Shown piece by piece: positions 1-64,000 of a DNA stretch of 64,000 nucleotides. The stretch spans positions 10,543,376 to 10,607,375 of the forward strand of contig CM119271.1 of the NCBI GenBank assembly GCA_051294375.1, given 5' to 3'. The position numbers and the translations under genes are program-made. How positions within the stretch are numbered: the stretch's first letter is position 1; the number at the start of each line of letters is the position of its first letter. Under the pieces are notes generated by a model. It was not told the DNA's origin. It searched no databases and was given only the letters and a program-made list of their open reading frames with translations. This DNA comes from Paraspadella gotoi. Lineage: Eukaryota > Animalia > Chaetognatha.

Positions 1-189
1 ACACAAACGAAGGAATGAACAAATGAACAAATGGTTATAAAATTTTAAAACTAATCAATGACGCGAATTCCCTTTCGAAATATGCCCGTTACGACTGAAC
101 TTCCATCTCTCCTTCACTGAACTGAACTGAACTGATCTCTCTCTCTCTCTTTTTTCTCTCTCCTCTTCTTTCTCTCTTTCTCTCTTATT

Positions 190-233
<44 letters not shown>

Positions 234-1219
234 TAATTTCTTTCTCTCTTCTTTCTTTGCTTTTTATTTCTTTTCTTTTCTTCTTTTTCTTTTCCTGCTT
301 TTCTTTTCTTTTCTTTTTCGTTTTCTTCTATTTTTTTCCTTTTCTTTTCTTTATTTTTCTTTCTTTTCTTTCTTCTTTTCTTTTCTTTTCTTTTCTTTCG
401 TTTTATTCTCTTTTTTTCCCTCTTCTTTTCTTTTCTACTTTTCTTATTCTTGCCTTCTTTTACCTTCATCTTTCCCGCATTCCATTCGTCAACTCTCACC
501 GTCGTCATGGTGTACCAACGCCGTTTCCTCCTCCTCCACCTCCTTTCCTCCGCTTCACCTCCTCATCTGGACTTTCTCCGCCTCCCGCTTTTTCCAGCTG
601 CCATCAGTCCTTTTTCCGCCTTTTGTCTTTATTTGCGTTCTCCTGGTCCGTTTTATGGAGACCGACGGCAAGCATCGACTTCGGATTTGCATCCGATGTT
701 TCGTGGTTGTTGTTGTGTGATCGTCGTCGCTGTTGTTCGTCGTCGTCGTTATCGTCATCATGTATCGACAATCGATATCTTCGTTTTGCCTTGTAGTAGA
801 CGTCTTTAAATCAATCAATCAATCAAATCACACAACTTGCAATCATATCCAATCAAATCAATTAAGCCATATCAATTAGATGAGTCTACGTCAATCAATC
901 AATTCATCGATAACCAGACGAGAAGGCGCATGAATTAACACATGAATAATATCAACGAAAAAACAAATAATTCAGATACATCAATGCATCAATCGGTTTT
1001 ATCAATTTTTTTCGATATTTATTGATGTGATTAATCACATGTCCTTCGATTTTCATTGACGTAGCGTTTTGCGCATTTATAAATTCACGGCCCCGTCGAA
1101 ATAAACAAATAATGAACCACAAAGGAAGGACATGAACCAAATGATACAAATGGCTTAATTAAAATTTTTAAAACTAATCAATGACGCGAATCTCCTTTTC
1201 GAAATGCCACCTTGACGAG

Positions 1220-1640
1220 CTGAACTTCATCTTCCTTTCACTACTGAACTGAACTGCGAACTGAACTGAACTGAAACCATCTCCTTGAACTGAACTTGAA
1301 CTGAACATTGAACTGAACTTACCACCCCTTCACTGATCCTGAACTCTGATCTAACTGATGAACTAGTTCAATATCTACTGACTGAACTGAACTGAACTTC
1401 CATCTTTCATCTAACCCTATACTAGTCTGACTTCTTCATCACGACTGACTGAAAACGACTGATGATCTGACTGAACTATCCATCTCTTCCTTCNNNNNNN
1501 NNNNNNNNNNNNNNNNNNCTGAACTGAACTGAACTGAACTTCCATCTCTCCTTCACTGAACCGAACTGAACTGACTGACTGAACTTCCATCTCTCCTTCA
1601 CTGAACTGAACTGAACTGAACTTCCATCTCTCCTTCACCC
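1220..1640. repeat. (ACTGA)n / ACTGAACTTCCATCTCTCCTTC satellite, with related block at ~1-135 duplicated at ~1105-1260
   Basis: Repeated ACTGAACTGA and CTTCCATCTCTCCTTC units; positions 1-135 align with ~1105-1260 (…AAACTAATCAATGACGCGAA…TTTCGAAA…). Contains an N gap. Confidence 0.85.
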
Positions 1641-1946
1641 GATAGGAGAGAGAGAATAGATAATTGAAAATAATTTTTTAAATTCAAAAAAAAAGATTTT
1701 CTCGTAAAAACCTTCGACGTCGTCTGAGTCGATGAATCAGAAAATTAAAAAAAAAAAAGACCGACGCGCGACGCGGGACTTTTAATGTTCATGCGCATCT
1801 ATTTTTGAAGTGAATTTCGGTTTCTCTATTTGTTTTCTGTTTTCTTTTCTGTTTTTTTAAAGTCATGATGAGATTTTTTTTTATATTCGTTTACTACGGA
1901 CAAATGAATATCTCCAATTACTGTATTGACGAATTCGCTGATAATT

Positions 1947-2023
<77 letters not shown>

Positions 2024-2034
2024 CTCTCCCTCAG

Positions 2035-4881
2035 TTCGACCGACCGACCCCACCAACGCGGCCCCCAAACCTACCCCCTCCCAAGCCGACAAATCCCTCT
2101 TTCCTTCGACCAACGCCGCGTCCTGCCATTTTCAACAACAACGACAACGACAACAACGCCGACTCCCTCTCGATCGTCTCCTCCAGTTCCTCGCGTCTCC
2201 ACGGCCACGCCCACTTTTACGGAGACGACGACGCGATCCGATTCTCCCTCTCTTCCTCCTCTTTTTCCTCCTCCTCCTCCTCCTCCTCCACCTCCTTCCC
2301 TCCCTCATCTTCAAACCGGCGCCATCTCCGAAACGCCTCCACCGACGCCGCAGCGCCGATTATCCTCGACGCCGTCGACGCCGCTGACGCCGCGAGAGGC
2401 GCCGTTCTTTTCGTCGTCGTCGTCGCCGTTTCGTCCTCGTTGTCCCGGCGTCGTTTCGTTTCGCGCCAACGTGAGGCCGCAGTCTTTTCAAGTGAGTTTG
2501 AAGAAAGTGAGGGAGAAATAAAAAGTAAAAGGTAAGTTAAAAAGATTATAAAAATTTACTCGTTTCACAATTTCAAAGTTTTTTTTTTTACATTTTAAAA
2601 TATTGAATATCTTTGTGGTTTTTTTTTTTTTATTTTTTTTATTTCATCTTTTGTAATTATATTAATTAATTATATAAAAGTTACAAGATTCCTAGTTTTA
2701 CCGTATTTTAACAGTTCTTTAGATTTAAAAGTATAGTTCAATATTTTATGTATTAAACCTTGTTTATTAAAAAAGAATATTATAGACTACAAAAATGAGA
2801 CTATTTTGTCTGTGTTGTCTATTTTCGCCACGCGTCTTCATTACTTTAATCGCCAAGTTTTTTTTTCGTATTAAAGTTGTAGTTTAATTTTTGTTTTAAA
2901 GGTTATTTTTTTATTGTTTGTGGTTGTGATTTTTTTTTTTTAAAACTTGTCAACCGCCAATTAAGTTTGACAATTAAATTAAGTTTGAACATGGTTAGTC
3001 ATAACCAGCTTTTTTTAACTATTGAAATTTATAAAAGGGGGACTGCATATTTGTGGGTCCGTTCAAGAACTATTACGAAATTTAGAATTTTTCGAGGATA
3101 TTTAAAACTGTATTATTTGTGAAAAAAAACCAATACTTTACAATTATTTCTACATTCGACAACTTTTTCTTTCCCTCATTTATCCCTTTCTCAGGCTCGC
3201 GACAACGTTTCCAACTTCATCTGGTGGTGCAGACATCAGATCAAAATCCGCGAGGCGCTTCTCTTCGAAACTGAAGATTTGGTTTTGCAGAAAAACGAAA
3301 AAAACGTGATTCTTTGTCTCATGGAGGTGAGATTGGATTTTTTGAATTAAAAGATTGAAAGATTAAAAGATTATTAATTATTAATTATTAATTAAAAGAT
3401 TAATAGATTGGATTTTTGAATTAAAAGATCGAGCGTTTTACAATCAATTTTTATCTCGTTCTATATTTGAACAAATACACTTGTATAAACTTTTAATCTT
3501 TGAATGATTGAATTATTATATAAATTTACCATTTCAGTAAACCGCTGTATTATTTGCTAATGTTTAGTCTGGGCACTTGTAAATAACTGAAAAATAAAAA
3601 GGGTTCGTCATTTAGGGCTTATTTCATACGGCTTGGTTAATGGGTATATTTTACATTAGAGTTTACTGACATCTCTAAGGGAACAAGTTTCATGGAACAA
3701 AGAAAGTTACAAGTGCAAAAAAAAACAAACAAAAAAACAACATTAAAGTATTAAATAAAACCGCGAACCTTGAACCAACATAAATTTTAATGACCTAGTC
3801 GGGCCAGTCGCTCCAATCTCTTATCTATTAAAAAAACATAACAACCCGGGATAAGAACATTTTTTTTTCTTTGTCAAAAAGTAAATCCTTACTCCCTTCA
3901 TTCTTTGTTAGTTGCGCCACGAGAAATCCCAAAACGTAAGATGCTCATAAATTGGTCGGTCCCTTGATCTGTACCATATACCATCATACCATAATTGCTA
4001 ACTAGATCGGTCCATCCAATGTATTGGGCCGCAGCGACTTTCCTTTCACATGTATTTCTTTGTGATCACATGACTACATGAGTCCAAAATTTATGTATAA
4101 CAAACGTCTTTATATTGTATTTGTATTTATCGGAATTCCGTCTTTCATTCTTTATTATTTTAGAATTTCCTGAAGGCGGCGCGAGCAGTCACTTAGATTT
4201 GAGGTTTTTTTCTGTTTTAACAAATGAGCAACCAACTATAGGAGAGTTATGAGCATTTTTAACGACGGACAGACATACTAACCGACCGACCGATTTATAT
4301 CGATATGAAACATAAAACATTTGTCTATGATTTCATACTTGAATGTGTGCAACATTTTGAAATAGCCGTTCCATATTTTTCTCGTTGACAAACTTCGAAA
4401 AAAAGAGAGAGACAGACGCTTAAATCAACAAAAGTTTTTCCCCTTTCACGACTCTCTCTCTCTCCCTNNNNNNNNNNCTCTCTCTCTCTCGTTTTAAAAT
4501 CACGTTCCCGAAAGAAAAAAACTTTCGCTGTTCAAACTTTGAGAGAAAAATGCACACTTTGCGCGGTTGTTAAGGTGTCCGAGGCACGGCTAGGGCGTTT
4601 ACTGTGTGTTTAATAGGTTTTTTCCTTTTCTAAACTTTGTTGTTTTACTACTCTCCTTAATAATTGTCGATCGATGAATAGTTGAGGAAGGTACTCATTA
4701 ATCAATTACCCGGTGAAACTCCCGAATCTTCACTCGAGTTAATTAAGGAAGTTCAAAATTATATATATTTTTTTCAGCAGTTAAATACGATTATCAAACA
4801 TTTCTAATTCTAATATTCCATTTCCATTTTTCGAATTTTATTTACTTTCAGTTTCTCTTTAGTTTGGACTTATTCAATTAT

Positions 4882-4921
<40 letters not shown>

Positions 4922-7900
4922 AAAACCCTCACTTTTTCCCCTCTTCAACTCACTTTTCCAACCTTTCTTTAACTCACCCTCCCAATCCTTCCCCCCTCCC
5001 CCCCACAAGGTGGCGCGGCGCGGCGCCAAATTCGGCGTCACGGCGCCGCAACTCGTCCGCCTCGAGGAAGAGATCGACCGGGAGATCCTGGAGGACGTGA
5101 CGACGCCTTGGGAGGAAGAGGAAGAGGAAGAAGAGGAAAAGGCCGTTAGCGTCAAGTCGGAAGAGGAAGAGCGGGACGAGGAAGAGGAGAGGAGAAGACT
5201 GGAAAAAATGTCTTTGGATCAATTGGTAAGTTTAACTAATGAGTATTAAGTATTAAGTATTATATTTTATGTATTAAGTATTAGGAATTAGGTATTAGCA
5301 TTAGTTATTAAGACAAATCATTACTTTATCTCATAGTATCAAAGTCACGATTATTATTAGAAATTCAAATTGAATGGTTTTAACCGGGCGGAGAACCGAA
5401 AGATTGATCAACGTCCTTGTATAAAAACTTTCTTTATTTTTGTATTCCTCAATCTTTGCTCAAGAACTAGTGCAATGCCTACGGCAGCCTCACTTAATTA
5501 AAAGCATTTTCAAACCCTAAGAAATTCAAATAATAAGCAAAATCTAAAAATAAACTCGTTGTTTGCAAAAAAAAAAAGTAAAAAAAAAAAACTAGGTCGA
5601 AAAAATATCTCGCGGGAAAATTGAAGAGAAAGATTCTTTGTGAAACTGAAATCCTTCACAGTTGGAAACTTGACTTGTGAAAGTTAAAGGAAAAGTTTTT
5701 GAGGAAAAACAATTCTTGTTGTATTTATAAAAAAGAAAGATAAAAAGAAATGTCGGTTGTATACATAATATGTATTACATATCTTGTAAGAGAGCTAATT
5801 GGTCCTAAAATAACAGTAAACTTAGCTCTAGTAGTTAAGTTATAAGTTATAAGTTCCTTCCTTATGATCTTATTATAATTAATTTCATGGTGAGATTGAT
5901 AATAAGGGGACGGAGTTGAAAGCTAGGTATGTCATGGCCGATGATGTTGCGTCTTTAATAATATTGATAAAAAGTGTCATTCTATCGAAGGCATGAAATT
6001 GGGAATACCAATATAAAAATTACCCATTCATTTAATAAATAAGCTATCGTTCCCCTTTCTTTGGACAGGTTATATTATTCGGAGGAACAAAAGTAAAACA
6101 AACACGATCTTGCAATTTTTTTACACCTCGTGTATTTTAAAAGTCATGTTTATATGTTTTTTTGTATATGTTTATTCCAACTTTTGCGCGAGATAAGTAG
6201 AGGCTTCAACTAACGACTCACCCTCTCCTCACCAAATTTGGATGAATTCCAAACATCTTCCCCAAACATCTTCTCCCAATAAACTTTCCTCCCAACAGAA
6301 GTTTAAAAAAAAACATGAGTTCTAAGTTTCTAACATCGTTGGCAACTTTGCGAGCGATGTTGTCGTCTCCGCTGTCGTTGTCGTCGTCGTCGTCGTCGTC
6401 GTCGTCGTCCACTTGGATTTATTTCAAACCACCTAATTTTCTCCCTCGCATTTAAAAATCCCGGAAACCCAATGTAAATCCTTCCGTTTGAAAAAAAAAA
6501 ACCCAAATTTTTAAAATTCCAATGATCTCTTTTTTCCTAAAAAAAAAGTTGATCACTTTTTGATACTAATTAGAAAAAAAATTAACTCGATTATATAATT
6601 ATAAAATACTATTTCTATTAGATTTTTTTAATGCTTTTTTAAAGTTCTTTGGGAAAGTGAAAATAAAAAATAAATTTACTCGTATTTGAAAGGTTTAAAA
6701 AAAATTTTAAATACATTTCATAATTTTTAAAGTTAATTTAGAAAAAAAACTGTAACTAGAAAAAAAACTTTATTATCTTTTTTGTGTAGACCAAAGGTTC
6801 AGAAACGTATTCCGGGACATCTTATAGGAGGGCATATTGCCTCAATTTCACTGGTCAACAAATCCAATCAAAAACTCCATATATTCCCCTTTTTTTCATT
6901 CCCCGCGCGCATTTTCAAAAGATTTTCCTCATTAAAATCCAGTCGATCTCCCACTAAGACCACGAGACCCCCAACCTCCGATTCTCCGCGTCCAAGTTCC
7001 CCATTCCATTGTCTCCCCAACTTAACTTAACTTAAACCCATCGATTCCTCTCACCAACGACGCGTGTGAGTCCCACCGCTTTTTTTCGTCGTCGTCGTCG
7101 TCGTCCCGATCGCTTTCGCGTCACGTCCGGAGTTTCGATACTGTCAGCGTGATCGAGCTTTCACAGCAGCACGCGCAGCCAACCGCGAGACACGGTGGGA
7201 CGTCTGGGTCGCGATCGTCACCTACGAGGAAAATGGGCGAGGGGGGGTTGTGAATGGTGCGTGCGTGGGCTGTCTGCGAAGGACATGCCCGATCGGGTGA
7301 GACTCGGCCCAGAATGGCCCGGACTGATTTTGAGTAAAGGGTAATGTTTTCTCACCGCCCCCCTCTTTTTTCTAATCAGGAGAAAAAGATCTCTTCTCTC
7401 TCTCTCCCGCTTTACTTTTAAGAATCAATTTCTCCCGCGTTCACTCTTTAGTTAGATCGGGAGAAAAAAAACTAGTGGGTGGTCAATGACTGGTCATATC
7501 GATTCGCTGGTCGGTATCTCCCCGCAAAAAAAAAAATGCTGCAGTGAGAAACGGTGTTAGTATCGATGACCACTCTCCCCGGGGGACTTCGATATCAAAG
7601 TCGGCGAATGGGACCGACTATCGGCGATTGAGATCGCTCGCTAAAGAATCCACTCTCTGACTCTCTGTCGCTTTCTAATCGCTCTCTTTGTTTTTTAAGA
7701 AAGCGAAATAAAGTAGTTGGTATAATTTTGGATCATGCGGGAGATTTATAAAGACAGACAAAGGTCGTTGTTTTTTCTGTCACTTACGTATCACTCATTA
7801 ATCAGCAAGAATGAATTTTTGAGTTGATTGTAATTTACCGATTCGTTTACCTCTCCAATGCCAATGGACTCACTTTCGTCAAAATTTAAGTAAATATATG

Positions 7901-8888
7901 AGGAATTTGTATAAATCATTAGTGAGTTAATGTTTTCCTTGGAAGAAATTTACGACAATCAATGTTATAAAAAGACTTTATCATTGTGGTTATAGAATTT
8001 CAAAGCGTTTTCACTATGTTAAAGATTTAAAGATCTTCAATATAATTATATTGAAGAGACAGTAATTATTGTTATGTGTTAGTGACAGAACCGTTCAATA
8101 TAAGCAGTCCCTGAGCTTGGGATCATGCAGTAACACCGTGTTACAGGCGGATTAAGTGCCCCGTCCCTCTTAACTGCTAGGCGACCATCGAGCTAGAACC
8201 CCGGACCTTTGGTTGTGGCGAACTGACTGTCTGCCGCACCAATGGCTGCTTGATGACATGGTTGGGATTTTACCATCCAATAATCATCCCCCCTGCCGTA
8301 GGAAAGTCTGTTATAGTCTCTATGCAGTGATTTGCTTGCTTGGTGGAAAGTTGTCACAAGTTGAATGCGCATGGTCGATTGCGTGGCGTGAAAGTGCATC
8401 GTGAGTTGAGGAGCATGTCGCTCTGAAAGTTTGTTGTTGCTGCTGTTGTGTTCAGATAAGTCAGCTCAAATGAAGAGACAGTAATTATTTTGTTTATGCA
8501 GAAGTCAATAAGCATCCCTGTGCTTGGTCAGCTGTACACATGTTAAGGAGTTAAGCGCCCCGTCCTGCTTAATGCAGGCGCCACGGGGATACCGGACTTG
8601 TCGATATGGGTCATCATGACTTAGCCTCCGGACCAATGGCGGTACGAGAAACGATGGTGGATTTTAGTCCACCATAATATCTAGTAAAGTTGTAAACTTT
8701 TAGTAGATTCTAAAGTCGGAAACAATCCGGATGCCGGATGCCGGATGCCGGATTCCGGATGTTAGGGTTGATTAATCATAAACCTAAGATTCCCAGTCCC
8801 CACTCCCTTTACGGAAATTCCGATTTTTCGGGCCCAATAAAAGTCCATTTCGGACAAAAGATATTCATATTTTCCCCCTAGAAAAGTC

Positions 8889-8942
<54 letters not shown>

Positions 8943-11900
8943 CGAGAGCGCTATGATAGGCCCCCATTAGCCTCGGCGCCGGATAGTCTGCCCGGCCCTC
9001 CGGCCTTTATTCTACCTTAGATGAGGTCTCTCTCTCTCTATCTCATTTTCTCCTTTCCTGACCAAAAATGGTTTTTCTTTCTTTTTAACTTTTTTACCCT
9101 TTTGTTTTGTTTTCTCGCCTTTCTTTTTTCTGAGATCTATTCTCTTTTGTTTTCTTCCGCGACCTTTCCGTTGTTCCGCGCGAGGAGGGGGCGGAGGGAG
9201 GGGGGCGTTGGGAGGAGGGCGGAGGCAGGGTGATGAAGTTGACGGGATTTTCTTTCCTAAATCTTTTTCGATTAATCTCGTTTCTTCGCCTCACAGAAAT
9301 AAAAANNNNNNNNNNNNNNNNNNNNNNNNNNNNNNNNNNNNNNNNNNNNNNNNNNNNNNNNNNNNNNNNNNNNNNNNNNNNNNNNNNNNNNNNNNNNNNN
9401 NNNNNNNNNNNNNNNNNNNNNNNNNNNNNNNNNNNNNNNNNNNNNNNNNNNNNNNNNNNNNNNNNNNNNNNNNNNNNNNNNNNNNNNNNNNNNNNNNTTC
9501 TTTTGTTTATTTGTAACTCGGAGGGGAATATATATATCTTCTATTGTCTTTAAATTCATTTATTTTTGAAAGTAGAACATGATTTAGTTTTCGATTTTTA
9601 GTAATAAAAAAGGATTTATAAATCATTATATGTTTCTGAGTGAATGTAAACTATTTATTTAGATCCTGTGAGACGTAAGAAACTGTGAGGATTGACGAGT
9701 CACCCCGAAAGTTTGGATCTTTTGTCGTCTACTGTTTCACACGAGAGAAAGGATTGAGAGTCTGATTTTGCGAAAAGTCCTTTGGATAAATAATAGTTTG
9801 ATTCGCCATTGACCACTGACCGACCGATGACCAGTGACTCAACAAAATCGGGTTTAATCCCCCCCCAAAAAAACCCCATAAATTTTCTGACTACAAAATT
9901 TACTCGTTTGCGAAAGTAACATTTGAGATCAGCGGACCAAACGACATTCTAATTTTCTATATCTTAGTTTTAATTTGTATTTAAATAAAGATACTCAATT
10001 TATCTTTCTGGTTTAACTAGTTTAAGCCTAATCCAATCCCCACGAAGCCCAACTGATCCCTCCGAACCCAATTAACCCTCTCCCCTCGCCCCCGCCCCCC
10101 TCTCTCCAAACTCCAAACATGAAAGGTTCGTAAGGAGCTTCGCCGCTGCTCCTGCCCCAACCAGTTCCTGCTCATCAAGAGAGGCAAAGGAAAATATCAA
10201 GTGGCCGACGATCAGGGGCCCATCATCTTTGTTAGGGTAAGTTAGGCCTGTGGGTCGAGAGTGTGTATTTATCTCAGTTTCTTTCTCTCTCTCTCTCTCT
10301 TTTTCTCTTTTTCTCTCTCTGTCTCTCTTTTTCTCTCTCTCTCTCTCTCTTTTTCTCTCTCTCTCTCTTTTCTCTCTCTCTCTTTTTCTCTCTCTCTTTT
10401 TCTCTCTTTCTATCTCTCTCTCTCCTTCTCCTCTCTCTCTCTCTTCTCTCTCTCTCTTCTCTGTCTCTTTTTTTTTTTTTATCTCTTTCTCTTCTCTCTC
10501 TCTCTTTTATCTTTTTCTCTCTTTTTCTCTCTCTTCTCTCTCTCTCTCTTACTTACTTAAAACTCCCCTTTCCCCCATTCTCAGGTTCTCCGCAGTCACA
10601 CTATGGTCCGCGTGGGCGGAGGTTGGGACACTTTGGAGAATTACTTGGACAAGCACGACCCTTGCAGATGCGCGGTGGAAGGGCGGTCGTCGCGCGTGGC
10701 GTCGTTAACGTCCGGTGAGCGAGAAACAAAATCACCATCACGAAAAGAGGCTAACAAAATTAGTCCAAAGAATCATTTTTAAAAAATAAAAAAATATTAT
10801 GTACATTTTTAAGAAATAAATCTATTCATGAAAAAGTAAGGCAAGATATATAAGTAAACCAAATCAAAAAAATTTGAAATTAAGTTGATTGCTACAATAT
10901 GCAAATGAGACCTTCTTTACAACAACATTGAAAAAATGTGTCAAAAACTCACCTAACGACTCATATGAAATCTCATAATTAAGCATTGGGCACAGGAGTA
11001 GGCTGCCCCTAGCTCAAAAATTAAAATTAACAACTATAACGAGAACGATTAAATTAAATTAAATTATAAAAAAACAAGAACATTTTAAATGGGATGTATA
11101 GAGTAACAATAACCTAAAAAAACATAATCATCAAAAATATAACAATTCTCCCGCCTTCCATTTTAACTTTTAAGATCCCTATCCCACGGTTGTAAAAAAC
11201 GCAAGTAACCTCCCGCCCGCGCCATATACGTCCCGCCAGATTATCCTTTTTTGTTTGCCTCGCTCGCGAATTCGCGTCGTTTCGCTCGACAGAGTAAAAA
11301 AATTCCGGGGGTGCCTGGAAGTAGAGAAGGGGAAAAGATAGGGATGTAGAAGGGAGGTAAGAGAAATTTGTGGGAGAGAGAAAAAGAGGTTAGAAAAGTG
11401 TGAAAGAATTTCGGGCGGCAAAAAAGGGATAAGAAAGACGAACGGACCGACGGATCGATNNNNNNNNNNNNNNNNNNNNNNNNNNNNNNNNNNNNNNNNN
11501 NNNNNNNNNNNNNNNNNNNNNNNNNNNNNNNNNNNNNNNNNNNNNNNNNNNNNNNNNNNNNNNNNNNNNNNNNNNNNNNNNNNNNNNNNNNNNNNNNNNN
11601 NNNNNNNNNNNNNNNNNNNNNNNNNNNNNNNNNNNNNNNNNNNNNNNNNNNNNNNNNNNNNNNNNNNNNNNNNNNNNNNNNNNNNNNNNNNNNNNNNNNN
11701 NNNNNNGAGAGAGAGAGAGAGAGCACGAGACTATAAAAGGAGAAAATGGGTTCGGTCTTTTCAGTCAAAATCCTTTTCCCCGAATTCGTCTTGATTTTTC
11801 TTCCAATTCTCCGATATCCATTTTCCCAATTCATCCATTTTCCCAAATTCATCCATTTTCCGAATTTCTCCATTTTTCCCCATTTTTTCCATTTTTTTGT

Positions 11901-14847
11901 CCATTTCCTCAACCGACTTCTCAATCGCGTCTCCAAACTTCAAAAGGTCAACGACCTCGATCCCTCTCCACGCCCCGCATCTCACTGACGCCGCAACGCC
12001 GACCCTCACTCGACGCCGTCTCAATTCCGGCGCCGTTCGATCTCGCAGAAAAGGACGCCGCTTCGTCAGAGTCCGTCGCCGGCGAGAAAGTTGACGACGC
12101 CGAGATCGAGGCAGAGATGGCGCCGATGTNNNNNNNNNNNNNNNNNNNNNNNNNNNNNNNNNNNNNNNNNNNNNNNNNNNNNNNNNNNNNNNNNNNNNNN
12201 NNNNNNNNNNNNNNNNNNNNNNNNNNNNNNNNNNNNNNNNNNNNNNNNNNNNNNNNNNNNNNNNNNNNNNNNNNNNNNNNNNNNNNNNNNNNNNNNNNNN
12301 NNNNNNNNNNNNNNNNNNNNNNNNNNNNNNNNNNNNNNNNNNNNNNNNNNNNNNNNNNNNNNNCATTTATATTTGTTGTTTAGTTAAATTATTAGAAAAA
12401 ATACATTAGAAAATATATAACCATACATAGTAACCGTTATAATTTTCTACAAATTGTTCGTGAAATGTTTGTTACTATTTTCGTTTTTCATAGAGCTCTT
12501 AGAGATCTAGCATCTTCAATATCTTATAAACAAATATTATCTTTTAAATATCAATTAAAATTTAAATTCCTTCCAGATCGAATCCGCGTCAAAACAAAAT
12601 GGCGACGGCAACTTGGTCGTCACCCGTCACCGTCTCAACGTCCTGACGCCGCCCGCGCAAAAAACCGCCGCCGGCGCCAAGCGTCTTTCCGATCCATTAG
12701 CTTCGAAGCGACTCACCGATGCCAGGAGCCAACCCGGCAACCTGCAACGCGTCGGCCGCAACTTTCACAGCATGCAGCAACTCGGCGCCAAGCCGTCGTC
12801 TAAAGGCTCCGGCACCGAGAAACGGCTCGGCGTCCCGCCGTCTAATCGGCCATCTTCCGGCGTCAAGTCGGAAACGGAGCCGAGAAAATCCCTCCGAGCG
12901 GCCGCGATGCATTCTGGAATGTCGATGCCTAAAAATCCTCTGAGAAAAACGCAAAGTTTGATGCAGATCAGTCCCGAGGCCAAGACGACGACGACGCCGT
13001 CGCAAGCCTCGGTTCCATCCGCGCGCGCCATGCGGCGTCATTCCTTGACGCCGACGCTAAGCGCGCCGGAGCAGCGGTCGACGGGGACGATGAGGAAGGC
13101 GCCGAGCATGACGACAATCCTCGAACGTCCCTCGAATCTCTCGTCGACGCCGAAGCGACCTGTAGCGAGTCGGACGCCTTTGGGTCAAAGTCGGAACGCA
13201 GGAGCGAAGCAGACGATGGCGGCGAATGCAGCAGCAACAGCGTCAGCGACAGGACGATCTCCCGCCGGATCGAATCGTCACGTGGCATCAAAGGAGACGA
13301 GAGCAACGACATCTCGCGTCTTCAAGTCTGTTCCGCCACGAACATCCGTCACAGCGCCAAAACTCTCTCCGTCGGCGAAACCCCTCGATCTCTCGACGCT
13401 ACAGCGCAGTGCGCCTCGTCCTGCGGCGCGGCGATCGGCTCCGGGAGGTGGCGCCGTGGAATCGAAGGCGAAAGTCGCCGGCGCATCTCGGTCTGCCTCG
13501 ATGGCGAATCTAGCGACGCCCTCTTCTTCCTCCTCCTCCTCCAACGTCGCCCGTCGTTCCACCAAAGTCGGCGTCTCCGCCTCCACGCCGGCCAAACCGA
13601 CGCCGTCTCGCGTCAACCGGCGACCCGCCAACTCCTCGTCGACGGCCAAGACGGAGCGCAACGCCAAGACCGTCTCCTGCCTCCTCGAGCGCGTCAAGGA
13701 GATCCCCGACCCGAACGATCTCAAAGAGCACGCCGAGCTGCAGCTCTTCGAGAAGATGGAGATGTTCTTCCTGGAGGACGAAGGGATCGTCCGCGAGGGG
13801 GCGCCGTCGACCGATTCGAGGTCTTCCCCGGCGTCGTCGTCTTCGTCTTCGAAAAGGGCGCCGGTCGCCAACTCGGTCGATTCGGGGTTGGAGATTCTGG
13901 ACGACGCGCCCGGAGAGAGAAGGAGGATTTCGTCCGTCCATTCGCAGGAGACCAATTCCATTTCCGGTGAGAATTTTTGGCGGGAAGATTTGGGGATTTA
14001 GATTTAGATATTTCTCTCTCTCTCTTTTATTCTCTTTTTCTATGATTTGGGATTGACATTTAAATATATCTTTCTCGCTCTCTTTCTCTGTATCTCTCAT
14101 TCTTTTTATCCCTCTTTCTGTTTCTTTCTCTCTCTCTCTCTCTCTCTGACTCTCTCTCTCTCTAACTCAAATAAACAATCCAATGACAATATAAACCTTT
14201 ATAATATTAATTTTAGGAAAAACAGTTTTAATGTGGCAACGAATTTTATTGACAAGTAAGTCGGACATGTTTCGACTCTTATAGAGTTAGAGTCTTCATC
14301 AGCAAATATTAATTTTAAAATATATTGTCAAGAAAAAAATATATTCCTTCAATCAAAAAGTATATAAACGAACTTTTATCCATTCCCCACAGGCTCTTCC
14401 GCTTCCTCCTCCTCCTCCTCCACTTCCCCACCACGCGATCACCCTTCCTCCCCCAAACCCCTCCGCCCTCGACGGGCCAATCTCCCCGCCGAGCTCTCCT
14501 CTCCTCCTTCCAGAATCCCAAAGCCGCTGGGTTCCCCCAGCGCCGCAGTCGCCGGCGCCGGCGCCGTCCGGTCCTCCAGTCTCGACGAGGCCGACGCCAA
14601 GCGGAACGTCGAAGTCTGGGTGTCCAGCGTGCCCAAGTCCGATCCGGCGACGCCGTTTCAGACGCGCAGGAAGATCGTCGGCGACGCGGCGTCGACAGCG
14701 GCGGCTGCGGCGGCGTTGCCAGGCGACTTTTCCGAAATCTATCTCCGCTGCGTGTCTTCCGTCCGGTCGCGCCGATTGAGACGCGTCAATTCGGCGCCGG
14801 ACGTCAACGAAGATTTCGCGCAAAACACTTCCCGATTGTACATTTGA
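2035..14847 (+). CDS. GAS2L: GAS2-like protein (calponin-homology + GAR domain, long S/P/R-rich tail with SxIP); 5' exons missing from window
   Basis: Phase-compatible GT-AG exons ~2035-2491 (…[10 protein letters not shown]), 3195-3326 ([46 protein letters not shown] domain C-half), 5010-5225 ([25 protein letters not shown]), 10126-10236 ([19 protein letters not shown]…IIFVR), 10585-10714 ([32 protein letters not shown] signature), 11947-~12129 (runs into gap), 12577-13966, 14393-14847 (PPSRIPKP, stop TGA). Confidence 0.92.
4173..4295 (+). mobile_element. Dispersed repeat, DINE/Helentron-like (second copy ~26748-26908)
   Basis: AGGCGGCGC.AG.AGTCACTTAGATTTGA…TTTTAACAAATGAGCAAC.AACTATAGG.GAGTTAT followed by GACGGACAGAC/CCGACCGAC microsatellite in both copies. 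Family assignment is inference from the GAC-microsatellite architecture. Confidence 0.6.
5993..6070 (+). mobile_element. Dispersed ~130-bp intronic repeat family A (copies 5993-6070 +, 16247-16367 +, 18087-18195 +, 24440-24562 -, 48150-48280 +)
   Basis: Shared ATGAAATTGGTACAACCAATATAA.AATTATCCATTCATTTAATAAATAAGCTATCTTGCCCCTGACTTTGGACAGGCTTT…CCTCCATCACT…ACAAGATAATGAC in five places, both strands. Confidence 0.85.
8103..8178 (-). ncRNA. Twister ribozyme-like motif, P5-type permutation (LTR-borne)
   Basis: Minus strand AGCAGU UAAGAGG GA CGG GGCACU U^AA UCC GC CUGUAAC ACGGU GUUACUG CAUGA UCCC AAGC UCAGG G ACUGCU: closing P5 stem AGCAGU/ACUGCU, conserved GA, U^AA site, GC...AAGC pseudoknot, UCCCAAGC loop as in characterised twisters; some mismatches in this copy. 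Confidence 0.7.
8180..8249 (-). other. tRNA-like cassette inside LTR (degenerate, Pol III A/B-box-like)
   Basis: Minus GCAGCCATTGGTGCGG…AAAGGTCCGGGGTTCTAGCTCGATGGTCGCC; homologous to 23404-23475. Confidence 0.55.
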
Positions 14848-15871
14848 GAGGCTACCTCTTTTTCTTTGATTTTACCGATCTGTTTCTTTGATTTTTTTTT
14901 TTTTTTTTTGCCACGCAATCGTTTGTTCTTTCGTTGATTATATAAATTATTGGGTAATTATTTAAGTCGCTTTATTGTACGGTTAATTGAACGGTTAGTT
15001 TAGGCGATTGGTGACTGGAAAATAGATATACATTCTTATTGATATTGCGAATTTTTGTTTTCTACGAAGAAATCTAATATCTTTTGTTTTCAAACTTAAA
15101 TGTGTTTCCGCTATCGTTTATGCCCTGAAGATGTCGCTTTGATTAGATCTCGATTAAATAAAACAAAATTCAATCCCTTAACTGTAGTTTCATTACACGT
15201 TATTTTACCATCAACCGAGGATTAGTTTCTCAAACGAAATGGAAACAAATAACCGGGTCGTTAGAAAAGGGATTACAGTCCGTATAACCTCGATATTTTG
15301 TTATATGTATGTTAAAAGAACTCGCTTTGTTCAATTGGTTCCAAAATTTATAATTTTCAACGAGCATACGCTTTAACCAGTCGTTATTCGATGTACTGAA
15401 TTAAAGAGAGAATCGATTAGGTCAGTATCGATCGATTTTTGCACTCATTTACAATGCGTTTGAAAATTGACGACACAACAAATCGGAAAGCGAATTAATC
15501 TTGGTAATCAAATATAAATTCAGAATGCAATTTTAACAGTAATTGGCTCAACTATACTCATATGCAGACGTGAAAATTTAAAATAGTTTCTCTAAAAAAA
15601 TCTACGGATATCGACTATCCATTTGCCTCGACCGCGCGCGAGGAAAAGATGAACGATGACAGATCCAAAGACGGACGGACCGACCGACCGACCGACCTTG
15701 AAACCAGATTTCACCTGGGGATTCATCTTTCTTATTCCAAAGCTTCGTCGCCGCGAGCCTTTCCCCCCCCCCTTCTCCCGGATTCGTGAGGCCTCGCACG
15801 TTCGTACTTCCTTCTTCTTCTTCCTCCTACTCCTCCTCTTCCGCGCACCATAGCGCAAAATTTCCCCGTTC

Positions 15872-15935
<64 letters not shown>

Positions 15936-16437
15936 CTCTCTCTTCTCCTTGCTCGGGGGGGGGCCGTTTCCTGGATCGACGGCCGGAAGTGGCAAGCGAT
16001 CCCATCGTTCTTCAACCTCTCGGAATCGCGATGATGTCTCAGGATCACGGAGTCACTCGTCGTCGATATAGGAGTCATTATAATATTTTTTTTTTTTTGT
16101 GGATGGAATCACGGGTTCCGGTGAATCGTTCAGGATGCGGAGGTTAATAATTATCAGTGGTAAGTAAAGTCGATGGTACAATTGTTATTAAAATATCATA
16201 TTTGAGTGTTTGGTCATTGATTCAAAATGATGGCGTTATGTTTCTTATGAAATTGGGTACAACCAATATAAAAAATTATCCATTCATTTAATAAATAAGC
16301 TATCTTGCCCCTGACTTTGGACGGCTTTTGTGGTGAAGGCCTCCATCACTTCTGTACAGATAATGATATGTAAAGATATGTAAGCTTAGTACTTTGGCAT
16401 TTAACATCAAACGTTCAACCCGCGCGATTCCCTTTTA

Positions 16438-16482
<45 letters not shown>

Positions 16483-16815
16483 GGAGAAGAGAGAGAGATG
16501 AGGAGAGGGAGAGTGAGAGGAGAGATTAGAGAAGAGAGGAACAAAGCTTAATTTCATAGTAATTTAAAACAAAAGTCTTAAAAACCTTCATCACCATTTA
16601 TTATGATATGTTTGTCTATTTGTAATAGAACTTCAGTTTATATTTATTTACATACTCAATGATCTTAATATTTTCGTTTCAAATGCCGGTAATAAATTAA
16701 TAAAAAACTATTAACATTGATTTTTTAATCGGGGATTTAAATCCTTCCAATTTTCAACATTATTTTCTTCCCTGTCATATGTAAAACCTTACTTCCACTT
16801 CATTTCCCCCCCTAT

Positions 16816-18952
16816 GTGATTTCATCGTCATTCCCATCCCTCCTGTCCTTCCGCCTCTCCTCGGCCAAAGGGCGGAACTTCTCTCTCTTCCTCCGTCTCT
16901 TCCTCATCTTCTTGGTCCTCGTGATCGTCGACGCTCAAAACCGGAACTCCCTCTCCAAGAGACGCAACGAGGAGGACGGTCGAGGCGAGAGCGGACGGCC
17001 CTTTAGCCGGAAGGCGCTGGGCGAGAGAGGGCGCGGGCAATCGCGCGGGAGGGGCAGGGNNNNNNNNNNNNNNNNNNNNNNNNNNNNNNNNNNNNNNNNN
17101 NNNNNNNNNNNNNNNNNNNNNNNNNNNNNNNNNNNNNNNNNNNNNNNNNNNNNNNNNNNNNNNNNNNNNNNNNNNNNNNNNNNNNNNNNNNNNNNNNNNN
17201 NNNNNNNNNNNNNNNNNNNNNNNNNNNNNNNNNNNNNNNNNNNNNNNNNNNNNAGGCGGACGGACAATGGGATAAATTTTAATTTCGCCGTCCGCGATTT
17301 TGGCGGCTTTTAAAAAACCATTTAAAAATACATATTTTTTTAAAAAATTTTAGAGATGAAACGAAAAAATCGTTGGAATAGCAATTTTTATTTTTATTAT
17401 TATTATCTACCTCTCAAAAAAATTTTTAAAAAATATTACTTAATTACCAAAACCCTAAACCCTGTTAACCCTAACCACCCCTAACTATTAACCACCCTTA
17501 ACCCTAACCCCTCCCTAACCCCGGTCGGCGTAAGTAAAAGTAAAAATATTATTATAAGTTTATTGAATAGTCTATTAAATAATGATTAAAAGTTTTTCCA
17601 TCTATACGTCTTGAGAAAAAAAAAAGGTTTTTCAAACATCTTTTTATCTATTGGCAACGAACCACAAATTCTACTCCATTGATTCACAAACCTATAACTC
17701 ACCCAATAACTAACCCTTTCCTCTTTCAGGCGGCAAATGACCGACTTTCTGATGGCGAGCATGAAGAACATCAACAGCAATCAGGCCAACGCCAAGACGG
17801 ATGGCTTCTACCTGCCGACCAGCATCACCAAGGCTTATCACTTCAACGCCGTCCAGGTCGTCCTAAAAAACTACACTCCCAAGGAGATCCTCGGACAGCT
17901 CTGCAATCTCGTCTTCAAGGAAGACGTCAACGCTTTGCTCGTCGTCAACAACAAGCCGCTCTCAGGGACGTCCGTGCCCACGCCGCAGTATTTGTCCAGG
18001 CTGGGTGAGGAGCGAGAGGGGGGCGGGGTGAGGGTTAGGGATTTTTTTTTTGTTACAACGATTTATATTTACGTATTTATTTATATATGAAATTGGTACA
18101 ACCAATATAAAAATTATCCATTCGTTTAATAAATAAGCTATCTTGCCCCTGACTTTTGACAGGCTTTGGTGGCCTCCATCACTTTTACAAGATAAACGTA
18201 AGAGTCGAAAAATATCCGAATTATGAAGGTTCGAATACAATGTCTAACTTATTAACCAAAAATGTAAAAATCCAATTTTAGCTGTTCTAAATTTTGTTTG
18301 CCTTTAATTAAAAAAAAAAAACATTACCGCCTTACATAGATCGCCTTCTACAACGTTAGTGACATCTTCAATTCTTTACATAAAGGTCCAATGCAAAACC
18401 AAATTATTATTCAACTTTTTTAAAAGCTCCGGTAAAAATTTGATAAAAAAAAAATTGTAGAAAAACAGATACAAAAAAATCTTGGAAAAACAATACTACA
18501 AAATGCAAATGAGATTGAAGGAAACAATTCTCCGAGAAACGAATCTACGACACAACCTGTCACTGGACAGTTGTCAGGATCGATGAGCTCGATCTTTCCG
18601 GCAGTTTAAAGATAATACTTTAAAAATAAAATAGTTATTAATGTAGTACATCTATTTTTTAATTTTTCAGCCAACCATTGGGTCTTTCCCATTCTCTCCT
18701 GGAATTCGGGAATCCCGGTTTGGGTCAGAAGAACTCGGATTCCCTGATGCTGCAATGGCGCCCTCCTTCGAGCATCAATGCCGCGCCATGCTTATAATAT
18801 TAGGTATTGTTAAAATAATCGCATGCTGATTAAACATTAGTAAACTTATTATTTTTTTTTTAACATTGTCTTAGATATTCCTATGACTGGTGCAAGTTTC
18901 GGTAATAACCTCTACTCTCCGGGCGGCCACGATAATTTTATCCAGGTGAGAG

Positions 18953-19023
<71 letters not shown>

Positions 19024-19599
19024 ATAGATAGATAGATAGATAGATAGATAGATTATACATGGACCTAGGTACCCTCTGCAAGAAGGACCTATATAAGGTA
19101 ACGATGGGTCCGTTCATTCATTGATCTCCGTTTTCTAATACAGAAAGCAACTTTTTTTTTAACTACACAGAAAAAAAATGTGTATCTACTAAAAATATTA
19201 GTATTCAGAAAAAGGAAAAAAAAATAGTAAACCACACAAATACTTGATTCTCAAGTAATTCCTAATGGCGTGCGACCAACAATGCTTCATCTTAAATAAC
19301 ACATAAGGCATTCCCTAATATCAGAGAGAGAGAGCAGAGAGAGAGAGAGGAGAGAGAGAGAGTAACAACTAACAACAATGGTTGGTTCTCAGGCCGTTCG
19401 CGCACGGTCGCCGAGAGAGACACAGAGAGAGAGAGAGAGAGAGAGGAGAGAGTAGAGAGAGATAACAAACAATGGTTGGTTCCCAGGCCGTTCGCACACG
19501 GTCGCCGAGAAAGAGAGAGAGAGAAGAGAGAGAGAGAAGATGAGAGTGAGAAGAGAGTAACAAACAATGGTTGGTTCCAGGCCGTTCGCAACACGGTCG

Positions 19600-19642
<43 letters not shown>

Positions 19643-22600
19643 ATAAAAGAATGTTGTGTTCCCAGGCCGTTCGCACACGGTCGCGAAGGTTCGCCGAATA
19701 CAGAATTGCGGCGAAGGATTTGACTTTTGTCGGCGAAAAGTATCGACGCGAACTTCGGATGCCAACATGGCGGAGATCAAGGTATCCTGTGTTAAACTCT
19801 TGCTTGGTTGTCTGCTTATTTGCTTGCTTTCTATCATTTCTTTACTGGTTTGCTTCTTTGGACTGGCTTATNNNNNNNNNNNNNNNNNNNNNNNNNTTTT
19901 CTCTCTTTTTTTCTTTTTCTTTTTTATTTTCTTGTTTGTATTCTACTTTCTTTCTTTTCTTTTTCTTTCTCTTCATATTTTCTTGGTAGATTTTAAGAAT
20001 AAAATTTTTGTGATTAGAAATTTAAGTCTTAATAAAGTTTAAAAAAATTTATAATATCATTAGGAAAGAGAAAACAGCAATGCCAATAGTAAAATCTATC
20101 CTTATAAATTTCCTTTGAAACCTGAATACGAATTGACAGAACCTAACTTAAGTTATTACGAAATTCAATTGTTTAATTTCCAGTCGGGTCTCAAGGAAGT
20201 CGACAAAGACACTCGCATCATTTTATTCTACGCGAGTCGAGAAGAAGCAGATCTCATCTTCAGAGCCGCAAATGAGCTCAATATGACCGGACGCGAACAT
20301 CTGTAAGACCCAAAAACTAGGCGGACATCCGTACTTCATCCTAAATGAATTAAAATAAACTAAATTTCTACGCAACTATGTATTAGCCTAATAAGTAGCT
20401 TGATACATAATTGTTTAACAGCTCAATTGTTTATATTATTTTTTCCATCTTTGTCGCCAGATGGATCGTGACTCAATCTATCATCAGCGAAGATGTGATA
20501 AGAGAAGAATACAAACCTCAATACATAATTCCCAAATCATTTCCCATCGGTAGGTTTACAATTTACTATGGTGGACTAAAAATCAACCAAACTGAAGAGA
20601 CAGTAATTATTGTTATGTGTTAGTGACAGAACCAGAGATGTGGAAGCGATCGATTTTTCCGCCGCTACCAATCCGGCGCTTCCAAGACCCTCCCGCTCCC
20701 GTTTTCGGGTGCAATCCTTACTTTTTTAGCCCGGATCGCTTTCGGTTTCGAGTGCACATCGCTTCCTTCCTTTAAAATTTTACATTTGTTACTATTTATA
20801 AAAATACTCTCTTTAGACATGTAATTCATTGGTAAAATAATTTTAAACAATCTTTTTGTTAACAAAATAACATGTTAAATTTTTTACTATGAAAAATTGT
20901 AAAATTTGTAAGATTGTAAGAATCGTTTGAGTGGAAATGAATTTAAATGAAAAAAAACAAAAAACCTTTTTCCCTATTTGCTTTTTTTCTTTTTATTAAA
21001 TATAAATACAAGCTGCATTAATTATTCAATTAATCAATTAATTAATCAATCAATCAACTAAACAAACTAAATCAAAATCATTTAAAAAATTAATGAATCA
21101 ATTTTTTTATCAATCAATCAATAATCAATTAATTTATCAATCAAACTAATTAATAAATTTATTTATCAATAAATTATTAAAAGAACCAATTAATTAATTA
21201 ATCAATTAATTAATCAATCAATTAAACAATGTCAGTGTTATCATTGTCATCTCCAACGTCGTTGTTGCTTTTGTCCTGGTCAATGACCTGACAAAAAGAC
21301 CTAAAAATTAACAAGGCCTGATATGAATTTATTTTATTTGATTCAATCAAATCATTCAATAATCATAATGGTGCTATCCTTGTTGTCATCATAATCATCA
21401 TCATGGTAGTCATTTCGTTTTGTTATAATGAAAAAACAAAAAACCAAACAAGTTTGAGCTAACAATGCCAGAACTGATCAGTTAATTAATTATTCAATCA
21501 ATTAATCAAATATTCAATCAATCAATCAAAAAATTAAGCAATCAATCAATTTGTCATCGTCGGTATTATCATTGTCGTGGTTGCCATCATTAATTATTTA
21601 ATTAATTAAACTCCTTTATCTTTGTTGTACATTTGAAAAAATGTATCCTATTATTTATTTATCCCTGTTGTTTTGTTTCTCTCTCTCTCTCTCACTCTCT
21701 CTCTCTCGTCTCTCTTAACAAGTTTCACTTCTTTTCAACAACTCACTCATTCTGCCCTTACCTTCAACTGTCCTCAGATCTGACCACTATTCTGTCTCAC
21801 CACTTTGTTGGAAAAACTTTTACCCTCTCTCTCTCTCTCATCTCTCTCTCTCTCTCACACTCTTCTTTTAACACAAATTTATTATTGAATATCATATGCT
21901 GATGAAGGCTTGAAGTAAACAAGCCGAAACATGTCCAACTATTAATTAAAAAATCGTTGTTACAAATTCAAAATTCTTTGCTTTCTTTAAATTAATAAAA
22001 ATTTTATAGAAAATTTGAGGCATGTTTTTTGTGATAAAGAAAACCTGGTATTATCAAAAACAGTAAAAAAGTAAAAATGATAAAAATAATAACAACAAGA
22101 ACTAGTAATTACATTGGCTGAGAAAAGGTCAGCCATAACAGGATTGGGTAAAAATAGGTTATTCTTATTGACCACTACTGTACTACGGCTCACAAAGTAC
22201 AAAAACTTCGTCGTCGTTTTCGTCCATTGTATTCATCGTCGTTGTTGTCTTTGTTCAAATCATTTGAGCTCCCAAATGTTTGATGTTATTATTTTAATTA
22301 ATTAATATGTAATTAATTAAAATAATTTATTTTTTTTAATTAATCAATTAATTACCGCTAATGATCGTGGGCAGATCCGGATTTGTTTGCTCAAACTTGT
22401 TTATTAATAATTTTAATTTATTTATTTTAATATATTTTTTTATTTGCTTTTTTGTTCAGTGCAAGAGGGGAAAAAAGAAATCTTTTTTTCAGCTCAGATT
22501 TTATTTGAATATATTAAAAAAAATAATTAAAAAAAATAAATATGTAATTTTTTTTTTATAGATTCTCGACCAAAGAGAAAAAGAGAATAAAAGAAAAAAA

Positions 22601-25600
22601 AGATAAAAGAAGAGAATAAGAAAAAGTGAAAAAAAATTAAGAGCAAACAATTTTAAATGTTGAAAATAAAATATTAAAACAAATTTTTAAAAGAAAAAAT
22701 CAAGAAAGAGCAGGGGGTTGCAATATTTTAATACATTAAATACCTTTCATTTCTAACCAATAACAAATGACCAGGAAGCGAACACGCAGGGTATTATTAT
22801 AGCTTCCGGGTTCAATCCTTTATTCTCAATTTTTCTATCGCTCCCGGTTTCGGGTTCTTCAAAAATCGGCCGCTTCCACAGTGTTCGCTTACGCTTTCCG
22901 GATCGCTGTCCACATCTCTGGACAGAACCATTCAATATAAGATTAAGCAGTCCCTGAGCTTCGGATCAGGCTGTAACACCGTGTTACAGCCGGGTTAAGC
23001 GCCCCGTCCCTCTTAACTGCAAAGGCTGGTGGATTTTAGTCCATCATACATCTCCCCCTCCTGTAGGGAGAAGTCTTGCGTCTCTTCAGTGAATTGTTGT
23101 TGTTGTTGGAAAGTTCGTCACCAAGTTGAGGCATGTCGCTGATGTGTGATTGGCGGAGAGTGCATCGCCAGGTTGAGGAATGTCGCCTGAAAGTGTTGTT
23201 GTTGTTATGTTTGGAAGTCGGGCTCACCAATGAAGAGGCAGTAATTATTGTTATGTATTAGTGACAGAACCGTTCATATAAAGCAATCCTGAGCTTCGGA
23301 TCAGGCTGTAACACCGTGTTACAGCCGGGTTAAGCGCCCCCCCCTTTAACTGCTAGGCGACCAACGGTTGGTGGATTTTAGTCCACCATACAACCATTCA
23401 TCAGCGGCCATTGTTGGGGAGGCAAGTCATTCGCCTCCCAACCCAAAGGTCCGGGGTTCTAGCCCGGTGGTCGCCCCAGCAGTTAAGAGGGACGGGGGCT
23501 TAACCCGCCTGTAACACGGTGTTACAGCCCGTCTCTTCATTATTAAATATTAATAATTAATTAATTAATTTTTTTTCAGGGTTGTTGGAATACATTACGA
23601 AAAATCTCGAGAAGCGCTATTCAAGGAATTGAGAGCGGGAACTTACGTCTGGGCCAAAGGAGTCGCCAATTTCGTTAAAAAACACGAAAAACTCAACCTT
23701 TTCCGCACAAAAAGTTTTCCTGCGAGGGTGAGTTAAAAGATTTTTCTTTTCTTTGGGGGGGGGAACTCTGAAATCGAATTTGATGCGAAATTGCGACTTT
23801 GTGACGCAGAAAGCGGGGATAAAAGCGCTTCGGTCAAGTGGAAATACGGAGAAGAAATGTACAAGAGTATTCGTAAGAATTTTATGATTGAAAAAAAATT
23901 TTCAAAAAAAAAAAAAAAAATTGGAAAACGTTTTAATGTTTTTCTACAACGACTTTATTTGTAAAAAACGTACATGTTTGGGCTTACATACAAGCCTTCT
24001 TCAGCGTTAACAAATTTTTACAAAACAAAAAAACAAAAAAAAAAAAAAATTTGTTAACGCTGAAGAAGGCTTGTATGTAGCGAAACCGTACGTTTTTTTA
24101 CAAATAAAGTCGTTGTAGAAAACATTAAAAACGTCAACCACAACGAAAAGAAGGAAATTCACGATGAAAAAAAAAATTAAAACGCTGAAATGAAAGAACA
24201 AATCTCTTTAATAATTCAGAAATGTCAGCGTGACATTCGAGGGCTGACAAAGGATTTGAAAATGGCCGATAATAAAACTGTGGACTTTAACGAGGACGGG
24301 ACGGTGCGTTCCGTGGATTTAGTCATCATCAACTTGAATCGGGAGAGAACTTGGGATAAGATTGGCGAGTTCAGAGGTGATCGATGATAATGCCTAGTAT
24401 GTATTGACCTTATTTTATTTCAAAATATGAACATGAGCTTGACCTGCTGTGTCATTATCTTGTAAGAGTGAGGGAGACCTTAATCCACCATAGCTTGTCC
24501 AAAGTCACAGGCAAGATAGCTATTTATTAAATGAATGGATAATTTAATATTGGTTGTACCATATACATACGTGTAATTGATTCTCTAACGTCAAAGCGCT
24601 ATTCAAATATATTCTTAATATTTATTTTCTCTTAATTACGGTATTTTAAACTTTATACACCCCTGCAAGGAACTTACTTGGAGATAAAGGATATCGTTTG
24701 GCCCGGGGGATCGAGAACTCATCCGATCGGAAGACCGGAGCGATATCAATTGACCATCGTGACTCTCAGAGAAGAACCTTACGTTTTTCTCAAAAAAATG
24801 GATCCGAAATTGGACAAGTGAGATTAGAAATGTGCCGGGCAACACTGTATAGTAGGGTGGAGTGATGAAAAGATTAAGCGAGTTAATAATATTTTTTATG
24901 TAATTAATATGTAATTAAAGAAAATCATGCCTTTTATAAAAAAATTTTAGCATAACAGTAGAGCAAATTGTATTTTCTTTGTAACAATATCCTTATAAAA
25001 TTTTTAAATTTCAAATTGATTTTTTAAAAATTTTAATAACAGATTGAAAAAAATAATAAACTTTTATAAAATATGTTATATGATATTTTAATGTTAAAGC
25101 TACGAAAAATGATAAAAATGGTTTATAATATAATAGATTCTATTACAAAAAGTTCAAAAGTTGAGATTTTTTTTTCTAATTTTGTTACTGAAGACAAATA
25201 AATTTATATTTTTTGTCCAACTTTTTATAAGAAATTTGATCTTTAAAAAAATTTTAAAAAATTATTTTGAAATTTTTTTATTTTATAAGGATATTACTAT
25301 AAGTATATTGTATTTTGCTTTTCTGTTCACAAAATAATATTAACAAAATACTTTTTATATTTAATAATCATGATGAAGACTCTAAACAAAAAGAGTCGAA
25401 ACATAGTTTAATTGAGGCTAATCGGTTTAAATTTTTTTTAGATGTTCATCGGTTAACGACAAGCCTTGCTTCGTTCCGAGATTGGGTCTTCCATCTGACG
25501 TGACCAACTTGACTGACTTATCACTCGCTCTTCAGAATGGAACCGAAATTCAGGGACTTAACTACACAGGTGAAATTGACAATTTGAAAAGTCATGCACA

Positions 25601-28600
25601 CCCTGATAGATAATAGATATTAAACTTGAATGTTTTAAGGTTGTAAGAGGGTTGGAGTTTGGTTAAGACAACCATACTTCACATCATGTCCATCACATCA
25701 TTGTCCACTCTTCAGTGTCTTGTTTCATAATTATAGTGAAAGGTTGTTTATAATTTGCTTGTGACACTTTTGAAAGATTGTAAGACGACAACGCAGTTAA
25801 TAAAATTGACATATTGATTATCAAAACAAATTATCAATGCCTTTCTCACGCGATTTTTATCAATTTTTTTTTATTTTTCGATGCAGAGGAAAAGTATTGT
25901 TGCTCTGGATTTTGCATCGATCTTTTGGAGAAACTTGCGGAAGAAATTGGATTCGACTTCAAACTTTATCAAGTGGAAGATCAAAAGTGGGGATCTAAGA
26001 ACGAAAACAACGAATGGAATGGCTTGATCAAGGATTTGGTAGGAAGATTGGAATAAAAAGATTTGGTATGAAGATTTTAGGGAGGAAAACAATTTATTTG
26101 TTTTGTTTCAACGAATTTTTTAGGACAAAATTCGTTGAAACAAAACATTTGGTAGGAAGATTGGAATAAAGAGAATGAATCAAGGATTTAGTAGATAAAA
26201 AAATTGATGTATTTAGTATGAAGATTGAAATAAATAGGATGGCTTGATCAAAGGTTTGGTAGGAAGAGTCGGAATAAAAAAAAAGGCTTGATCAAGGATA
26301 TAGAAAAAGATTGACCGAGGCTAAATAAATGAAATAGCCTTGTTCTGGATTTATTAGAAAGAAAATAATATTAAGAATGCTTTTATCCATGATTTCATGG
26401 AAATTTGGTTCATAATAGTTTAACATGTATAGATTTTAGTAAAAATTCGGTGGAATAATTAAAATGACATTTGTAACGTCACGCAACCACATCAGGTTGT
26501 TGGTAAAGCCGACATGGCAGTCACATCCCTCAAAATAACAACCGAAAGAAGTCAGGCCATAGATTTTTCAATTCCCATTCTGGAAACTGGCATAACCATC
26601 GTCGTCCTCATCAAGTAAAGAAGTGAAAATAGTTACATTAACAGAAACAAGGAACGGTTATTCCAAGGTGTTGCGCCGCATTACTTTTGTTTTTACTTAT
26701 CATGTCATTTATTACTTATAGTTTATAAGATTTCTTTAAAAAACAAAAGGCGGCGCCAGTAGTCACTTAGATTTGATTTTTAACAAATGAGCAACGAACT
26801 ATAGGCGAGTTATAATGTAAGTGGGACAGACCGACGGATAAACATACTGACGGACCGACCGACCGAAAAGTGACTTATAGAGTTGCTCCGCTAGTACTCG
26901 CGGCTAAACTAAAAAAGAGCTTTTACAATAATGTAACCGTCGTTGATTGCAGAGAAGGAAATATTTCCGCGACGGCGTTTCTGGAACCGTTTGAACTGAC
27001 CTCCTGGATCCTGATCTTGGTCGTCTGTGTGCACGCGGTCGGTGTGGCCATGCTGCTTTACGAATGGCTTAGTCCTTATGGGTAAGTCGAAGCTTTATAG
27101 TCGGGAATAGACTGACCGACCGGTCGATCGAAACGACTGTGACCGTGGAGAAAAAGCTTACCTCCTTTGAGGAGCTCGCGTTAGACTGTAAGATAGTGGA
27201 AGCTGAGAGCAAGCAACCAAGTTTAAAAAAGAAATTATTTATTTATTTGTTTAGTTATTTATTCATTCATTTATTGAAACTTCGAAATACATAGAATTAC
27301 TAAAACATCATTCAGCGAAACGGCCAGAGACCGGATTTTATTTAATTTTAACATATTTTAGTATAAATAAGTTATATCTTTATTTTTCTTCCGACTCATC
27401 AGGTACAATCTCCGTAGCCAGCCGCCCAGAGGCCACCGGTTCTCCTTTTTCCGCGCCCTCTGGCTTATTTGGTCCATGCTCTTCAAAGCGGCCGTGAATG
27501 TCAACTTCCCTAAGGGAATGGCGGCGAGATATCTGACAATGGTTTGGGCTCTCTTCGCAGTGGTGAGTTTGAAATGTGACACAGTTGGGGGAGGGGGTTC
27601 AACAATTTTAGGAAGAGTAATATATCAAGCTAGATATCGTGGATTAGTTAAAGAATTTGTTTTTTTTATCACTTTAGGTGTTTTTGGCATCGTACACTGC
27701 TAACTTGGCCGCTTTCATGATTGCCAAAGAGGAATTTTGGCAATTGTCTGGTAAGCGTTTAGTATTTTTTTTATCAATAAAATTGGTAATATTGATATTG
27801 ACTTTGATAATTCGATTGAAATTCAACGGACGCGCTACAACTAAGTTGGAAAATTTGTCGGGAAAGACTACATGCTTAGTTGTTTACTAATCTGTCCGTT
27901 TGTTTGCTCGTTTATATAATTATTAATTTATTAATTAATTCATTTAATCATTTTTTTTTCATTTCTCTTTGAATGGTTTTTCATTTTATTTATTTATTTA
28001 TTCATTGCTAAAAGTTTTTTTTATTATTAATTTATCTATTTGTTTTTATTGTTTAATTTTTTTTTTTCATCTCTCTAGGAATTAGGGACAAGAAGTTGGT
28101 CGAGGCGGCGACGCAGAATCCTCCCTTCAGATACGCGACGGTGAGATTCGGCGCCACTGAGGCCACACTTGCAAAGAACTACCCAGAGATGAACGAATAT
28201 ATGAACGTGAGTATTCATCTCTCATCTCTCTCGTCTCAATCACATCTCTTTTCATCACTTGACTTTTTTTTCGGTCTCTGCTTTTTACTATATATCGTCT
28301 CTCTTTGAAATTTATTTCTTTTTTAAAAATCACGTCTCATCTTTTTGTTTATATCGTCTTAATATCTTGATAACTTATTATTTCATTACATTTTATCTCA
28401 TTGTAAAATCATCTCGTCTTGTCACTCGTTAACAATGACTGATTCTCAATCTCATCTCATCTGATCTTATCACAATATCCACTCAAATTTAAACAAATCT
28501 TAACATCATGATCATCTCATCTCTTTGAATTTCATTTAGTTATAAATATTATTTACAATATCATCTCGGGGTTATTTCTATTGCTCTTTTTTAATGGGTG

Positions 28601-31600
28601 GTTTCTATATAAATTATAAGTATATCGCTACCTCTATATCCAACTGCACTTAATTTTAAATTTTTACTTTCCACAAAAAAATTTTAAAAAACCATGGCCG
28701 TTAACAAAAATGTATATTATTGTTTTGTTATCATTATTGATATACAATTATGAAACAACGTGAGCTACTATATCACAAAAGAAAAAAAAATGACACATTT
28801 CCTCGTTCAGCTACGAACCATCCAAAAAAAACATCAACTAGCCCCTCAACTGCAACTACAACTGTTTTTTTTTTTTGTAAAAATGTAAAGTATTTTATGG
28901 CTACAGTAAATTCATTCGTTTTTTTTCTCTTTCTAATTTACTGCCCGTCAGACGATTTTTCTCTCTCTGATCATTATATTGGAATGTCGAAGTATGTTGC
29001 CGTGTGTGTGATTGTATGTGTGTGTTCGTTTGGGAAAAAAAAACAAAAGAACTATCATAGTTTGACTTCGAACGTTTTAGCGACGACGTCGGGTTTGAAC
29101 GGATTGCACTTTTGTTGAATTTGCAGCGACGAGTCTCGTTTTACGTCGGTGACGTTGAGAGTCGCTGGTTCGCTCGGTTTGGGTATGTTCGCCCATCGGA
29201 CGTTGAAAGGGTCGAAGTCCGCGATGACGGGCGAGGTTTCGACCTGGCGAGGGGTTTAGTGTTTGTTTCGATTAGTTTAAATGTTTAGAGCGTTTATACG
29301 GAGTGTTATTTTGACGAGTAATTACCTGGGCAGTGGTTAAACTACCCGGATAGGTAGTGCTCGTGTGAATCGATCCGTTTTGTTGAGCTGGAACGTTTTG
29401 AAAAATATCCCCAAATTAATATAATAGTAAAATGAATAAATAGAAATTAACATTTTTACCATAATCATTTGCGAAAGATGGAACTTCGTTTTCGGGAATC
29501 GTGCTTGGAGCGTTTATAGTATTTGACCTGTTAAAACAAAAATGAACTACCTTGTCTGTCTGTCTGTTATGTTTTGTCGTGCGTTTTATTTTTTTGGTCA
29601 AACGAGCCATATATTTTTGTTTATTTTTTTAGTTTATATTTCGTTACCGCTGGTTGCGTCGTTGGACGTTGGACGGCAATTCGTTGACTCGAAGAGAGAG
29701 TTGCCTCTTGAAGGGCGAGACCGTCTGATTGAGGGTCGGAAATCCGCGGAACGAACCCTGTCGCTCAAACATTTCCGCGGACGTTTGGGGGCGTGGCATG
29801 GCGAACTGTAGATCCGGACCTGATTTGGTGGGGAAGAAGGGAGACGTGGAGGCCCCAAGGGGGTTCGACGGGAGATTTTGAAATATCATTTTTGGACTGA
29901 GTGTCCCCTTTCTATTTTTTTTTTATCCGAGAATTCAATTTTAACTAAATATATTTTTAAACTTGTTTGTTTCAGAGTCATGATTTTGGCAGAAGATTTA
30001 GTAGTTAATAGTTTGATTTGGTCTTTGTATTCCAATAACGTAAAAGAAAACAAATTATTTCTGGAGATAACATGATATTTATTTTTAAATAAGCACTGAT
30101 CTTCAGAGACTTCTGTCTCTCAAGGTTGCATAACACCTTGTTATGCATGTAAATAATTTGTTTTCTTTTATATTATTTTTAAACTTATCTCTAACCCTAA
30201 TCTCTAACCCTAACTAAAAAACCCTTATCACTAATTTCTAACCTTATCTTTAACTCTAGTTTATAACCCAAATCTCTAACCTTAAGCACTAACCAAGTCC
30301 TTGACCTTAACTGCGAATCTAATACCAAACCTAATCCCAACCTTTATTCTAATCCGAATTTAAGATAATAAAATGGGGCGTTCTGGGAAAATAAGGCCTA
30401 TTTTTGTTGACCGATTGAAGAGGGGATGTATTTAGTAAATTCTGTTCGTTTGTAATGCGGAGCTTTATGTCACGTAATTGACCCGAATTAGCTAATTGAC
30501 GAAATCATTGGTGTCAGGGACTTTTGACTTTTCTTTCTGCAAGGTTCTTCAAGCCATCGTGGCAATCTGACCTTAAATTTGGACACGGAATATTTAAAAA
30601 AATGGAACTATTGCGGCTTGTAATTATTTATCCCTATTTAATATTTTTTTTATCATTTATTGTGAATATATTGTGTTCTTTAAACGAAGAATTATTCTTT
30701 TCAAATCTCAGTTGCTCTTGGTAAAGTTGCTCCTGGTTTTTTAAGCAAAGAATGTGACTTGATGATGATAACTAATCGGTAATTTTGATTATGACGAATG
30801 ATAATAATAAAATAATAATATAATAATGATAATAATCTGACGACCAACCTGGCCTCCTTTCCGGAACCGCTTCCGTTATCACAGCTGACTGCGGATCCGC
30901 CATTTTCTCCGTCAATGTCATTTGCCTGAAGGAGCCGGTTCGAGCAAAAGCTGTTTTGTTTTCGTCGAAAGAAACGGTGACCTGAAGAAAAAAAAGGGAA
31001 ACAGTTTTGTAATTCGATTAAATATATAATGAATTTAAACTCAAAAATAATATTATTATAGTTAAAGATAGTTCAATTTTATGTCATTTTTTGTTTTTTT
31101 AACCAATCACCTTTCATTCGAGTCGTTAAATCTTGATTTAACCAACCCTATTTATTAAGTTTGTTCATTATTTATAGTGTATTTATTCTTTTTTTAAATT
31201 GCATATGATTCAAATCCATCCAATGACTTATATTACTCAATCAAAGAAAATCAATTTATGCAATGCCCGACTAAATATAATGCGTCCTCCCTAAAACTCT
31301 TTTTTTTTCGTATTAATACTATTATTATTTCTTTTTTTAATCTTTAAATCTTTATTAATACTGAGGCGGCTAACTTGTCGTCTTCGTCGTTGTTGTTGTT
31401 ATCAGCTTCTACAATACTATTATCATTTCTTTTTTTAATCTTTGTACATAAAAGTTTGAAAATCATAAAAATCTTATCGGTTTATTTACCTCGCATTCTT
31501 TGTCTCTCTTAATCTTCCTCTCGAGACAAAGTGCAAAAGCGCAACCGACCGCGTGGCTCAGGCGTTCGCCTGTTTAACAGGGAGAATTACGATATGATTA

Positions 31601-32130
31601 ATAGATTATAATTAATATAAAAGATTTTGATCAAAATATATATTATATAACGCGAATCACTGCTGTATATATTCGAGTTATGTCACATTTTGCGGTTTTA
31701 ATTAACGTCCGGGCGGAACGAAATATCATTCTTCCGTGACAAAACTGGACCGAGCACGAAATGAAAATATGAAATGCATTTCCTGATTTCGCTAATTTAA
31801 TAAGTCGTTGACACTAATTTTTTTGCACGCCATTGTCTCTAGACGGATTGACTGCAAAATGAATCGATAAAATTACCGACAATTAATGAATGATTAGCGG
31901 TAATTAGAGATATAGATGAATATAGATTAATATAGAGAGAGAGAATTTTTTTTACGAAACGGATTTGTCTTCCAAGGACTGACAGACTAAAAGCTCGAAA
32001 GGATGGACCGACGGACAAACATACTAACAACTATATATAGATAGACAGACAGACAATCGGACAGACCGGACAGACGCGATCAAGGTAGACTTACAGGCAA
32101 ACGAGCAACGAATGAATGAAATAAAGAAAG

Positions 32131-32220
<90 letters not shown>

Positions 32221-43855: not shown

Positions 43856-45770
43856 ATCAATTCAAGAGACTAGACGCTTAATCATTGATTTATGTTTCAA
43901 TTTTGTTTAACTAGTAACTAGATCTATTATTATGCTCTCTGTCCCTTACAATAATAATTGTCGATTACCGAGAATAAAAACGGTAATAATTTGCCCTCTC
44001 TCAATTCCGCTCAAATATCCGGTTTTTCCTGTACTTGATGTCGTGATTAATCTTTTGAAAAGTACATATGGATGAGGCAGAATTTGAAGCGAATTGAATA
44101 ATTGGATTGTAAATTAAAATGTAAACCTGTCGCTGTAATGTTCTGGACTAATCTTAGCTAAAGAATCAAAAGTGTTTTATTCAATATTTACCAATTCATT
44201 GCTTATTTCAAGATGTTTCTCTATACTTTAGTCATTTAATGTGTTAATTAATTTAATTAATTTAATTTATTTTACCATTATTGTTATCACTTCTGAAAAG
44301 AATTTGCTAAATACTGCAGCTACGTATGTACTTTTATAATTGTTAACGTTATTTAGGTTGCTGTGTTAGATGCACAGTAGCGATATCTGGAGTATATATC
44401 CTTTTAACTAAGAATTTGATGACTACGGAATAATAAATATTCGTATTTCTTATTCAACATCCACAAGTTATGAAATTACACTATTCTGGTGAAAAATTTC
44501 CAATTTTAAATACTTATTTATAATCTTATATCAAGATCTTCTTGAATTCTCGATTTTTATGCTGGCATAAATTTTGAAAAATGAGTTGTTAAGGAATACC
44601 GCGCTAATACGTACCGAAATCGAGTTTTATTGTTGATCAGAATCGAATCAAAGGTGGAAAACATTTTTAAATTCATAACCATGTGCTTGAAGTAAAAGCT
44701 ATCCAATGACATAAAGCTTTTTCTGGTCATTATCGTTGAAAAATAAGTTAGAATTAAAGGCAATATTGCTAGCTGCTTGTCGTTTTCTGCTGCAATCATA
44801 CTAGAAATTAGACACCTGCAGTTTGTAAGAGAAATTGGTATTGGTGTTGACTTTCGCATAACATTGACCTAATAAAAATGGTTTTTATTCACTATTCAGC
44901 CAAATAAGATACATACTAGGGATACAATGACAAATGACATCCGAAGTAATAAAATATATTTTAAAATTAAATTTCTTTGTTGCAAAATCAATGAAAAAAA
45001 AACACACTGGAACAAGCAACAGACGAGACGTGAAAGTTTTAATTTCTCGATATAATGGATAATCTTTTTGCAACGTTAAGGAAACAATCTGTATCAATGA
45101 ACATATGTTGTTTAATGTTTATTAAACAGTAATTTGTTTATCCGTAACCAGGGATCGATTAGTACGAGAGACTTTTATTCTTTTTTCTGAGGAGGAAGTG
45201 AGGAGAGACTCCTATTGATGAAGAGGAAAAGGACCGGCCTAGTCAATAGAAAGAGGAAGAGGAAGATATCCTCTTCCGTCATGCCGCCGCCGAGGAAAAA
45301 AGAAAATGGACGTCGCCTTCCTGAGCTGATGATAAAATTTGACAATTTCGTTCATTAGAAAAATTGAGAAACAATTATTGTTTATGCGGATAATATGAGT
45401 ATATATGTGCGTGGTGGTTTCTCCTGATCGTCTAAATACATCACGGAAAATGAATTTGACGGAATCGTGGCGCTTTCTAAGATCAGTTTGTCTTTACCGA
45501 TTGAAAAGTAAGGTACAAGATGCTTATTTTTGGTTTCATTTTAGAGAAAGGGTGTAGCGGGTTGGGGGTAGTTATTTATGAAGAATCGTTAAAGCACAAT
45601 TAGCTGTTACTTATTGCGTTTCAATTCTTTTAAGCATTGTTTACAAATTAAACATTTTCAGACCTATATGTAGAACTTTTGATGAGAATTACGATTTGAT
45701 TTGTGATTTCAGATTACCAAAGATTTGCCTTATTGAAGCTCGTACTTTTGATGTCCTGTAATTAAGAACA

Positions 45771-48435
45771 ATGCATATAAAGCACTTGAAAACCATCGTC
45801 CCTCCCCAAGAGGGCGCGGCAAAGATACAAGCTTTGGCTTGGGCACCCAACAGTCAAAAATTAGCCGTCTGTAACGCGGATCGAATCATCTCTCTTTATG
45901 ATGAATACGGCGAACGCAAGGATAAGTTCGCCACGAAGCCCATCGAGGCCAGATTCGGCCGCCGGAGCTATGTAGTGACCGGGCTGGCCTGGTCTCCCGA
46001 CTCTACCAAGCTCGCCGTGGCCCAATCCGACAACATCATCTACGTCTACAAGATCGGCGAAACCTGGGGAGACAAAAAGGTCATCTGCAACAAGTTCGTC
46101 CAGCAAAGCGCCGTCACTTGCATCTGTTGGCCGCCCGATCAACACATCGTCTTCGGTCTCGCCGACGGCAAAGTCCGCATCGCCAATACGAAGAATAACA
46201 AGTCCAACACCGTCTACGGCACGGACTCTTTCACCGTCGCCGTCACCCACAACGTCTCCGGCAAGGGTATCCTCTCCGGACACATGGACGGCACCGTCGT
46301 CCGTTACTTCTTCGACGACGAAGGCAGCGGCGACGCTCAGGGCAAATTGCTCAACCACTCCGTCCCGCCCTACGCGCTCGCCTGGGCGCTCAACTCGATC
46401 GTCATCGGCGGATGCGACCGCAAAGTCGTCGCCTACGGGAGAGACGGAAAAGTCATCCAACAATTCGACTACAGTCGGGATCAGGACGAGAGGGAGTTCA
46501 CTTGCGCAGTTCCCTCGCCCAGCGGACAATCGGTGGTCATGGGATCCTACGACCGTCTGAGGATTTACAATTGGAGTCCTCGCAAGGGTCAGTGGGAAGA
46601 GTCGCGCAGCAAGGATATCCCTTACCTCTATACCATCAGCTGCTTGAGTTGGCGCAAGGACGGATCCAAGCTCGTTTGCGGCACGCTTTGCGGCGGAGTG
46701 GAGACCTTTGACTGCTGCCTCAAGAGAACCATCTACCGCAACAAGTTCGAGATGACCTACGTGGGATTGAGTCAGGTCATCGTGAAGAATCTCTCCACCG
46801 GGTCGCGCGTCGTCCTCAAGTCTCACTACGGTTACGAGATCGACGACGTCAAGATTCTCGGCAAAGATCGATACTTGGTCGCCCACACGACGGACACCCT
46901 CCTCCTCGGCGATCTCCAGACCAACAAGCTCTCCGAGGTTGCCTGGCAACGCAGCGCCGCCGATGCCGCCAAGGAGAAGTTCTACTTCGACAACGACAAC
47001 GTTTGTCTTATCTTTAACGACGGGGAGTTGTCGCTCGTGGAGTACGGCGCCAACGAGATCCTCGGCAGCGTCCGGACGGAGTTCGTCAACCCGCACTTGA
47101 TCTCCGTCCGCATCAACGAGCGGAAAGTCAAAGAGTCGGACGAGAACAAGAAGATGGCGTATCTAGTGGATCTCAAGACAGTCGCCATCTTGGATCTCGT
47201 GTGGGGAATCAACGTCGCCCACGTGACCCACAACCACAAGATCGATTGGTTGGAGCTCAACGAGACGGGGAGGAAGCTGCTGATCAGGGACAAGCAGCTC
47301 AAGCTGTATCTCTACGACATCGCCACGCAGCAGTTGACCACGATGCTGCAGTATTGCTCCTACGTGCAGTGGGTGTTCGGGTCGGACGTAGTGGTGGCGC
47401 AGAATCGCGGGAATCTATGCGTTTGGTACAACATCGACGCCCCGGAACGCGTCACCATGTTCCCCATCAAGGGCGACATCGTGGAGATCGAGCGGGAGAA
47501 AAACCGGACGGAGGTGATCGTGACGGAGAACGTCTCCACCATCTCGTATCGCTTGGATGAAGGCCTCATCGAGTTCGGCACCGCCATCGACGACGGCAAC
47601 TGGAGTCGCGCCGTCAAGTTCCTCGAGGGGCTGGAGATGACGCCGGAGACGGAGGCGATGTGGAAGACGCTCGCCAAGCTGCTCCTCGAGAACAACGAGC
47701 TCGGATTCGCGGAGAGATGCTTCGCCGCTTTGGGCGACGCCGCCAAGTGTCGCTACTTGAGGGAGTTGAATCGGATCGTGGACGAGGAGGATCGATTGGC
47801 GGGGACCAAGACGGGGATCAATCATTATCGAGTCCGCGCTCGGTTGGCCGTGCTGGAGAAGAATTTCAAAGACGCCGAGGATATTTATCTGGAGCAGAAT
47901 TCCGTCGATGAATGCATTCAAATGTACCAAGAGTTGCACATGTGGGACGACGCCATCGCAGTGGCCGAGGCTAAATCCCATCCGAGGTTGGTTTTGGACT
48001 TTTTTTTCAACTGTCGTAAATGGGGAAAAAGCATTGCTTACGTTTAATCAATATCGTTTTGATAAAATAATAATAATAATATTCGTCCAAGTAAATCTGA
48101 TGATTTTTTTCAGATTCTTTCATTATTTTTCTTCATACTATACTATACTATGAAATTGGTACAACCAATATAATAATTATCCATTCATTTAATAAATAAG
48201 CTATCTTGCCCCTGACTTTGGACAGGCTTTGGTGGTTTAAGGCCTCCATCACTCTTACAAGATAATGACATAGCAGGTCCCTGCAAGCTTTCAATCAAGA
48301 CTCTCTCACAGTCCCGTTAATTCACTCCCAGAGTATAGTACTATAGTATACTATAGTATACAAAATAGAAAAATATCGTTTATTTGAAAAATTCTTTAAA
48401 AAAGGAAAAAAATGAATTCCTTTTTAGAAGACTGA

Positions 48436-48481
<46 letters not shown>

Positions 48482-51400
48482 GAAAATGCATAATGAAATG
48501 TAATTAAATTGAAAAACTAACGGAAGTTTTAAATTATATTTAGAAAACTTTTTTCTTTCACCCAAGGTTGGACGAACTCCGTTCCAACTTCTACAAATGG
48601 CTGACGGAATCTTCCCAAGAGGAAAAGGCCGGCGAATTGAAGGAACGTGAAGGGGATTATCTCGGCGCCGTCGATCTCTACCTTCGAGCGGGTCTTCCGG
48701 CGAAAGCGGCGGCTCTGGCCACGACCAGACCAGAAGTCCTTAAACATGACGACGTCGTTCAACGCATCGCGGCCATTCTCATCAAGGGAGAATTCTACGA
48801 ACGCGCCGGCGACCTCTTCGAACACGTCCGCGAAAACGACCAAGCGCTGGAGTGCTATCGCAAAGGCAACTGCTACCGCAAGGCCGTCGATCTGGCTCGG
48901 TCCAAATATCCGCCGAAGGTCGTGAGGCTGGAGGAGGAGTGGGGCGACTACCTCGTCCTCCACAAACAGCTCGACGCGGCCATTAATCATTTCATCGAGG
49001 CCAACGCTCTCGTCAAGGCCGCCGACGCCGCGATTGGCTCTCGCCAATGGCAGAAAGCCGTGCAGATCGTGGAATTGCTGGATCCGGCCACGGCGGAGAA
49101 ATACTTCAAGAAATTGGCCGAACACTACGCGTTCGTGGAGGATTTCGACAACGCGGAGAGATTCTTCGTCGCCGCTGGATGCATCAAGGACGCCATCCAA
49201 ATGTACAACGAAGCCAGTCGCTGGGAAGACGCCCACCGTCTCGCCTCTCGCTGCATGGACGCCAAGGAGGTCTCCGAGCTCTACCAACGCCAGGCGAGGA
49301 AATTGGCTGAAGAAGGTCGATTGAAGGAAGCGGAGCGTCTCTACATCACTGTCCGGGAGCCGGATTCGGCAATCGCCATGTACAAGCGAGCCAAGCAGTA
49401 CGACAACATGATTCGTCTGGTCAAGCAGTATCATCCCGATTTGCTGCAGGATACCTACATCCACGTAGCCAAGGAAGTGGAGAACGAAGGCAAGCACAAG
49501 CAAGCGGAGCACTTTTACATCGAAGGCGGTGATTGGCGCGCCTGCGTCAACATGTACCGTAACGCGGACAACTGGGAAGAGTGCTACCGAGTCGCCAAGA
49601 CTTTCGGCGGGAATTCTGCCTCCAAACAAGTCGCTTATCTTTGGGCCAAGAGCCTCGGCGGCGACTCGGCCGTCAAGTTGCTCAGCAAGTTTGGTCTCCT
49701 CGAGCAGGGAATCGATTATGCGATGGAATCTTATCATTTCGATTTCGCTTTCGAGTTGGCTCGATCCGCGATGACGTCCAAAATGGCCGACATTCATTTC
49801 AAGTACGCCATCTTTCTCGAAGACGAGGGTCGCTTTCGTGAGGCTGAGGCGGAGTTCGTCAAAGCCTCGAAGCCGAAGGAGGCCGTCCTCATGTATGTGC
49901 ATCAGCAAGACTGGGACGCCGCCCAGCGGGTCGCCGAGGAGCACGATCCTAAGTCCATGTCCGACGTGCTTGTTGGTCAGGCGAAGATTGCTTTCGACAA
50001 CAAGGACTTTGCCAAAGGCGAGTCGTATCTGCTCCGCGCTCAGCGGGCCGAACTTTGCATCCAATTGTACAAAGAGCTCAACATGTGGAAGGACGCGTTG
50101 AGAGTGGCCAAGGAGTATTTGCCAACTCAATTGGCGACGACCCAAGCGGAATACGAACGAGAAGCACTCAGCAAAGGCGCTCGCGGAACCGAGGCTCTCA
50201 TGCAGCAAGCCAAAGAGTTTGAGAATACAAATCAGCACGCCAACGCTGCCAAGCTTTACATCAAGATTGCTCTTCAAAGCGACGCGGACGGCAACAAAAA
50301 TAACAGCAACTCGGCCAATCAAGCCGTCGCTTGCATTCTCCGCGCGGTGGATATTACCTGCAAGTTTCTGGAGCCGCAGCACACGACCTCGGTGGTAAAG
50401 ATGGCGGCACCGAAGCTCCTCGCGATGGAGCGCTACACCGAAGCGGCCAAGATCTTTGTCGCTGCAGGAATGGAGAAGGAAGCCGCCGACGCCTTTATAC
50501 AGGGTGGGGATTTTCCCAGAGCGCGGCAGTTGGCGAAAGAGACGGACCCTAAACTGGAGGCTTACGTGGAACAACGTTACAAATCGTCGTTGGTGGCGGC
50601 AGGAAAGGCGGAGGCGTTGGCTACGGTCGACGCCGGCGCCGCCCTCGATCTTTTCGTCGAGAAGGGCGAGTGGGACGAATGCATCGCCACCGCCGAGAAA
50701 CAGGGCTACAAGGTTCTTCACAAATACGTGGCTCTTTACGCGAGCAAGCTGATCAAGGAAGGAAACGTTGAGAAGGCGCTCTCTCTTTACGCCAAGCACG
50801 GTGCTCCGACGAATCCAGAAAATCACAACATCTACAAGCGGTTGGCGCACGAGCTCTTTTTCGCCAAGTCGATGAACAAAGCCTCCGCTTATCAAACGTG
50901 GGCCAATCTCCGCGACGTCCTGCACGACCTCTGTGAGAATTTCGGCAAGAGTTCTGAGAACAACTCGAAGACCCACAAAGAGTTCGAGTCGCTGCTCATC
51001 GTCGCCCACTTTTTCGCCATCCGCTCCGCCTGTCAGAGTCAAAAGGCGTTGGAGGCGCTCGCCGTCAAAGTCACCGTCTCGATGCTGCGCTACACGGAGC
51101 ACATTCCGGCCGACAAGGCCTTCGTGGAAGCCGGCATGGCATGCAAGGCCATCGGATGGGAGAACATGGCTTTCGTCTTCCTCAACCGGTTCCTGGATTT
51201 GCACGAGGCGATCGAGGACGGGAGTCTCGACGCCGTCGACAATTCCGACTTCAAAGACACCGACATTCCCTTCGACGTTCCGCTGCCCGAAAAGCCGCAT
51301 CTCAGCGACGCCGAACACGACGAGATCAAGGAGTGGGTCCTCACCGTCTCGATGGACGCCAAGGTGGAGCAAGTGCTGCCCAAAGACGAGAGAGGAGTCT

Positions 51401-51642
51401 ACGAAGCTTCCCTCGTCGCTCCGGACACGGGCATTCGATCCCTGCCCTGCGTCATTTCCGGATATCCCGTCCTGAGAAACAAGCTGGACTTTCGTCGTCC
51501 CGGCCGCGCCGCCAACAAGGAAGATTGGAACAAGTTTGTGATGGCGATGAAGTCGTCTCACAGTTCGGAATGTCAGGACGTCTGCAAATTTATCGGGCAG
51601 TGGTGCGGAACGTCTCCCAATCCCACTTATAATTTTCAGTGA
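45771..51642 (+). CDS. IFT172: Intraflagellar transport protein 172 (WD40 + TPR-like), 1763 aa, single intron 47987-48566
   Basis: MHIKHLKT…[12 protein letters not shown]…DKFATKP…[11 protein letters not shown]; exons 45771-47986 and 48567-51642 join in frame (5292 nt); C-terminal CVISGYPV…[18 protein letters not shown]. Confidence 0.98.
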
Positions 51643-52051
51643 AAATGGACTAACACGTAGAAAACAGATTCACAAGATCTCACAAACATGTTTTTTTCGT
51701 AATTCACGAAGTGCCATTCCAACGGAATAAAAATTTACATTTTGTAAGAGAATACAAATACAAAGTTATCTTCAAATTACTAATTGTCACGTAATTCGAT
51801 ATTATTGTAACGCAACTGCTAAATGGAGAGTCGCGCTAGTCATTAGTTTATTGTAGCCGAATCCAAATCAACACAATCGAGAGCTTTACTTATCACATTT
51901 TTTCGATCATATTTTCGATTCGCTTTTTGAAACTCAGTTTTCCGTCCAAAGATTTTTATCCCACTTGTGCCAAATTTAATATTTAATTATACTCTCACGT
52001 TTATTTATTTTATTTATTCTCGCACCTTTAAATTTTTTTTAGAAAGGAAAA

Positions 52052-53927
52052 ATGTTAAAACGGGCCTTCGTTCGGTATTTAAGCGTGAAAAACAAATGCC
52101 AAAGATTCGACGTCGAGAACTTTCGTCAAGCCAGATGGCTCTCCACGACTTCGCATTATCGCGCGGGTCACGGAAAACATTGGACGGATTACGACGAGGA
52201 AACCGTCAACGTTCGTCAATTCCAAGATCAAATTATGCACCGGAACCGCGAGATCGCCATCGTGCCGCCCGAGCGTCATCGGTCCGAGTGGCCGAACTGG
52301 AACTACGACGCGGAGATCTTCGCCTTCTGCCATCGGATCGGAGAGACCTTCGACGACGCCTTGCTGAGAAAAGGCGAGTCCGTGAAAAGGAGAGGGGCAG
52401 CCGATTGATTTGGCGAAAGATTTGTTTTAAATCTTTGGATAAATTGGTTATAAATGAATGATGGTTTACCGTTAAGGCTTAAATTCTATAGTTTAATTTG
52501 TGAGGCCGCTCTTTGTTTCACTTGGAGCAACTGACGCCCTTAATTCGTATTGTGATTATTCCCTCAGCCTTGCAGGATTCGTCCATGCAGCGTCTGTCTG
52601 AAAGCATCGGTATCGGCGGCAGCAGGAGCAACGTCGGCAGCGGAGACGGCGAAGAAGTGGTCTCTCGATCCGAAGTCGACGCCAATGACGACCTGGCCGA
52701 GTTGGGACGAAACGTCGCCGCGGAATACATCCACGCTTACATCGGGACTCATTTCCCGAACCTGATGCAAGGTTGAAATCTATTTTTAGATCTTTTCGTA
52801 TTAATTTCAGTTTAAGGTCCATTGTGATCTTTTTCGTATTTTAAAACTAATTACTAATATATACTACTATTTTGAGACTGATTGAGTGTCCTTACGCTTT
52901 TTAAAAAAGATTTCCCGCCCCGCCCCCCGAATTTAACCCCAGAGGGATGCGAAGCCGTCTCCGCATATTTGCTCAACGACACAGTCTCGTCTCACGTCGC
53001 GCGGAATCTTGGAATCGCCGATCTCATCCTCAGCGACAGCGTGAAGCCTCTACCCCGCGTCGTTGCCAAAGCATTTCACGGTTAGGATTACCCTCTCTTT
53101 TCGCACAGCGTGATTTCTTAGAATTGATTTTGTTCTTTTGTTTCAGCGATCATCGGTGCTTTGACCCTTTCTACGACGTTGGAGAGAGCACAACATTTTG
53201 TCCTTGACTTTCTTCTCACGCAACTGGTCGAAAAAGGTGAATTATGCTCATTTGTTTCCGAATATGCAAAGAAAGTTTTTTTTTGTTTTTATATATTTTA
53301 TATAGAGCTCTACTAAATTTTTAGCAATGATTTCAAGTATTTTTGCCATCTTGTTTTTTTACATAAAAAAAAACTAAAAACGCACGGCCAAAACAAAACT
53401 CGATTGATTCCTCAATTCTTAATCAGATATTTTCGAGTTGATCGACTCGTCGGCGATGAATTTCGATCTTCTCAAAAGGATTCTTTTCTTGTCTTCGGGG
53501 GCGACGTTAGAACCGAGACTTATTCGATCAACAGGTTGAGATAAAATGTCAAATAAAATGTCAAATAAAATGTCGGTTGATGATGAACATCCAGAATTGG
53601 TTTATCCTAAGATTTTATAATAACGAATTTTGCTCCTCAGCATCCAGCACGATTCTCTCGCTCTACACGGTCGGCATTTACAGCGACAAGGACCCAAATA
53701 TAAGCGAGGAGACTGAAGTCACGGACCAATCGCCCTCGAAGACGCTCGTCGGCGAGGGCTCTGGCGAGACCGTCGCCGTCGCCGTAGACATGGCGGCCAA
53801 GGACGGACTCCGGCGAATCTTCGGGACCCACTGGGGCTGCAGAACTCTCCTCGGCGACGAAGCCAGAAACGTGCGTTTCCAAAAGAACGAGGAAACTTGG
53901 TCGTTGGCGTCTTTGCCGCAAAGTTGA
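52052..53927 (+). CDS. MRPL44: Mitochondrial ribosomal protein mL44
   Basis: Basic presequence then RSEWPNWNYDAEIFAFCHRIGETF; exons 52052-52373, 52568-52771, 52943-53080, 53147-53236, 53427-53534 (LEPRLIRST), 53641-53927 (YTVGIYSDK…GEGSGETVAVAVDMAAKDGLRRIFG); first intron GC-AG. Confidence 0.9.
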
Positions 53928-54178
53928 ATCAGTCCGTGTCATTTTTATGCCTTTTCGCCCCGTGATTTATTGTTTTACATTATTTTTGTTTTCGTTGATC
54001 CAGATCACGTGATAATAGGAAATAATAGTAAAAAAAAAACCCAAAGTGCCTCTTTTTTTTTTTTTTCATTCGGAAGAGATATGAATCCCGATGAAGGAAA
54101 GCGACGATTCGAAACCGAGTCCCCGCCCTTCCGATTCTCACCTCACCCTCTCCAATCTCTCTTCACACATCGATTAAA

Positions 54179-57100
54179 ATGAGAAGTTCGTCGATGACTT
54201 CGCCGAAATCCCTGAAAACGCCGTCGTCTTCGTTGGGCGCGGCGTCGTCGCCCAAGAGGACCAAGGGTTCCACTGCCTCTTCGCCGTCCAAAGATGGCGG
54301 GAATCATCATCCGACGTTTCCCTTCTCCGGACGGAAGGGGGCGCGGCTGCCGACGCCGACGTCGACGAGGAAGAAGTGGAGTTTCGGCGCCTCCGTCGAT
54401 GTCGACGGAAAAGGGAGCGACGCCGCGGGTAAAGAGATGGGGTTAAAATATTTTTCAGATGGTGCGGGAATTTTTGACTGAAGTCGCCAATTTTTGTTCT
54501 GAACTGAGAATCGATATGTTTTTTGGAAATACATATTTGGCATAATTAAGTATTTTTGAAATTTGTAAAACTTTTTTTTCCATGCTCGTGACAATTACAT
54601 TTTTTAAATTATAGTGATGATTGATGAAGAACAAAAAAATTATCCAAAATTAAAAACTCTTTTCTTTTGTGATGTAAAATTATTTTTTACATTTGTTTTA
54701 ATTAAACTAATGACATCCCACAGGTCCGTCGTCCCCTACTCGCCTTTCATCCCCAAGTTCCAACTCCTTCACAAATCTCATTTCTCGCCTCGCACAAAAC
54801 GTCTCAGTCATGCGCGTCGGTTCTCTCCGCAAATCTCTCTCTCCGCCCAAGCGCAACCGCGGTCGGAGCTTCAGCGAAGGTCCCGTCGAGGAGACCTCGC
54901 CTCCCAAGTCGGTCGCCGAATCGGACGGCTCCTTTCCAGTCCGCTCTTTGCCCCGGGGTCGGCCTGGCCGCTCCTCGCCGGCGCCGCTGGCTTCTCGCTC
55001 TACCTTCAGCTCATTCCCGCTCGACGGCGACCGCGGCGTCTCGGAACTGGACGCTCAGAGCTGGCGGCGTCGGCGAACGAAACCTCTCGCTCAAAACCTC
55101 GACGACGCCTTCGCCGCGGAGAGTCTGCCGCCGTCGACGCCGCGGCCCGAGTCTTCTTCTCACTTCAACGCCTCCTCGCTCAAATCACCGTCCGTCGGGA
55201 AACTCTCGCGAACATCTTCCTTTCAACAGAAGAAAGATCAAATTCGCGCCATCTTGGGAAAGAGTTTCTCTCGCTCCTTCGCCGAGGGCGGGCGGAGAGA
55301 AGGACCGGAGGGTTTCGCGACGGAACTCTTCCTCGCCGTGGAGGCGGAGGACGCAGAGAGAGTTCGCGCGGCGCTGGCGAAGGAGGCGGCGCACGAGGAT
55401 CTTCGCGTCGAGTTCGTCGTCAACAATCAGGGATTCACGCCGCTCGACGTCGCCGTCATGTTGGGCAACCGCGTCGTCGCCAAGTTACTCATCGCCCACG
55501 GAGCGCGAGAGGCGCCAGAGTTCGTGGCGGACCCTTTTTCGCGCAGCAACAAGATCCTCGACATGCTTGAGAGGTGCGAGCGGAAGATCGAACAGTTGAC
55601 GTTGGCTCTCGTGCGGAACGGAGCCGAGGGCAGCGTCTCGCCGGGGGAGGAGGCCAAGCGAGTCGGAGTCGACGAGCGAAACAGCGGACAGGCTTTGGCC
55701 TTTTGGGAACGACAGCGGCGACTATTCGAGAGAATGCAACGGACGTTCCAAGGGGCGGACATTCCCGGCCCGCCGGAATTTGTAAAGCTGGAAGTGGCGG
55801 GCTCCGAATCGTTGATGATAACTATCTCCGAGCCTCGACGGTCGGGTGGTGCGTTGGTCACGATGTACAAAGTGGAGTGGAGCGGATCGTCGGACTTTGA
55901 GACCCTCGAGGGCGAACTCACCGCCTTCGGGGTCGACGATGTCAACGTTAAAATCGGCAGCTTGATTCCCGGTCAATCATATTTCGTCAGGGTCTCGGCG
56001 ATGAATCTCAAGGGTTGCGGACCGGCCAGGGCAGCGGAGCCCTTTTCCGCCGTGCCCTCCAGTTGGAAAGAGGTGTGCCCTGGACGCCGGTGCGAACCCG
56101 GCGACGGACTGTTGAAACTCAACGCTTTGATCGACGAAATTCTCGGCTGCGGTTCTTACTCGTCTCGAGGATTCGACGGCCGCAGCGGGAGAAAGCGAAG
56201 CTTCAAGAACATGTTCGTCGGTAGCAGCAAGATGGTCAAGGGAACGAATCCTCGCAGAGGCTTCTACTTGGCCTGTCTCTTGTACCATGAAAATCTCCTT
56301 CTGGTGACGCCCGACGGGACGCTCCCAATGTGCAAAGTGGACGACGTGGCTCCCAACGGCGGGGCCCTCGTCGGCGACCTCCTCTGGTTTATGAAGGTGG
56401 CGGCGACTTGGGACGACGTCAAGAGTCTCCAACAGGAAATGTCCTGCGCCGGCGAAGAAGTCTCCGATGCTTTGCAGTGGAGAATAAAGCTGATCGACGC
56501 CGCCGTCCTCATGCAGAGTTTTCTGGGGATCAAAAACTTAGGTCAGGTCAACTACACCGTGGAGAGAGATTCCAACGGGGTCGTCGTGCTATTGCTCGTC
56601 AAGAACGTCCTCTACCCGAATGTGTTGCGACCCGGGATCGGCCGCTGGATTCCGCAAGACTTCGTGCTCGACCGGATTTCGACGACGATGGCCGAAGGAT
56701 CGAGCGTTGAGAATCTTATGCGGAAATCCTCGGAGATCGTGCAGGTCCACGGCTCCGTTAAAAAATTGCTTCCTAAAGGATTGCACGTGGGTTACCTAAA
56801 ATTGATAGGCAGCATGGATCAAATCAACATAATCGTTCCGGAAAAACTTCCCAACGTTCCGCCTCACGTCAAAGTCCGAAACAACTCGAACATTTCCAAA
56901 GGAGAATGGCAGCACCTGCTCAGCGGAAATTGCAATAACATTTCTAACTGCAAACGTAACTCGGAATTCTATCGGCAACTCATCGAGTCTATGTGGGAGC
57001 TTCAGCGACTTCTCTCCATCCCCGAGTCGTCCTTCAGAGATCACAGACTCTACACTCGCGAACTGATCGAACTGGACGAAGATCGATCATTGCTCATCGT

Positions 57101-58937
57101 TCTTCCCCCGGCCGACATGGTTTGCGATCTCCCTTCCCACGGCAGCCAATCCATCTTTTCTCCTTTTGCCGGCCTGACCAGCCTTCCCTTACCTTTTTGG
57201 GAAATGCAGATGATGCGGACATACAGAGAAGGATTCATGCGTCGCTATTGTCGTTTGTCCACTCTCATCGACGTCAGATTGATTTTGGCCCAGCAAATAG
57301 CCAGGCGAGCGCTCAGCACGCAGGAAATCAACGCCGGCGATTCCGCCATCAAGCAATGCAAGGATCAGCAGAAGGTGCTGGAGAATTGCTGGAAACAAAC
57401 TCGTTGGGCCTACGACATGATTTCCGCCGCTCGAAGTAAGCATAGCGAGTGCGGGATTAAGCTCAACGGAATTCTTGCCTGCGATCATCCCTTGGCCGAG
57501 CCGATCGACGATCCAGTTTACGCGGTTCCTTACGAAATCCCGACCAATCCCGGATCGCCAGAACTTCGACCGAATATCCGACGAAAGTTTGGATCGACAG
57601 TAAACAACAATAATCCCGCCGTCGCCCGAATCGAACGATCCTCTCATCCGCCACCCAACTTAATCTTCAACGATTCCGTCAACGTCGAACTACAAAACAT
57701 TCCGCTCAAGACGCCCGACGGCGTCGAGATCGCTCCCAAGACTCAAAAGACTAAAGTTTCGCTTAAATCTCCTCAATTTTCTCTTCCCTTGTCGCCGACG
57801 AAAACGTACCAGGGATTTTTCCAAGAGACGAATCATCAGCGGCCGTTGCTCGACTTTACGAAAATCGCGACGAATCTCTCCGCGTCCGGTTCTTCCGCCT
57901 CGTCGAACGGTCGCTCTTCAACGCGAGACGCTCACGCGTCCAAAGCTTCTCTCAAACTGCGCGAACATCTCAAGTCGGGCGCCTCGAAAGAGTGGGTGAC
58001 CGGACCTTTTCCTCACCCGAGTCTCCACCCGCTGTCCAAGATTCAATCGTTTAAAAACGGAACAAACTGCAACCGTTTGGTCTTGGACGTTCACAACGCG
58101 TTACCGACTGAGCGGCGTTTATCCTCGAGATCGTCGGCCAACAGCGGCAGCGGGAGCATCGCCCGTTCCAGCGTTTCCGCCGGCAGCCCGAGGCAGTCGT
58201 GGCGGGGAGCGACAACAACGACAACAACGAAAACGAAAGTAGATTCATCGAGCGCTTCTTCCCCAGAGTCACCTCAAGTCGCACCTAATTTTTCGTCTCA
58301 TTCTCCGTCGTCGAATCGTGGCGCGTCTGAAATCGGGGTTCGTGTCTCATCCTCTTCTTCGTCTTCGTCAGAACCGAAACGACGATTCCCAGCTGACGTA
58401 CCAAATGATGGAGGCTCCGACGCCGTTGACGGGAAGGCTCTCTTCTCGGGTCAATTCCACGTCGAATACGTGAACAAGGTTTCCGTTCCACCTCAGCCCC
58501 TCGTCGAGTCCAACCACCGAGTGTTGGAGGAGTGCGTCCCGAGGATCCCTCAACCGATGTCGCCGACGCTCGACGACGCTTCCTCCACGGATCGTCTTCA
58601 AACGACATCCTCGATCCCGGTCTTCGCCGCTTACTATCACGGCCTACCTCCGGGGCAAAAGGTCGTCGTTCCGATCCAGACGGACACGGTGGTGGGCGAC
58701 GTGGTCCGGGCCGTGGTCAAGCACCTGAACAAGATGGTGATCATCAAAGGAACCGGAACTCCGGTCTACACGGACGACGATCTCTCCGATTTTTATTTGG
58801 TCTCTCAAATCGGCGACGTCGACGAATCCGCCTTCGACGACGGAAAAAACTTTGGCGACGTTTTGGCGGCGACGACGACGACGACGTCGAAACCTTTCGT
58901 CGTTAAACGTCGCGGAGAAATTAACGGGTCTCGATGA
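54179..58937 (+). CDS. ANKFN1: Ankyrin repeat and fibronectin type III domain protein (ANKFN1/wide awake/banderuola family), C-terminal RA-like domain
   Basis: Exon 54179-54428 splices in frame to 54724-58937; ankyrin repeats (LFLAVE…, NNQGFTPLDVAVMLGNRVVAKLLIAHGA), FN3 (YKVEWS…YFVRVSAMNLKGCG…PSSWKE), RGFYLACLLY, PPHVKVRNNSNISKGEW, VFAAYYHGLPPG. Confidence 0.92.
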
Positions 58938-60125
58938 TATGAGGATTTAAAAACAGAGAGAGATTTCAGGGCGAGCGCGCGTAGAGTAGTCTATTTATGA
59001 TTTCGTCTGTCGTTTTTAAGTTTCACTGATCTTTTTTTTTTTCTTTACCAGCGTTTTGATGATAAAAAGGCGACGCATTCAATGTTGAAACGTTCTGTAG
59101 CACTTTTAATATGGTGAAACAGCGGTTTTTTTTATATGTTTTTTATGTTTTATTATCAGTATTTCTAAAATACTTTTTATGTTGTGTGAGCAGAACAAGT
59201 CGGGAAAATGTTTTTTTACCAAGATCTAAGTCTTAATGCCAAAATTGTTAATCCTGTTAAGCTTCATTTCCAGTATGGTTTAGTAGCATTTAAGTTTTTT
59301 TTTTTAGACTTAGCATTTTTGAAGAGCCGTTTGTGCCTTTTTTCAAAAAATTCCTCCCGTTTGACCAAAGAAAATAACGCCAAGGTTCCAGGTCTGGTAC
59401 GACATTCATGTCTAACTTTATTGTAAAGTAATTGCTTTTTAACAAACTTATTACTTTTTAAAAAATTAATGTGATAAATAAAAGTGGGGTAAAATTGTGC
59501 AATATAAATTTTGAAATTACTTTTATAATATATTCATTTATCGATTATGCTCTTAAACATTTTACTATTTAAGTCCGGGAGAAAAAAATTAGAATAACAT
59601 GTGCGAATAGAAGTGAGGCTTGCATTTCGATCGAAGTCTGATCTCGATCCCGCAGCCTCTTTTGTATTCATCGATGAAAGGCTCGACTCCGGTCATCGGC
59701 TGCAGTCCGTTCACGTCGGTTCGACACAATTCCCTTTCGGGTCGAGCGCAGTCCAAACCGGTTTTCCTCGAGGCCAGACTCCAGAGGGGGGGACTCCCTC
59801 CTCTTCCTCGCCCTTCCGTGAATCGTTTTTCGTCTTTGTTGTTTTCTTCACTGTTATTCGGCTACGGTTTATTCGAAGCAAAGTCGCGCTCATTTATTTC
59901 TTTTCTAAATACTTACGACCTTCCGAGCTTGAATCAGTACGACTGTTTAATTTACCACCACGCCGTTGTTACTCGAATTTCACATTTTATATCTCGTTCA
60001 CCGTTGGTTTCTGTTCACCGTTGATACTCGCTGTTTTTTTTTTTTACCCCCGCTCTACTATTTCCCTATATTATTTTTACAGGAAGATTGCTGTCGCTTG
60101 CGACTTCTTTGAATCATTTTTCACC

Positions 60126-61228
60126 ATGTCGTCTACGGAACTCGAATCGGCAGGTAATTCAATACTTTGGGGGATTGTAAAGTTCGATGAACTTCCTTGT
60201 ACTTTGTTGTTAATATAAGTTTTTTGGTTTAATTAAATAAAAATAAGTCAAATAAAAAAATTATTATTCAATTTCCCAGCGGGCTCGTCGGAATCCGACG
60301 GCTTCGTTCAAGTGAAAAGTCGAAAAAGGAAAAGCAAAGAATCGGGGATGGACCTCGAGGGATCGGAACGTGAGTAGAGAGAGAGAGCGAGAGAGAGAGA
60401 GAGAGCGCTTATCTCAAAGCTTTTATACACAATCTCTTTTTCATAACCACTTTTCAGAAGCTGCCAAGAAGAAACCTCTTTTCCCTCCTATCTCCGCTGA
60501 GGCCCTCGTGGACTCCGTGGAAGGTTTCAGAAAGGTTCCAGGTAAGACAATCCAAATGGCTAAGAAAATGGCCATGAGTTTTATAATCTCATTACATTTA
60601 CGAATTAATAATATAAAAAAAAATTTTACAGTTCCCAACAATCGATACACGCCGTTAAAGCAAAACTGGGAAAAGCTTTACACTCCGATCGTGGAGCATT
60701 TGAAGCTGCAGATTCGTTTCAACCTGAAAACGCGTAACGTCGAGTTGAGGACTTGCGAAGAGACGGATAATATTGGTAATTGGTAAAGGGTGTTCGCGTC
60801 AAAACTTAGAAATAAAAGACGATGATCACATTTTCACTTTCCTCTCCCAAGGTTCCCTCCAAAAAGCGGCGGACTTTGTCCGCGCCTTCCTCCTCGGCTT
60901 CGAAGTCTCCGACGCCCTCTCCCTCGTTCGCCTGGAGGATCTCTTCCTCGAATCATTCCGCGTGACGGACGTGAAGCCTCTCAAGGGCGACCACCTCTCT
61001 CGCGCCATCGGCCGCATCGCCGGCGCCCACGGCAAGACCAAGTTCACCATCGAGAACGTCTGCAAAGTGCGGATCGTCCTCGCCGACGAGCAAGTCCACA
61101 TCCTCGGCTCTTATCAGAACATTCGATCCGCGCGTCACTCCATCAGCAGCCTTATCCTCGGCAGCCCGCCCAGCAAAGTCTACGGATCGATGAGGGCCTA
61201 CGCCTCCAGAGCCGCTGCGCGGTTTTGA
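60126..61228 (+). CDS. PNO1: RNA-binding protein PNO1/Dim2 (KH domain)
   Basis: Exons 60126-60153, 60280-60369, 60458-60541, 60632-60775, 60852-61228; [64 protein letters not shown]. Confidence 0.96.
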
Positions 61229-61423
61229 AATATCTTATTTTTTTTTTAGTAGTCGCTAATTGACGTTTTACGAGTAGTTATTTAATACAATGAGATGTTG
61301 TCCGATGTCCAGTTTCGACGCGCATGCGTGAATCCCGTTTCATTTTAAAAACAACCTTGTTGATTTCAGCATCTTTTAGATAATACAGTTTTGACGAAAA
61401 TAACTTTTTCCTAAAAAAAAAAA

Positions 61424-62083
61424 ATGGGGATCGTGGTTGGAATCGGTGGAGTCAGTTGCGGCGGGAAAACGACGCTGGCGCGGAGATTGAAGAAAGAGCT
61501 GGAGGTGAGATTACATAATGTGATGATTGATTGTGATTGATCGTGATTCAAGCAAATCTTCGCTTTCAATCTTCAGTCCCCTCCCGACGCAGGCGTCGTC
61601 ACCGTCCTCCACCAAGACGACTTTTACAAAGACGAAGCCACCCTCTTTCGCGAGGGCCACCCTTACGACGAGCAACTCCGCTACCACAACTGGGAACTCC
61701 CCGGGGCCTTTGACGCGGCGCGCCTCCACGAGCGGCTGGATGGCGCGACTGGGTTGACCCTCGTCGAAGGGATTCTCGTGACGGAGGACGAAGGAATCGT
61801 GGACACCGCGGAGGTCGTCTTCTTCCTCGATTGCTCGAGGGAAGTTTGCTCGGAACGGAGGATCAAGCGGAATTACGAACCGCCGGAGCCGGAGGGATAT
61901 TTCGACAAATATTATTGGCCCTCATACCTGAGCATCAAGGCCAAGGCGGAGTCGTTGACGGAGAGTGGGCGTGCCGTCGTCTTTTTGGACGCGACTGAAT
62001 CCATTGAGACTTTGACTTCGCGGATGACAAAGGATGTGACGGAGGTTTTGACTCGAAAACGAGGAGGTATGACTGGTTTGTAA
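61424..62083 (+). CDS. NMRK1: Nicotinamide riboside kinase (uridine kinase family)
   Basis: Exons 61424-61504 (VGIGGVSCGGKTTLA, P-loop) and 61577-62083 (LHQDDFYK…LVEGIL…RRIKRNYEPPEPEGYFDKYYWPSY). Confidence 0.85.
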
Positions 62084-62623
62084 GGAAAAACAAAAAAACA
62101 AAAAAAAAAAAACTAAGAATATAATTTGGTAACATTAAATCAAATCAAATTGTGTAGCCTTTTTTTTTCAATTGATAATACGCGGAGGTTAATTCAGGGC
62201 ATCAGAGAAATGTTAATTTACTCTTTATTTCTTACGGCTTACGTAATTTTTTATTTGTTCTGGTGATATTTTTCTTTCTTTTGGCCCTTTTCATTTTCCG
62301 TGACCCCTTTACTCAATAATTGCTTTTTACATTTGTGTTTCTTTCGATTTCATTTTAAATTTGTTATATGTTCAACGATTGTTTGTTTTTTGTTAACGAG
62401 TACAGTATTTTCTACAAAGTTGCTCACGCCTTTTCTTCTTTAGCAATCCTGCTAATCAATTCGAGATTAATCAAAGGGTAAGTCATTTCAATGTTGCCTT
62501 ATTTTTTCGTTTTTAGAAAACAAGTCGTTTATGTCGGAAGGGTCGAAAAATAATTTTCTGGTTATTTACTAACCTCAAAAAAAAAAAATTAACTTCAAGT
62601 AAATAACCAAATAGAAAATAAAA

Positions 62624-64000
62624 ATGCGAGACGACGAGCCTTTCTCCAACCCGATCGCCCCCGCGGGCCACCAGAACCAAGCCGAGGACGGCAAGGATGA
62701 CGCCAAGCCCCTCAGCAACGATGACTTTCGCAAGCTCGTCATGTCGACGCGCGGGGGGCCTTCGGTTCACGGAAGCGGGGGCAGCGGCGCCGCTCCTTCC
62801 ACCGAGCGAAAGACGGTGCTGGGCATGGGCCACTCTGTCCGCGGCATGCGCATGGGTAGCACCAGCAGTTCCTCCGGCGAGAAAGTCGACATTCCTAGCT
62901 CCATTAAAAGCGAGAAGCAGGACAGAGACGCCATCGAACGGCGGAAAAAGAAAAAGGCGCAGTATCTCCAGCTGAAGAAGATGGAGCTGGAAAAAGAGGC
63001 CGAGTTGGCGAAAAAATATCGGGATCGGGCCAAGGAACGCCGCGAGCACGCCGAGAAAGACGATCAGGTGCAGGAGGAGCTCAGCACGACCCAGAATTAC
63101 CGCGCCGTGGCGCCCGGCGCCAAAGAGGGCGAGTCAGACGAGCGCCGCAATCGTATCATCCAAGAATCGAAATTCTTGGGCGGTGACATGGAGCACACCC
63201 ATTTGGTCAAGGGGCTTGACTACGCTCTGCTGCAAAAGGTCAAGGCGGAGATCTCCAACAAGGAGCTGGCTCTGGAGGACGAGGAACTCGACAATATTCT
63301 CGAGAGCCTCCCGGCGAAGGAGGAGCAGCCAAAAGAGAAGGCGGAAGTCGACCTCAAATCCCGATACGAAATGAAAACCTCATTGGCTAAAAACATTCAT
63401 CGCGTTCTCTTCGATCAGAAACTTCCCGAGCGGAACGAACTTTTCGCGCCCGGCCGCATGGCCTACGTCGTCGATCTTGAAGACGACTTCGGCGAATCCG
63501 ATGTCCCCACCACCGTCATTCGTTCGAAGACAGACTGTCCCGACGTGGAGACGACTTCCACCCTCTCCGCCAACGACATCGTCATTCAAAAGCTCACCCA
63601 GATTTTATCCTATCTGAGACAGGGCCATCGCGGGAAGAAGCTGAAGAAGAAGTTGGCCAAGGACGAGAAGTTGCACGACCCGGCGCAGGAGGAAGGGATC
63701 TTCGGCGCCGAGTTCGCCGTCCCGCAGCCGCCGACGTCTTCGTCGTCGCGGTTCAAAGGGAGCGACAGATACGAGAGAGGCGAAGGGAGAGAGGGACGAG
63801 ACAAATCCTCCTCTTCCCGATGGGACGATCGCGAGAGATCCAAGCGGCCCCAGAAGGACGATTCGGGTCGATTCTCTTACTTTGACGAACCCAGCGCCAA
63901 GGAGAACGCCGAAGACGCCGCGTTCGAGGCGCCGGCCGGCAGCAGCGCCGCCGAGATGATCAAGAACATCAACGCCAAGTACGCCGGATACGAGGCGCCC
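62624..64000 (+). CDS. IK: Protein RED / IK (spliceosomal), runs off window end
   Basis: MRDDEPFSNPIAP…LSNDDFRKLVMST, KYRDRAKERR, IQESKFLGGDMEHTHLVKGLDYALLQKVKAEI, ERNELFAPGRMAYVVDL; uninterrupted ORF to 64000. Confidence 0.95.
   Translation, partial: MRDDEPFSNPIAPAGHQNQAEDGKDDAKPLSNDDFRKLVMSTRGGPSVHGSGGSGAAPSTERKTVLGMGHSVRGMRMGSTSSSSGEKVDIPSSIKSEKQDRDAIERRKKKKAQYLQLKKMELEKEAELAKKYRDRAKERREHAEKDDQVQEELSTTQNYRAVAPGAKEGESDERRNRIIQESKFLGGDMEHTHLVKGLDYALLQKVKAEISNKELALEDEELDNILESLPAKEEQPKEKAEVDLKSRYEMKTSLAKNIHRVLFDQKLPERNELFAPGRMAYVVDLEDDFGESDVPTTVIRSKTDCPDVETTSTLSANDIVIQKLTQILSYLRQGHRGKKLKKKLAKDEKLHDPAQEEGIFGAEFAVPQPPTSSSSRFKGSDRYERGEGREGRDKSSSSRWDDRERSKRPQKDDSGRFSYFDEPSAKENAEDAAFEAPAGSSAAEMIKNINAKYAGYEAP

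Follow-up and report, generated by a model that had tools for sequence, protein, structure and literature searches.

LTR retrozymes are known from plants, where they carry hammerhead ribozymes, whereas the retrozymes of animals lack LTRs. The plant elements are non-coding, with a type III hammerhead in each LTR, a PBS for a tRNA-Met primer, a PPT, a 4-bp target duplication and strongly paired RNA circles of 600-1000 nt, and no tRNA-like head is reported in the available parts of their description (Cervera 2016, PMC4918200). The animal elements are tandem hammerhead repeats without LTRs, PBS or PPT, with Penelope-like helpers and circles of 170-400 nt closed by RtcB (PMC7229834; bioRxiv 10.64898/2026.07.22.740005). 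Twisters in animal retrotransposons have been described in Perere-3 LINEs of RTE type, where a coding non-LTR element has a single copy of P1-type order at its 5' end (Liu 2021, PMC8501958). Helenus/TRIMp3 elements, in turn, are short non-coding LTR elements found in animals that have a PBS and a PPT and whose LTR contains a GGTTC-bearing tRNA-like piece; their solo LTRs are common, a Gypsy helper has been proposed, animal families have a 4-bp target duplication, and an origin by insertion of a SINE into an LTR has been suggested (PMC10886601, Kojima 2024). Within the available text of that description no ribozyme is mentioned and the word 'twister' has 0 occurrences. As far as these sources go, LTR elements whose LTRs carry a ribozyme and yield a circle have been described to date from plants alone, with another ribozyme, and our literature search found no published record of an element like the one discussed below.

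The window analysed here, a stretch of 64,000 nucleotides from Paraspadella gotoi, contains two copies of a real non-coding miniature LTR retroelement with two LTRs, a PBS and a PPT (Table 1). As to the host, its named relatives are animals throughout, with a likeness in PNO1 of about 76-81%, and a Numb-type exon occurs as well. The plan of LTR, ~180 bp and LTR proposed in an earlier note is confirmed by copy 2, which measures ~504 bp without its insert and whose longest ATG-started frame within 22921-23392 has 42 aa. The TG...CA ends, PBS and PPT claimed there for both elements are present in copy 2, whereas in copy 1 (625 bp) the PBS and PPT are degenerate and the 5' LTR lacks the TG. We take the PBS of copy 2 to be likely of tRNA-Trp type, and no PBS variant occurs among the 40 of 56 variant rows listed for public contigs. 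The insert in the 3' LTR, presumably a hAT element from its family features, sits downstream of the twister-like motif and is bounded by an 8-bp duplication (22921-22928 and 20625-20632). The two LTRs of copy 2 differ at 7/121 and 2/41 aligned bases, and have in common the missing tRNA-like piece and a rare letter (22990, 23325) that accounts for less than 2% of contig depth in public runs, as LTR-type copying predicts. Its 5' flank is rearranged, which bears on the target duplication. Copy 1 (8676-8052, minus strand) has the same plan but is rich in indels, with 23 gap openings between its own LTRs and 19 where its inner part is aligned with that of copy 2. These indels appear to resemble long-read assembly noise, and the seemingly ancestral differences of copy 1 were therefore left out.

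Table 1. Positions of the element copies and their parts in the window
Feature	Position	Strand	Remarks
Copy 1 5' LTR	8471..8676	-	degenerate, without TG; remains of tRNA-like piece and motif
Copy 1 inner part	8287..8470	-	degenerate PBS and PPT; 140 matches and 22 mismatches against copy 2
Copy 1 3' LTR	8052..8286	-	full-length, 235 bp: hairpin, tRNA-like piece, twister-like motif, tail
Twister-like motif, copy 1 3' LTR	8177..8104	-	R1 match 8108-8172, 15.6 bits, E 0.011
Possible 4-bp target duplication, copy 1	8048..8051 and 8677..8680	.	weak, AT-rich DNA
Copy 2 5' LTR	23231..23392	-	162 bp, TG...CA ends; tRNA-like piece deleted
Twister-like motif, copy 2 5' LTR	23283..23353	-	without GA; predicted cut between 23332 and 23331; R1 match 23286-23347, 24.2 bits, E 4.1e-5
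Copy 2 PBS	23217..23229	-	likely tRNA-Trp type (assumed)
Copy 2 inner part	23051..23230	-	180 bp, non-coding
Copy 2 PPT	23051..23062	-	adjoins 3' LTR
Copy 2 3' LTR, first part	22921..23050	-	tRNA-like piece deleted
Copy 2 3' LTR, end	20593..20632	-	39/41 bases as in 5' LTR end
Presumed hAT-like DNA transposon in copy 2 3' LTR	20633..22920	.	non-coding, 2288 bp, terminal inverted repeats
Most complete twister-like motif (copy 2 3' LTR)	22947..23020	-	R1 21.8 bits, E 2e-4
P5 of this motif	23020-23016/22951-22947	-	
GA of this motif	23008-23007	-	
T1 of this motif	23006-23004 with loop L4 22965-22958	-	
Six-base self-complementary linker in place of P1 hairpin	22998..23003	-	predicted pairing with linker of other LTR
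Predicted cut of this motif	between 22997 and 22996	-	U-A bond
P3 of this motif	22989-22971	-	
P4 of this motif	22970-22953	-	
Inverted LTR piece	23391..23539	+	internally deleted; joined to copy 2 at palindromic hairpin near LTR start
tRNA-like piece	23404..23475	+	7-bp acceptor-like stem, T-arm-like hairpin, B-box-like GGTTC

The element is a family of high copy number. Seven of ten public sequencing runs were examined, all as assembled contigs, which give no view of RNA ends, strand or circles. Contig records on the element number 10,668 of 7,042,937 in run X1, 759 of 448,509 in X8 (only guessed to be RNA) and 232 of 8,775,092 in X9, and in 118, 35 and 25 contigs of these runs, respectively, the LTR ends sharply and dissimilar flanks come after it; run X10, from organism B, has 2 records. 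Apparent back-joints in the contig matches are explained by the repeated LTRs of the reference. The family majority equals the core of the copy 2 3' LTR except for one base. Nine motif variants of at least 1% occur across 4/4 runs, the common ones in or beside the P3 loop, with variants near the stretch ends poorly visible. Against a working motif, T1 is disrupted by a variant at 22962 present at 4-12%, and the pairing partner is unchanged among the 40 of 56 rows listed; in the comparison of the motif, near whose ends variants are poorly visible, this variant did not recur. The family is young and its uniformity thus says little on selection.

The motif in the LTRs is likely a stripped-down, P5-permuted twister ribozyme, for which cleavage is predicted. 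The cut-site UAA, the GA with the general-base G, L4 and P4 are present in the copy 2 3' LTR as well as in the family majority, and T1 and T2, the pseudoknots predicted from sequence, are complementary in that LTR. While a motif is present in all LTRs, the twister core that the earlier note saw in each of them holds in full for the copy 2 3' LTR only: a descriptor that comprises the cut-site triplet, GA, both pseudoknots, P4 and two P2 pairs, and was written after the sequence had been seen, matches 1/5 LTR copies and fails on the other four. Neither 300 shuffled versions of the window nor 20,000 of the element contain a match to it, and a simpler pattern has 1 match in the window and 0 in 100 shuffles. 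The copy 1 3' LTR motif has a mismatch in T1 and another in P4. A covariance-model check, proposed in the earlier note, has a divided outcome. Rfam, searched at the gathering threshold and up to E 10, returns no twister and no hammerhead match in the window, while 18/20 phage twisters used as a control match RF02684. However, the model R1, built from 40 phage P5-type twisters and no window sequence, places three LTR motifs first among its 20 matches in the window, all on the sense strand of the element. Their scores of 15.6-24.2 bits (E 4e-5 to 0.011) are weak, as held-out well-formed twisters reach 45-67 bits and doubtful ones picked by pattern 8-29 bits. Scans of JGI metagenomes with two family patterns gave 0 and 0 matches, and the single match of a viral scan, with nothing else alike, is taken as chance.

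In strand order and core letters the motif resembles the type-P5 twister (RF02684), from which it differs in its six-base P1, mismatched P2, closing P5 stem and lack of an Rfam match. Among 104 distinct natural P5 motifs 65 have a 3-base P2 and 19 have a T1 of the CCG/CGG form, both features having been demanded by the search patterns behind these counts. P2 consists of two pairs and a mismatch in the LTR motif and also in the family majority, where three or four pairs are the twister norm; it is fully paired in 92/104 natural P5 motifs, with one mismatch in 8, and is perfect in 13 of the 19 with CCG/CGG T1, though the pattern made no such demand. From the cut site through P3 the letters are, by eye, similar to those of the Perere-3 twisters, which are likewise from an animal retrotransposon and have a weak P1, but both sides of T1 differ from the animal twisters in Table 1 of PMC8501958. 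The twister-like fold of the copy 2 motif has -15.7 or -19.6 kcal/mol without pseudoknots, against -29.8 kcal/mol for the minimum-energy fold. Compared with shuffles, the opposite strand of this motif folds better (z -3.8 vs -2.1), but in copy 1 it has a z of -1.2, there is no family match and R1 matches the sense strand only; it was set aside.

Besides P2, the motif also departs from natural twisters in its P1, whose hairpin spans 14-30 nt in 100/100 well-formed phage examples and 6 in the LTR motif. Twisters usually have two or more P1 pairs, which are dispensable; here one pair is possible in the monomer and six are possible between two LTRs. The linker forms a self-duplex of -8.3 kcal/mol and is kept in 3/4 LTRs of the two copies. 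As 216/4096 six-mers are self-complementary and 47/4096 are equally stable, the chance origin of such a six-mer amounts to 1-5%. With pseudoknots excluded, the strand-swapped dimer has -50.9 kcal/mol and two monomers have -39.2 kcal/mol, though the minimum-energy fold of the dimer (-73.1 kcal/mol) is not the swapped one. By analogy with the dimeric amphibian hammerheads, two LTR motifs would be able to share one P1 helix through the six-mer. Animal non-LTR retrozymes resemble the element in their one-pair stem with palindromic tetraloop and in the dimeric action that is predicted here; such hammerheads of the axolotl cut efficiently only as dimers, and their RNA circles are closed by RtcB (PMC7229834). 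The near-absent P1 bears on whether and how the motif cuts.

In the full LTR the twister-like motif is preceded by a tRNA-like piece of 72 nt, likely an RNA polymerase III promoter, with a B-box-like sequence and a fold z of -2.7. The Rfam tRNA model aligns to it over positions 1-71 of 71 with a weak 18.9 bits (E 0.69), short of the gathering score of 29, and ARAGORN finds no tRNA there. The A box of most Helenus families, with TRGCY and YGG, is unrecognisable in the window copies, and within the part of the family majority that was covered the element seems to depart from this Helenus pattern. This piece makes the element Helenus/TRIMp3-like (PMC10886601), a system that it also resembles in the near-identical PBS at the start of some wasp Helenus-2 inner parts. 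A word search for twister loops in Helenus LTRs found none among the matches listed (in one case 8 of 45), in a text where line breaks may hide such words. The reading of the earlier note, a miniature LTR element with a twister-like ribozyme, is supported as to the plan and the P5-permuted motif, while it overstated the state of the copies and overlooked the tRNA-like piece and the near-absent P1.

We propose, with a confidence just short of even, that the full LTR combines the tRNA-like piece with a likely twister that cuts as a pair of LTRs, and that the unit RNA becomes a circle, which a Gypsy-type helper would copy. The tRNA-like piece would drive RNA polymerase III through both LTRs. A single motif would fold poorly, since its P1 is limited to one G-U pair with a palindromic tetraloop on top. 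Where a transcript contains two LTRs, their linkers may form one shared P1 of six pairs, and P2 and P5 would exchange strands from one LTR to the other; this fold would be fully nested and have two catalytic cores. Cutting of both motifs would release a unit of 335-420 nt with 5'-OH and cyclic-phosphate ends; such a double cut would drop the promoter head and spare solo-LTR transcripts. From cut to cut we find 335 nt in copy 2 and 399 nt in copy 1, which replace the earlier values of ~340 and ~420 nt. As this unit has no terminal repeat, closure by a host ligase and copying past one round would be needed, and a tRNA-primed reverse transcriptase that runs more than once round the circle could rebuild two LTRs. 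The element shares with plant LTR retrozymes its non-coding nature, PBS, PPT and a predicted circular unit RNA, as well as, in putative form, a ribozyme in each LTR and a 4-bp duplication (PMC4918200, in part), and differs in being twister-like, animal, of another PBS type and with a predicted unit of 335-420 nt that is weakly paired. Folded as a circle, the 335-nt unit has a z of -0.5 against 100 shuffles and no extra stability, unlike the retrozyme circles in the sources cited.

More tentatively, and clearly below an even chance, the element may be the first LTR retrozyme from an animal, and also the first to be based on a twister, driven by polymerase III, active only as a strand-swapped LTR dimer, cutting full-length transcripts and reverse-transcribed from the circle. 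If so, the copying of LTR elements by way of a ribozyme and a circle would have more than one origin and would not be tied to a class of ribozyme, twisters dependent on a partner for their P1 would add a new form to the natural ones as a counterpart of the double hammerhead, and an element would have a simple means to tell full-length from solo-LTR transcripts. Rfam overlooks such motifs, and further TRIM families may hide them.

The leading alternative, fairly likely though at less than an even chance, is an ordinary Helenus-type TRIM whose LTR captured a SINE-like unit, a tRNA head with a LINE 5' twister piece, the ribozyme being dead or nearly so, with a linear polymerase III transcript and normal strand transfer. 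It agrees with the nearly absent P1, the P2 mismatch in the family majority, the missing Rfam match, the competing folds that win over the twister-like one and the ordinary stability of the circle; insertion of a SINE into an LTR is the very origin proposed for Helenus (PMC10886601), and SINE bodies often derive from RTE 5' ends, where a live ribozyme would remove the head (PMC5786205; both sources in part). Against a relic of this kind speak the permuted order of the motif compared with the LINE-type twister, its own closing P5, a T1 changed on both sides, and the retention of the cut-site triplet, GA, T2, P3 and P4 in an element that is very compact and recently amplified.

It is improbable that the motif is a slow monomer cutter that trims RNA ends, its 3' copy setting the 3' end of a linear transcript without a terminator, while uncut 5' ends keep the terminal repeat for normal strand transfer and no circle is required. 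Twisters without P1 can cut inefficiently (PMC8501958; PMC6154101; in part), and the sense strand of both copies lacks a TTTT run, which is not significant as 18% and 11% of shuffles lack one likewise. Such trimming leaves the self-complementary linker unexplained, and because LTRs are identical at insertion, nothing obvious spares the 5' motif. Highly improbable is a chance likeness, with LTR hairpins that happen to contain short core words: the missing Rfam match, the low model scores and the post hoc descriptor are in its favour, but the empty shuffles, the top rank of the motifs with an independent model (E down to 4e-5) and their closeness by eye to published animal twisters (PMC8501958, in part) speak against it. 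Least probable of all, the repeated unit would be a SINE with tRNA head, body and tail, and each of the two elements a pair of SINEs that are neighbours by chance or in tandem, as the tRNA-like head and a summed contig depth several-fold higher in the LTR than in the inner part (not a copy number), by which single units may dominate, would allow, but TG...CA, PBS and PPT lie exactly at LTR positions, the inner part is common to both copies and the public runs, ~35 bp precede the tRNA-like piece and the 3' end is sharp without poly-A or microsatellite tail.

The inverted LTR piece next to copy 2 retains the motif without P4 and loop L4, and an Rfam match to MIR8622 merely reflects this piece.

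The earlier note had described an LTR/PBS/PPT plan in two elements, and this plan is found in both copies, although in copy 1 the PBS and PPT are degenerate, the 5' end is without TG and indels are numerous. The LTRs of copy 1 differ from each other by 23 gap openings; its indels may be assembly noise, and a 4-bp duplication is possible there. Aligned with each other, the LTRs of copy 2 show 7 differences over 121 bases and 2 over 41; the 3' LTR is split by a non-coding insert of 2288 bp that bears terminal inverted repeats and is flanked by an 8-bp duplication. The junction between copy 2 and an inverted LTR piece falls precisely on a near-palindromic hairpin at the LTR start (23369-23410), as a template-switch inversion would produce.

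Features of the miniature LTR element in the window
Feature	Position	Strand	Basis or remark
Copy 2 5' LTR	23392-23231	minus	sequence
Copy 2 PBS	23229-23217	minus	sequence
Copy 2 inner part, 180 bp	between 5' and 3' LTRs	minus	sequence
Copy 2 PPT	23062-23051	minus	sequence
Copy 2 3' LTR, interrupted	23050-22921 + 20632-20593	minus	sequence
Inverted LTR piece, internally deleted	23391-23539	plus	adjoins copy 2 5' LTR at palindromic hairpin
Copy 1	8676-8052	minus	plan as copy 2

The P5-permuted motif of the LTRs very probably descends from a twister. The Rfam twister search that had been proposed as a check gave no match to the LTR motifs at any threshold tried; 18 of 20 P5-type controls, from natural P5-permuted twisters gathered from phage contigs for comparison, match RF02684. 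With a model trained on 40 phage motifs and no window sequence, the LTR motifs, on the element's sense strand, rank first to third among 20 matches in the window, with 24.2 (E 4e-5), 21.8 (2e-4) and 15.6 bits (0.011). These scores are weak against those of held-out well-formed twisters (45-67 bits) and comparable to those of doubtful pattern-picked ones (8-29 bits). The fourth match (36382-36417, plus strand; 9.3 bits, E 0.63) is weak, holds a loop-L4-like word and is probably due to chance. The core claimed for each LTR is complete in the copy 2 3' LTR, the sole match to the core descriptor, but the other LTRs fail this descriptor. In the 104 distinct phage motifs, P2 is three bases long in 65 and T1 takes the CCG/CGG form of the window element in 19, both forms having been sought by the collection patterns. 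From the cut site through P3 the motif closely resembles, by eye, the LINE-linked twisters of Schistosoma listed in PMC8501958 (Table 1), whereas its GA strand precedes the cut site instead of following P4, both strands of T1 are altered, and the motif is closed by a P5 stem. Several IMG/VR phage contigs (L145:61-1502, L151, L143 and L140-L142) carry multiple P5-type twisters in tandem, each with a ribosome-binding-site-like word close behind and many with a three-base P2.

P2 of the element has two pairs and a mismatch, as against full pairing in 92 and one mismatch in 8 of 104 natural phage motifs, and six bases stand where all 100 well-formed natural motifs have a 14-30-base P1 hairpin. This linker (22998-23003 in the copy 2 3' LTR) is self-complementary (duplex -8.3 kcal/mol) and kept in three of the four LTRs of copies 1 and 2; 216 of 4096 six-mers are self-complementary and 47 as stable. 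Within one motif it could form a single G-U pair and a palindromic tetraloop, a design shared with helix III of axolotl hammerheads, for which PMC7229834 reports good cutting only as dimers. In a two-LTR transcript both linkers could form one common P1, with P2 and P5 strands exchanged in a fold that stays nested. This strand-swapped dimer is calculated at -50.9 kcal/mol against -39.2 for two monomers (pseudoknots uncounted), and the overall minimum of the dimer (-73.1 kcal/mol) is a different fold. No paper on dimeric twisters was found, judging by titles and abstract openings.

The segment lost from the copy 2 LTRs, overlooked in the earlier note, is tRNA-like. The Rfam tRNA model matches 23404-23475 over its full length under the cut-off (18.9 bits, E 0.69), and the fold of the piece (z -2.7) has an acceptor-like stem of seven pairs besides a T-arm-like hairpin. 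Its sequence includes GGTTC, the B-box word; ARAGORN reports no tRNA there. According to the sections of PMC10886601 available, short LTR elements with a tRNA-like piece are Helenus, alias TRIMp3; its animal families have 4-bp duplications and presumed Gypsy helpers, and in two wasp families the inner part starts with a PBS nearly identical to that of the window element. Those sections do not contain the word "twister", and a word search of partial views of the supplement found no twister in Helenus LTRs. We class the element with the Helenus-like TRIMs and its motif as twister-derived, and count it neither as a retrozyme member nor as a proven twister. Neither a twister-bearing LTR element nor an animal LTR retrozyme was found in the open-access literature searched. 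Passages in a review from 2020 and in a preprint from 2026 assign LTR retrozymes to plants and non-LTR retrozymes to animals. In the supplements of PMC8501958, some twister variants are listed upstream of LTR-type RT domains.

If the motif cuts, the element would function like an LTR retrozyme. Our leading reading, held tentatively and with every step inferred, is that polymerase III would start at the tRNA-like piece and read through both LTRs, whose motifs would cut as a pair to free a unit RNA (predicted length 335 nt for copy 2, 399 nt for copy 1 and ~420 nt with full LTRs). Since the freed unit lacks a terminal repeat, a host ligase would close it; a tRNA-primed Gypsy-type reverse transcriptase would then copy round the circle, a route of the kind proposed for plant retrozymes in PMC4918200. 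That both copy 2 LTRs have lost the promoter piece, a single case, fits this mechanism, in which only the 3' LTR of the parent would supply what lies upstream of the cut. Folded as a circle, the unit does not exceed shuffled sequences in stability (z -0.5), which counts against circles. In the main rival reading, less probable but serious, the element is an ordinary Helenus whose ribozyme came from a SINE-like unit and is dead. It is rather unlikely that a monomeric motif cuts slowly and trims ends only; according to PMC8501958 and PMC6154101, P1-less twisters can still cut, inefficiently. A chance likeness to twisters is improbable: the core descriptor matched none of 300 window and none of 20,000 element shuffles. 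That the repeated unit is a SINE is very improbable. A T1-breaking variant at 4-12% counts against the twister reading, and the youth of the family weakens the conservation argument for it.

Among assembled contig records of public sequencing runs, the family occurs in 10,668 of 7,042,937 (X1), 759 of 448,509 (X8), 232 of 8,775,092 (X9) and 2 of 392,053 (X10), and the 95-base motif stretch in 3,699 (X1), 3,370 (X3), 694 (X7) and 285 (X8). The LTR end at 23231 leads into unlike flanks in 118, 35 and 25 contigs, and these dissimilar flanks indicate many separate insertions. Summed contig depth, which is not a copy number, is greater for the LTR than for the inner part, which would fit numerous solo LTRs. 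The typical family LTR, seen at loose contig ends, has the segment that both copy 2 LTRs lack. These two share a rare letter (<2% of depth; positions 22990 and 23325), as expected if one LTR-type copying round made them identical. The family majority differs from the copy 2 3' LTR motif by one base; only nine motif variants reach at least 1%, the common ones (35-56%, 3-15%) lying in or beside the P3 loop, and variants near the ends of the stretch are poorly visible.

Elsewhere the window holds a U2 spliceosomal RNA gene (43285-43477, plus; 180.9 bits), a Numb-type PTB exon (32983-33162, minus) and a PNO1 exon (60923-61228, plus) whose nearest relatives are metagenome proteins (85-87%). The Numb-type exon and the relatives of PNO1 mark the host as an animal. 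An IFT172-like gene (45762-51642, plus) occupies just two long frames, one of 761 and one of 1032 aa, and the genome here seems very intron-poor. One 1407-aa frame (54714-58937, plus) has ankyrin and fibronectin III domains and presumably resembles ANKFN1/wide awake. A dispersed ~87-base repeat has four copies (5992-6078, 16248-16334, 18086-18172, 48149-48235), to which an inverted match (24441-24521/48199-48279) is related, and GC-rich tandem units lie at 19369-19703 (four of ~95 bases) and 39439-39583 (18 bases).

Follow-up and report, generated by a model that had tools for sequence, protein, structure and literature searches.

Twister is among the most widespread classes of self-cleaving ribozyme; the class reportedly goes back to Roth et al. 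(2014), and its type-P5 form is Rfam family RF02684. Our references for comparison were Table 1 of PMC8501958 and the review PMC5408937. As the review describes them, type-P5 twisters end in helix P5, cut at a U-A step followed by an A, hold the loop L4 (U-NNN-AAGC) within P4, carry an optional P3, and are closed by two pseudoknots, T1 between L4 and GA-NGG and T2 between the GC of L2 and the GC of L4; they sit in bacterial or phage operons. P2 is described there as four Watson-Crick pairs sensitive to any addition or deletion, and the pair extending P4 as an "essentially invariant" G-C.

In eukaryotes, experiments have so far supported only one role for a twister, namely processing a schistosome retrotransposon at its 5' end (PMC8501958). 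The schistosome retrotransposon twisters are of type P1, draw P1 partly from the target-site duplication and lie 5'-terminally in an autonomous element. Other self-cleaving motifs are carried by non-autonomous repeats: PMC6765202 describes the schistosome SINE-like retroposons Sm-alpha and Sj-alpha, in which a pol-III-type head is followed by a hammerhead, and dimeric hammerheads with a closing helix of about one pair and a palindromic loop are reported from abundant newt and axolotl satellites and from Penelope-like elements (PMC7229834 and PMC6765202). The "mini-twister" (Kosutic et al. 2015, as related in PMC5408937) is an engineered two-strand construct in which stem P1 proved dispensable in vitro, with a near-wild-type rate; PMC8501958 calls cleavage without P1 "inefficient".

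The 64,000-nucleotide stretch analysed here (the window) contains, at 22947-23020 on the minus strand, a module that the initial annotation had described as a permuted twister. The letters there are exactly those it gave, GCAGU-UAAGAGG-GA-CGG-GGCGCU-U/AA-CCCG-G-(CUGUAACACGGUGUUACAG)-CCUGA-UCCG-AAGC-UCAGG-G-ACUGC, and the architecture agrees with a circularly permuted, type-P5 twister in nearly all of its conserved letters and in the order of its parts (U/AA, L2 GC, a loop U-NNN-AAGC closed by P4, the strand UAA...GA-NGG, and hairpins P3 and P5). We call this copy of the module copy B. It is listed below from 5' to 3' with the remainder of its repeat; the L2-P2 strand at 23009..23015, the GA-CGG strand and P4 were read from the sequence, P3 was folded computationally, and the 3' strand of P5 is supported by both sequence and fold.

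23021..23092, minus strand: the repeat's 5' portion, with its leader and the hairpin GGACUAAAAUCC, from comparison with copies A, C and E (below); the limit at 23092 is approximate
23016..23020, minus strand: 5' strand of P5, GCAGU, pairing with ACUGC at 22947-22951; the minimum-free-energy fold includes P5
23009..23015, minus strand: 3' side of L2, UAA, then the 3' strand of P2, GAGG
23004..23008, minus strand: G-A, the place of the catalytic guanine, then the 3' strand of T1, CGG
22998..23003, minus strand: self-complementary six-nucleotide linker GGCGCU, where a P1 hairpin is expected; identical to the family-majority string
22995..22997, minus strand: U/A-A, with the cut predicted from the twister layout between U22997 and A22996
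22990..22994, minus strand: 5' strand of P2, CCC, then L2, GG (GC in the family majority)
22971..22989, minus strand: P3 hairpin CUGUAACACGGUGUUACAG
22953..22970, minus strand: P4 (CCUGA/UCAGG) around loop L4 UCCGAAGC, which contains the T1 5' strand CCG and the T2 GC
22947..22951, minus strand: 3' strand of P5, ACUGC
20633..22920, no strand assigned: 2,288-bp insertion splitting the copy
20593..20632, minus strand: 3' tail, separated from the rest of the repeat and ending ...CUGUCUCUUCA; it matches the copy A tail at 41/41 positions

The insertion, a DNA transposon, has terminal inverted repeats of about 20 bp starting CAGAGATGTGG and subterminal repeats, and its 8-bp target is duplicated at 20625-20632 and 22921-22928. 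The tRNA-like part found in other copies has been deleted from copy B.

The module shares with the described type-P5 twisters the order of parts, the ending in P5, the U-A step followed by A, the U-NNN-AAGC loop within P4, the partners of T1 and, in the family majority, of T2, and the optional P3, but it departs from them in several respects. P1 is shrunk to a linker, as had been suggested: GGCGCU alone lies between CGG and the U/A step, where it can form at most one G-U pair in cis, and a 6-bp helix is possible between the linkers of two copies. P2 is likewise as short as first described, with CCC facing (G)AGG as two C-G pairs and a C/A, giving three layers rather than four with one layer missing on each strand; the Schistosoma counterpart of UAA-GAGG is GUAAA-GGAG, one layer longer (Table 1, PMC8501958). 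T1 is CCG/CGG instead of CCC/GGG, the GA-CGG strand corresponding to GA-GGG in L1 of known twisters (PMC8501958; PMC5408937), and the pair extending P4 under L4 is A-U in place of the near-invariant G-C, with its letters changed and its pairing retained. The Rfam models twister-P1, -P3 and -P5 gave no match at gathering score in the whole window, and none with E up to 10 on slices of 1101, 701 and (twice) 96 nucleotides. The setting, finally, is an animal repeat and not a bacterial or phage operon.

Five copies of the module lie within the window, each in a repeat of about 300 nucleotides, and their flanks are unrelated. The further copies that the initial annotation had placed at 8103 and 23478 correspond to copies A and D, and its predicted cut in copy A, between U8154 and A8153 on the minus strand, is consistent with the layout. 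Two more copies, C and the diverged E, lie beyond those it had named.

8052..8340, minus strand: copy A, full repeat, module at 8104-8177; 5' limit approximate
8471..8680, minus strand: copy E, diverged, module at 8512-8575; 76-81% identity across the aligned parts
23231..23400, minus strand: copy C, module at 23283-23353, also with CCGGC
23401..23539, plus strand: copy D, tRNA-like head at 23404-23475 and 5' half of the module at 23479-23529

The module and the tRNA-like head have the same sense in every copy. The cut-site UAA occurs in all of copies A to E and in the family majority, and GACGG, with the G-A that precedes T1, occurs in A, B, D and E and is absent from C. None of the five copies (0/5) has all the majority features. 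Copy A departs from the majority in L4 (UCCC), linker (GGCACU), P4 (CAUGA) and UAA-UCC; copy C has a run of G in place of the GA-CGG strand, GG in L2 and AUUGC as the 3' strand of P5. An internal deletion has removed P4, L4, the 3' strand of P5 and most of the tail from copy D, and at the deletion point, 23529, the family consensus runs on into L4. Copy E retains GACGG-GGCGCU-UAA, and its L2, P3 and L4 are decayed; together with a fragment at about 39,800-39,850, it preserves the catalytic strands UUAAG.(A/C).GGACG and UUAAC exactly. The 19-mer of P3 occurs at four places in the window, compared with none in 100 shuffles. Copies C and D are arranged head to head, and Rfam matches to MIR8622 at 23302-23531 were rejected as a product of this inverted pair.

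The family was then traced in public contigs of the same organism (sets X1, X2, X8 and X9, the last being RNA by guess only). The repeat is very abundant, SINE-like and weakly tRNA-headed, with the module occupying its middle. At a likeness of at least 80% to copy A, 7,694 contigs were found in X1, 5,527 in X2, 209 in X8 and 590 in X9; the family is short, dispersed and non-coding, reaches thousands of contigs per run and varies in its flanks from copy to copy. By depth-weighted contig share, the majority letters are UCCG-AAGC in L4 (83-96%), CCUGA in P4 (98.6% in X1), UAA-CCC (about 94.5% in X1 and X2) and the linker GGCGCU (95-98% in X1 and X2), and the consensus strings of loose ends agree with the majority letters of the module. 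Copy B differs from the majority 74-mer at a single position (1/74), where L2 GC has become GG. For the GC of L2 and the GC of L4, no variant of at least 5% was listed, bar one contig in X8, and the G variant of L2 seen in copy B is absent from the variants listed at the 5% threshold. At the 3' limit of the repeat the loose ends are A/T-rich, with an agreement of 0.40-0.46, and no "goes back" joints were listed; among the best-supported loose ends listed (392 and 249 others lie outside the listing), copies did not accumulate with starts at the predicted cut.

As for a tRNA-related head with a polymerase-III box B, the Rfam tRNA model matches 23404-23475 weakly, at 18.9 bits against a gathering score of 29 (E = 0.63), and this segment includes a 7-bp stem like that of an acceptor arm and a hairpin resembling a T arm; ARAGORN called no tRNA. 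A conserved leader of at least 50 nucleotides lies upstream of the head, which is unusual for a SINE. Beyond this organism, a metagenome scan with a 17-mer of P3 returned 53 loci, none sharing the flanks, a scan of prokaryote genomes with the two catalytic strands gave a single locus, which lies upstream of a bacterial gene and matches by chance, and a scan of viral contigs gave none.

The family majority also changes how T1 is to be read. The initial annotation had taken CCG/CGG for a double change particular to the flagged copy. Pairing in copy B is indeed retained relative to the usual CCC/GGG, but CCG stands in L4 at 83-96% family-wide and no more than 5.5% departs from the C of GACGG, so CCG/CGG, which pairs in copy B and in the family majority alike, is the majority state and no private double change of copy B. 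Nor did the proposed co-variation of the two T1 strands emerge in the window: among the three copies readable on both sides, only B pairs fully, with CCC/CGG in A and CCG/GGG in C, which is the kind of outcome that the initial annotation had itself named as refuting its reading. The L4 of copy A is UCCCAAGC, whereas B, C and the majority carry UCCGAAGC closed by CCUGA/UCAGG, the third C having become G in the majority. With CCG/CGG as its usual state and variants CCC, CCA and UGG among its copies, the family provides a natural experiment on T1.

It is T2 that sets copy B apart. The claim that the copies differ at L2 held, with CCGCCUGUAAC in A and D and CCGGCUGUAAC in B. T2, the pairing of L2 GC with L4 GC, can form in the majority sequence as well as in copy A, and L2 is GG in B and C; in copy B the C-to-G change disrupts the second T2 pair, and T2 is possible only with the first nucleotide of P3 borrowed. 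Since this change strikes a conserved T2 pair, the flagged copy is the less canonical one. For the majority sequence, P5, P3 and P4 all appear in the minimum-free-energy fold (-27.4 kcal/mol), and in copy B P4 is lost because the GG of L2 pairs with CC. With T2 broken, a misfold favoured and the 3' tail split off by the transposon, copy B is probably dead. For the nested twister fold the energy is -18.0 kcal/mol against the minimum of -27.4 kcal/mol, the pseudoknots lying outside this comparison; at the same nested level, an alternative GGG/CCC register that buries the candidate catalytic G comes to -20.4 kcal/mol against -18.0.

Taken as a sequence and folding model, these features lead us, tentatively, to prefer a reading in which copy B is a decayed twister-class module of a SINE-like repeat whose majority-type source copies would probably cleave themselves at the U-A step, copy B being predicted to be impaired. 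In such source copies P5, P3 and P4 would form, L4 would pair with GA-CGG as T1 (CCG/CGG), and the GC of L4 would pair with that of L2 as T2; the predicted fold would match solved twister structures in putting the guanine beside P2 and the adenine on the 3' side of the cut. P1 might be dispensable, as in the laboratory mini-twister, and if P1 is not required the RNA would therefore act in cis. Copy B would have lost T2 through the C-to-G change in L2, with P3 extended at the cost of P4, and its tail would have been set apart by the DNA transposon. As for a role, we can only guess by analogy with the hammerheads of Schistosoma SINE-like and Penelope-like elements that it may be processing of the repeat transcript. 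The three-layer P2, the GGG/CCC register, the A-U pair and the lack of an Rfam match are points against this reading, as are the weaker energy of the nested twister fold, the lack of any window copy with all majority features, the "inefficient" cleavage that PMC8501958 gives for P1-less twisters and the lack of copy starts accumulating at the predicted cut among the loose ends listed.

Compared with the schistosome retrotransposon twisters, the present module shares an animal genome, high copy number and a link to retroelements, but it is permuted, lacks P1 and lies centrally within a short repeat that encodes no protein. The layout of the repeat resembles that of Sm-alpha and Sj-alpha, with a predicted, twister-like motif in place of the hammerhead and no tandem arrangement seen. 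With the mini-twister it has the P1-less core in common, although it is natural, permuted and single-stranded, its P1 positions being joined by six nucleotides. A twister inside a SINE was not described in the titles and opening parts of abstracts of the papers listed, and a full-text search for a 21-nucleotide stretch of the module found no paper. If self-cleavage by the majority copies is real, eukaryotic twisters would be under-counted, this form being invisible to Rfam; the module would be a natural counterpart to the laboratory finding that P1 is dispensable, and short repeats would carry twisters much as schistosome SINE-like elements carry hammerheads.

A serious, if doubtful, alternative is that the module derives from a twister but that its source copies no longer cleave, the structure being kept, or simply undecayed, in the body of the repeat, where it might be used in reverse transcription, for example, or persist for no reason at all. 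The shortfall of one layer in P2, the A-U pair at a near-invariant G-C, the absence of P1 and the failure of the Rfam models all fit such a relic. So does the pattern of variation, in which positions with a variant of at least 5% are not clearly rarer in the module (about 4/74) than in the tail (6/52) or the head-proximal part (3/35). Full-length copies, moreover, keep their head, which implies that the template was uncut RNA, so that rapid self-cleavage between the two ends would hinder spread. Against a relic, the family majority retains every pseudoknot partner, including both letters of the T1 double change and both T2 pairs, along with the three helices, and the catalytic strands are preserved exactly in copy E and in the 39,800-39,850 fragment.

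We consider it unlikely that the module is a twister dependent on dimers, in which GGCGCU would pair with that of a second copy, so that P1 would be a 6-bp helix between molecules and both cores would be domain-swapped. The linker is fully self-complementary with G-U ends (six pairs, -8.3 kcal/mol), and the domain-swapped dimer, a structure that is nested and allowed, comes to -47.7 kcal/mol, compared with 2 x -18.0 kcal/mol for a pair of monomers in the twister fold; the homodimer's own minimum-free-energy fold is mostly an intermolecular P3 duplex and is uninformative. Precedent exists in dimeric hammerheads (PMC7229834) and in Penelope-like-element variants (a reference listed in PMC6765202), which share with the present repeat the near-absent closing helix, the palindromic loop and the abundance but belong to another ribozyme class; dimer action here is only possible. 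However, a random hexamer is self-complementary, G-U pairs allowed, in about 5% of cases, (6/16)^3, so that on its own the palindrome counts for little, and the linker of the fragment at about 39,830 is not self-complementary. The family is dispersed rather than tandem, so a partner copy would seldom lie on the same transcript, and PMC5408937 reports P1 as dispensable in vitro.

An improbable extension of this idea is that a whole group of invertebrate retroelements reported without hammerheads relies on a P1-less type-P5 twister: Naiad-type Penelope-like elements, together with tRNA-headed short repeats such as the present one, which would borrow the 3' end of those elements. The palindrome in place of P1 would then restrict cutting to paired copies. 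According to PMC8557442, the flanks of Naiads are A/T-rich and 5'-truncated copies lie head to head; the present repeat shows both, as likenesses of an indirect kind. A Pfam scan of the 77 open reading frames of the window found no reverse transcriptase and no GIY-YIG domain, and no convincing twister layout or common tail was found in the Naiad consensus sequences (available part of the PMC8557442 supplement, searched as 70-letter lines for L4-type 8-mers and the repeat end). No paper in the literature searched mentioned both a twister ribozyme and Naiad.

That the repeat resembles the twister consensus by chance is very improbable: although the Rfam twister models are without a match and a purpose-built loose descriptor, with one match in the window, also gave 32 matches in 1802 dinucleotide shuffles of it (about 0.018 per shuffled window, which is not negligible across many windows), the strict descriptor gave none in those 1802 shuffles or in 300 of an earlier run, the family-majority sequence satisfies both descriptors, P3, a perfect 8-bp helix, falls exactly between L2 and P4, and at its base it reads CUGUA.../...UUACAG, similar to the CUGUAGC.../...GUUACUG of Schistosoma twisters (PMC8501958).

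The flagged copy of the module, a 74-nt twister-like unit, lies on the minus strand and reads, from 23020 to 22947, GCAGU UAA GAGG GA CGG GGCGCU U/AA CCC GG CUGUAACACGGUGUUACAG CCUGA UCCGAAGC UCAGG G ACUGC, the same letters that the initial annotation had given for this interval. As twister reference, we used sections 8, 11, and 13 and further passages of a review (PMC5408937) together with Table 1 of PMC8501958. Read from P5, the module has the same parts in the same order as a type-P5 twister, the permutation with its ends in P5: UAA, the 3′ strand of P2, G-A, a three-letter T1 strand, the place of P1, U/AA, the 5′ strand of P2, and the L2 dinucleotide GC, followed by P3, P4, the loop U-NNN-AAGC, P4, and P5. 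The base of its P3 (CUGUA.../...UUACAG) is similar to that of the schistosome twisters in Table 1 of PMC8501958. Relative to the canonical twister, P1 is represented only by the six letters GGCGCU, and P2 comprises three layers (two C-G pairs and C/A) instead of four pairs, each strand being one letter shorter; the reduced P1 and short P2 described initially are thus both evident on reading. In addition, T1 is CCG/CGG rather than CCC/GGG, and the pair extending P4 under L4, an essentially invariant G-C in the consulted passages of the review (PMC5408937), is A-U in the module.

No Rfam twister match was obtained at the gathering score across the whole window, nor at E up to 10 in slices of 1101, 701, 96, and 96 nt. 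We used a custom descriptor whose loose level specifies L4 with a 4-bp P4, UAA-N3-4-GC upstream, and, 3 to 45 nt before UAA, GA together with a triplet exactly complementary to that of L4, and whose strict level adds two P2 pairs, a second UAA, and a 4-bp P5. Its one match in the window is the flagged copy. Across 1802 dinucleotide shuffles, the loose level returned 32 matches and the strict level none, with none again in a separate 300. Because the perfect 8-bp P3 lies outside the descriptor's criteria, the odds of chance are lower still, and a fortuitous likeness was set aside in favor of descent on the basis of the shuffles and this extra helix. With the features displayed here, the module is almost certainly the descendant of a twister.

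Self-comparison and reading revealed five copies (A-E) of a repeat of ~300 nt in the window.

Copies of the repeat, and the insertion in copy B
8052 to about 8340, minus strand: copy A, module at 8104-8177
8471 to about 8680, minus strand: copy E, diverged, GACGG-GGCGCU-UAA kept
20633-22920: insertion in copy B, 2,288 bp, ~20-bp terminal inverted repeats beginning CAGAGATGTGG
22947-23020, minus strand: module of copy B (flagged), tRNA-like part deleted
23231-23400, minus strand: copy C, GA-CGG strand turned to a G run, L2 reading GG
23401-23539, plus strand: copy D, head to head with copy C; P4, L4, and the 3′ strand of P5 deleted

Each of the five lacks at least one family-majority feature. 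The module of copy A has UCCC in L4, the linker GGCACU, a mismatched P4 strand CAUGA, and UAA-UCC. Copies C and D, both 5′-truncated and each with its own 3′ end, abut at 23400/23401, and the pair (23231-23539) forms a 230-nt inverted structure; a weak Rfam match to the MIR8622 microRNA precursor at this pair (48 bits versus a gathering score of 197) was rejected as reflecting the inverted repeat copies. The last 40 nt of copy B are displaced to 20593-20632 by the insertion. The target duplication at its borders (20625-20632 and 22921-22928) is 8 bp long and reads GACAGAAC on the plus strand; the insertion has subterminal direct repeats, and its A/T-rich interior lacks any ORF reaching 110 aa. 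It resembles a non-autonomous hAT-type DNA transposon, a kind marked by 8-bp target duplications. Separately, at about 39800-39850 on the minus strand, a fragment reading UUAAGAGGGACGA-AGGCAU-UAACCCACC has both catalytic strands near letter-perfect and correctly spaced, whereas its linker, L2, and all downstream parts differ and L4 is absent; an older relative of the module probably left this remnant.

For a survey of the family, contigs of four public sequencing runs of the same organism (X1, X2, X8, and X9) were aligned to copy A at 80% likeness or more, giving 7,694, 5,527, 209, and 590 contigs, respectively; a second alignment, to copy D, gave 4,471, 3,696, 699, and 254. These thousands of matching contigs indicate that the repeat is extremely abundant. 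At its 3′ end the repeat breaks off sharply at 8052, and the flanks there are A/T-rich and mutually unlike (agreement 0.40-0.46), so the copies are dispersed without tandem arrangement. The module and tail of copy A attract thousands of contigs, unlike its head beyond 8212 (8213-8340), which at 80% likeness drew one contig each in X1 and X2, reaching about 8250; the family consensus runs on there with letters other than those of copy A. Module and tail seem common to subfamilies whose heads diverged. Weighted by depth, the majority letters depart from those of copy A at five positions.

Majority letters differing from copy A
8157: linker GGCGCU, 95-98% (X1, X2)
8151: UAA-CCC, about 94.5% (X1, X2)
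8129: P3 ...ACAG, over 98% (X1, X2)
8126: P4 CCUGA, over 98% (X1, X2)
8119: L4 UCCG, 83-96% (four runs)

The minor states at 8119 are UCCA, the form expected from CpG decay (about 16% in X1 and X2), and the UCCC of copy A (about 1%). Within GACGG, C is replaced by U in at most 5.5%, and the contig variant listing holds no L2 GC variants at 5% or more. Loose-end consensus strings from the copy D alignment share the majority letters in linker, L4, P4, and P5.

The majority 74-mer differs from copy B by a single letter, the second of L2, which is C in the family and G in copy B. The initial annotation had read the CCG/CGG of copy B as a compensatory double change. This combination does preserve T1 pairing relative to CCC/GGG, but by the contig majority letters it is the family's ordinary state and no peculiarity of copy B. 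Nor do the two sides of T1 track each other: among the readable window copies, A has CCC/CGG and C has CCG/GGG, and only B pairs, the very outcome that the annotation had named as contradicting its proposal. The letter distinguishing B, and also C, falls in T2, the pairing of L2 GC with L4 GC: the second letter of the conserved L2 dinucleotide is changed from C to G. The minimum-free-energy fold of the majority sequence (-27.4 kcal/mol) contains P5, P3, and P4; in that of copy B (-28.6 kcal/mol), GG pairs with CC of P4, extending P3 and abolishing P4. Copy B passes the descriptor solely by reading CCCG-GC, with the first P3 nucleotide borrowed for T2. Given the L2 change, with its loss of T2 and P4, and the split tail, copy B is most likely an inactive insertion.

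Upstream of the module and in the same sense lies a weakly tRNA-like segment with a 7-bp acceptor-like stem and a T-arm-like hairpin, scoring 18.9 bits with the Rfam tRNA model (below the gathering score of 29); ARAGORN called no tRNA. A conserved leader with a GGACUAAAAUCC hairpin precedes it. No ORF occurs in the repeat, whose terminus is ...CUGUCUCUUCA, with no poly(A) tail. We class it as SINE-like, with some reserve, as such a leader is not usual for a SINE. Reverse transcriptase and GIY-YIG domains were absent from the 77 window ORFs. For Naiad-type Penelope-like elements, the portions of PMC8557442 consulted report that canonical hammerheads are lacking, that (TA)n targets are preferred, and that 5′-truncated copies occur as inverted pairs; the repeat's A/T-rich flanks and the head-to-head arrangement of copies C and D are compatible with that description.

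On the family-majority letters, we infer that the RNA would somewhat probably cleave at the U-A step. It is a serious possibility that cleavage has instead been lost in all copies of the module, as suggested by the short P2, the A-U pair extending P4, and an alternative, competing GGG/CCC register in which the candidate catalytic guanine would be buried. GGCGCU is too short for a hairpin, allowing at most a G-U pair closing a GCGC loop. Tentatively, we favor a module that would act in cis with P1 simply absent; in the review passages (PMC5408937), P1-less twisters are reported to cleave off a single nucleoside nearly as fast as the wild type, and the consulted part of PMC8501958 calls such cleavage inefficient. 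Alternatively, though this is rather unlikely, two RNAs might share one 6-bp P1 through GGCGCU, with a core at each end to which one RNA would contribute its 5′ half and the other its 3′ half. The hexamer can pair with itself (6 pairs, -8.3 kcal/mol), the predicted energy of the domain-swapped structure, a nested one, is -47.7 kcal/mol versus -36.0 for two monomer twister folds, and newt, axolotl, and Penelope-type hammerheads provide a parallel, being dimer-active with a one-pair helix III and a palindromic loop in the consulted parts of PMC7229834 and PMC6765202. However, about 5% of random hexamers are self-complementary when G-U is allowed, the repeat copies are dispersed, and P1 is dispensable; action in cis is preferred. 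Such cleavage might, at a guess by analogy, trim or process the repeat's transcript. Because the head is retained in full-length copies, the template for new ones must be uncut RNA.

The literature searched held no paper with both "twister ribozyme" and "Naiad." Among the matches listed for twister with "SINE," by titles and abstract beginnings, only PMC8501958 joins twister to a retroelement, the supplements covered being those of PMC8557442 and others possibly bearing on this. The twister described in the portion of PMC8501958 consulted is of type P1 and occupies the 5′ end of Perere-3; the portion consulted of PMC10085705, a survey for missing twister permutations, reports no promising candidates.

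Other features of the window
1494-1518, 4468-4477, 9306-9497, 11460-11706, 12130-12363, 17060-17253, 19872-19896: seven N runs of 10 to 247 letters, representing assembly gaps or else withheld sequence
43285-43477, plus strand: complete U2 spliceosomal RNA gene (Rfam 180.9 bits, E = 2.4e-38)
45762-51642, plus strand: IFT172 gene, 63-71% identical to many bilaterian homologues
60749-61225: PNO1-type KH frame
62615-64000: RED-type frame

The U2 and IFT172 genes mark the window as eukaryotic. IFT172 reads as just two open frames of great length (761 and 1032 aa), the second part being overlapped by an antisense open frame of 1046 aa, and genes in this part of the window seem intron-poor.

Follow-up and report, generated by a model that had tools for sequence, protein, structure and literature searches.

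The locus at 23404-23475 raises the question of what a tRNA-like cassette is doing directly beside a twister-like ribozyme motif inside an LTR, and of what kind of element carries the pair. Self-comparison of the window (the whole stretch of 64,000 nucleotides analysed here) identifies five LTRs. They belong to a non-coding TRIM of about 650 bp with TG...CA ends, a tRNA-Trp-type PBS and a polypurine tract (PPT). The parts of this mini-element are as follows.

8052-8286, minus strand: 3' LTR of copy 1, degraded, with a cassette at 8180-8249 and a full-length twister at 8104-8177.
8287-8470, minus strand: internal region of copy 1, PBS and PPT degraded.
8471-8676, minus strand: 5' LTR of copy 1, heavily degraded, with a third, degraded cassette at about 8577-8643.
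20565-20592, plus strand: left part of the solo LTR, consisting of its start and a hairpin.
20593-20632, minus strand: end of the copy 2 3' LTR, separated from the main piece by a DNA transposon; 38 of 40 positions match the end of the 5' LTR.
22921-23050, minus strand: main piece of the copy 2 3' LTR, cassette wholly deleted.
23051-23062, minus strand: polypurine tract of 12 purines touching the TG of the 3' LTR.
23051-23230, minus strand: internal region of copy 2, 180 bp, with no ORF of 120 aa or more.
23217-23229, minus strand: PBS, complementary to the 3' end of tRNA-Trp at 12 of 13 positions (Fig. S2 of PMC10886601).
23231-23392, minus strand: 5' LTR of copy 2; the cassette is reduced to its final 8 nt, and the L1' region of the twister is damaged.
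23369-23388, minus strand: 7-bp hairpin close to the 5' end of the LTR, upstream of the cassette position.
23393-23539, plus strand: right part of the solo LTR, ending in TCTTCA, with about 65 bp lost after 23529; copy 2 is apparently inserted here.

The pieces at 20565-20592 and 23393-23539 fit together as a single plus-strand LTR; nesting is therefore indicated. Copy 2 appears to sit within this solo LTR, to which the cassette at 23404-23475 belongs. The DNA transposon that splits the copy 2 3' LTR is 2.3 kb long and has an 8-bp duplication. Copy 1 as a whole spans 8052-8676 on the minus strand (625 bp) and carries a cassette in both LTRs; its 3' LTR is the only one in the window in which a cassette and a full-length twister occur together. 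None of the window LTRs holds both parts undamaged. Target duplications have to be read on damaged copies: copy 1 has a 4-bp match if its last two LTR bases were lost, copy 2 has a 3-4-bp overlap with errors, and the solo LTR has none. Many small indels distinguish the repeat copies in the window; age or long-read error may explain them.

The window contains 99 ORFs of at least 120 aa, none of which overlaps the TRIM elements. An IFT172 gene lies at 45762-51642, with 66-68% identity to mollusc and vertebrate proteins (the top of 179 matches), which marks the DNA as animal. Given the layout of the TRIM, there is little doubt that it is a Helenus-type element.

Whether the cassette is a regular part of this element can be judged from contigs of six public runs, bearing in mind that summed depth overcounts overlapping contigs. 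The LTR terminus at 23231 is a sharp boundary: in four runs, 118, 116, 73 and 36 loose-ended contigs stop matching there and continue into unrelated sequence. The summed contig depth of the element is thousands-fold over that of single-locus contigs, a figure inflated by overlaps; the TRIM family is described here simply as abundant. Summed depth is higher in the cassette bins than in the internal region. Variants on the twister cluster in P3, according to a variant table that favours the middle of the aligned part and omits an L4 change seen at about 9%; conservation of the core is not deduced from this table. That run X8 consists of RNA is a guess, and no case for expression is built on it.

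The cassette is missing from both LTRs of copy 2, as the earlier note had said, through two deletions with different junctions (the 5' LTR keeps the last 8 nt, the 3' LTR none). On the copy 2 3' LTR, summed depth in run X1 is 1.2-3.8 million across most of the twister and drops to 42,000 at the cassette-less junction. Contigs of X1 leave the stretch at 23016-23024 in groups of 5, 105, 30 and 12 (152 in total among those listed) and continue into the cassette. The same continuation from twister to cassette is found among the loose-ended contigs listed for four of four runs (X1, X8, X9 and X10). None of the 25 listed pieces (of 4194 records) crosses the cassette-less junction, and at the copy 2 5' LTR 18 X1 contigs run from 23363 into the cassette. 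These data indicate that the cassette is the norm of the family and that copy 2 lost it; the two deletions suggest that an old copy was damaged and do not point to a subfamily. The earlier suggestion that only some LTRs have a cassette must accordingly be revised for the family, and within the window three of the five LTRs have one, including that at about 8577-8643.

Run X10 derives from organism B. Twister and cassette occur together there in one contig, possibly by carry-over, and no second host is counted.

The cassette itself has the following parts.

23404-23475, plus strand: tRNA-derived cassette in the right part of the plus-strand solo LTR.
23411-23422, plus strand: degenerate box A region without TRGCY and without A14, compared with the Helenus motifs of PMC10886601.
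23455-23464, plus strand: box B, with GGTTC and the GTTCNANNC core both present.

It is 72 nt long, and the pairing of the earlier description was found: the acceptor-like stem forms 7 of 7 pairs (one of them G-U) and, with its register shifted by one base, the T-like hairpin forms all 5 of its pairs. The other arms are weak, with 2 of 4 pairs in the D stem and 3 of 5, broken, in the anticodon stem. The anticodon-type loop has 7 nt with CCC at its centre; the label Gly(CCC)-like comes from the cloverleaf register alone. The minimum-energy fold is not a cloverleaf and forms one hairpin instead of the D and anticodon arms; its stability is matched by none of 200 shuffles (z -3.2).

In a scan over 4227 Rfam families, the tRNA model aligns the cassette end to end at 18.9 bits (E 0.43), against a cut-off of 29 bits. 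ARAGORN finds no tRNA here at its default threshold; at -ps91 and lower it calls a tRNA-Gly(CCC) 'possible pseudogene' at 23404-23478. Across the 64 kb, -ps91 gives three calls, of which the other two are inside a GC-rich tandem repeat; of 1000 shuffled cassettes, 2 reach -ps90. Positions 23476-23478 vary widely in the public runs, so the CCA found there is specific to this copy. A blastn search of the cassette against phages gave E=10 matches only. No target duplication or tail flanks the cassette.

The second cassette, reported earlier at 8180-8249, is present on the minus strand with 58 matches over 70 nt; its fold is no better than shuffles (z -0.3) and it has no Rfam match. Box B GGTTC is found in two of the three window cassettes. 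TRGCY of box A is absent from all three, in which a T-G-rich start and GG remain. Judged by its sequence, the cassette at 23404-23475 is a tRNA remnant: weakly tRNA-like and not a working tRNA.

The earlier note proposed that such a remnant serves as an internal Pol III promoter in the LTR. This is the design of published Helenus/TRIMp3 elements, and the cassette is likely such a promoter. The idea of a cassette within an LTR is already known: TRIMs whose LTRs contain a segment of tRNA origin were published in 2024 as Helenus (PMC10886601).

The twister-like motif starts at 23479, 3 nt after the end of the cassette, exactly as the earlier note had placed it; across the LTRs the gap is 2-3 nt. 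Two copies of the motif allow its parts to be assigned.

23479-23529, plus strand: 5' part of a type-P5 twister-like motif (P5, P2', L1', linker, UAA, P2, GC, P3), mapped to Table 1 of PMC8501958.
22947-23020, minus strand: complete type-P5 twister-like motif in the copy 2 3' LTR, compared with the same table.
23020-23015 with 22952-22947, minus strand: P5 of the complete motif, 6 bp.
23012-23009, minus strand: P2' of the complete motif, with G45 at 23008.
23006-23004 with 22964-22962, minus strand: T1 of the complete motif, 3 of 3 pairs.
23003-22998, minus strand: linker, followed by U^A at 22997/22996, P2 from 22994, then T2 GC and P3.
22970-22966 with 22957-22953, minus strand: P4 of the complete motif, 5 of 5 pairs, with L4 at 22965-22958.

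In the motif at 23479-23529 the predicted cut site is U23501^A23502. Because the 3' part (P4, L4 and P5) has been deleted after 23529, the twister beside the 23404-23475 cassette cannot be an active ribozyme. The complete motif reads, along the strand, P5, P2', G-A plus three T1 bases, a 6-nt linker, UAA, P2, GC, P3, P4, L4, P4' and P5. The earlier assignment to the twister kind is borne out to the extent that the motif is twister-like and follows the type-P5 order. Compared with Table 1 of PMC8501958, the catalytic features are present: UAA at the cleavage site, G45-A46 and the L4 sequence UCCNAAGC. One of the seven Schistosoma examples published there differs at another L4 position. The third T1 pair is G-C here and C-G in all seven (PMC8501958); both sides have changed and still pair, which counts for a twister fold.

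T2 GC is in the usual register in 99% of the depth in the runs, and is shifted by one base in copy 2 of the window. In the common form P2 consists of three pairs and one bulged A, and in the copy 2 register it has 2 of 4 pairs; a P2 of four bp was not encountered. P1 has 1 bp plus a tetraloop in cis and 6 bp between two copies, being replaced by a self-complementary 6-mer linker. The linker pairs with itself over 6 bp at -8.3 kcal/mol; the chance of a self-complementary 6-mer is about 5%, and it is intact in two of the four LTRs parsed. Among about 1900 natural P1-type twisters assayed, defects in P1, P2 and P4 were tolerated, P1/P2 bulges and deletions included, while only pseudoknots and catalytic bases were sensitive (PMC11662667). 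P1 is dispensable in twisters. A review cautions that the active site might be disturbed when P2 is made longer or shorter (PMC5408937).

Rfam gives no twister match at E<=10 in four scans. A twister descriptor using the letters of Table 1 of PMC8501958, written with the motif in view, has two matches in the window, each within an LTR, the one in copy 1 through another register. Shuffled controls gave 0 strict matches and 1 relaxed match in 200 windows, and 0 in 20000 motif shuffles. In viral contigs a loose P5-twister pattern occurs at at least 120 loci, apparently by chance; 2 of 120 (one identical sequence) pass a similar filter, with poor P2. Metagenome pattern scans found no relatives. 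The twister-compatible nested fold has -13 to -17 kcal/mol (pseudoknots uncounted), against -28.6 for a rival fold, and the lowest-energy dimer of the motif is not a swapped twister.

Other ribozyme readings were rejected. Hammerhead, HDV-like, pistol, hairpin and twister-sister arrangements were compared by eye on both strands (with consensus partly from PMC11620745) and none fits in order; a second twister register using an upstream GAGGG lacks the UAA loop. The neighbour of the cassette very likely has a true twister fold and is probably active in intact copies.

A Pol III promoter cassette, twister cuts in both LTRs and a circle copied by Gypsy enzymes together form the best explanation as a whole; as a model it is held tentatively and falls somewhat short of probable. 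Pol III would start near the equivalent of 23404 in the 5' LTR, with the cassette as internal promoter, and its transcript would read through into the flank. The sense strand of the element contains no run of four T, which is weak evidence, since 604 of 2000 shuffles lack one too; about 135 nt without such a run follow the cassette in the LTR. The twisters of both LTRs are predicted to cut at U^A, which lies 26 nt downstream of the cassette, and to release a unit RNA of about 420 nt without a terminal repeat and with the 3'-LTR cassette retained. A host ligase would then close this RNA into a circle; tRNA-Trp would prime its reverse transcription by enzymes that an autonomous Gypsy element supplies, and copying of the circle would regenerate two LTRs. 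If the ribozyme is active, analogy makes the circle route the probable one. Self-priming was rejected, as the 3' end of the cassette is not complementary to the PBS.

The earlier note also proposed that the ribozyme trims the cassette off. This may be right for the 5'-LTR copy, which the predicted cut would remove; it does not fit in other respects, since the cut would fall within the ribozyme, 26 nt beyond the cassette, and the 3'-LTR cassette would stay in the unit RNA. A more speculative step is that the linker 6-mer enables the ribozymes of the two LTRs to cleave jointly by swapping strands, with the result that mainly two-LTR transcripts would be processed. The strand-swapped dimer is offered as a lead only. 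It is doubtful that the element is, in full, the first animal LTR-type retrozyme, that is, a Pol III TRIM which joins a tRNA promoter with a type-P5 twister, forms a strand-swapped dimer through a palindromic P1, yields a circle of about 420 nt and is reverse transcribed by Gypsy enzymes. When compared with shuffles, the predicted unit RNAs have z values of -0.41 (the cassette-less copy 2) and +1.79 (the degraded copy 1); they are not unusually paired, which counts against a close likeness to retrozymes.

Two alternatives accept the Helenus-type element and differ on what the twister does. The element may be an ordinary Helenus whose twister is an inactive or very slow remnant, for example one that was acquired from a different retroelement and multiplied as a passenger. 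The short P2, the missing normal P1, the lack of an Rfam match and the more stable rival fold would all suit this reading, as would the consideration that an active ribozyme 26 nt past the promoter would destroy the terminal repeat needed for classical reverse transcription. However, the common form keeps the catalytic bases, both pseudoknots, P4, P5 and the swapped T1 pair, and P1/P2 defects of this kind are tolerated in natural twisters (PMC11662667); a passenger twister is considered fairly unlikely. Alternatively, the ribozyme could act as a terminator. Here, only the 3'-LTR twister would cut and so form the RNA 3' end, leaving a terminal repeat of about 98 nt (the cassette plus 26 nt) for ordinary strand transfer without a circle. 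The twister occupies the position of the T-rich tail of many published Helenus LTRs, the sense strand has no T4, the stability of the unit RNA is unlike that of retrozymes and a competing inactive fold exists. On the other hand, both LTRs carry the same ribozyme sequence and nothing was found that would block the 5' copy alone, which leaves the terminator unlikely.

The remaining alternatives concern the nature of the element or of the cassette. The element could be a SINE, or a tandem element with pseudo-LTRs that is mobilised by Penelope; on this view 23393-23539 would be a fold-back arm, or else the cassette would have entered some LTRs as a separate SINE insertion. This is in line with the inverted arrangement at 23304-23529, with cassette bins that are deeper than the internal region and with the association of animal retrozymes with Penelope-like elements (bioRxiv 10.64898/2026.07.22.740005). 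It is very unlikely given the PBS, PPT and TG...CA ends, the nesting deduced from 20565-20592 and 23393-23539 as one LTR, the constant LTR position of the cassette (in three window LTRs and in the runs) and the lack of a tail or target duplication around it. The SINE chimera of the earlier note is not supported for related reasons: the PBS, PPT and TG...CA ends are present and a LINE-type tail is absent. That the cassette is a chance GC-rich hairpin without tRNA ancestry is extremely unlikely. Its scores do fall below the Rfam and ARAGORN default cut-offs, its D and anticodon stems have 2 of 4 and 3 of 5 pairs and its preferred fold is no cloverleaf; but it has the exact length and arm order of a tRNA, a box B and a 7-nt anticodon-type loop, only 2 of 1000 shuffles do as well, and Helenus segments are reported in the same worn state (PMC10886601).

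What is new here is a type-P5 twister-like RNA 2-3 nt downstream of a tRNA cassette in an animal TRIM LTR; a cassette within an LTR is known in itself. In the accessible parts of the sources, a tRNA-like LTR promoter and a twister were found described only in separate element families. A twister joined to an LTR element, or a ribozyme joined to Helenus, was not found in the literature available in part, which covers few subscription journals, or in the accessible part of the Helenus supplement. The word 'twister' has no occurrence in the available portion of the Helenus text (PMC10886601); a motif search of the corresponding supplement found no twister L4 in a twister context, in a file whose line breaks could hide a match.

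Most twister ribozymes found in genomes have, to our knowledge, no established function. One abundant family that combines a twister, an LTR-retrozyme-like plan and Helenus offers a short and cheap test system. It could reveal how a Pol III LTR element forms RNA ends without a terminator, whether animals have circle-templated LTR replication and whether twisters act as dimers. The motif also represents a twister form missed by Rfam. We know of no published Helenus for which Pol III transcription has been demonstrated.

Helenus/TRIMp3 (Kojima 2024) comprises non-coding TRIMs, 311-1263 bp long, that have a PBS and a PPT and whose LTRs each contain a degenerate segment of tRNA origin; animal families have Gypsy-type PBSs, including tRNA-Trp (PMC10886601). 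The present element shares the two LTRs with TG...CA ends, the PBS and PPT, a non-coding length below 1 kb, a tRNA-like LTR segment (below default cut-offs) and box B; also as in Helenus, the cassette does not match the element's own PBS (PMC10886601). Unlike most Helenus, its box A has no TRGCY, although TRGCY and YGG are typical and not universal (PMC10886601). In Helenus the tRNA-like part is mostly near the 3' end of the LTR and followed by a T-rich tail (PMC10886601), whereas here it is in the 5' half and followed by a twister-like motif, with no T4. Animal Helenus have a 4-bp target duplication (PMC10886601); the copies here are damaged, with candidate duplications of 3-4 bp at copies 1 and 2. 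Cassandra is similar in having a small-RNA-derived Pol III promoter within a TRIM LTR. It differs in being a plant element with a 5S-derived promoter, a terminator that gives an 18-nt repeat, and no ribozyme in the available description (PMC10886601).

Plant LTR retrozymes, for which a circle route with Gypsy mobilisation has been proposed (Cervera et al. 2016), are likewise non-coding LTR elements with PBS, PPT and a self-cleaving-type motif in each LTR (PMC4918200). They carry a type III hammerhead and a tRNA-Met PBS, their RNA is highly paired and circular forms are abundant, and no tRNA-derived promoter is described in the accessible text (PMC4918200); they are placed primarily in plants (bioRxiv 10.64898/2026.07.22.740005). 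The present element, in contrast, is animal and has a twister-like motif, a tRNA-Trp PBS, a unit RNA that is not unusually paired and circles that are only predicted. An Rfam search of the element for hammerheads gave no match.

The type-P5 permutation of the twister has been described (PMC5408937, PMC10085705). The motif resembles it in strand order, UAA cleavage loop, L1 G-A, L4 UCCNAAGC, T1, T2, P3, P4 and P5, and is unlike it in the P2 of 3 bp plus a bulge, the 6-nt linker in place of P1, the swapped third T1 pair and the lack of an Rfam match. Schistosoma SINE-like hammerhead repeats also place a tRNA-type promoter before a self-cleaving-type motif (PMC6765202, PMC4918200), and the twister T-variants of Perere-3 are a further case of a twister within an animal retroelement (PMC8501958). 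Both are non-LTR systems without PBS or PPT; the hammerhead belongs to another class, and the Perere-3 twisters are P1-type and located at the 5' end (PMC6765202, PMC4918200, PMC8501958). Unlike a tRNA-derived SINE, which begins with its tRNA head, ends in a LINE-type or A-rich tail and lacks LTR, PBS and PPT, the present element has no LINE-type tail, and carries its cassette inside an LTR together with a PBS and PPT.

Copy 2, a minus-strand copy of the non-coding TRIM family, appears to be hosted, in opposite orientation, by a solo LTR of the same family (20565-20592 and 23393-23539). Its apparent insertion point is immediately upstream of the tRNA-like cassette of the solo LTR, a tRNA-derived segment and putative Pol III promoter; insertion of the element is possibly targeted near Pol III start sites, although this is a single case. 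The 3' LTR of copy 2 is interrupted by a DNA transposon which we take to be hAT-like; its terminal inverted repeat begins CAGAGATGTGG and its 8-bp target duplication occupies 20625-20632 and 22921-22928. The transposon and other features of the window are as follows:

20633-22920, non-coding DNA transposon, 2.3 kb
5993-6073, 16246-16369, 18082-18195, 24441-24569 and 48144-48279, copies of a ~130-bp repeat
19323-19703, tandem repeat, ~95-bp unit, AG runs interleaved
39415-39618, GC-rich tandem repeat, 18-bp unit
43285-43477, plus strand, complete U2 snRNA gene, scoring 180.9 bits in Rfam
45762-51642, plus strand, IFT172 gene
54714-58937, plus strand, open frame of 1407 aa, ankyrin and fibronectin type III matches close to Pfam cut-offs
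23369-23388, 23027-23046 and 8655-8674, hairpin directly upstream of the cassette

The ~130-bp repeat, present at least five times, is a second interspersed family; a repeat copy at 48149-48279 lies in the gap of ~500 bp between the two very long reading frames of IFT172 (761 and 1032 aa). For an animal, this gene has unusually few introns. False tRNA calls, made by ARAGORN at a lowered threshold, arise from the GC-rich 18-bp tandem repeat.

The hairpin has a likeness in Helenus (TRIMp3), published TRIMs with a tRNA-like segment in the LTR: in the supplement to PMC10886601, a short inverted repeat, judged by eye, stands right before the tRNA-like part in many animal Helenus LTRs.

Follow-up and report, generated by a model that had tools for sequence, protein, structure and literature searches.

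The window, a 64,000-nucleotide stretch of Paraspadella gotoi DNA, carries an expressed gene of the GluN2 type in which the residue at the tip of the pore loop is a lysine, encoded in the germline and unedited in one RNA contig, and on balance we think it probable that this lysine makes the channel less permeable to Ca2+, less sensitive to Mg2+ block and lower in unitary conductance. The asparagine at the GluN2 pore tip is central to the Ca2+ entry and Mg2+ block of NMDA receptors, and both of these properties underlie coincidence detection. The lysine codon, AAA, lies at positions 27485–27487 on the + strand (27480–27489 reads tcttcAAAgc), in the frame that gives the M2 pore-loop translation of 21 letters. 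When the M2 exon was aligned with PDB chains using phmmer, query residues 4–54 fell on GluN2A 590–640 and residues 6–54 on GluN2B 593–641, both gap-free, and therefore the lysine (query residue 28) is homologous to GluN2A N614 and GluN2B N615. The alanine that follows aligns to the N+1 Asn of vertebrate GluN2, and the Asn-Asn of the vertebrate N and N+1 sites is absent from this gene, which has Lys-Ala instead. The earlier note had proposed a genomically encoded lysine at the Q/R/N pore site, and this is borne out by the codon, its frame and the ungapped GluN2A and GluN2B alignments: the lysine is genomic and expressed, and the position it occupies is the counterpart of the N site in vertebrate GluN2.

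By its sequence the gene encodes an ionotropic glutamate receptor of the GluN2 type, and the expected receptor layout is present, with a spliced translation that runs from S1 through M1, M2 and M3 into S2 and with further S2 and M4 cores located by tblastn. All of the exons are on the + strand. The start of S1 is an exon core at approximately 24678–24800 (tblastn to five GluN2 homologues, with no listed RNA piece), followed by a second S1 core at approximately 25898–26041 (tblastn; PF10613, E-value 2.8e-15) and by the exon for the end of the S1 lobe at 26496–26614 (RNA piece 26495–26614; PF10613, E-value 5.3e-9). The pre-M1/M1 exon at 26953–27081 is covered by an RNA piece (26953–27080) and has 54–58% identity by tblastn to flatworm and oyster GluN2. 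The M2 pore-loop exon at 27403–27562 is bounded by AG and GT and by RNA joints and matches PF00060 (Lig_chan, E-value 1.6e-7), and the M3 exon at 27678–27750 (RNA piece 27677–27749), which contains the gate motif SYTANLAAF, matches the same Pfam family below its curated cut-off (E-value 4.9e-4). The first S2 exon is at 28079–28206 (RNA piece 28078–28207; 38–45% identity by tblastn), and the remaining cores, all approximate and found by tblastn, lie beyond an intron of about 7.5 kb: an S2 core with the sequence DAFIYD at 35788–35871, a further S2 core at 36546–36731, the pre-M4 segment and start of M4 at 36936–37031, and the end of M4 with the start of the C-terminal tail at 37662–37760. Candidate upstream exons for an amino-terminal domain, at about 17.7–24.4 kb, gave no Pfam match (one piece) and no tblastn match at an E-value of 0.01. 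The 64 kb contain no second copy of the M2 exon and no alternative cassette; after the exon itself, the best tblastn match has an E-value of 0.08. Two metagenome-contig loci (L001 and L002) were considered as related DNA and were rejected as chance matches with stop codons and no iGluR context.

The similarity to vertebrate GluN2A–D is evident in the best PDB matches of four exons. The top 60 matches of the M2 exon are all to GluN2A–D, those of the S1-end exon (query 4–37 on GluN2A 504–537) are all to GluN2, and those of the S2 core at 36546–36731 are all to GluN2A or GluN2B (best E-value 4.7e-12); all 20 matches of the DAFIYD exon are also to GluN2, and these are weak (best E-value 0.28). The pore loop is of the same length as in the vertebrate subunits and aligns without gaps, both M2 tryptophans are present, and a run of 10 letters is shared. 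In S1 a Ser lines up with GluN2A S511 and an Arg with R518, and the DAFIYD segment of S2, with its FIYD motif, is identical to that of GluN2D; the S1 Ser and Arg and the S2 Tyr-Asp, which we take to be the residues that contact glutamate, indicate that the glutamate-type binding residues of GluN2 are retained. Apart from Lys-Ala in place of Asn-Asn, the gene departs from the vertebrate subunits in having a lysine at the position of T513 in S1, a change also seen in another GluN2 with lysine at the pore site (P0059).

The AAA codon is supported by both DNA and RNA. Three DNA contigs (X5, 27362–27579; X6, 27356–27762; X8, 27324–27494), from samples that are not flagged as the source of the window, span the codon with no other letter, and a spliced RNA contig of 655 nt (X9), which covers 27402–27561 at a depth of 29.9, also reads AAA with no other letter. 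This RNA support consists of one assembled contig from one run, labelled 'RNA?', which contained spliced contigs. All of the joints in the contig are GT..AG, including 26614>26953 and, after a one-base shift, 27080>27402 and 27561>27677. No variant is listed for 27485–27487 among the assembled DNA and RNA contigs at a share of 5%, rarer variants being below the reach of this listing. The earlier note had asked whether reads and cDNA would show AAA or else CAA or AAC, and it is AAA that appears in all four contigs. The exon also recurs almost unchanged, lysine included, in two other genomic sequences. When proteins were searched by word index with this exon, P0001 (among longer lengths) and P0002 (among near lengths) were found and no others; each differs from the window at one of 53 residues, and the translations of the introns that flank the exon in these two are unlike those of the window and unlike each other.

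In a GluN2 tree the gene falls inside a clade of proteins named NMDA 2B-like, where its long branch (1.07) arises from an open polytomy at the base and belongs to neither of the starred clades, arthropod–nematode and flatworm–mollusc; it is at most 56% identical over 374 columns to protostome GluN2. Grouping with the flatworm/mollusc clade corresponds to an existing branch with a support of 55, and the p-AU values are 0.056 for grouping with flatworms and 0.037 for grouping with the arthropod/nematode clade. The window also contains IFT172, which has 63–71% identity to 120 listed relatives ranging from amphioxus to molluscs and whose own tree puts it on the side of the protostomes, where it shares a polytomy with Priapulus and does not join the annelids, nemerteans or molluscs. 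An Rfam scan of the window returned U2 snRNA only.

A search of 1.84 billion proteins with the M2 exon provides a context for the lysine. Among the best 150 of 198 matches the residue at the pore site is Q in 61, G in 39, N in 28, K in 10, S in 9, R in 2 and P in 1, so that Lys or Arg is found in 12 of the 122 of these representatives that do not have Asn, and the K/R rows form about seven sequence groups, whose nearest neighbours of other types have G (0.67–0.92 identity) or Q (0.82). The comparison motifs given by the earlier note recur in this set, VF-NN-SV in 28 of the 150 representatives and LF-Q-AAV, which is presumably that of Drosophila NR2, as the type seen in the Q rows. Asn-Asn occurs in 28 of 144 rows, all of them vertebrate-like except for Branchiostoma (P0146), and in none of the G, Q, S, K or R rows. 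The G type is found in flatworms, bivalves, Littorina, a tick, a sea spider, a millipede and a horsehair worm, the Q type in a shrimp and an ostracod, and the S type in Bulinus and Haemonchus. As judged from these alignments, Q, G and S are the usual residues at the site in protostome-type GluN2, with Ala at N+1 and with K or R in some seven groups, and Lys is rarer than the ordinary residues and is not unique. Like protostome GluN2, the window gene has Ala at N+1, a P-K/R-G motif and a loop of the pattern LF-x-A-A/S-V, and a stretch of 26 letters across M2–M3 is closest to the flatworm rows; the gene is unlike protostome GluN2 in its long branch, in having Lys rather than G, Q or S, and in the Asn that replaces a near-universal Asp at +6. 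Other changes accompany K/R: Val at −4 is found in 8 of 13 K/R rows and in none of 131 others, Gln at +9 in 4 of the 13 and in no others, and Asp at +6 in 6 of the 13 as against 34 of 38 G rows, 55 of 55 Q rows and 9 of 9 S rows. The earlier note had held that its reading would be contradicted if lysine were common in related invertebrate GluN2 with ordinary permeation; the tally, which concerns sequence and not permeation, bears out the recurrence half of this. Since K/R recurs and the protostome site varies among Q, G and S, the vertebrate Asn-Asn is the wrong baseline for this gene. Searches of full-text articles turned up no description of an invertebrate GluN2 with Lys or Arg at this site.

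A charged residue at this position would be expected to bear directly on divalent cations. In a cryo-EM structure, the pair of GluN2B Asn615 residues forms the narrowest constriction, touches partly dehydrated Ca2+ and lies under hydrated Mg2+ (PMC13246513). In a GluN1/GluN2 tetramer two lysine ammonium groups would sit at or beside this constriction, where they would repel divalent cations and do away with the carbonyl oxygens by which Ca2+ is dehydrated and hydrated Mg2+ is held; the outcome would be a glutamate-gated channel that is mainly monovalent and weakly voltage-dependent, and the change from Asp to Asn at +6 in the window lineage would shift the charge of the loop further positive. 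GluN2B N615I, a pore-loop tip substitution at the identical position to the window lysine, has no Mg2+ block and an ICa/IKrebs of 11% compared with 53% (PMC5840332). GluN2A N615K has negligible block and a four-fold lower conductance (PMC6418762); it is the same Asn-to-Lys change one position along, so that the mammalian lysine data concern the neighbouring N+1 site, the substitutions found at the exact site being Ile, Gln and Gly. Both of these are de novo pathogenic mutations in an Asn-Asn background, whereas in the window gene lysine is the fixed wild-type residue and is followed by Ala. Because protostome GluN2 lacks both asparagines and has Ala at N+1, its filter may be shaped differently and its tip may carry a different weight.

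The window gene also resembles GluN3A/B, edited GluA2(R) and a Hofstenia AMPA receptor in having a positively charged residue at the pore tip or beside it, which in those subunits lowers Ca2+ permeability. GluN3 has G-R and human GluN3B R-R, with low Ca2+ permeability (PMC2974739), and the Hofstenia receptor has a genomically encoded pore Arg (PMC13520880); in both, as in the window gene, the positive residue is encoded in the genome. GluN3 binds glycine and GluA2 and the Hofstenia receptor are AMPA-type, whereas the window gene is GluN2-type by every exon tested and its residue is Lys, not Arg, and at the N site itself. By analogy with these subunits and mutants we infer a receptor that is weakly blocked by Mg2+ and poorly permeable to Ca2+.

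The strongest competing view is that the lysine is mild in its effects, with its side chain off the pore axis or buried in a re-modelled loop and with the GluN1 Asn setting permeation and block, so that the receptor would function as protostome NMDA receptors ordinarily do. Across protostome-type GluN2 the site accepts Q, G, S, K or R, and the linked changes at −4, +6 and +9 in K/R rows could accommodate the side chain. NR2B with Gly at the N site has a PCa/Pmono of 2.0 compared with 2.3, with a stronger contribution from NR1 (PMC2974739). In protostome receptors the GluN1 Asn may dominate permeation. Against this, the channel is narrowest at the homologous GluN2B residue, Ile at the exact site abolished Mg2+ block and reduced Ca2+ current, and Lys one residue further on did likewise with a four-fold fall in conductance; nor is the charge compensated in the window lineage, because the Asp at +6 has been lost, not gained. 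We regard a mild lysine as rather unlikely.

A special case of our preferred reading, in which the lysine restricts divalent cations, is that the subunit is a modulatory partner in the manner of GluN3 or GluA2(R), which tunes Ca2+ entry in triheteromers with a second, canonical GluN2. Triheteromers with a single GluN2A N615K subunit show intermediate block (PMC6418762), the representatives include a millipede with two GluN2 genes, and the length and the position of the window branch would fit a partner of this kind. That branch may simply reflect poor sampling of the lineage, though, and tblastn found no second GluN2 within the window; we consider this version improbable.

The earlier note's suggestion that the codon is subject to A-to-I recoding is very improbable; such recoding would give Arg, Glu or Gly and so a different residue in the neuronal protein. 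Editing of two bases in the codon would yield Gly, which the nearest relatives most often have at the site, and 27480–27493 pairs with 27707–27720 in the M3 exon as a 14 nt inverted repeat (86%, with a perfect core of 9 bp), but this is at the level of chance, since 1251 nt contain 21 inverted pairs of this kind. The predicted fold of 27390–27690 is no more stable than those of shuffled sequences (z +1.12), and neither the inverted-repeat scan nor the fold revealed an exon–intron duplex of the GluA2 Q/R-editing type above chance. At the level of contigs, in the one run, the spliced RNA has AAA just as the DNA does, with no competing contig among those listed at a 5% share, and recoding is in this sense unsupported. 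That AAA is an assembly or sequencing error or belongs to a decaying pseudogene is scarcely credible, in spite of the 927 N in the window and of RNA pieces that cover only part of the gene, because three DNA samples, the spliced RNA contig, P0001 and P0002 concur, the spliced frame is open for 205 residues and every homologous exon core is free of stops.

We advance more tentatively, as a possibility that falls short of an even chance, the broader proposal that K/R has been fixed convergently in several protostome lineages including that of the window, together with Val at −4, Gln at +9 and the loss of the Asp at +6 in the loop, giving receptors with low Ca2+ permeability and without Mg2+ block that would be a convergent, genome-encoded analogue of GluN3 and of Q/R-edited GluA2. 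If this is true, gating by glutamate/glycine would no longer be tied to coincidence detection in the animals concerned. The vertebrate Asn-Asn motif is not the norm for protostomes, and a GluN2 with lysine at the pore tip as its wild-type residue, which is expressed, is kept in related genomes and has parallels in other lineages, offers a natural experiment on the mechanism of Ca2+ entry and Mg2+ block and bears on how the handling of divalent cations is shared between GluN2 and GluN1 outside the vertebrates.

The window holds one GluN2 gene on the + strand, its S1, M1, M2, M3, S2 and M4 exons lying at about 24.6-37.8 kb as located by tblastn with five long relatives. That this is a GluN2 gene, as the earlier note had stated, is borne out by Pfam domains (PF10613 in two exons of S1, PF00060 in that of M2) and by the PDB matches of four separate exons, all to GluN2A-D and none to GluN1 or GluN3 among the matches listed (the best 60 for each of three exons, and all 20, which are weak with a best E of 0.28, for the DAFIYD exon, whose motif is the same as in GluN2D). 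Ser and Arg residues in S1 align to GluN2A 511 and 518, SYTANLAAF is intact, and the translation of the spliced exons stays open for 205 residues, from S1 through M1, M2 and M3 into S2. We note that in the agonist-binding segment of S1 (26496-26612) a Lys takes the place of GluN2A T513; P0059, a matched GluN2 protein with Lys at its pore, has this S-L-K-I wording too, which raises the possibility of an agonist pocket unlike that of vertebrates.

The M2 exon (27403-27562, + strand) is preceded by AG and followed by GTGAGT, and no further M2-like exon was found within the 64-kb window. The AAA codon at 27485-27487 (tcttcAAAgc, 27480-27489) is in the frame of the M2 segment. When the exon was compared with all PDB chains by phmmer, it aligned to GluN2A 590-640 and GluN2B 593-641 without gaps, which places the Lys on the N site (GluN2A N614, equivalent to GluN2B N615) and the Ala that follows on the N+1 Asn. 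Four runs, out of nine from three studies, were compared over 26400-28300. Contigs of the DNA runs X5, X6 and X8, samples not flagged as possible source of the window, span the codon with 0 other letters, as does a 655 nt contig of run X9 at depth 29.9. The latter falls into five pieces on the + strand gene (26495-26614, 26953-27080, 27402-27561, 27677-27749 and 28078-28207) with GT..AG ends at the joints, and is therefore spliced mRNA of the GluN2 gene; its Lys codon is AAA. With an in-frame codon, DNA and RNA contigs and an ungapped alignment to PDB chains, the Lys reported at the GluN2 pore is real.

A-to-I recoding of this codon, the other possibility raised in the earlier note, finds no support at the contig level, given the AAA of the RNA contig, a chance-level pairing and no stable fold. 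No variant at 27485-27487 reached a 5% share in the assembled contigs, which drop rare variants, so low-level or tissue-specific editing could escape notice. As an inverted repeat of 14 nt, 27480-27493 can pair with 27707-27720, but 1251 nt contain 21 such pairs, and the fold of 27390-27690 is not more stable than shuffles (z +1.12). The two segments, encoding F-K-A-A and A-A-F-M of the M3 gate, are reverse complements with a 9-bp perfect core; theirs is the sole exon-exon pairing that touches the Lys codon, and the count of similar pairs puts it at chance level.

Several other features of the region were observed. The GluN2 intron of about 7.5 kb between 28.2 and 35.8 kb contains a spliced transcript of opposite orientation (28777-34328, minus strand), represented by an X9 contig of 1748 nt at depth 95.4 with at least 8 joints; their CT..AC ends are GT..AG on the minus strand and thus indicate a nested gene. 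A high-copy repeat (26645-26915) lies in the intron preceding the M1 exon. There the summed depth of contigs climbs from tens into the thousands or beyond in each of the four runs, and there are many variant contigs as well as loose ends rich in GACA/GACC units. Further right are a full-length U2 spliceosomal snRNA gene (43285-43477, + strand), to which Rfam gave its sole match in the window (RF00004, 180.9 bits), and a gene for intraflagellar transport 172 (IFT172; 45762-48044 and 48544-51639, + strand). IFT172 is encoded in two very long open frames (761 and 1032 codons) and is thus nearly intronless, in contrast to the GluN2 gene, whose exons are many and small. Assembly gaps (1420-1680, 4330-4570, 9300-9510 and 11180-11730; 927 N in total) have abundant CT/GA and other short-unit repeats beside them, and the GluN2 exons are free of N runs.

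The same M2 exon, with 1 of 53 residues changed (Arg to His), is encoded in P0001 and P0002, proteins whose ENA contigs measure 717 and 758 nt. Intron read-through translations on both sides differ among these and the window, so that the Lys is present in three distinct genomic contexts, which points to an exon under constraint. Word-index protein searches yielded no more relatives this close.

A query of 54 residues (27404-27565: the M2 exon plus one read-through codon, which happens to equal the first Val of the next exon) was scored against 1.84 billion representatives and gave 198 matches at E ≤0.001. In the best 150 of these 198 the place of the Lys is taken by Q in 61, G in 39, N in 28, K in 10, S in 9, R in 2 and P in 1, and all 28 Asn rows read Asn-Asn, one being Branchiostoma and the others of vertebrate-like wording. 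Among the matches listed, Ala stands at N+1 in all non-Asn types, save for S, V or T in three rows. Of 30 proteins looked up, 17 had organism names: Gly is found in Macrostomum, Paragonimus, Opisthorchis/Clonorchis, Magallana, Solemya, Littorina, Ruditapes, Amblyomma, Nymphon, Chamberlinius (two genes) and Gordionus, Gln in Penaeus and Cyprideis, Ser in Bulinus and Haemonchus, and Asn in Branchiostoma; the 12 Lys or Arg (K/R) representatives come from ENA, JGI or NCBI contigs. In this M2 alignment, a comparison that the earlier note had proposed, Lys is one of the less common residues, and the site is variable outside deuterostomes. The NMDA2A Q/R/N site has been called 'otherwise invariable' (PMC12226733), and full-text literature searches brought up no paper that describes an invertebrate GluN2 with Lys or Arg in this position.

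The 13 K/R rows, including the window, form seven groups at 70% linkage over 39 flanking positions. The nearest neighbours of P0017 (0.92) and P0079 (0.90) are of G type. Those of the group of P0059, P0060 and P0089, which has arthropod-like M3 wording, are of Q type at 0.82, and those of the window's group are again of G type but no closer than 0.67-0.69. Since the nearest neighbours differ, a positive residue at the N site has, on these rows, probably arisen several times, the rows being cluster representatives and not independent samples. Among the matches listed and the window, a Val at position -4 is seen in 8 of the 13 K/R rows (P0059, P0060, P0089, P0079, P0092, P0107, P0122 and P0138) and in 0 of 131 others, a Gln at +9 in 4 of the 13 and in none of the others, and an Asp at +6 in 6 of the 13, compared with 34/38 rows of type G, 55/55 of type Q and 9/9 of type S; the +6 residue of the window's group is Asn. 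These linked changes, a correlation on related rows, fit a loop re-modelled around a charged tip, and the Val, the Gln and the loss of Asp may be co-adaptations to it.

In a 33-row tree the GluN2 gene joins the basal polytomy of the protostome-type clade on a long branch (1.07), and no row exceeds 56% identity to it. Its grouping with a flatworm-mollusc clade has support of 55; constraining it with flatworms gave p-AU 0.056, and with the arthropod-nematode clade 0.037. Its M2-M3 wording is closest to flatworm rows. IFT172, which has 63-71% identity to the 120 relatives listed, from amphioxus to molluscs, falls on the protostome side beside Priapulus and outside annelids, nemerteans and molluscs, in a set without flatworm or arthropod IFT172.

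A 2026 cryo-EM study of GluN1a-2B describes the two GluN2B Asn615 residues as the narrowest constriction, contacting partly dehydrated Ca2+ with hydrated Mg2+ just above, and reports that N615Q changes block (PMC13246513). At the position identical to that of the window's Lys, GluN2B N615I is reported to leave external Mg2+ without effect and to lower ICa/IKrebs from 53% to 11% (PMC5840332). With GluN2A N615K, one residue beyond, Mg2+ block is reported to be negligible and conductance to fall four-fold, a single such subunit having intermediate effects (PMC6418762). GluN3 subunits, with G-R (R-R in human GluN3B) at the N and N+1 sites, are described as conferring low Ca2+ permeability and Mg2+ insensitivity (PMC2974739), and a Hofstenia AMPA receptor with a genomically encoded pore Arg as having a linear current-voltage relation (PMC13520880). 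Other data argue against a strong effect: with Gly in the N site of NR2B, PCa/Pmono hardly changed (2.0 versus 2.3), and NR1 contributed more (PMC2974739). Protostome GluN2 already lacks both Asn residues, so the GluN1 Asn may dominate. The Mg2+ block of the Drosophila receptor reportedly depends on the NR1 Asn. By analogy, a lower Ca2+ permeability, a weaker Mg2+ block and a smaller conductance are reasonable to expect from the Lys: the pair of Lys side chains in the pore tip would repel divalent cations and the coordinating oxygens would be removed, and repulsion and oxygen loss together would bring about all three reductions.
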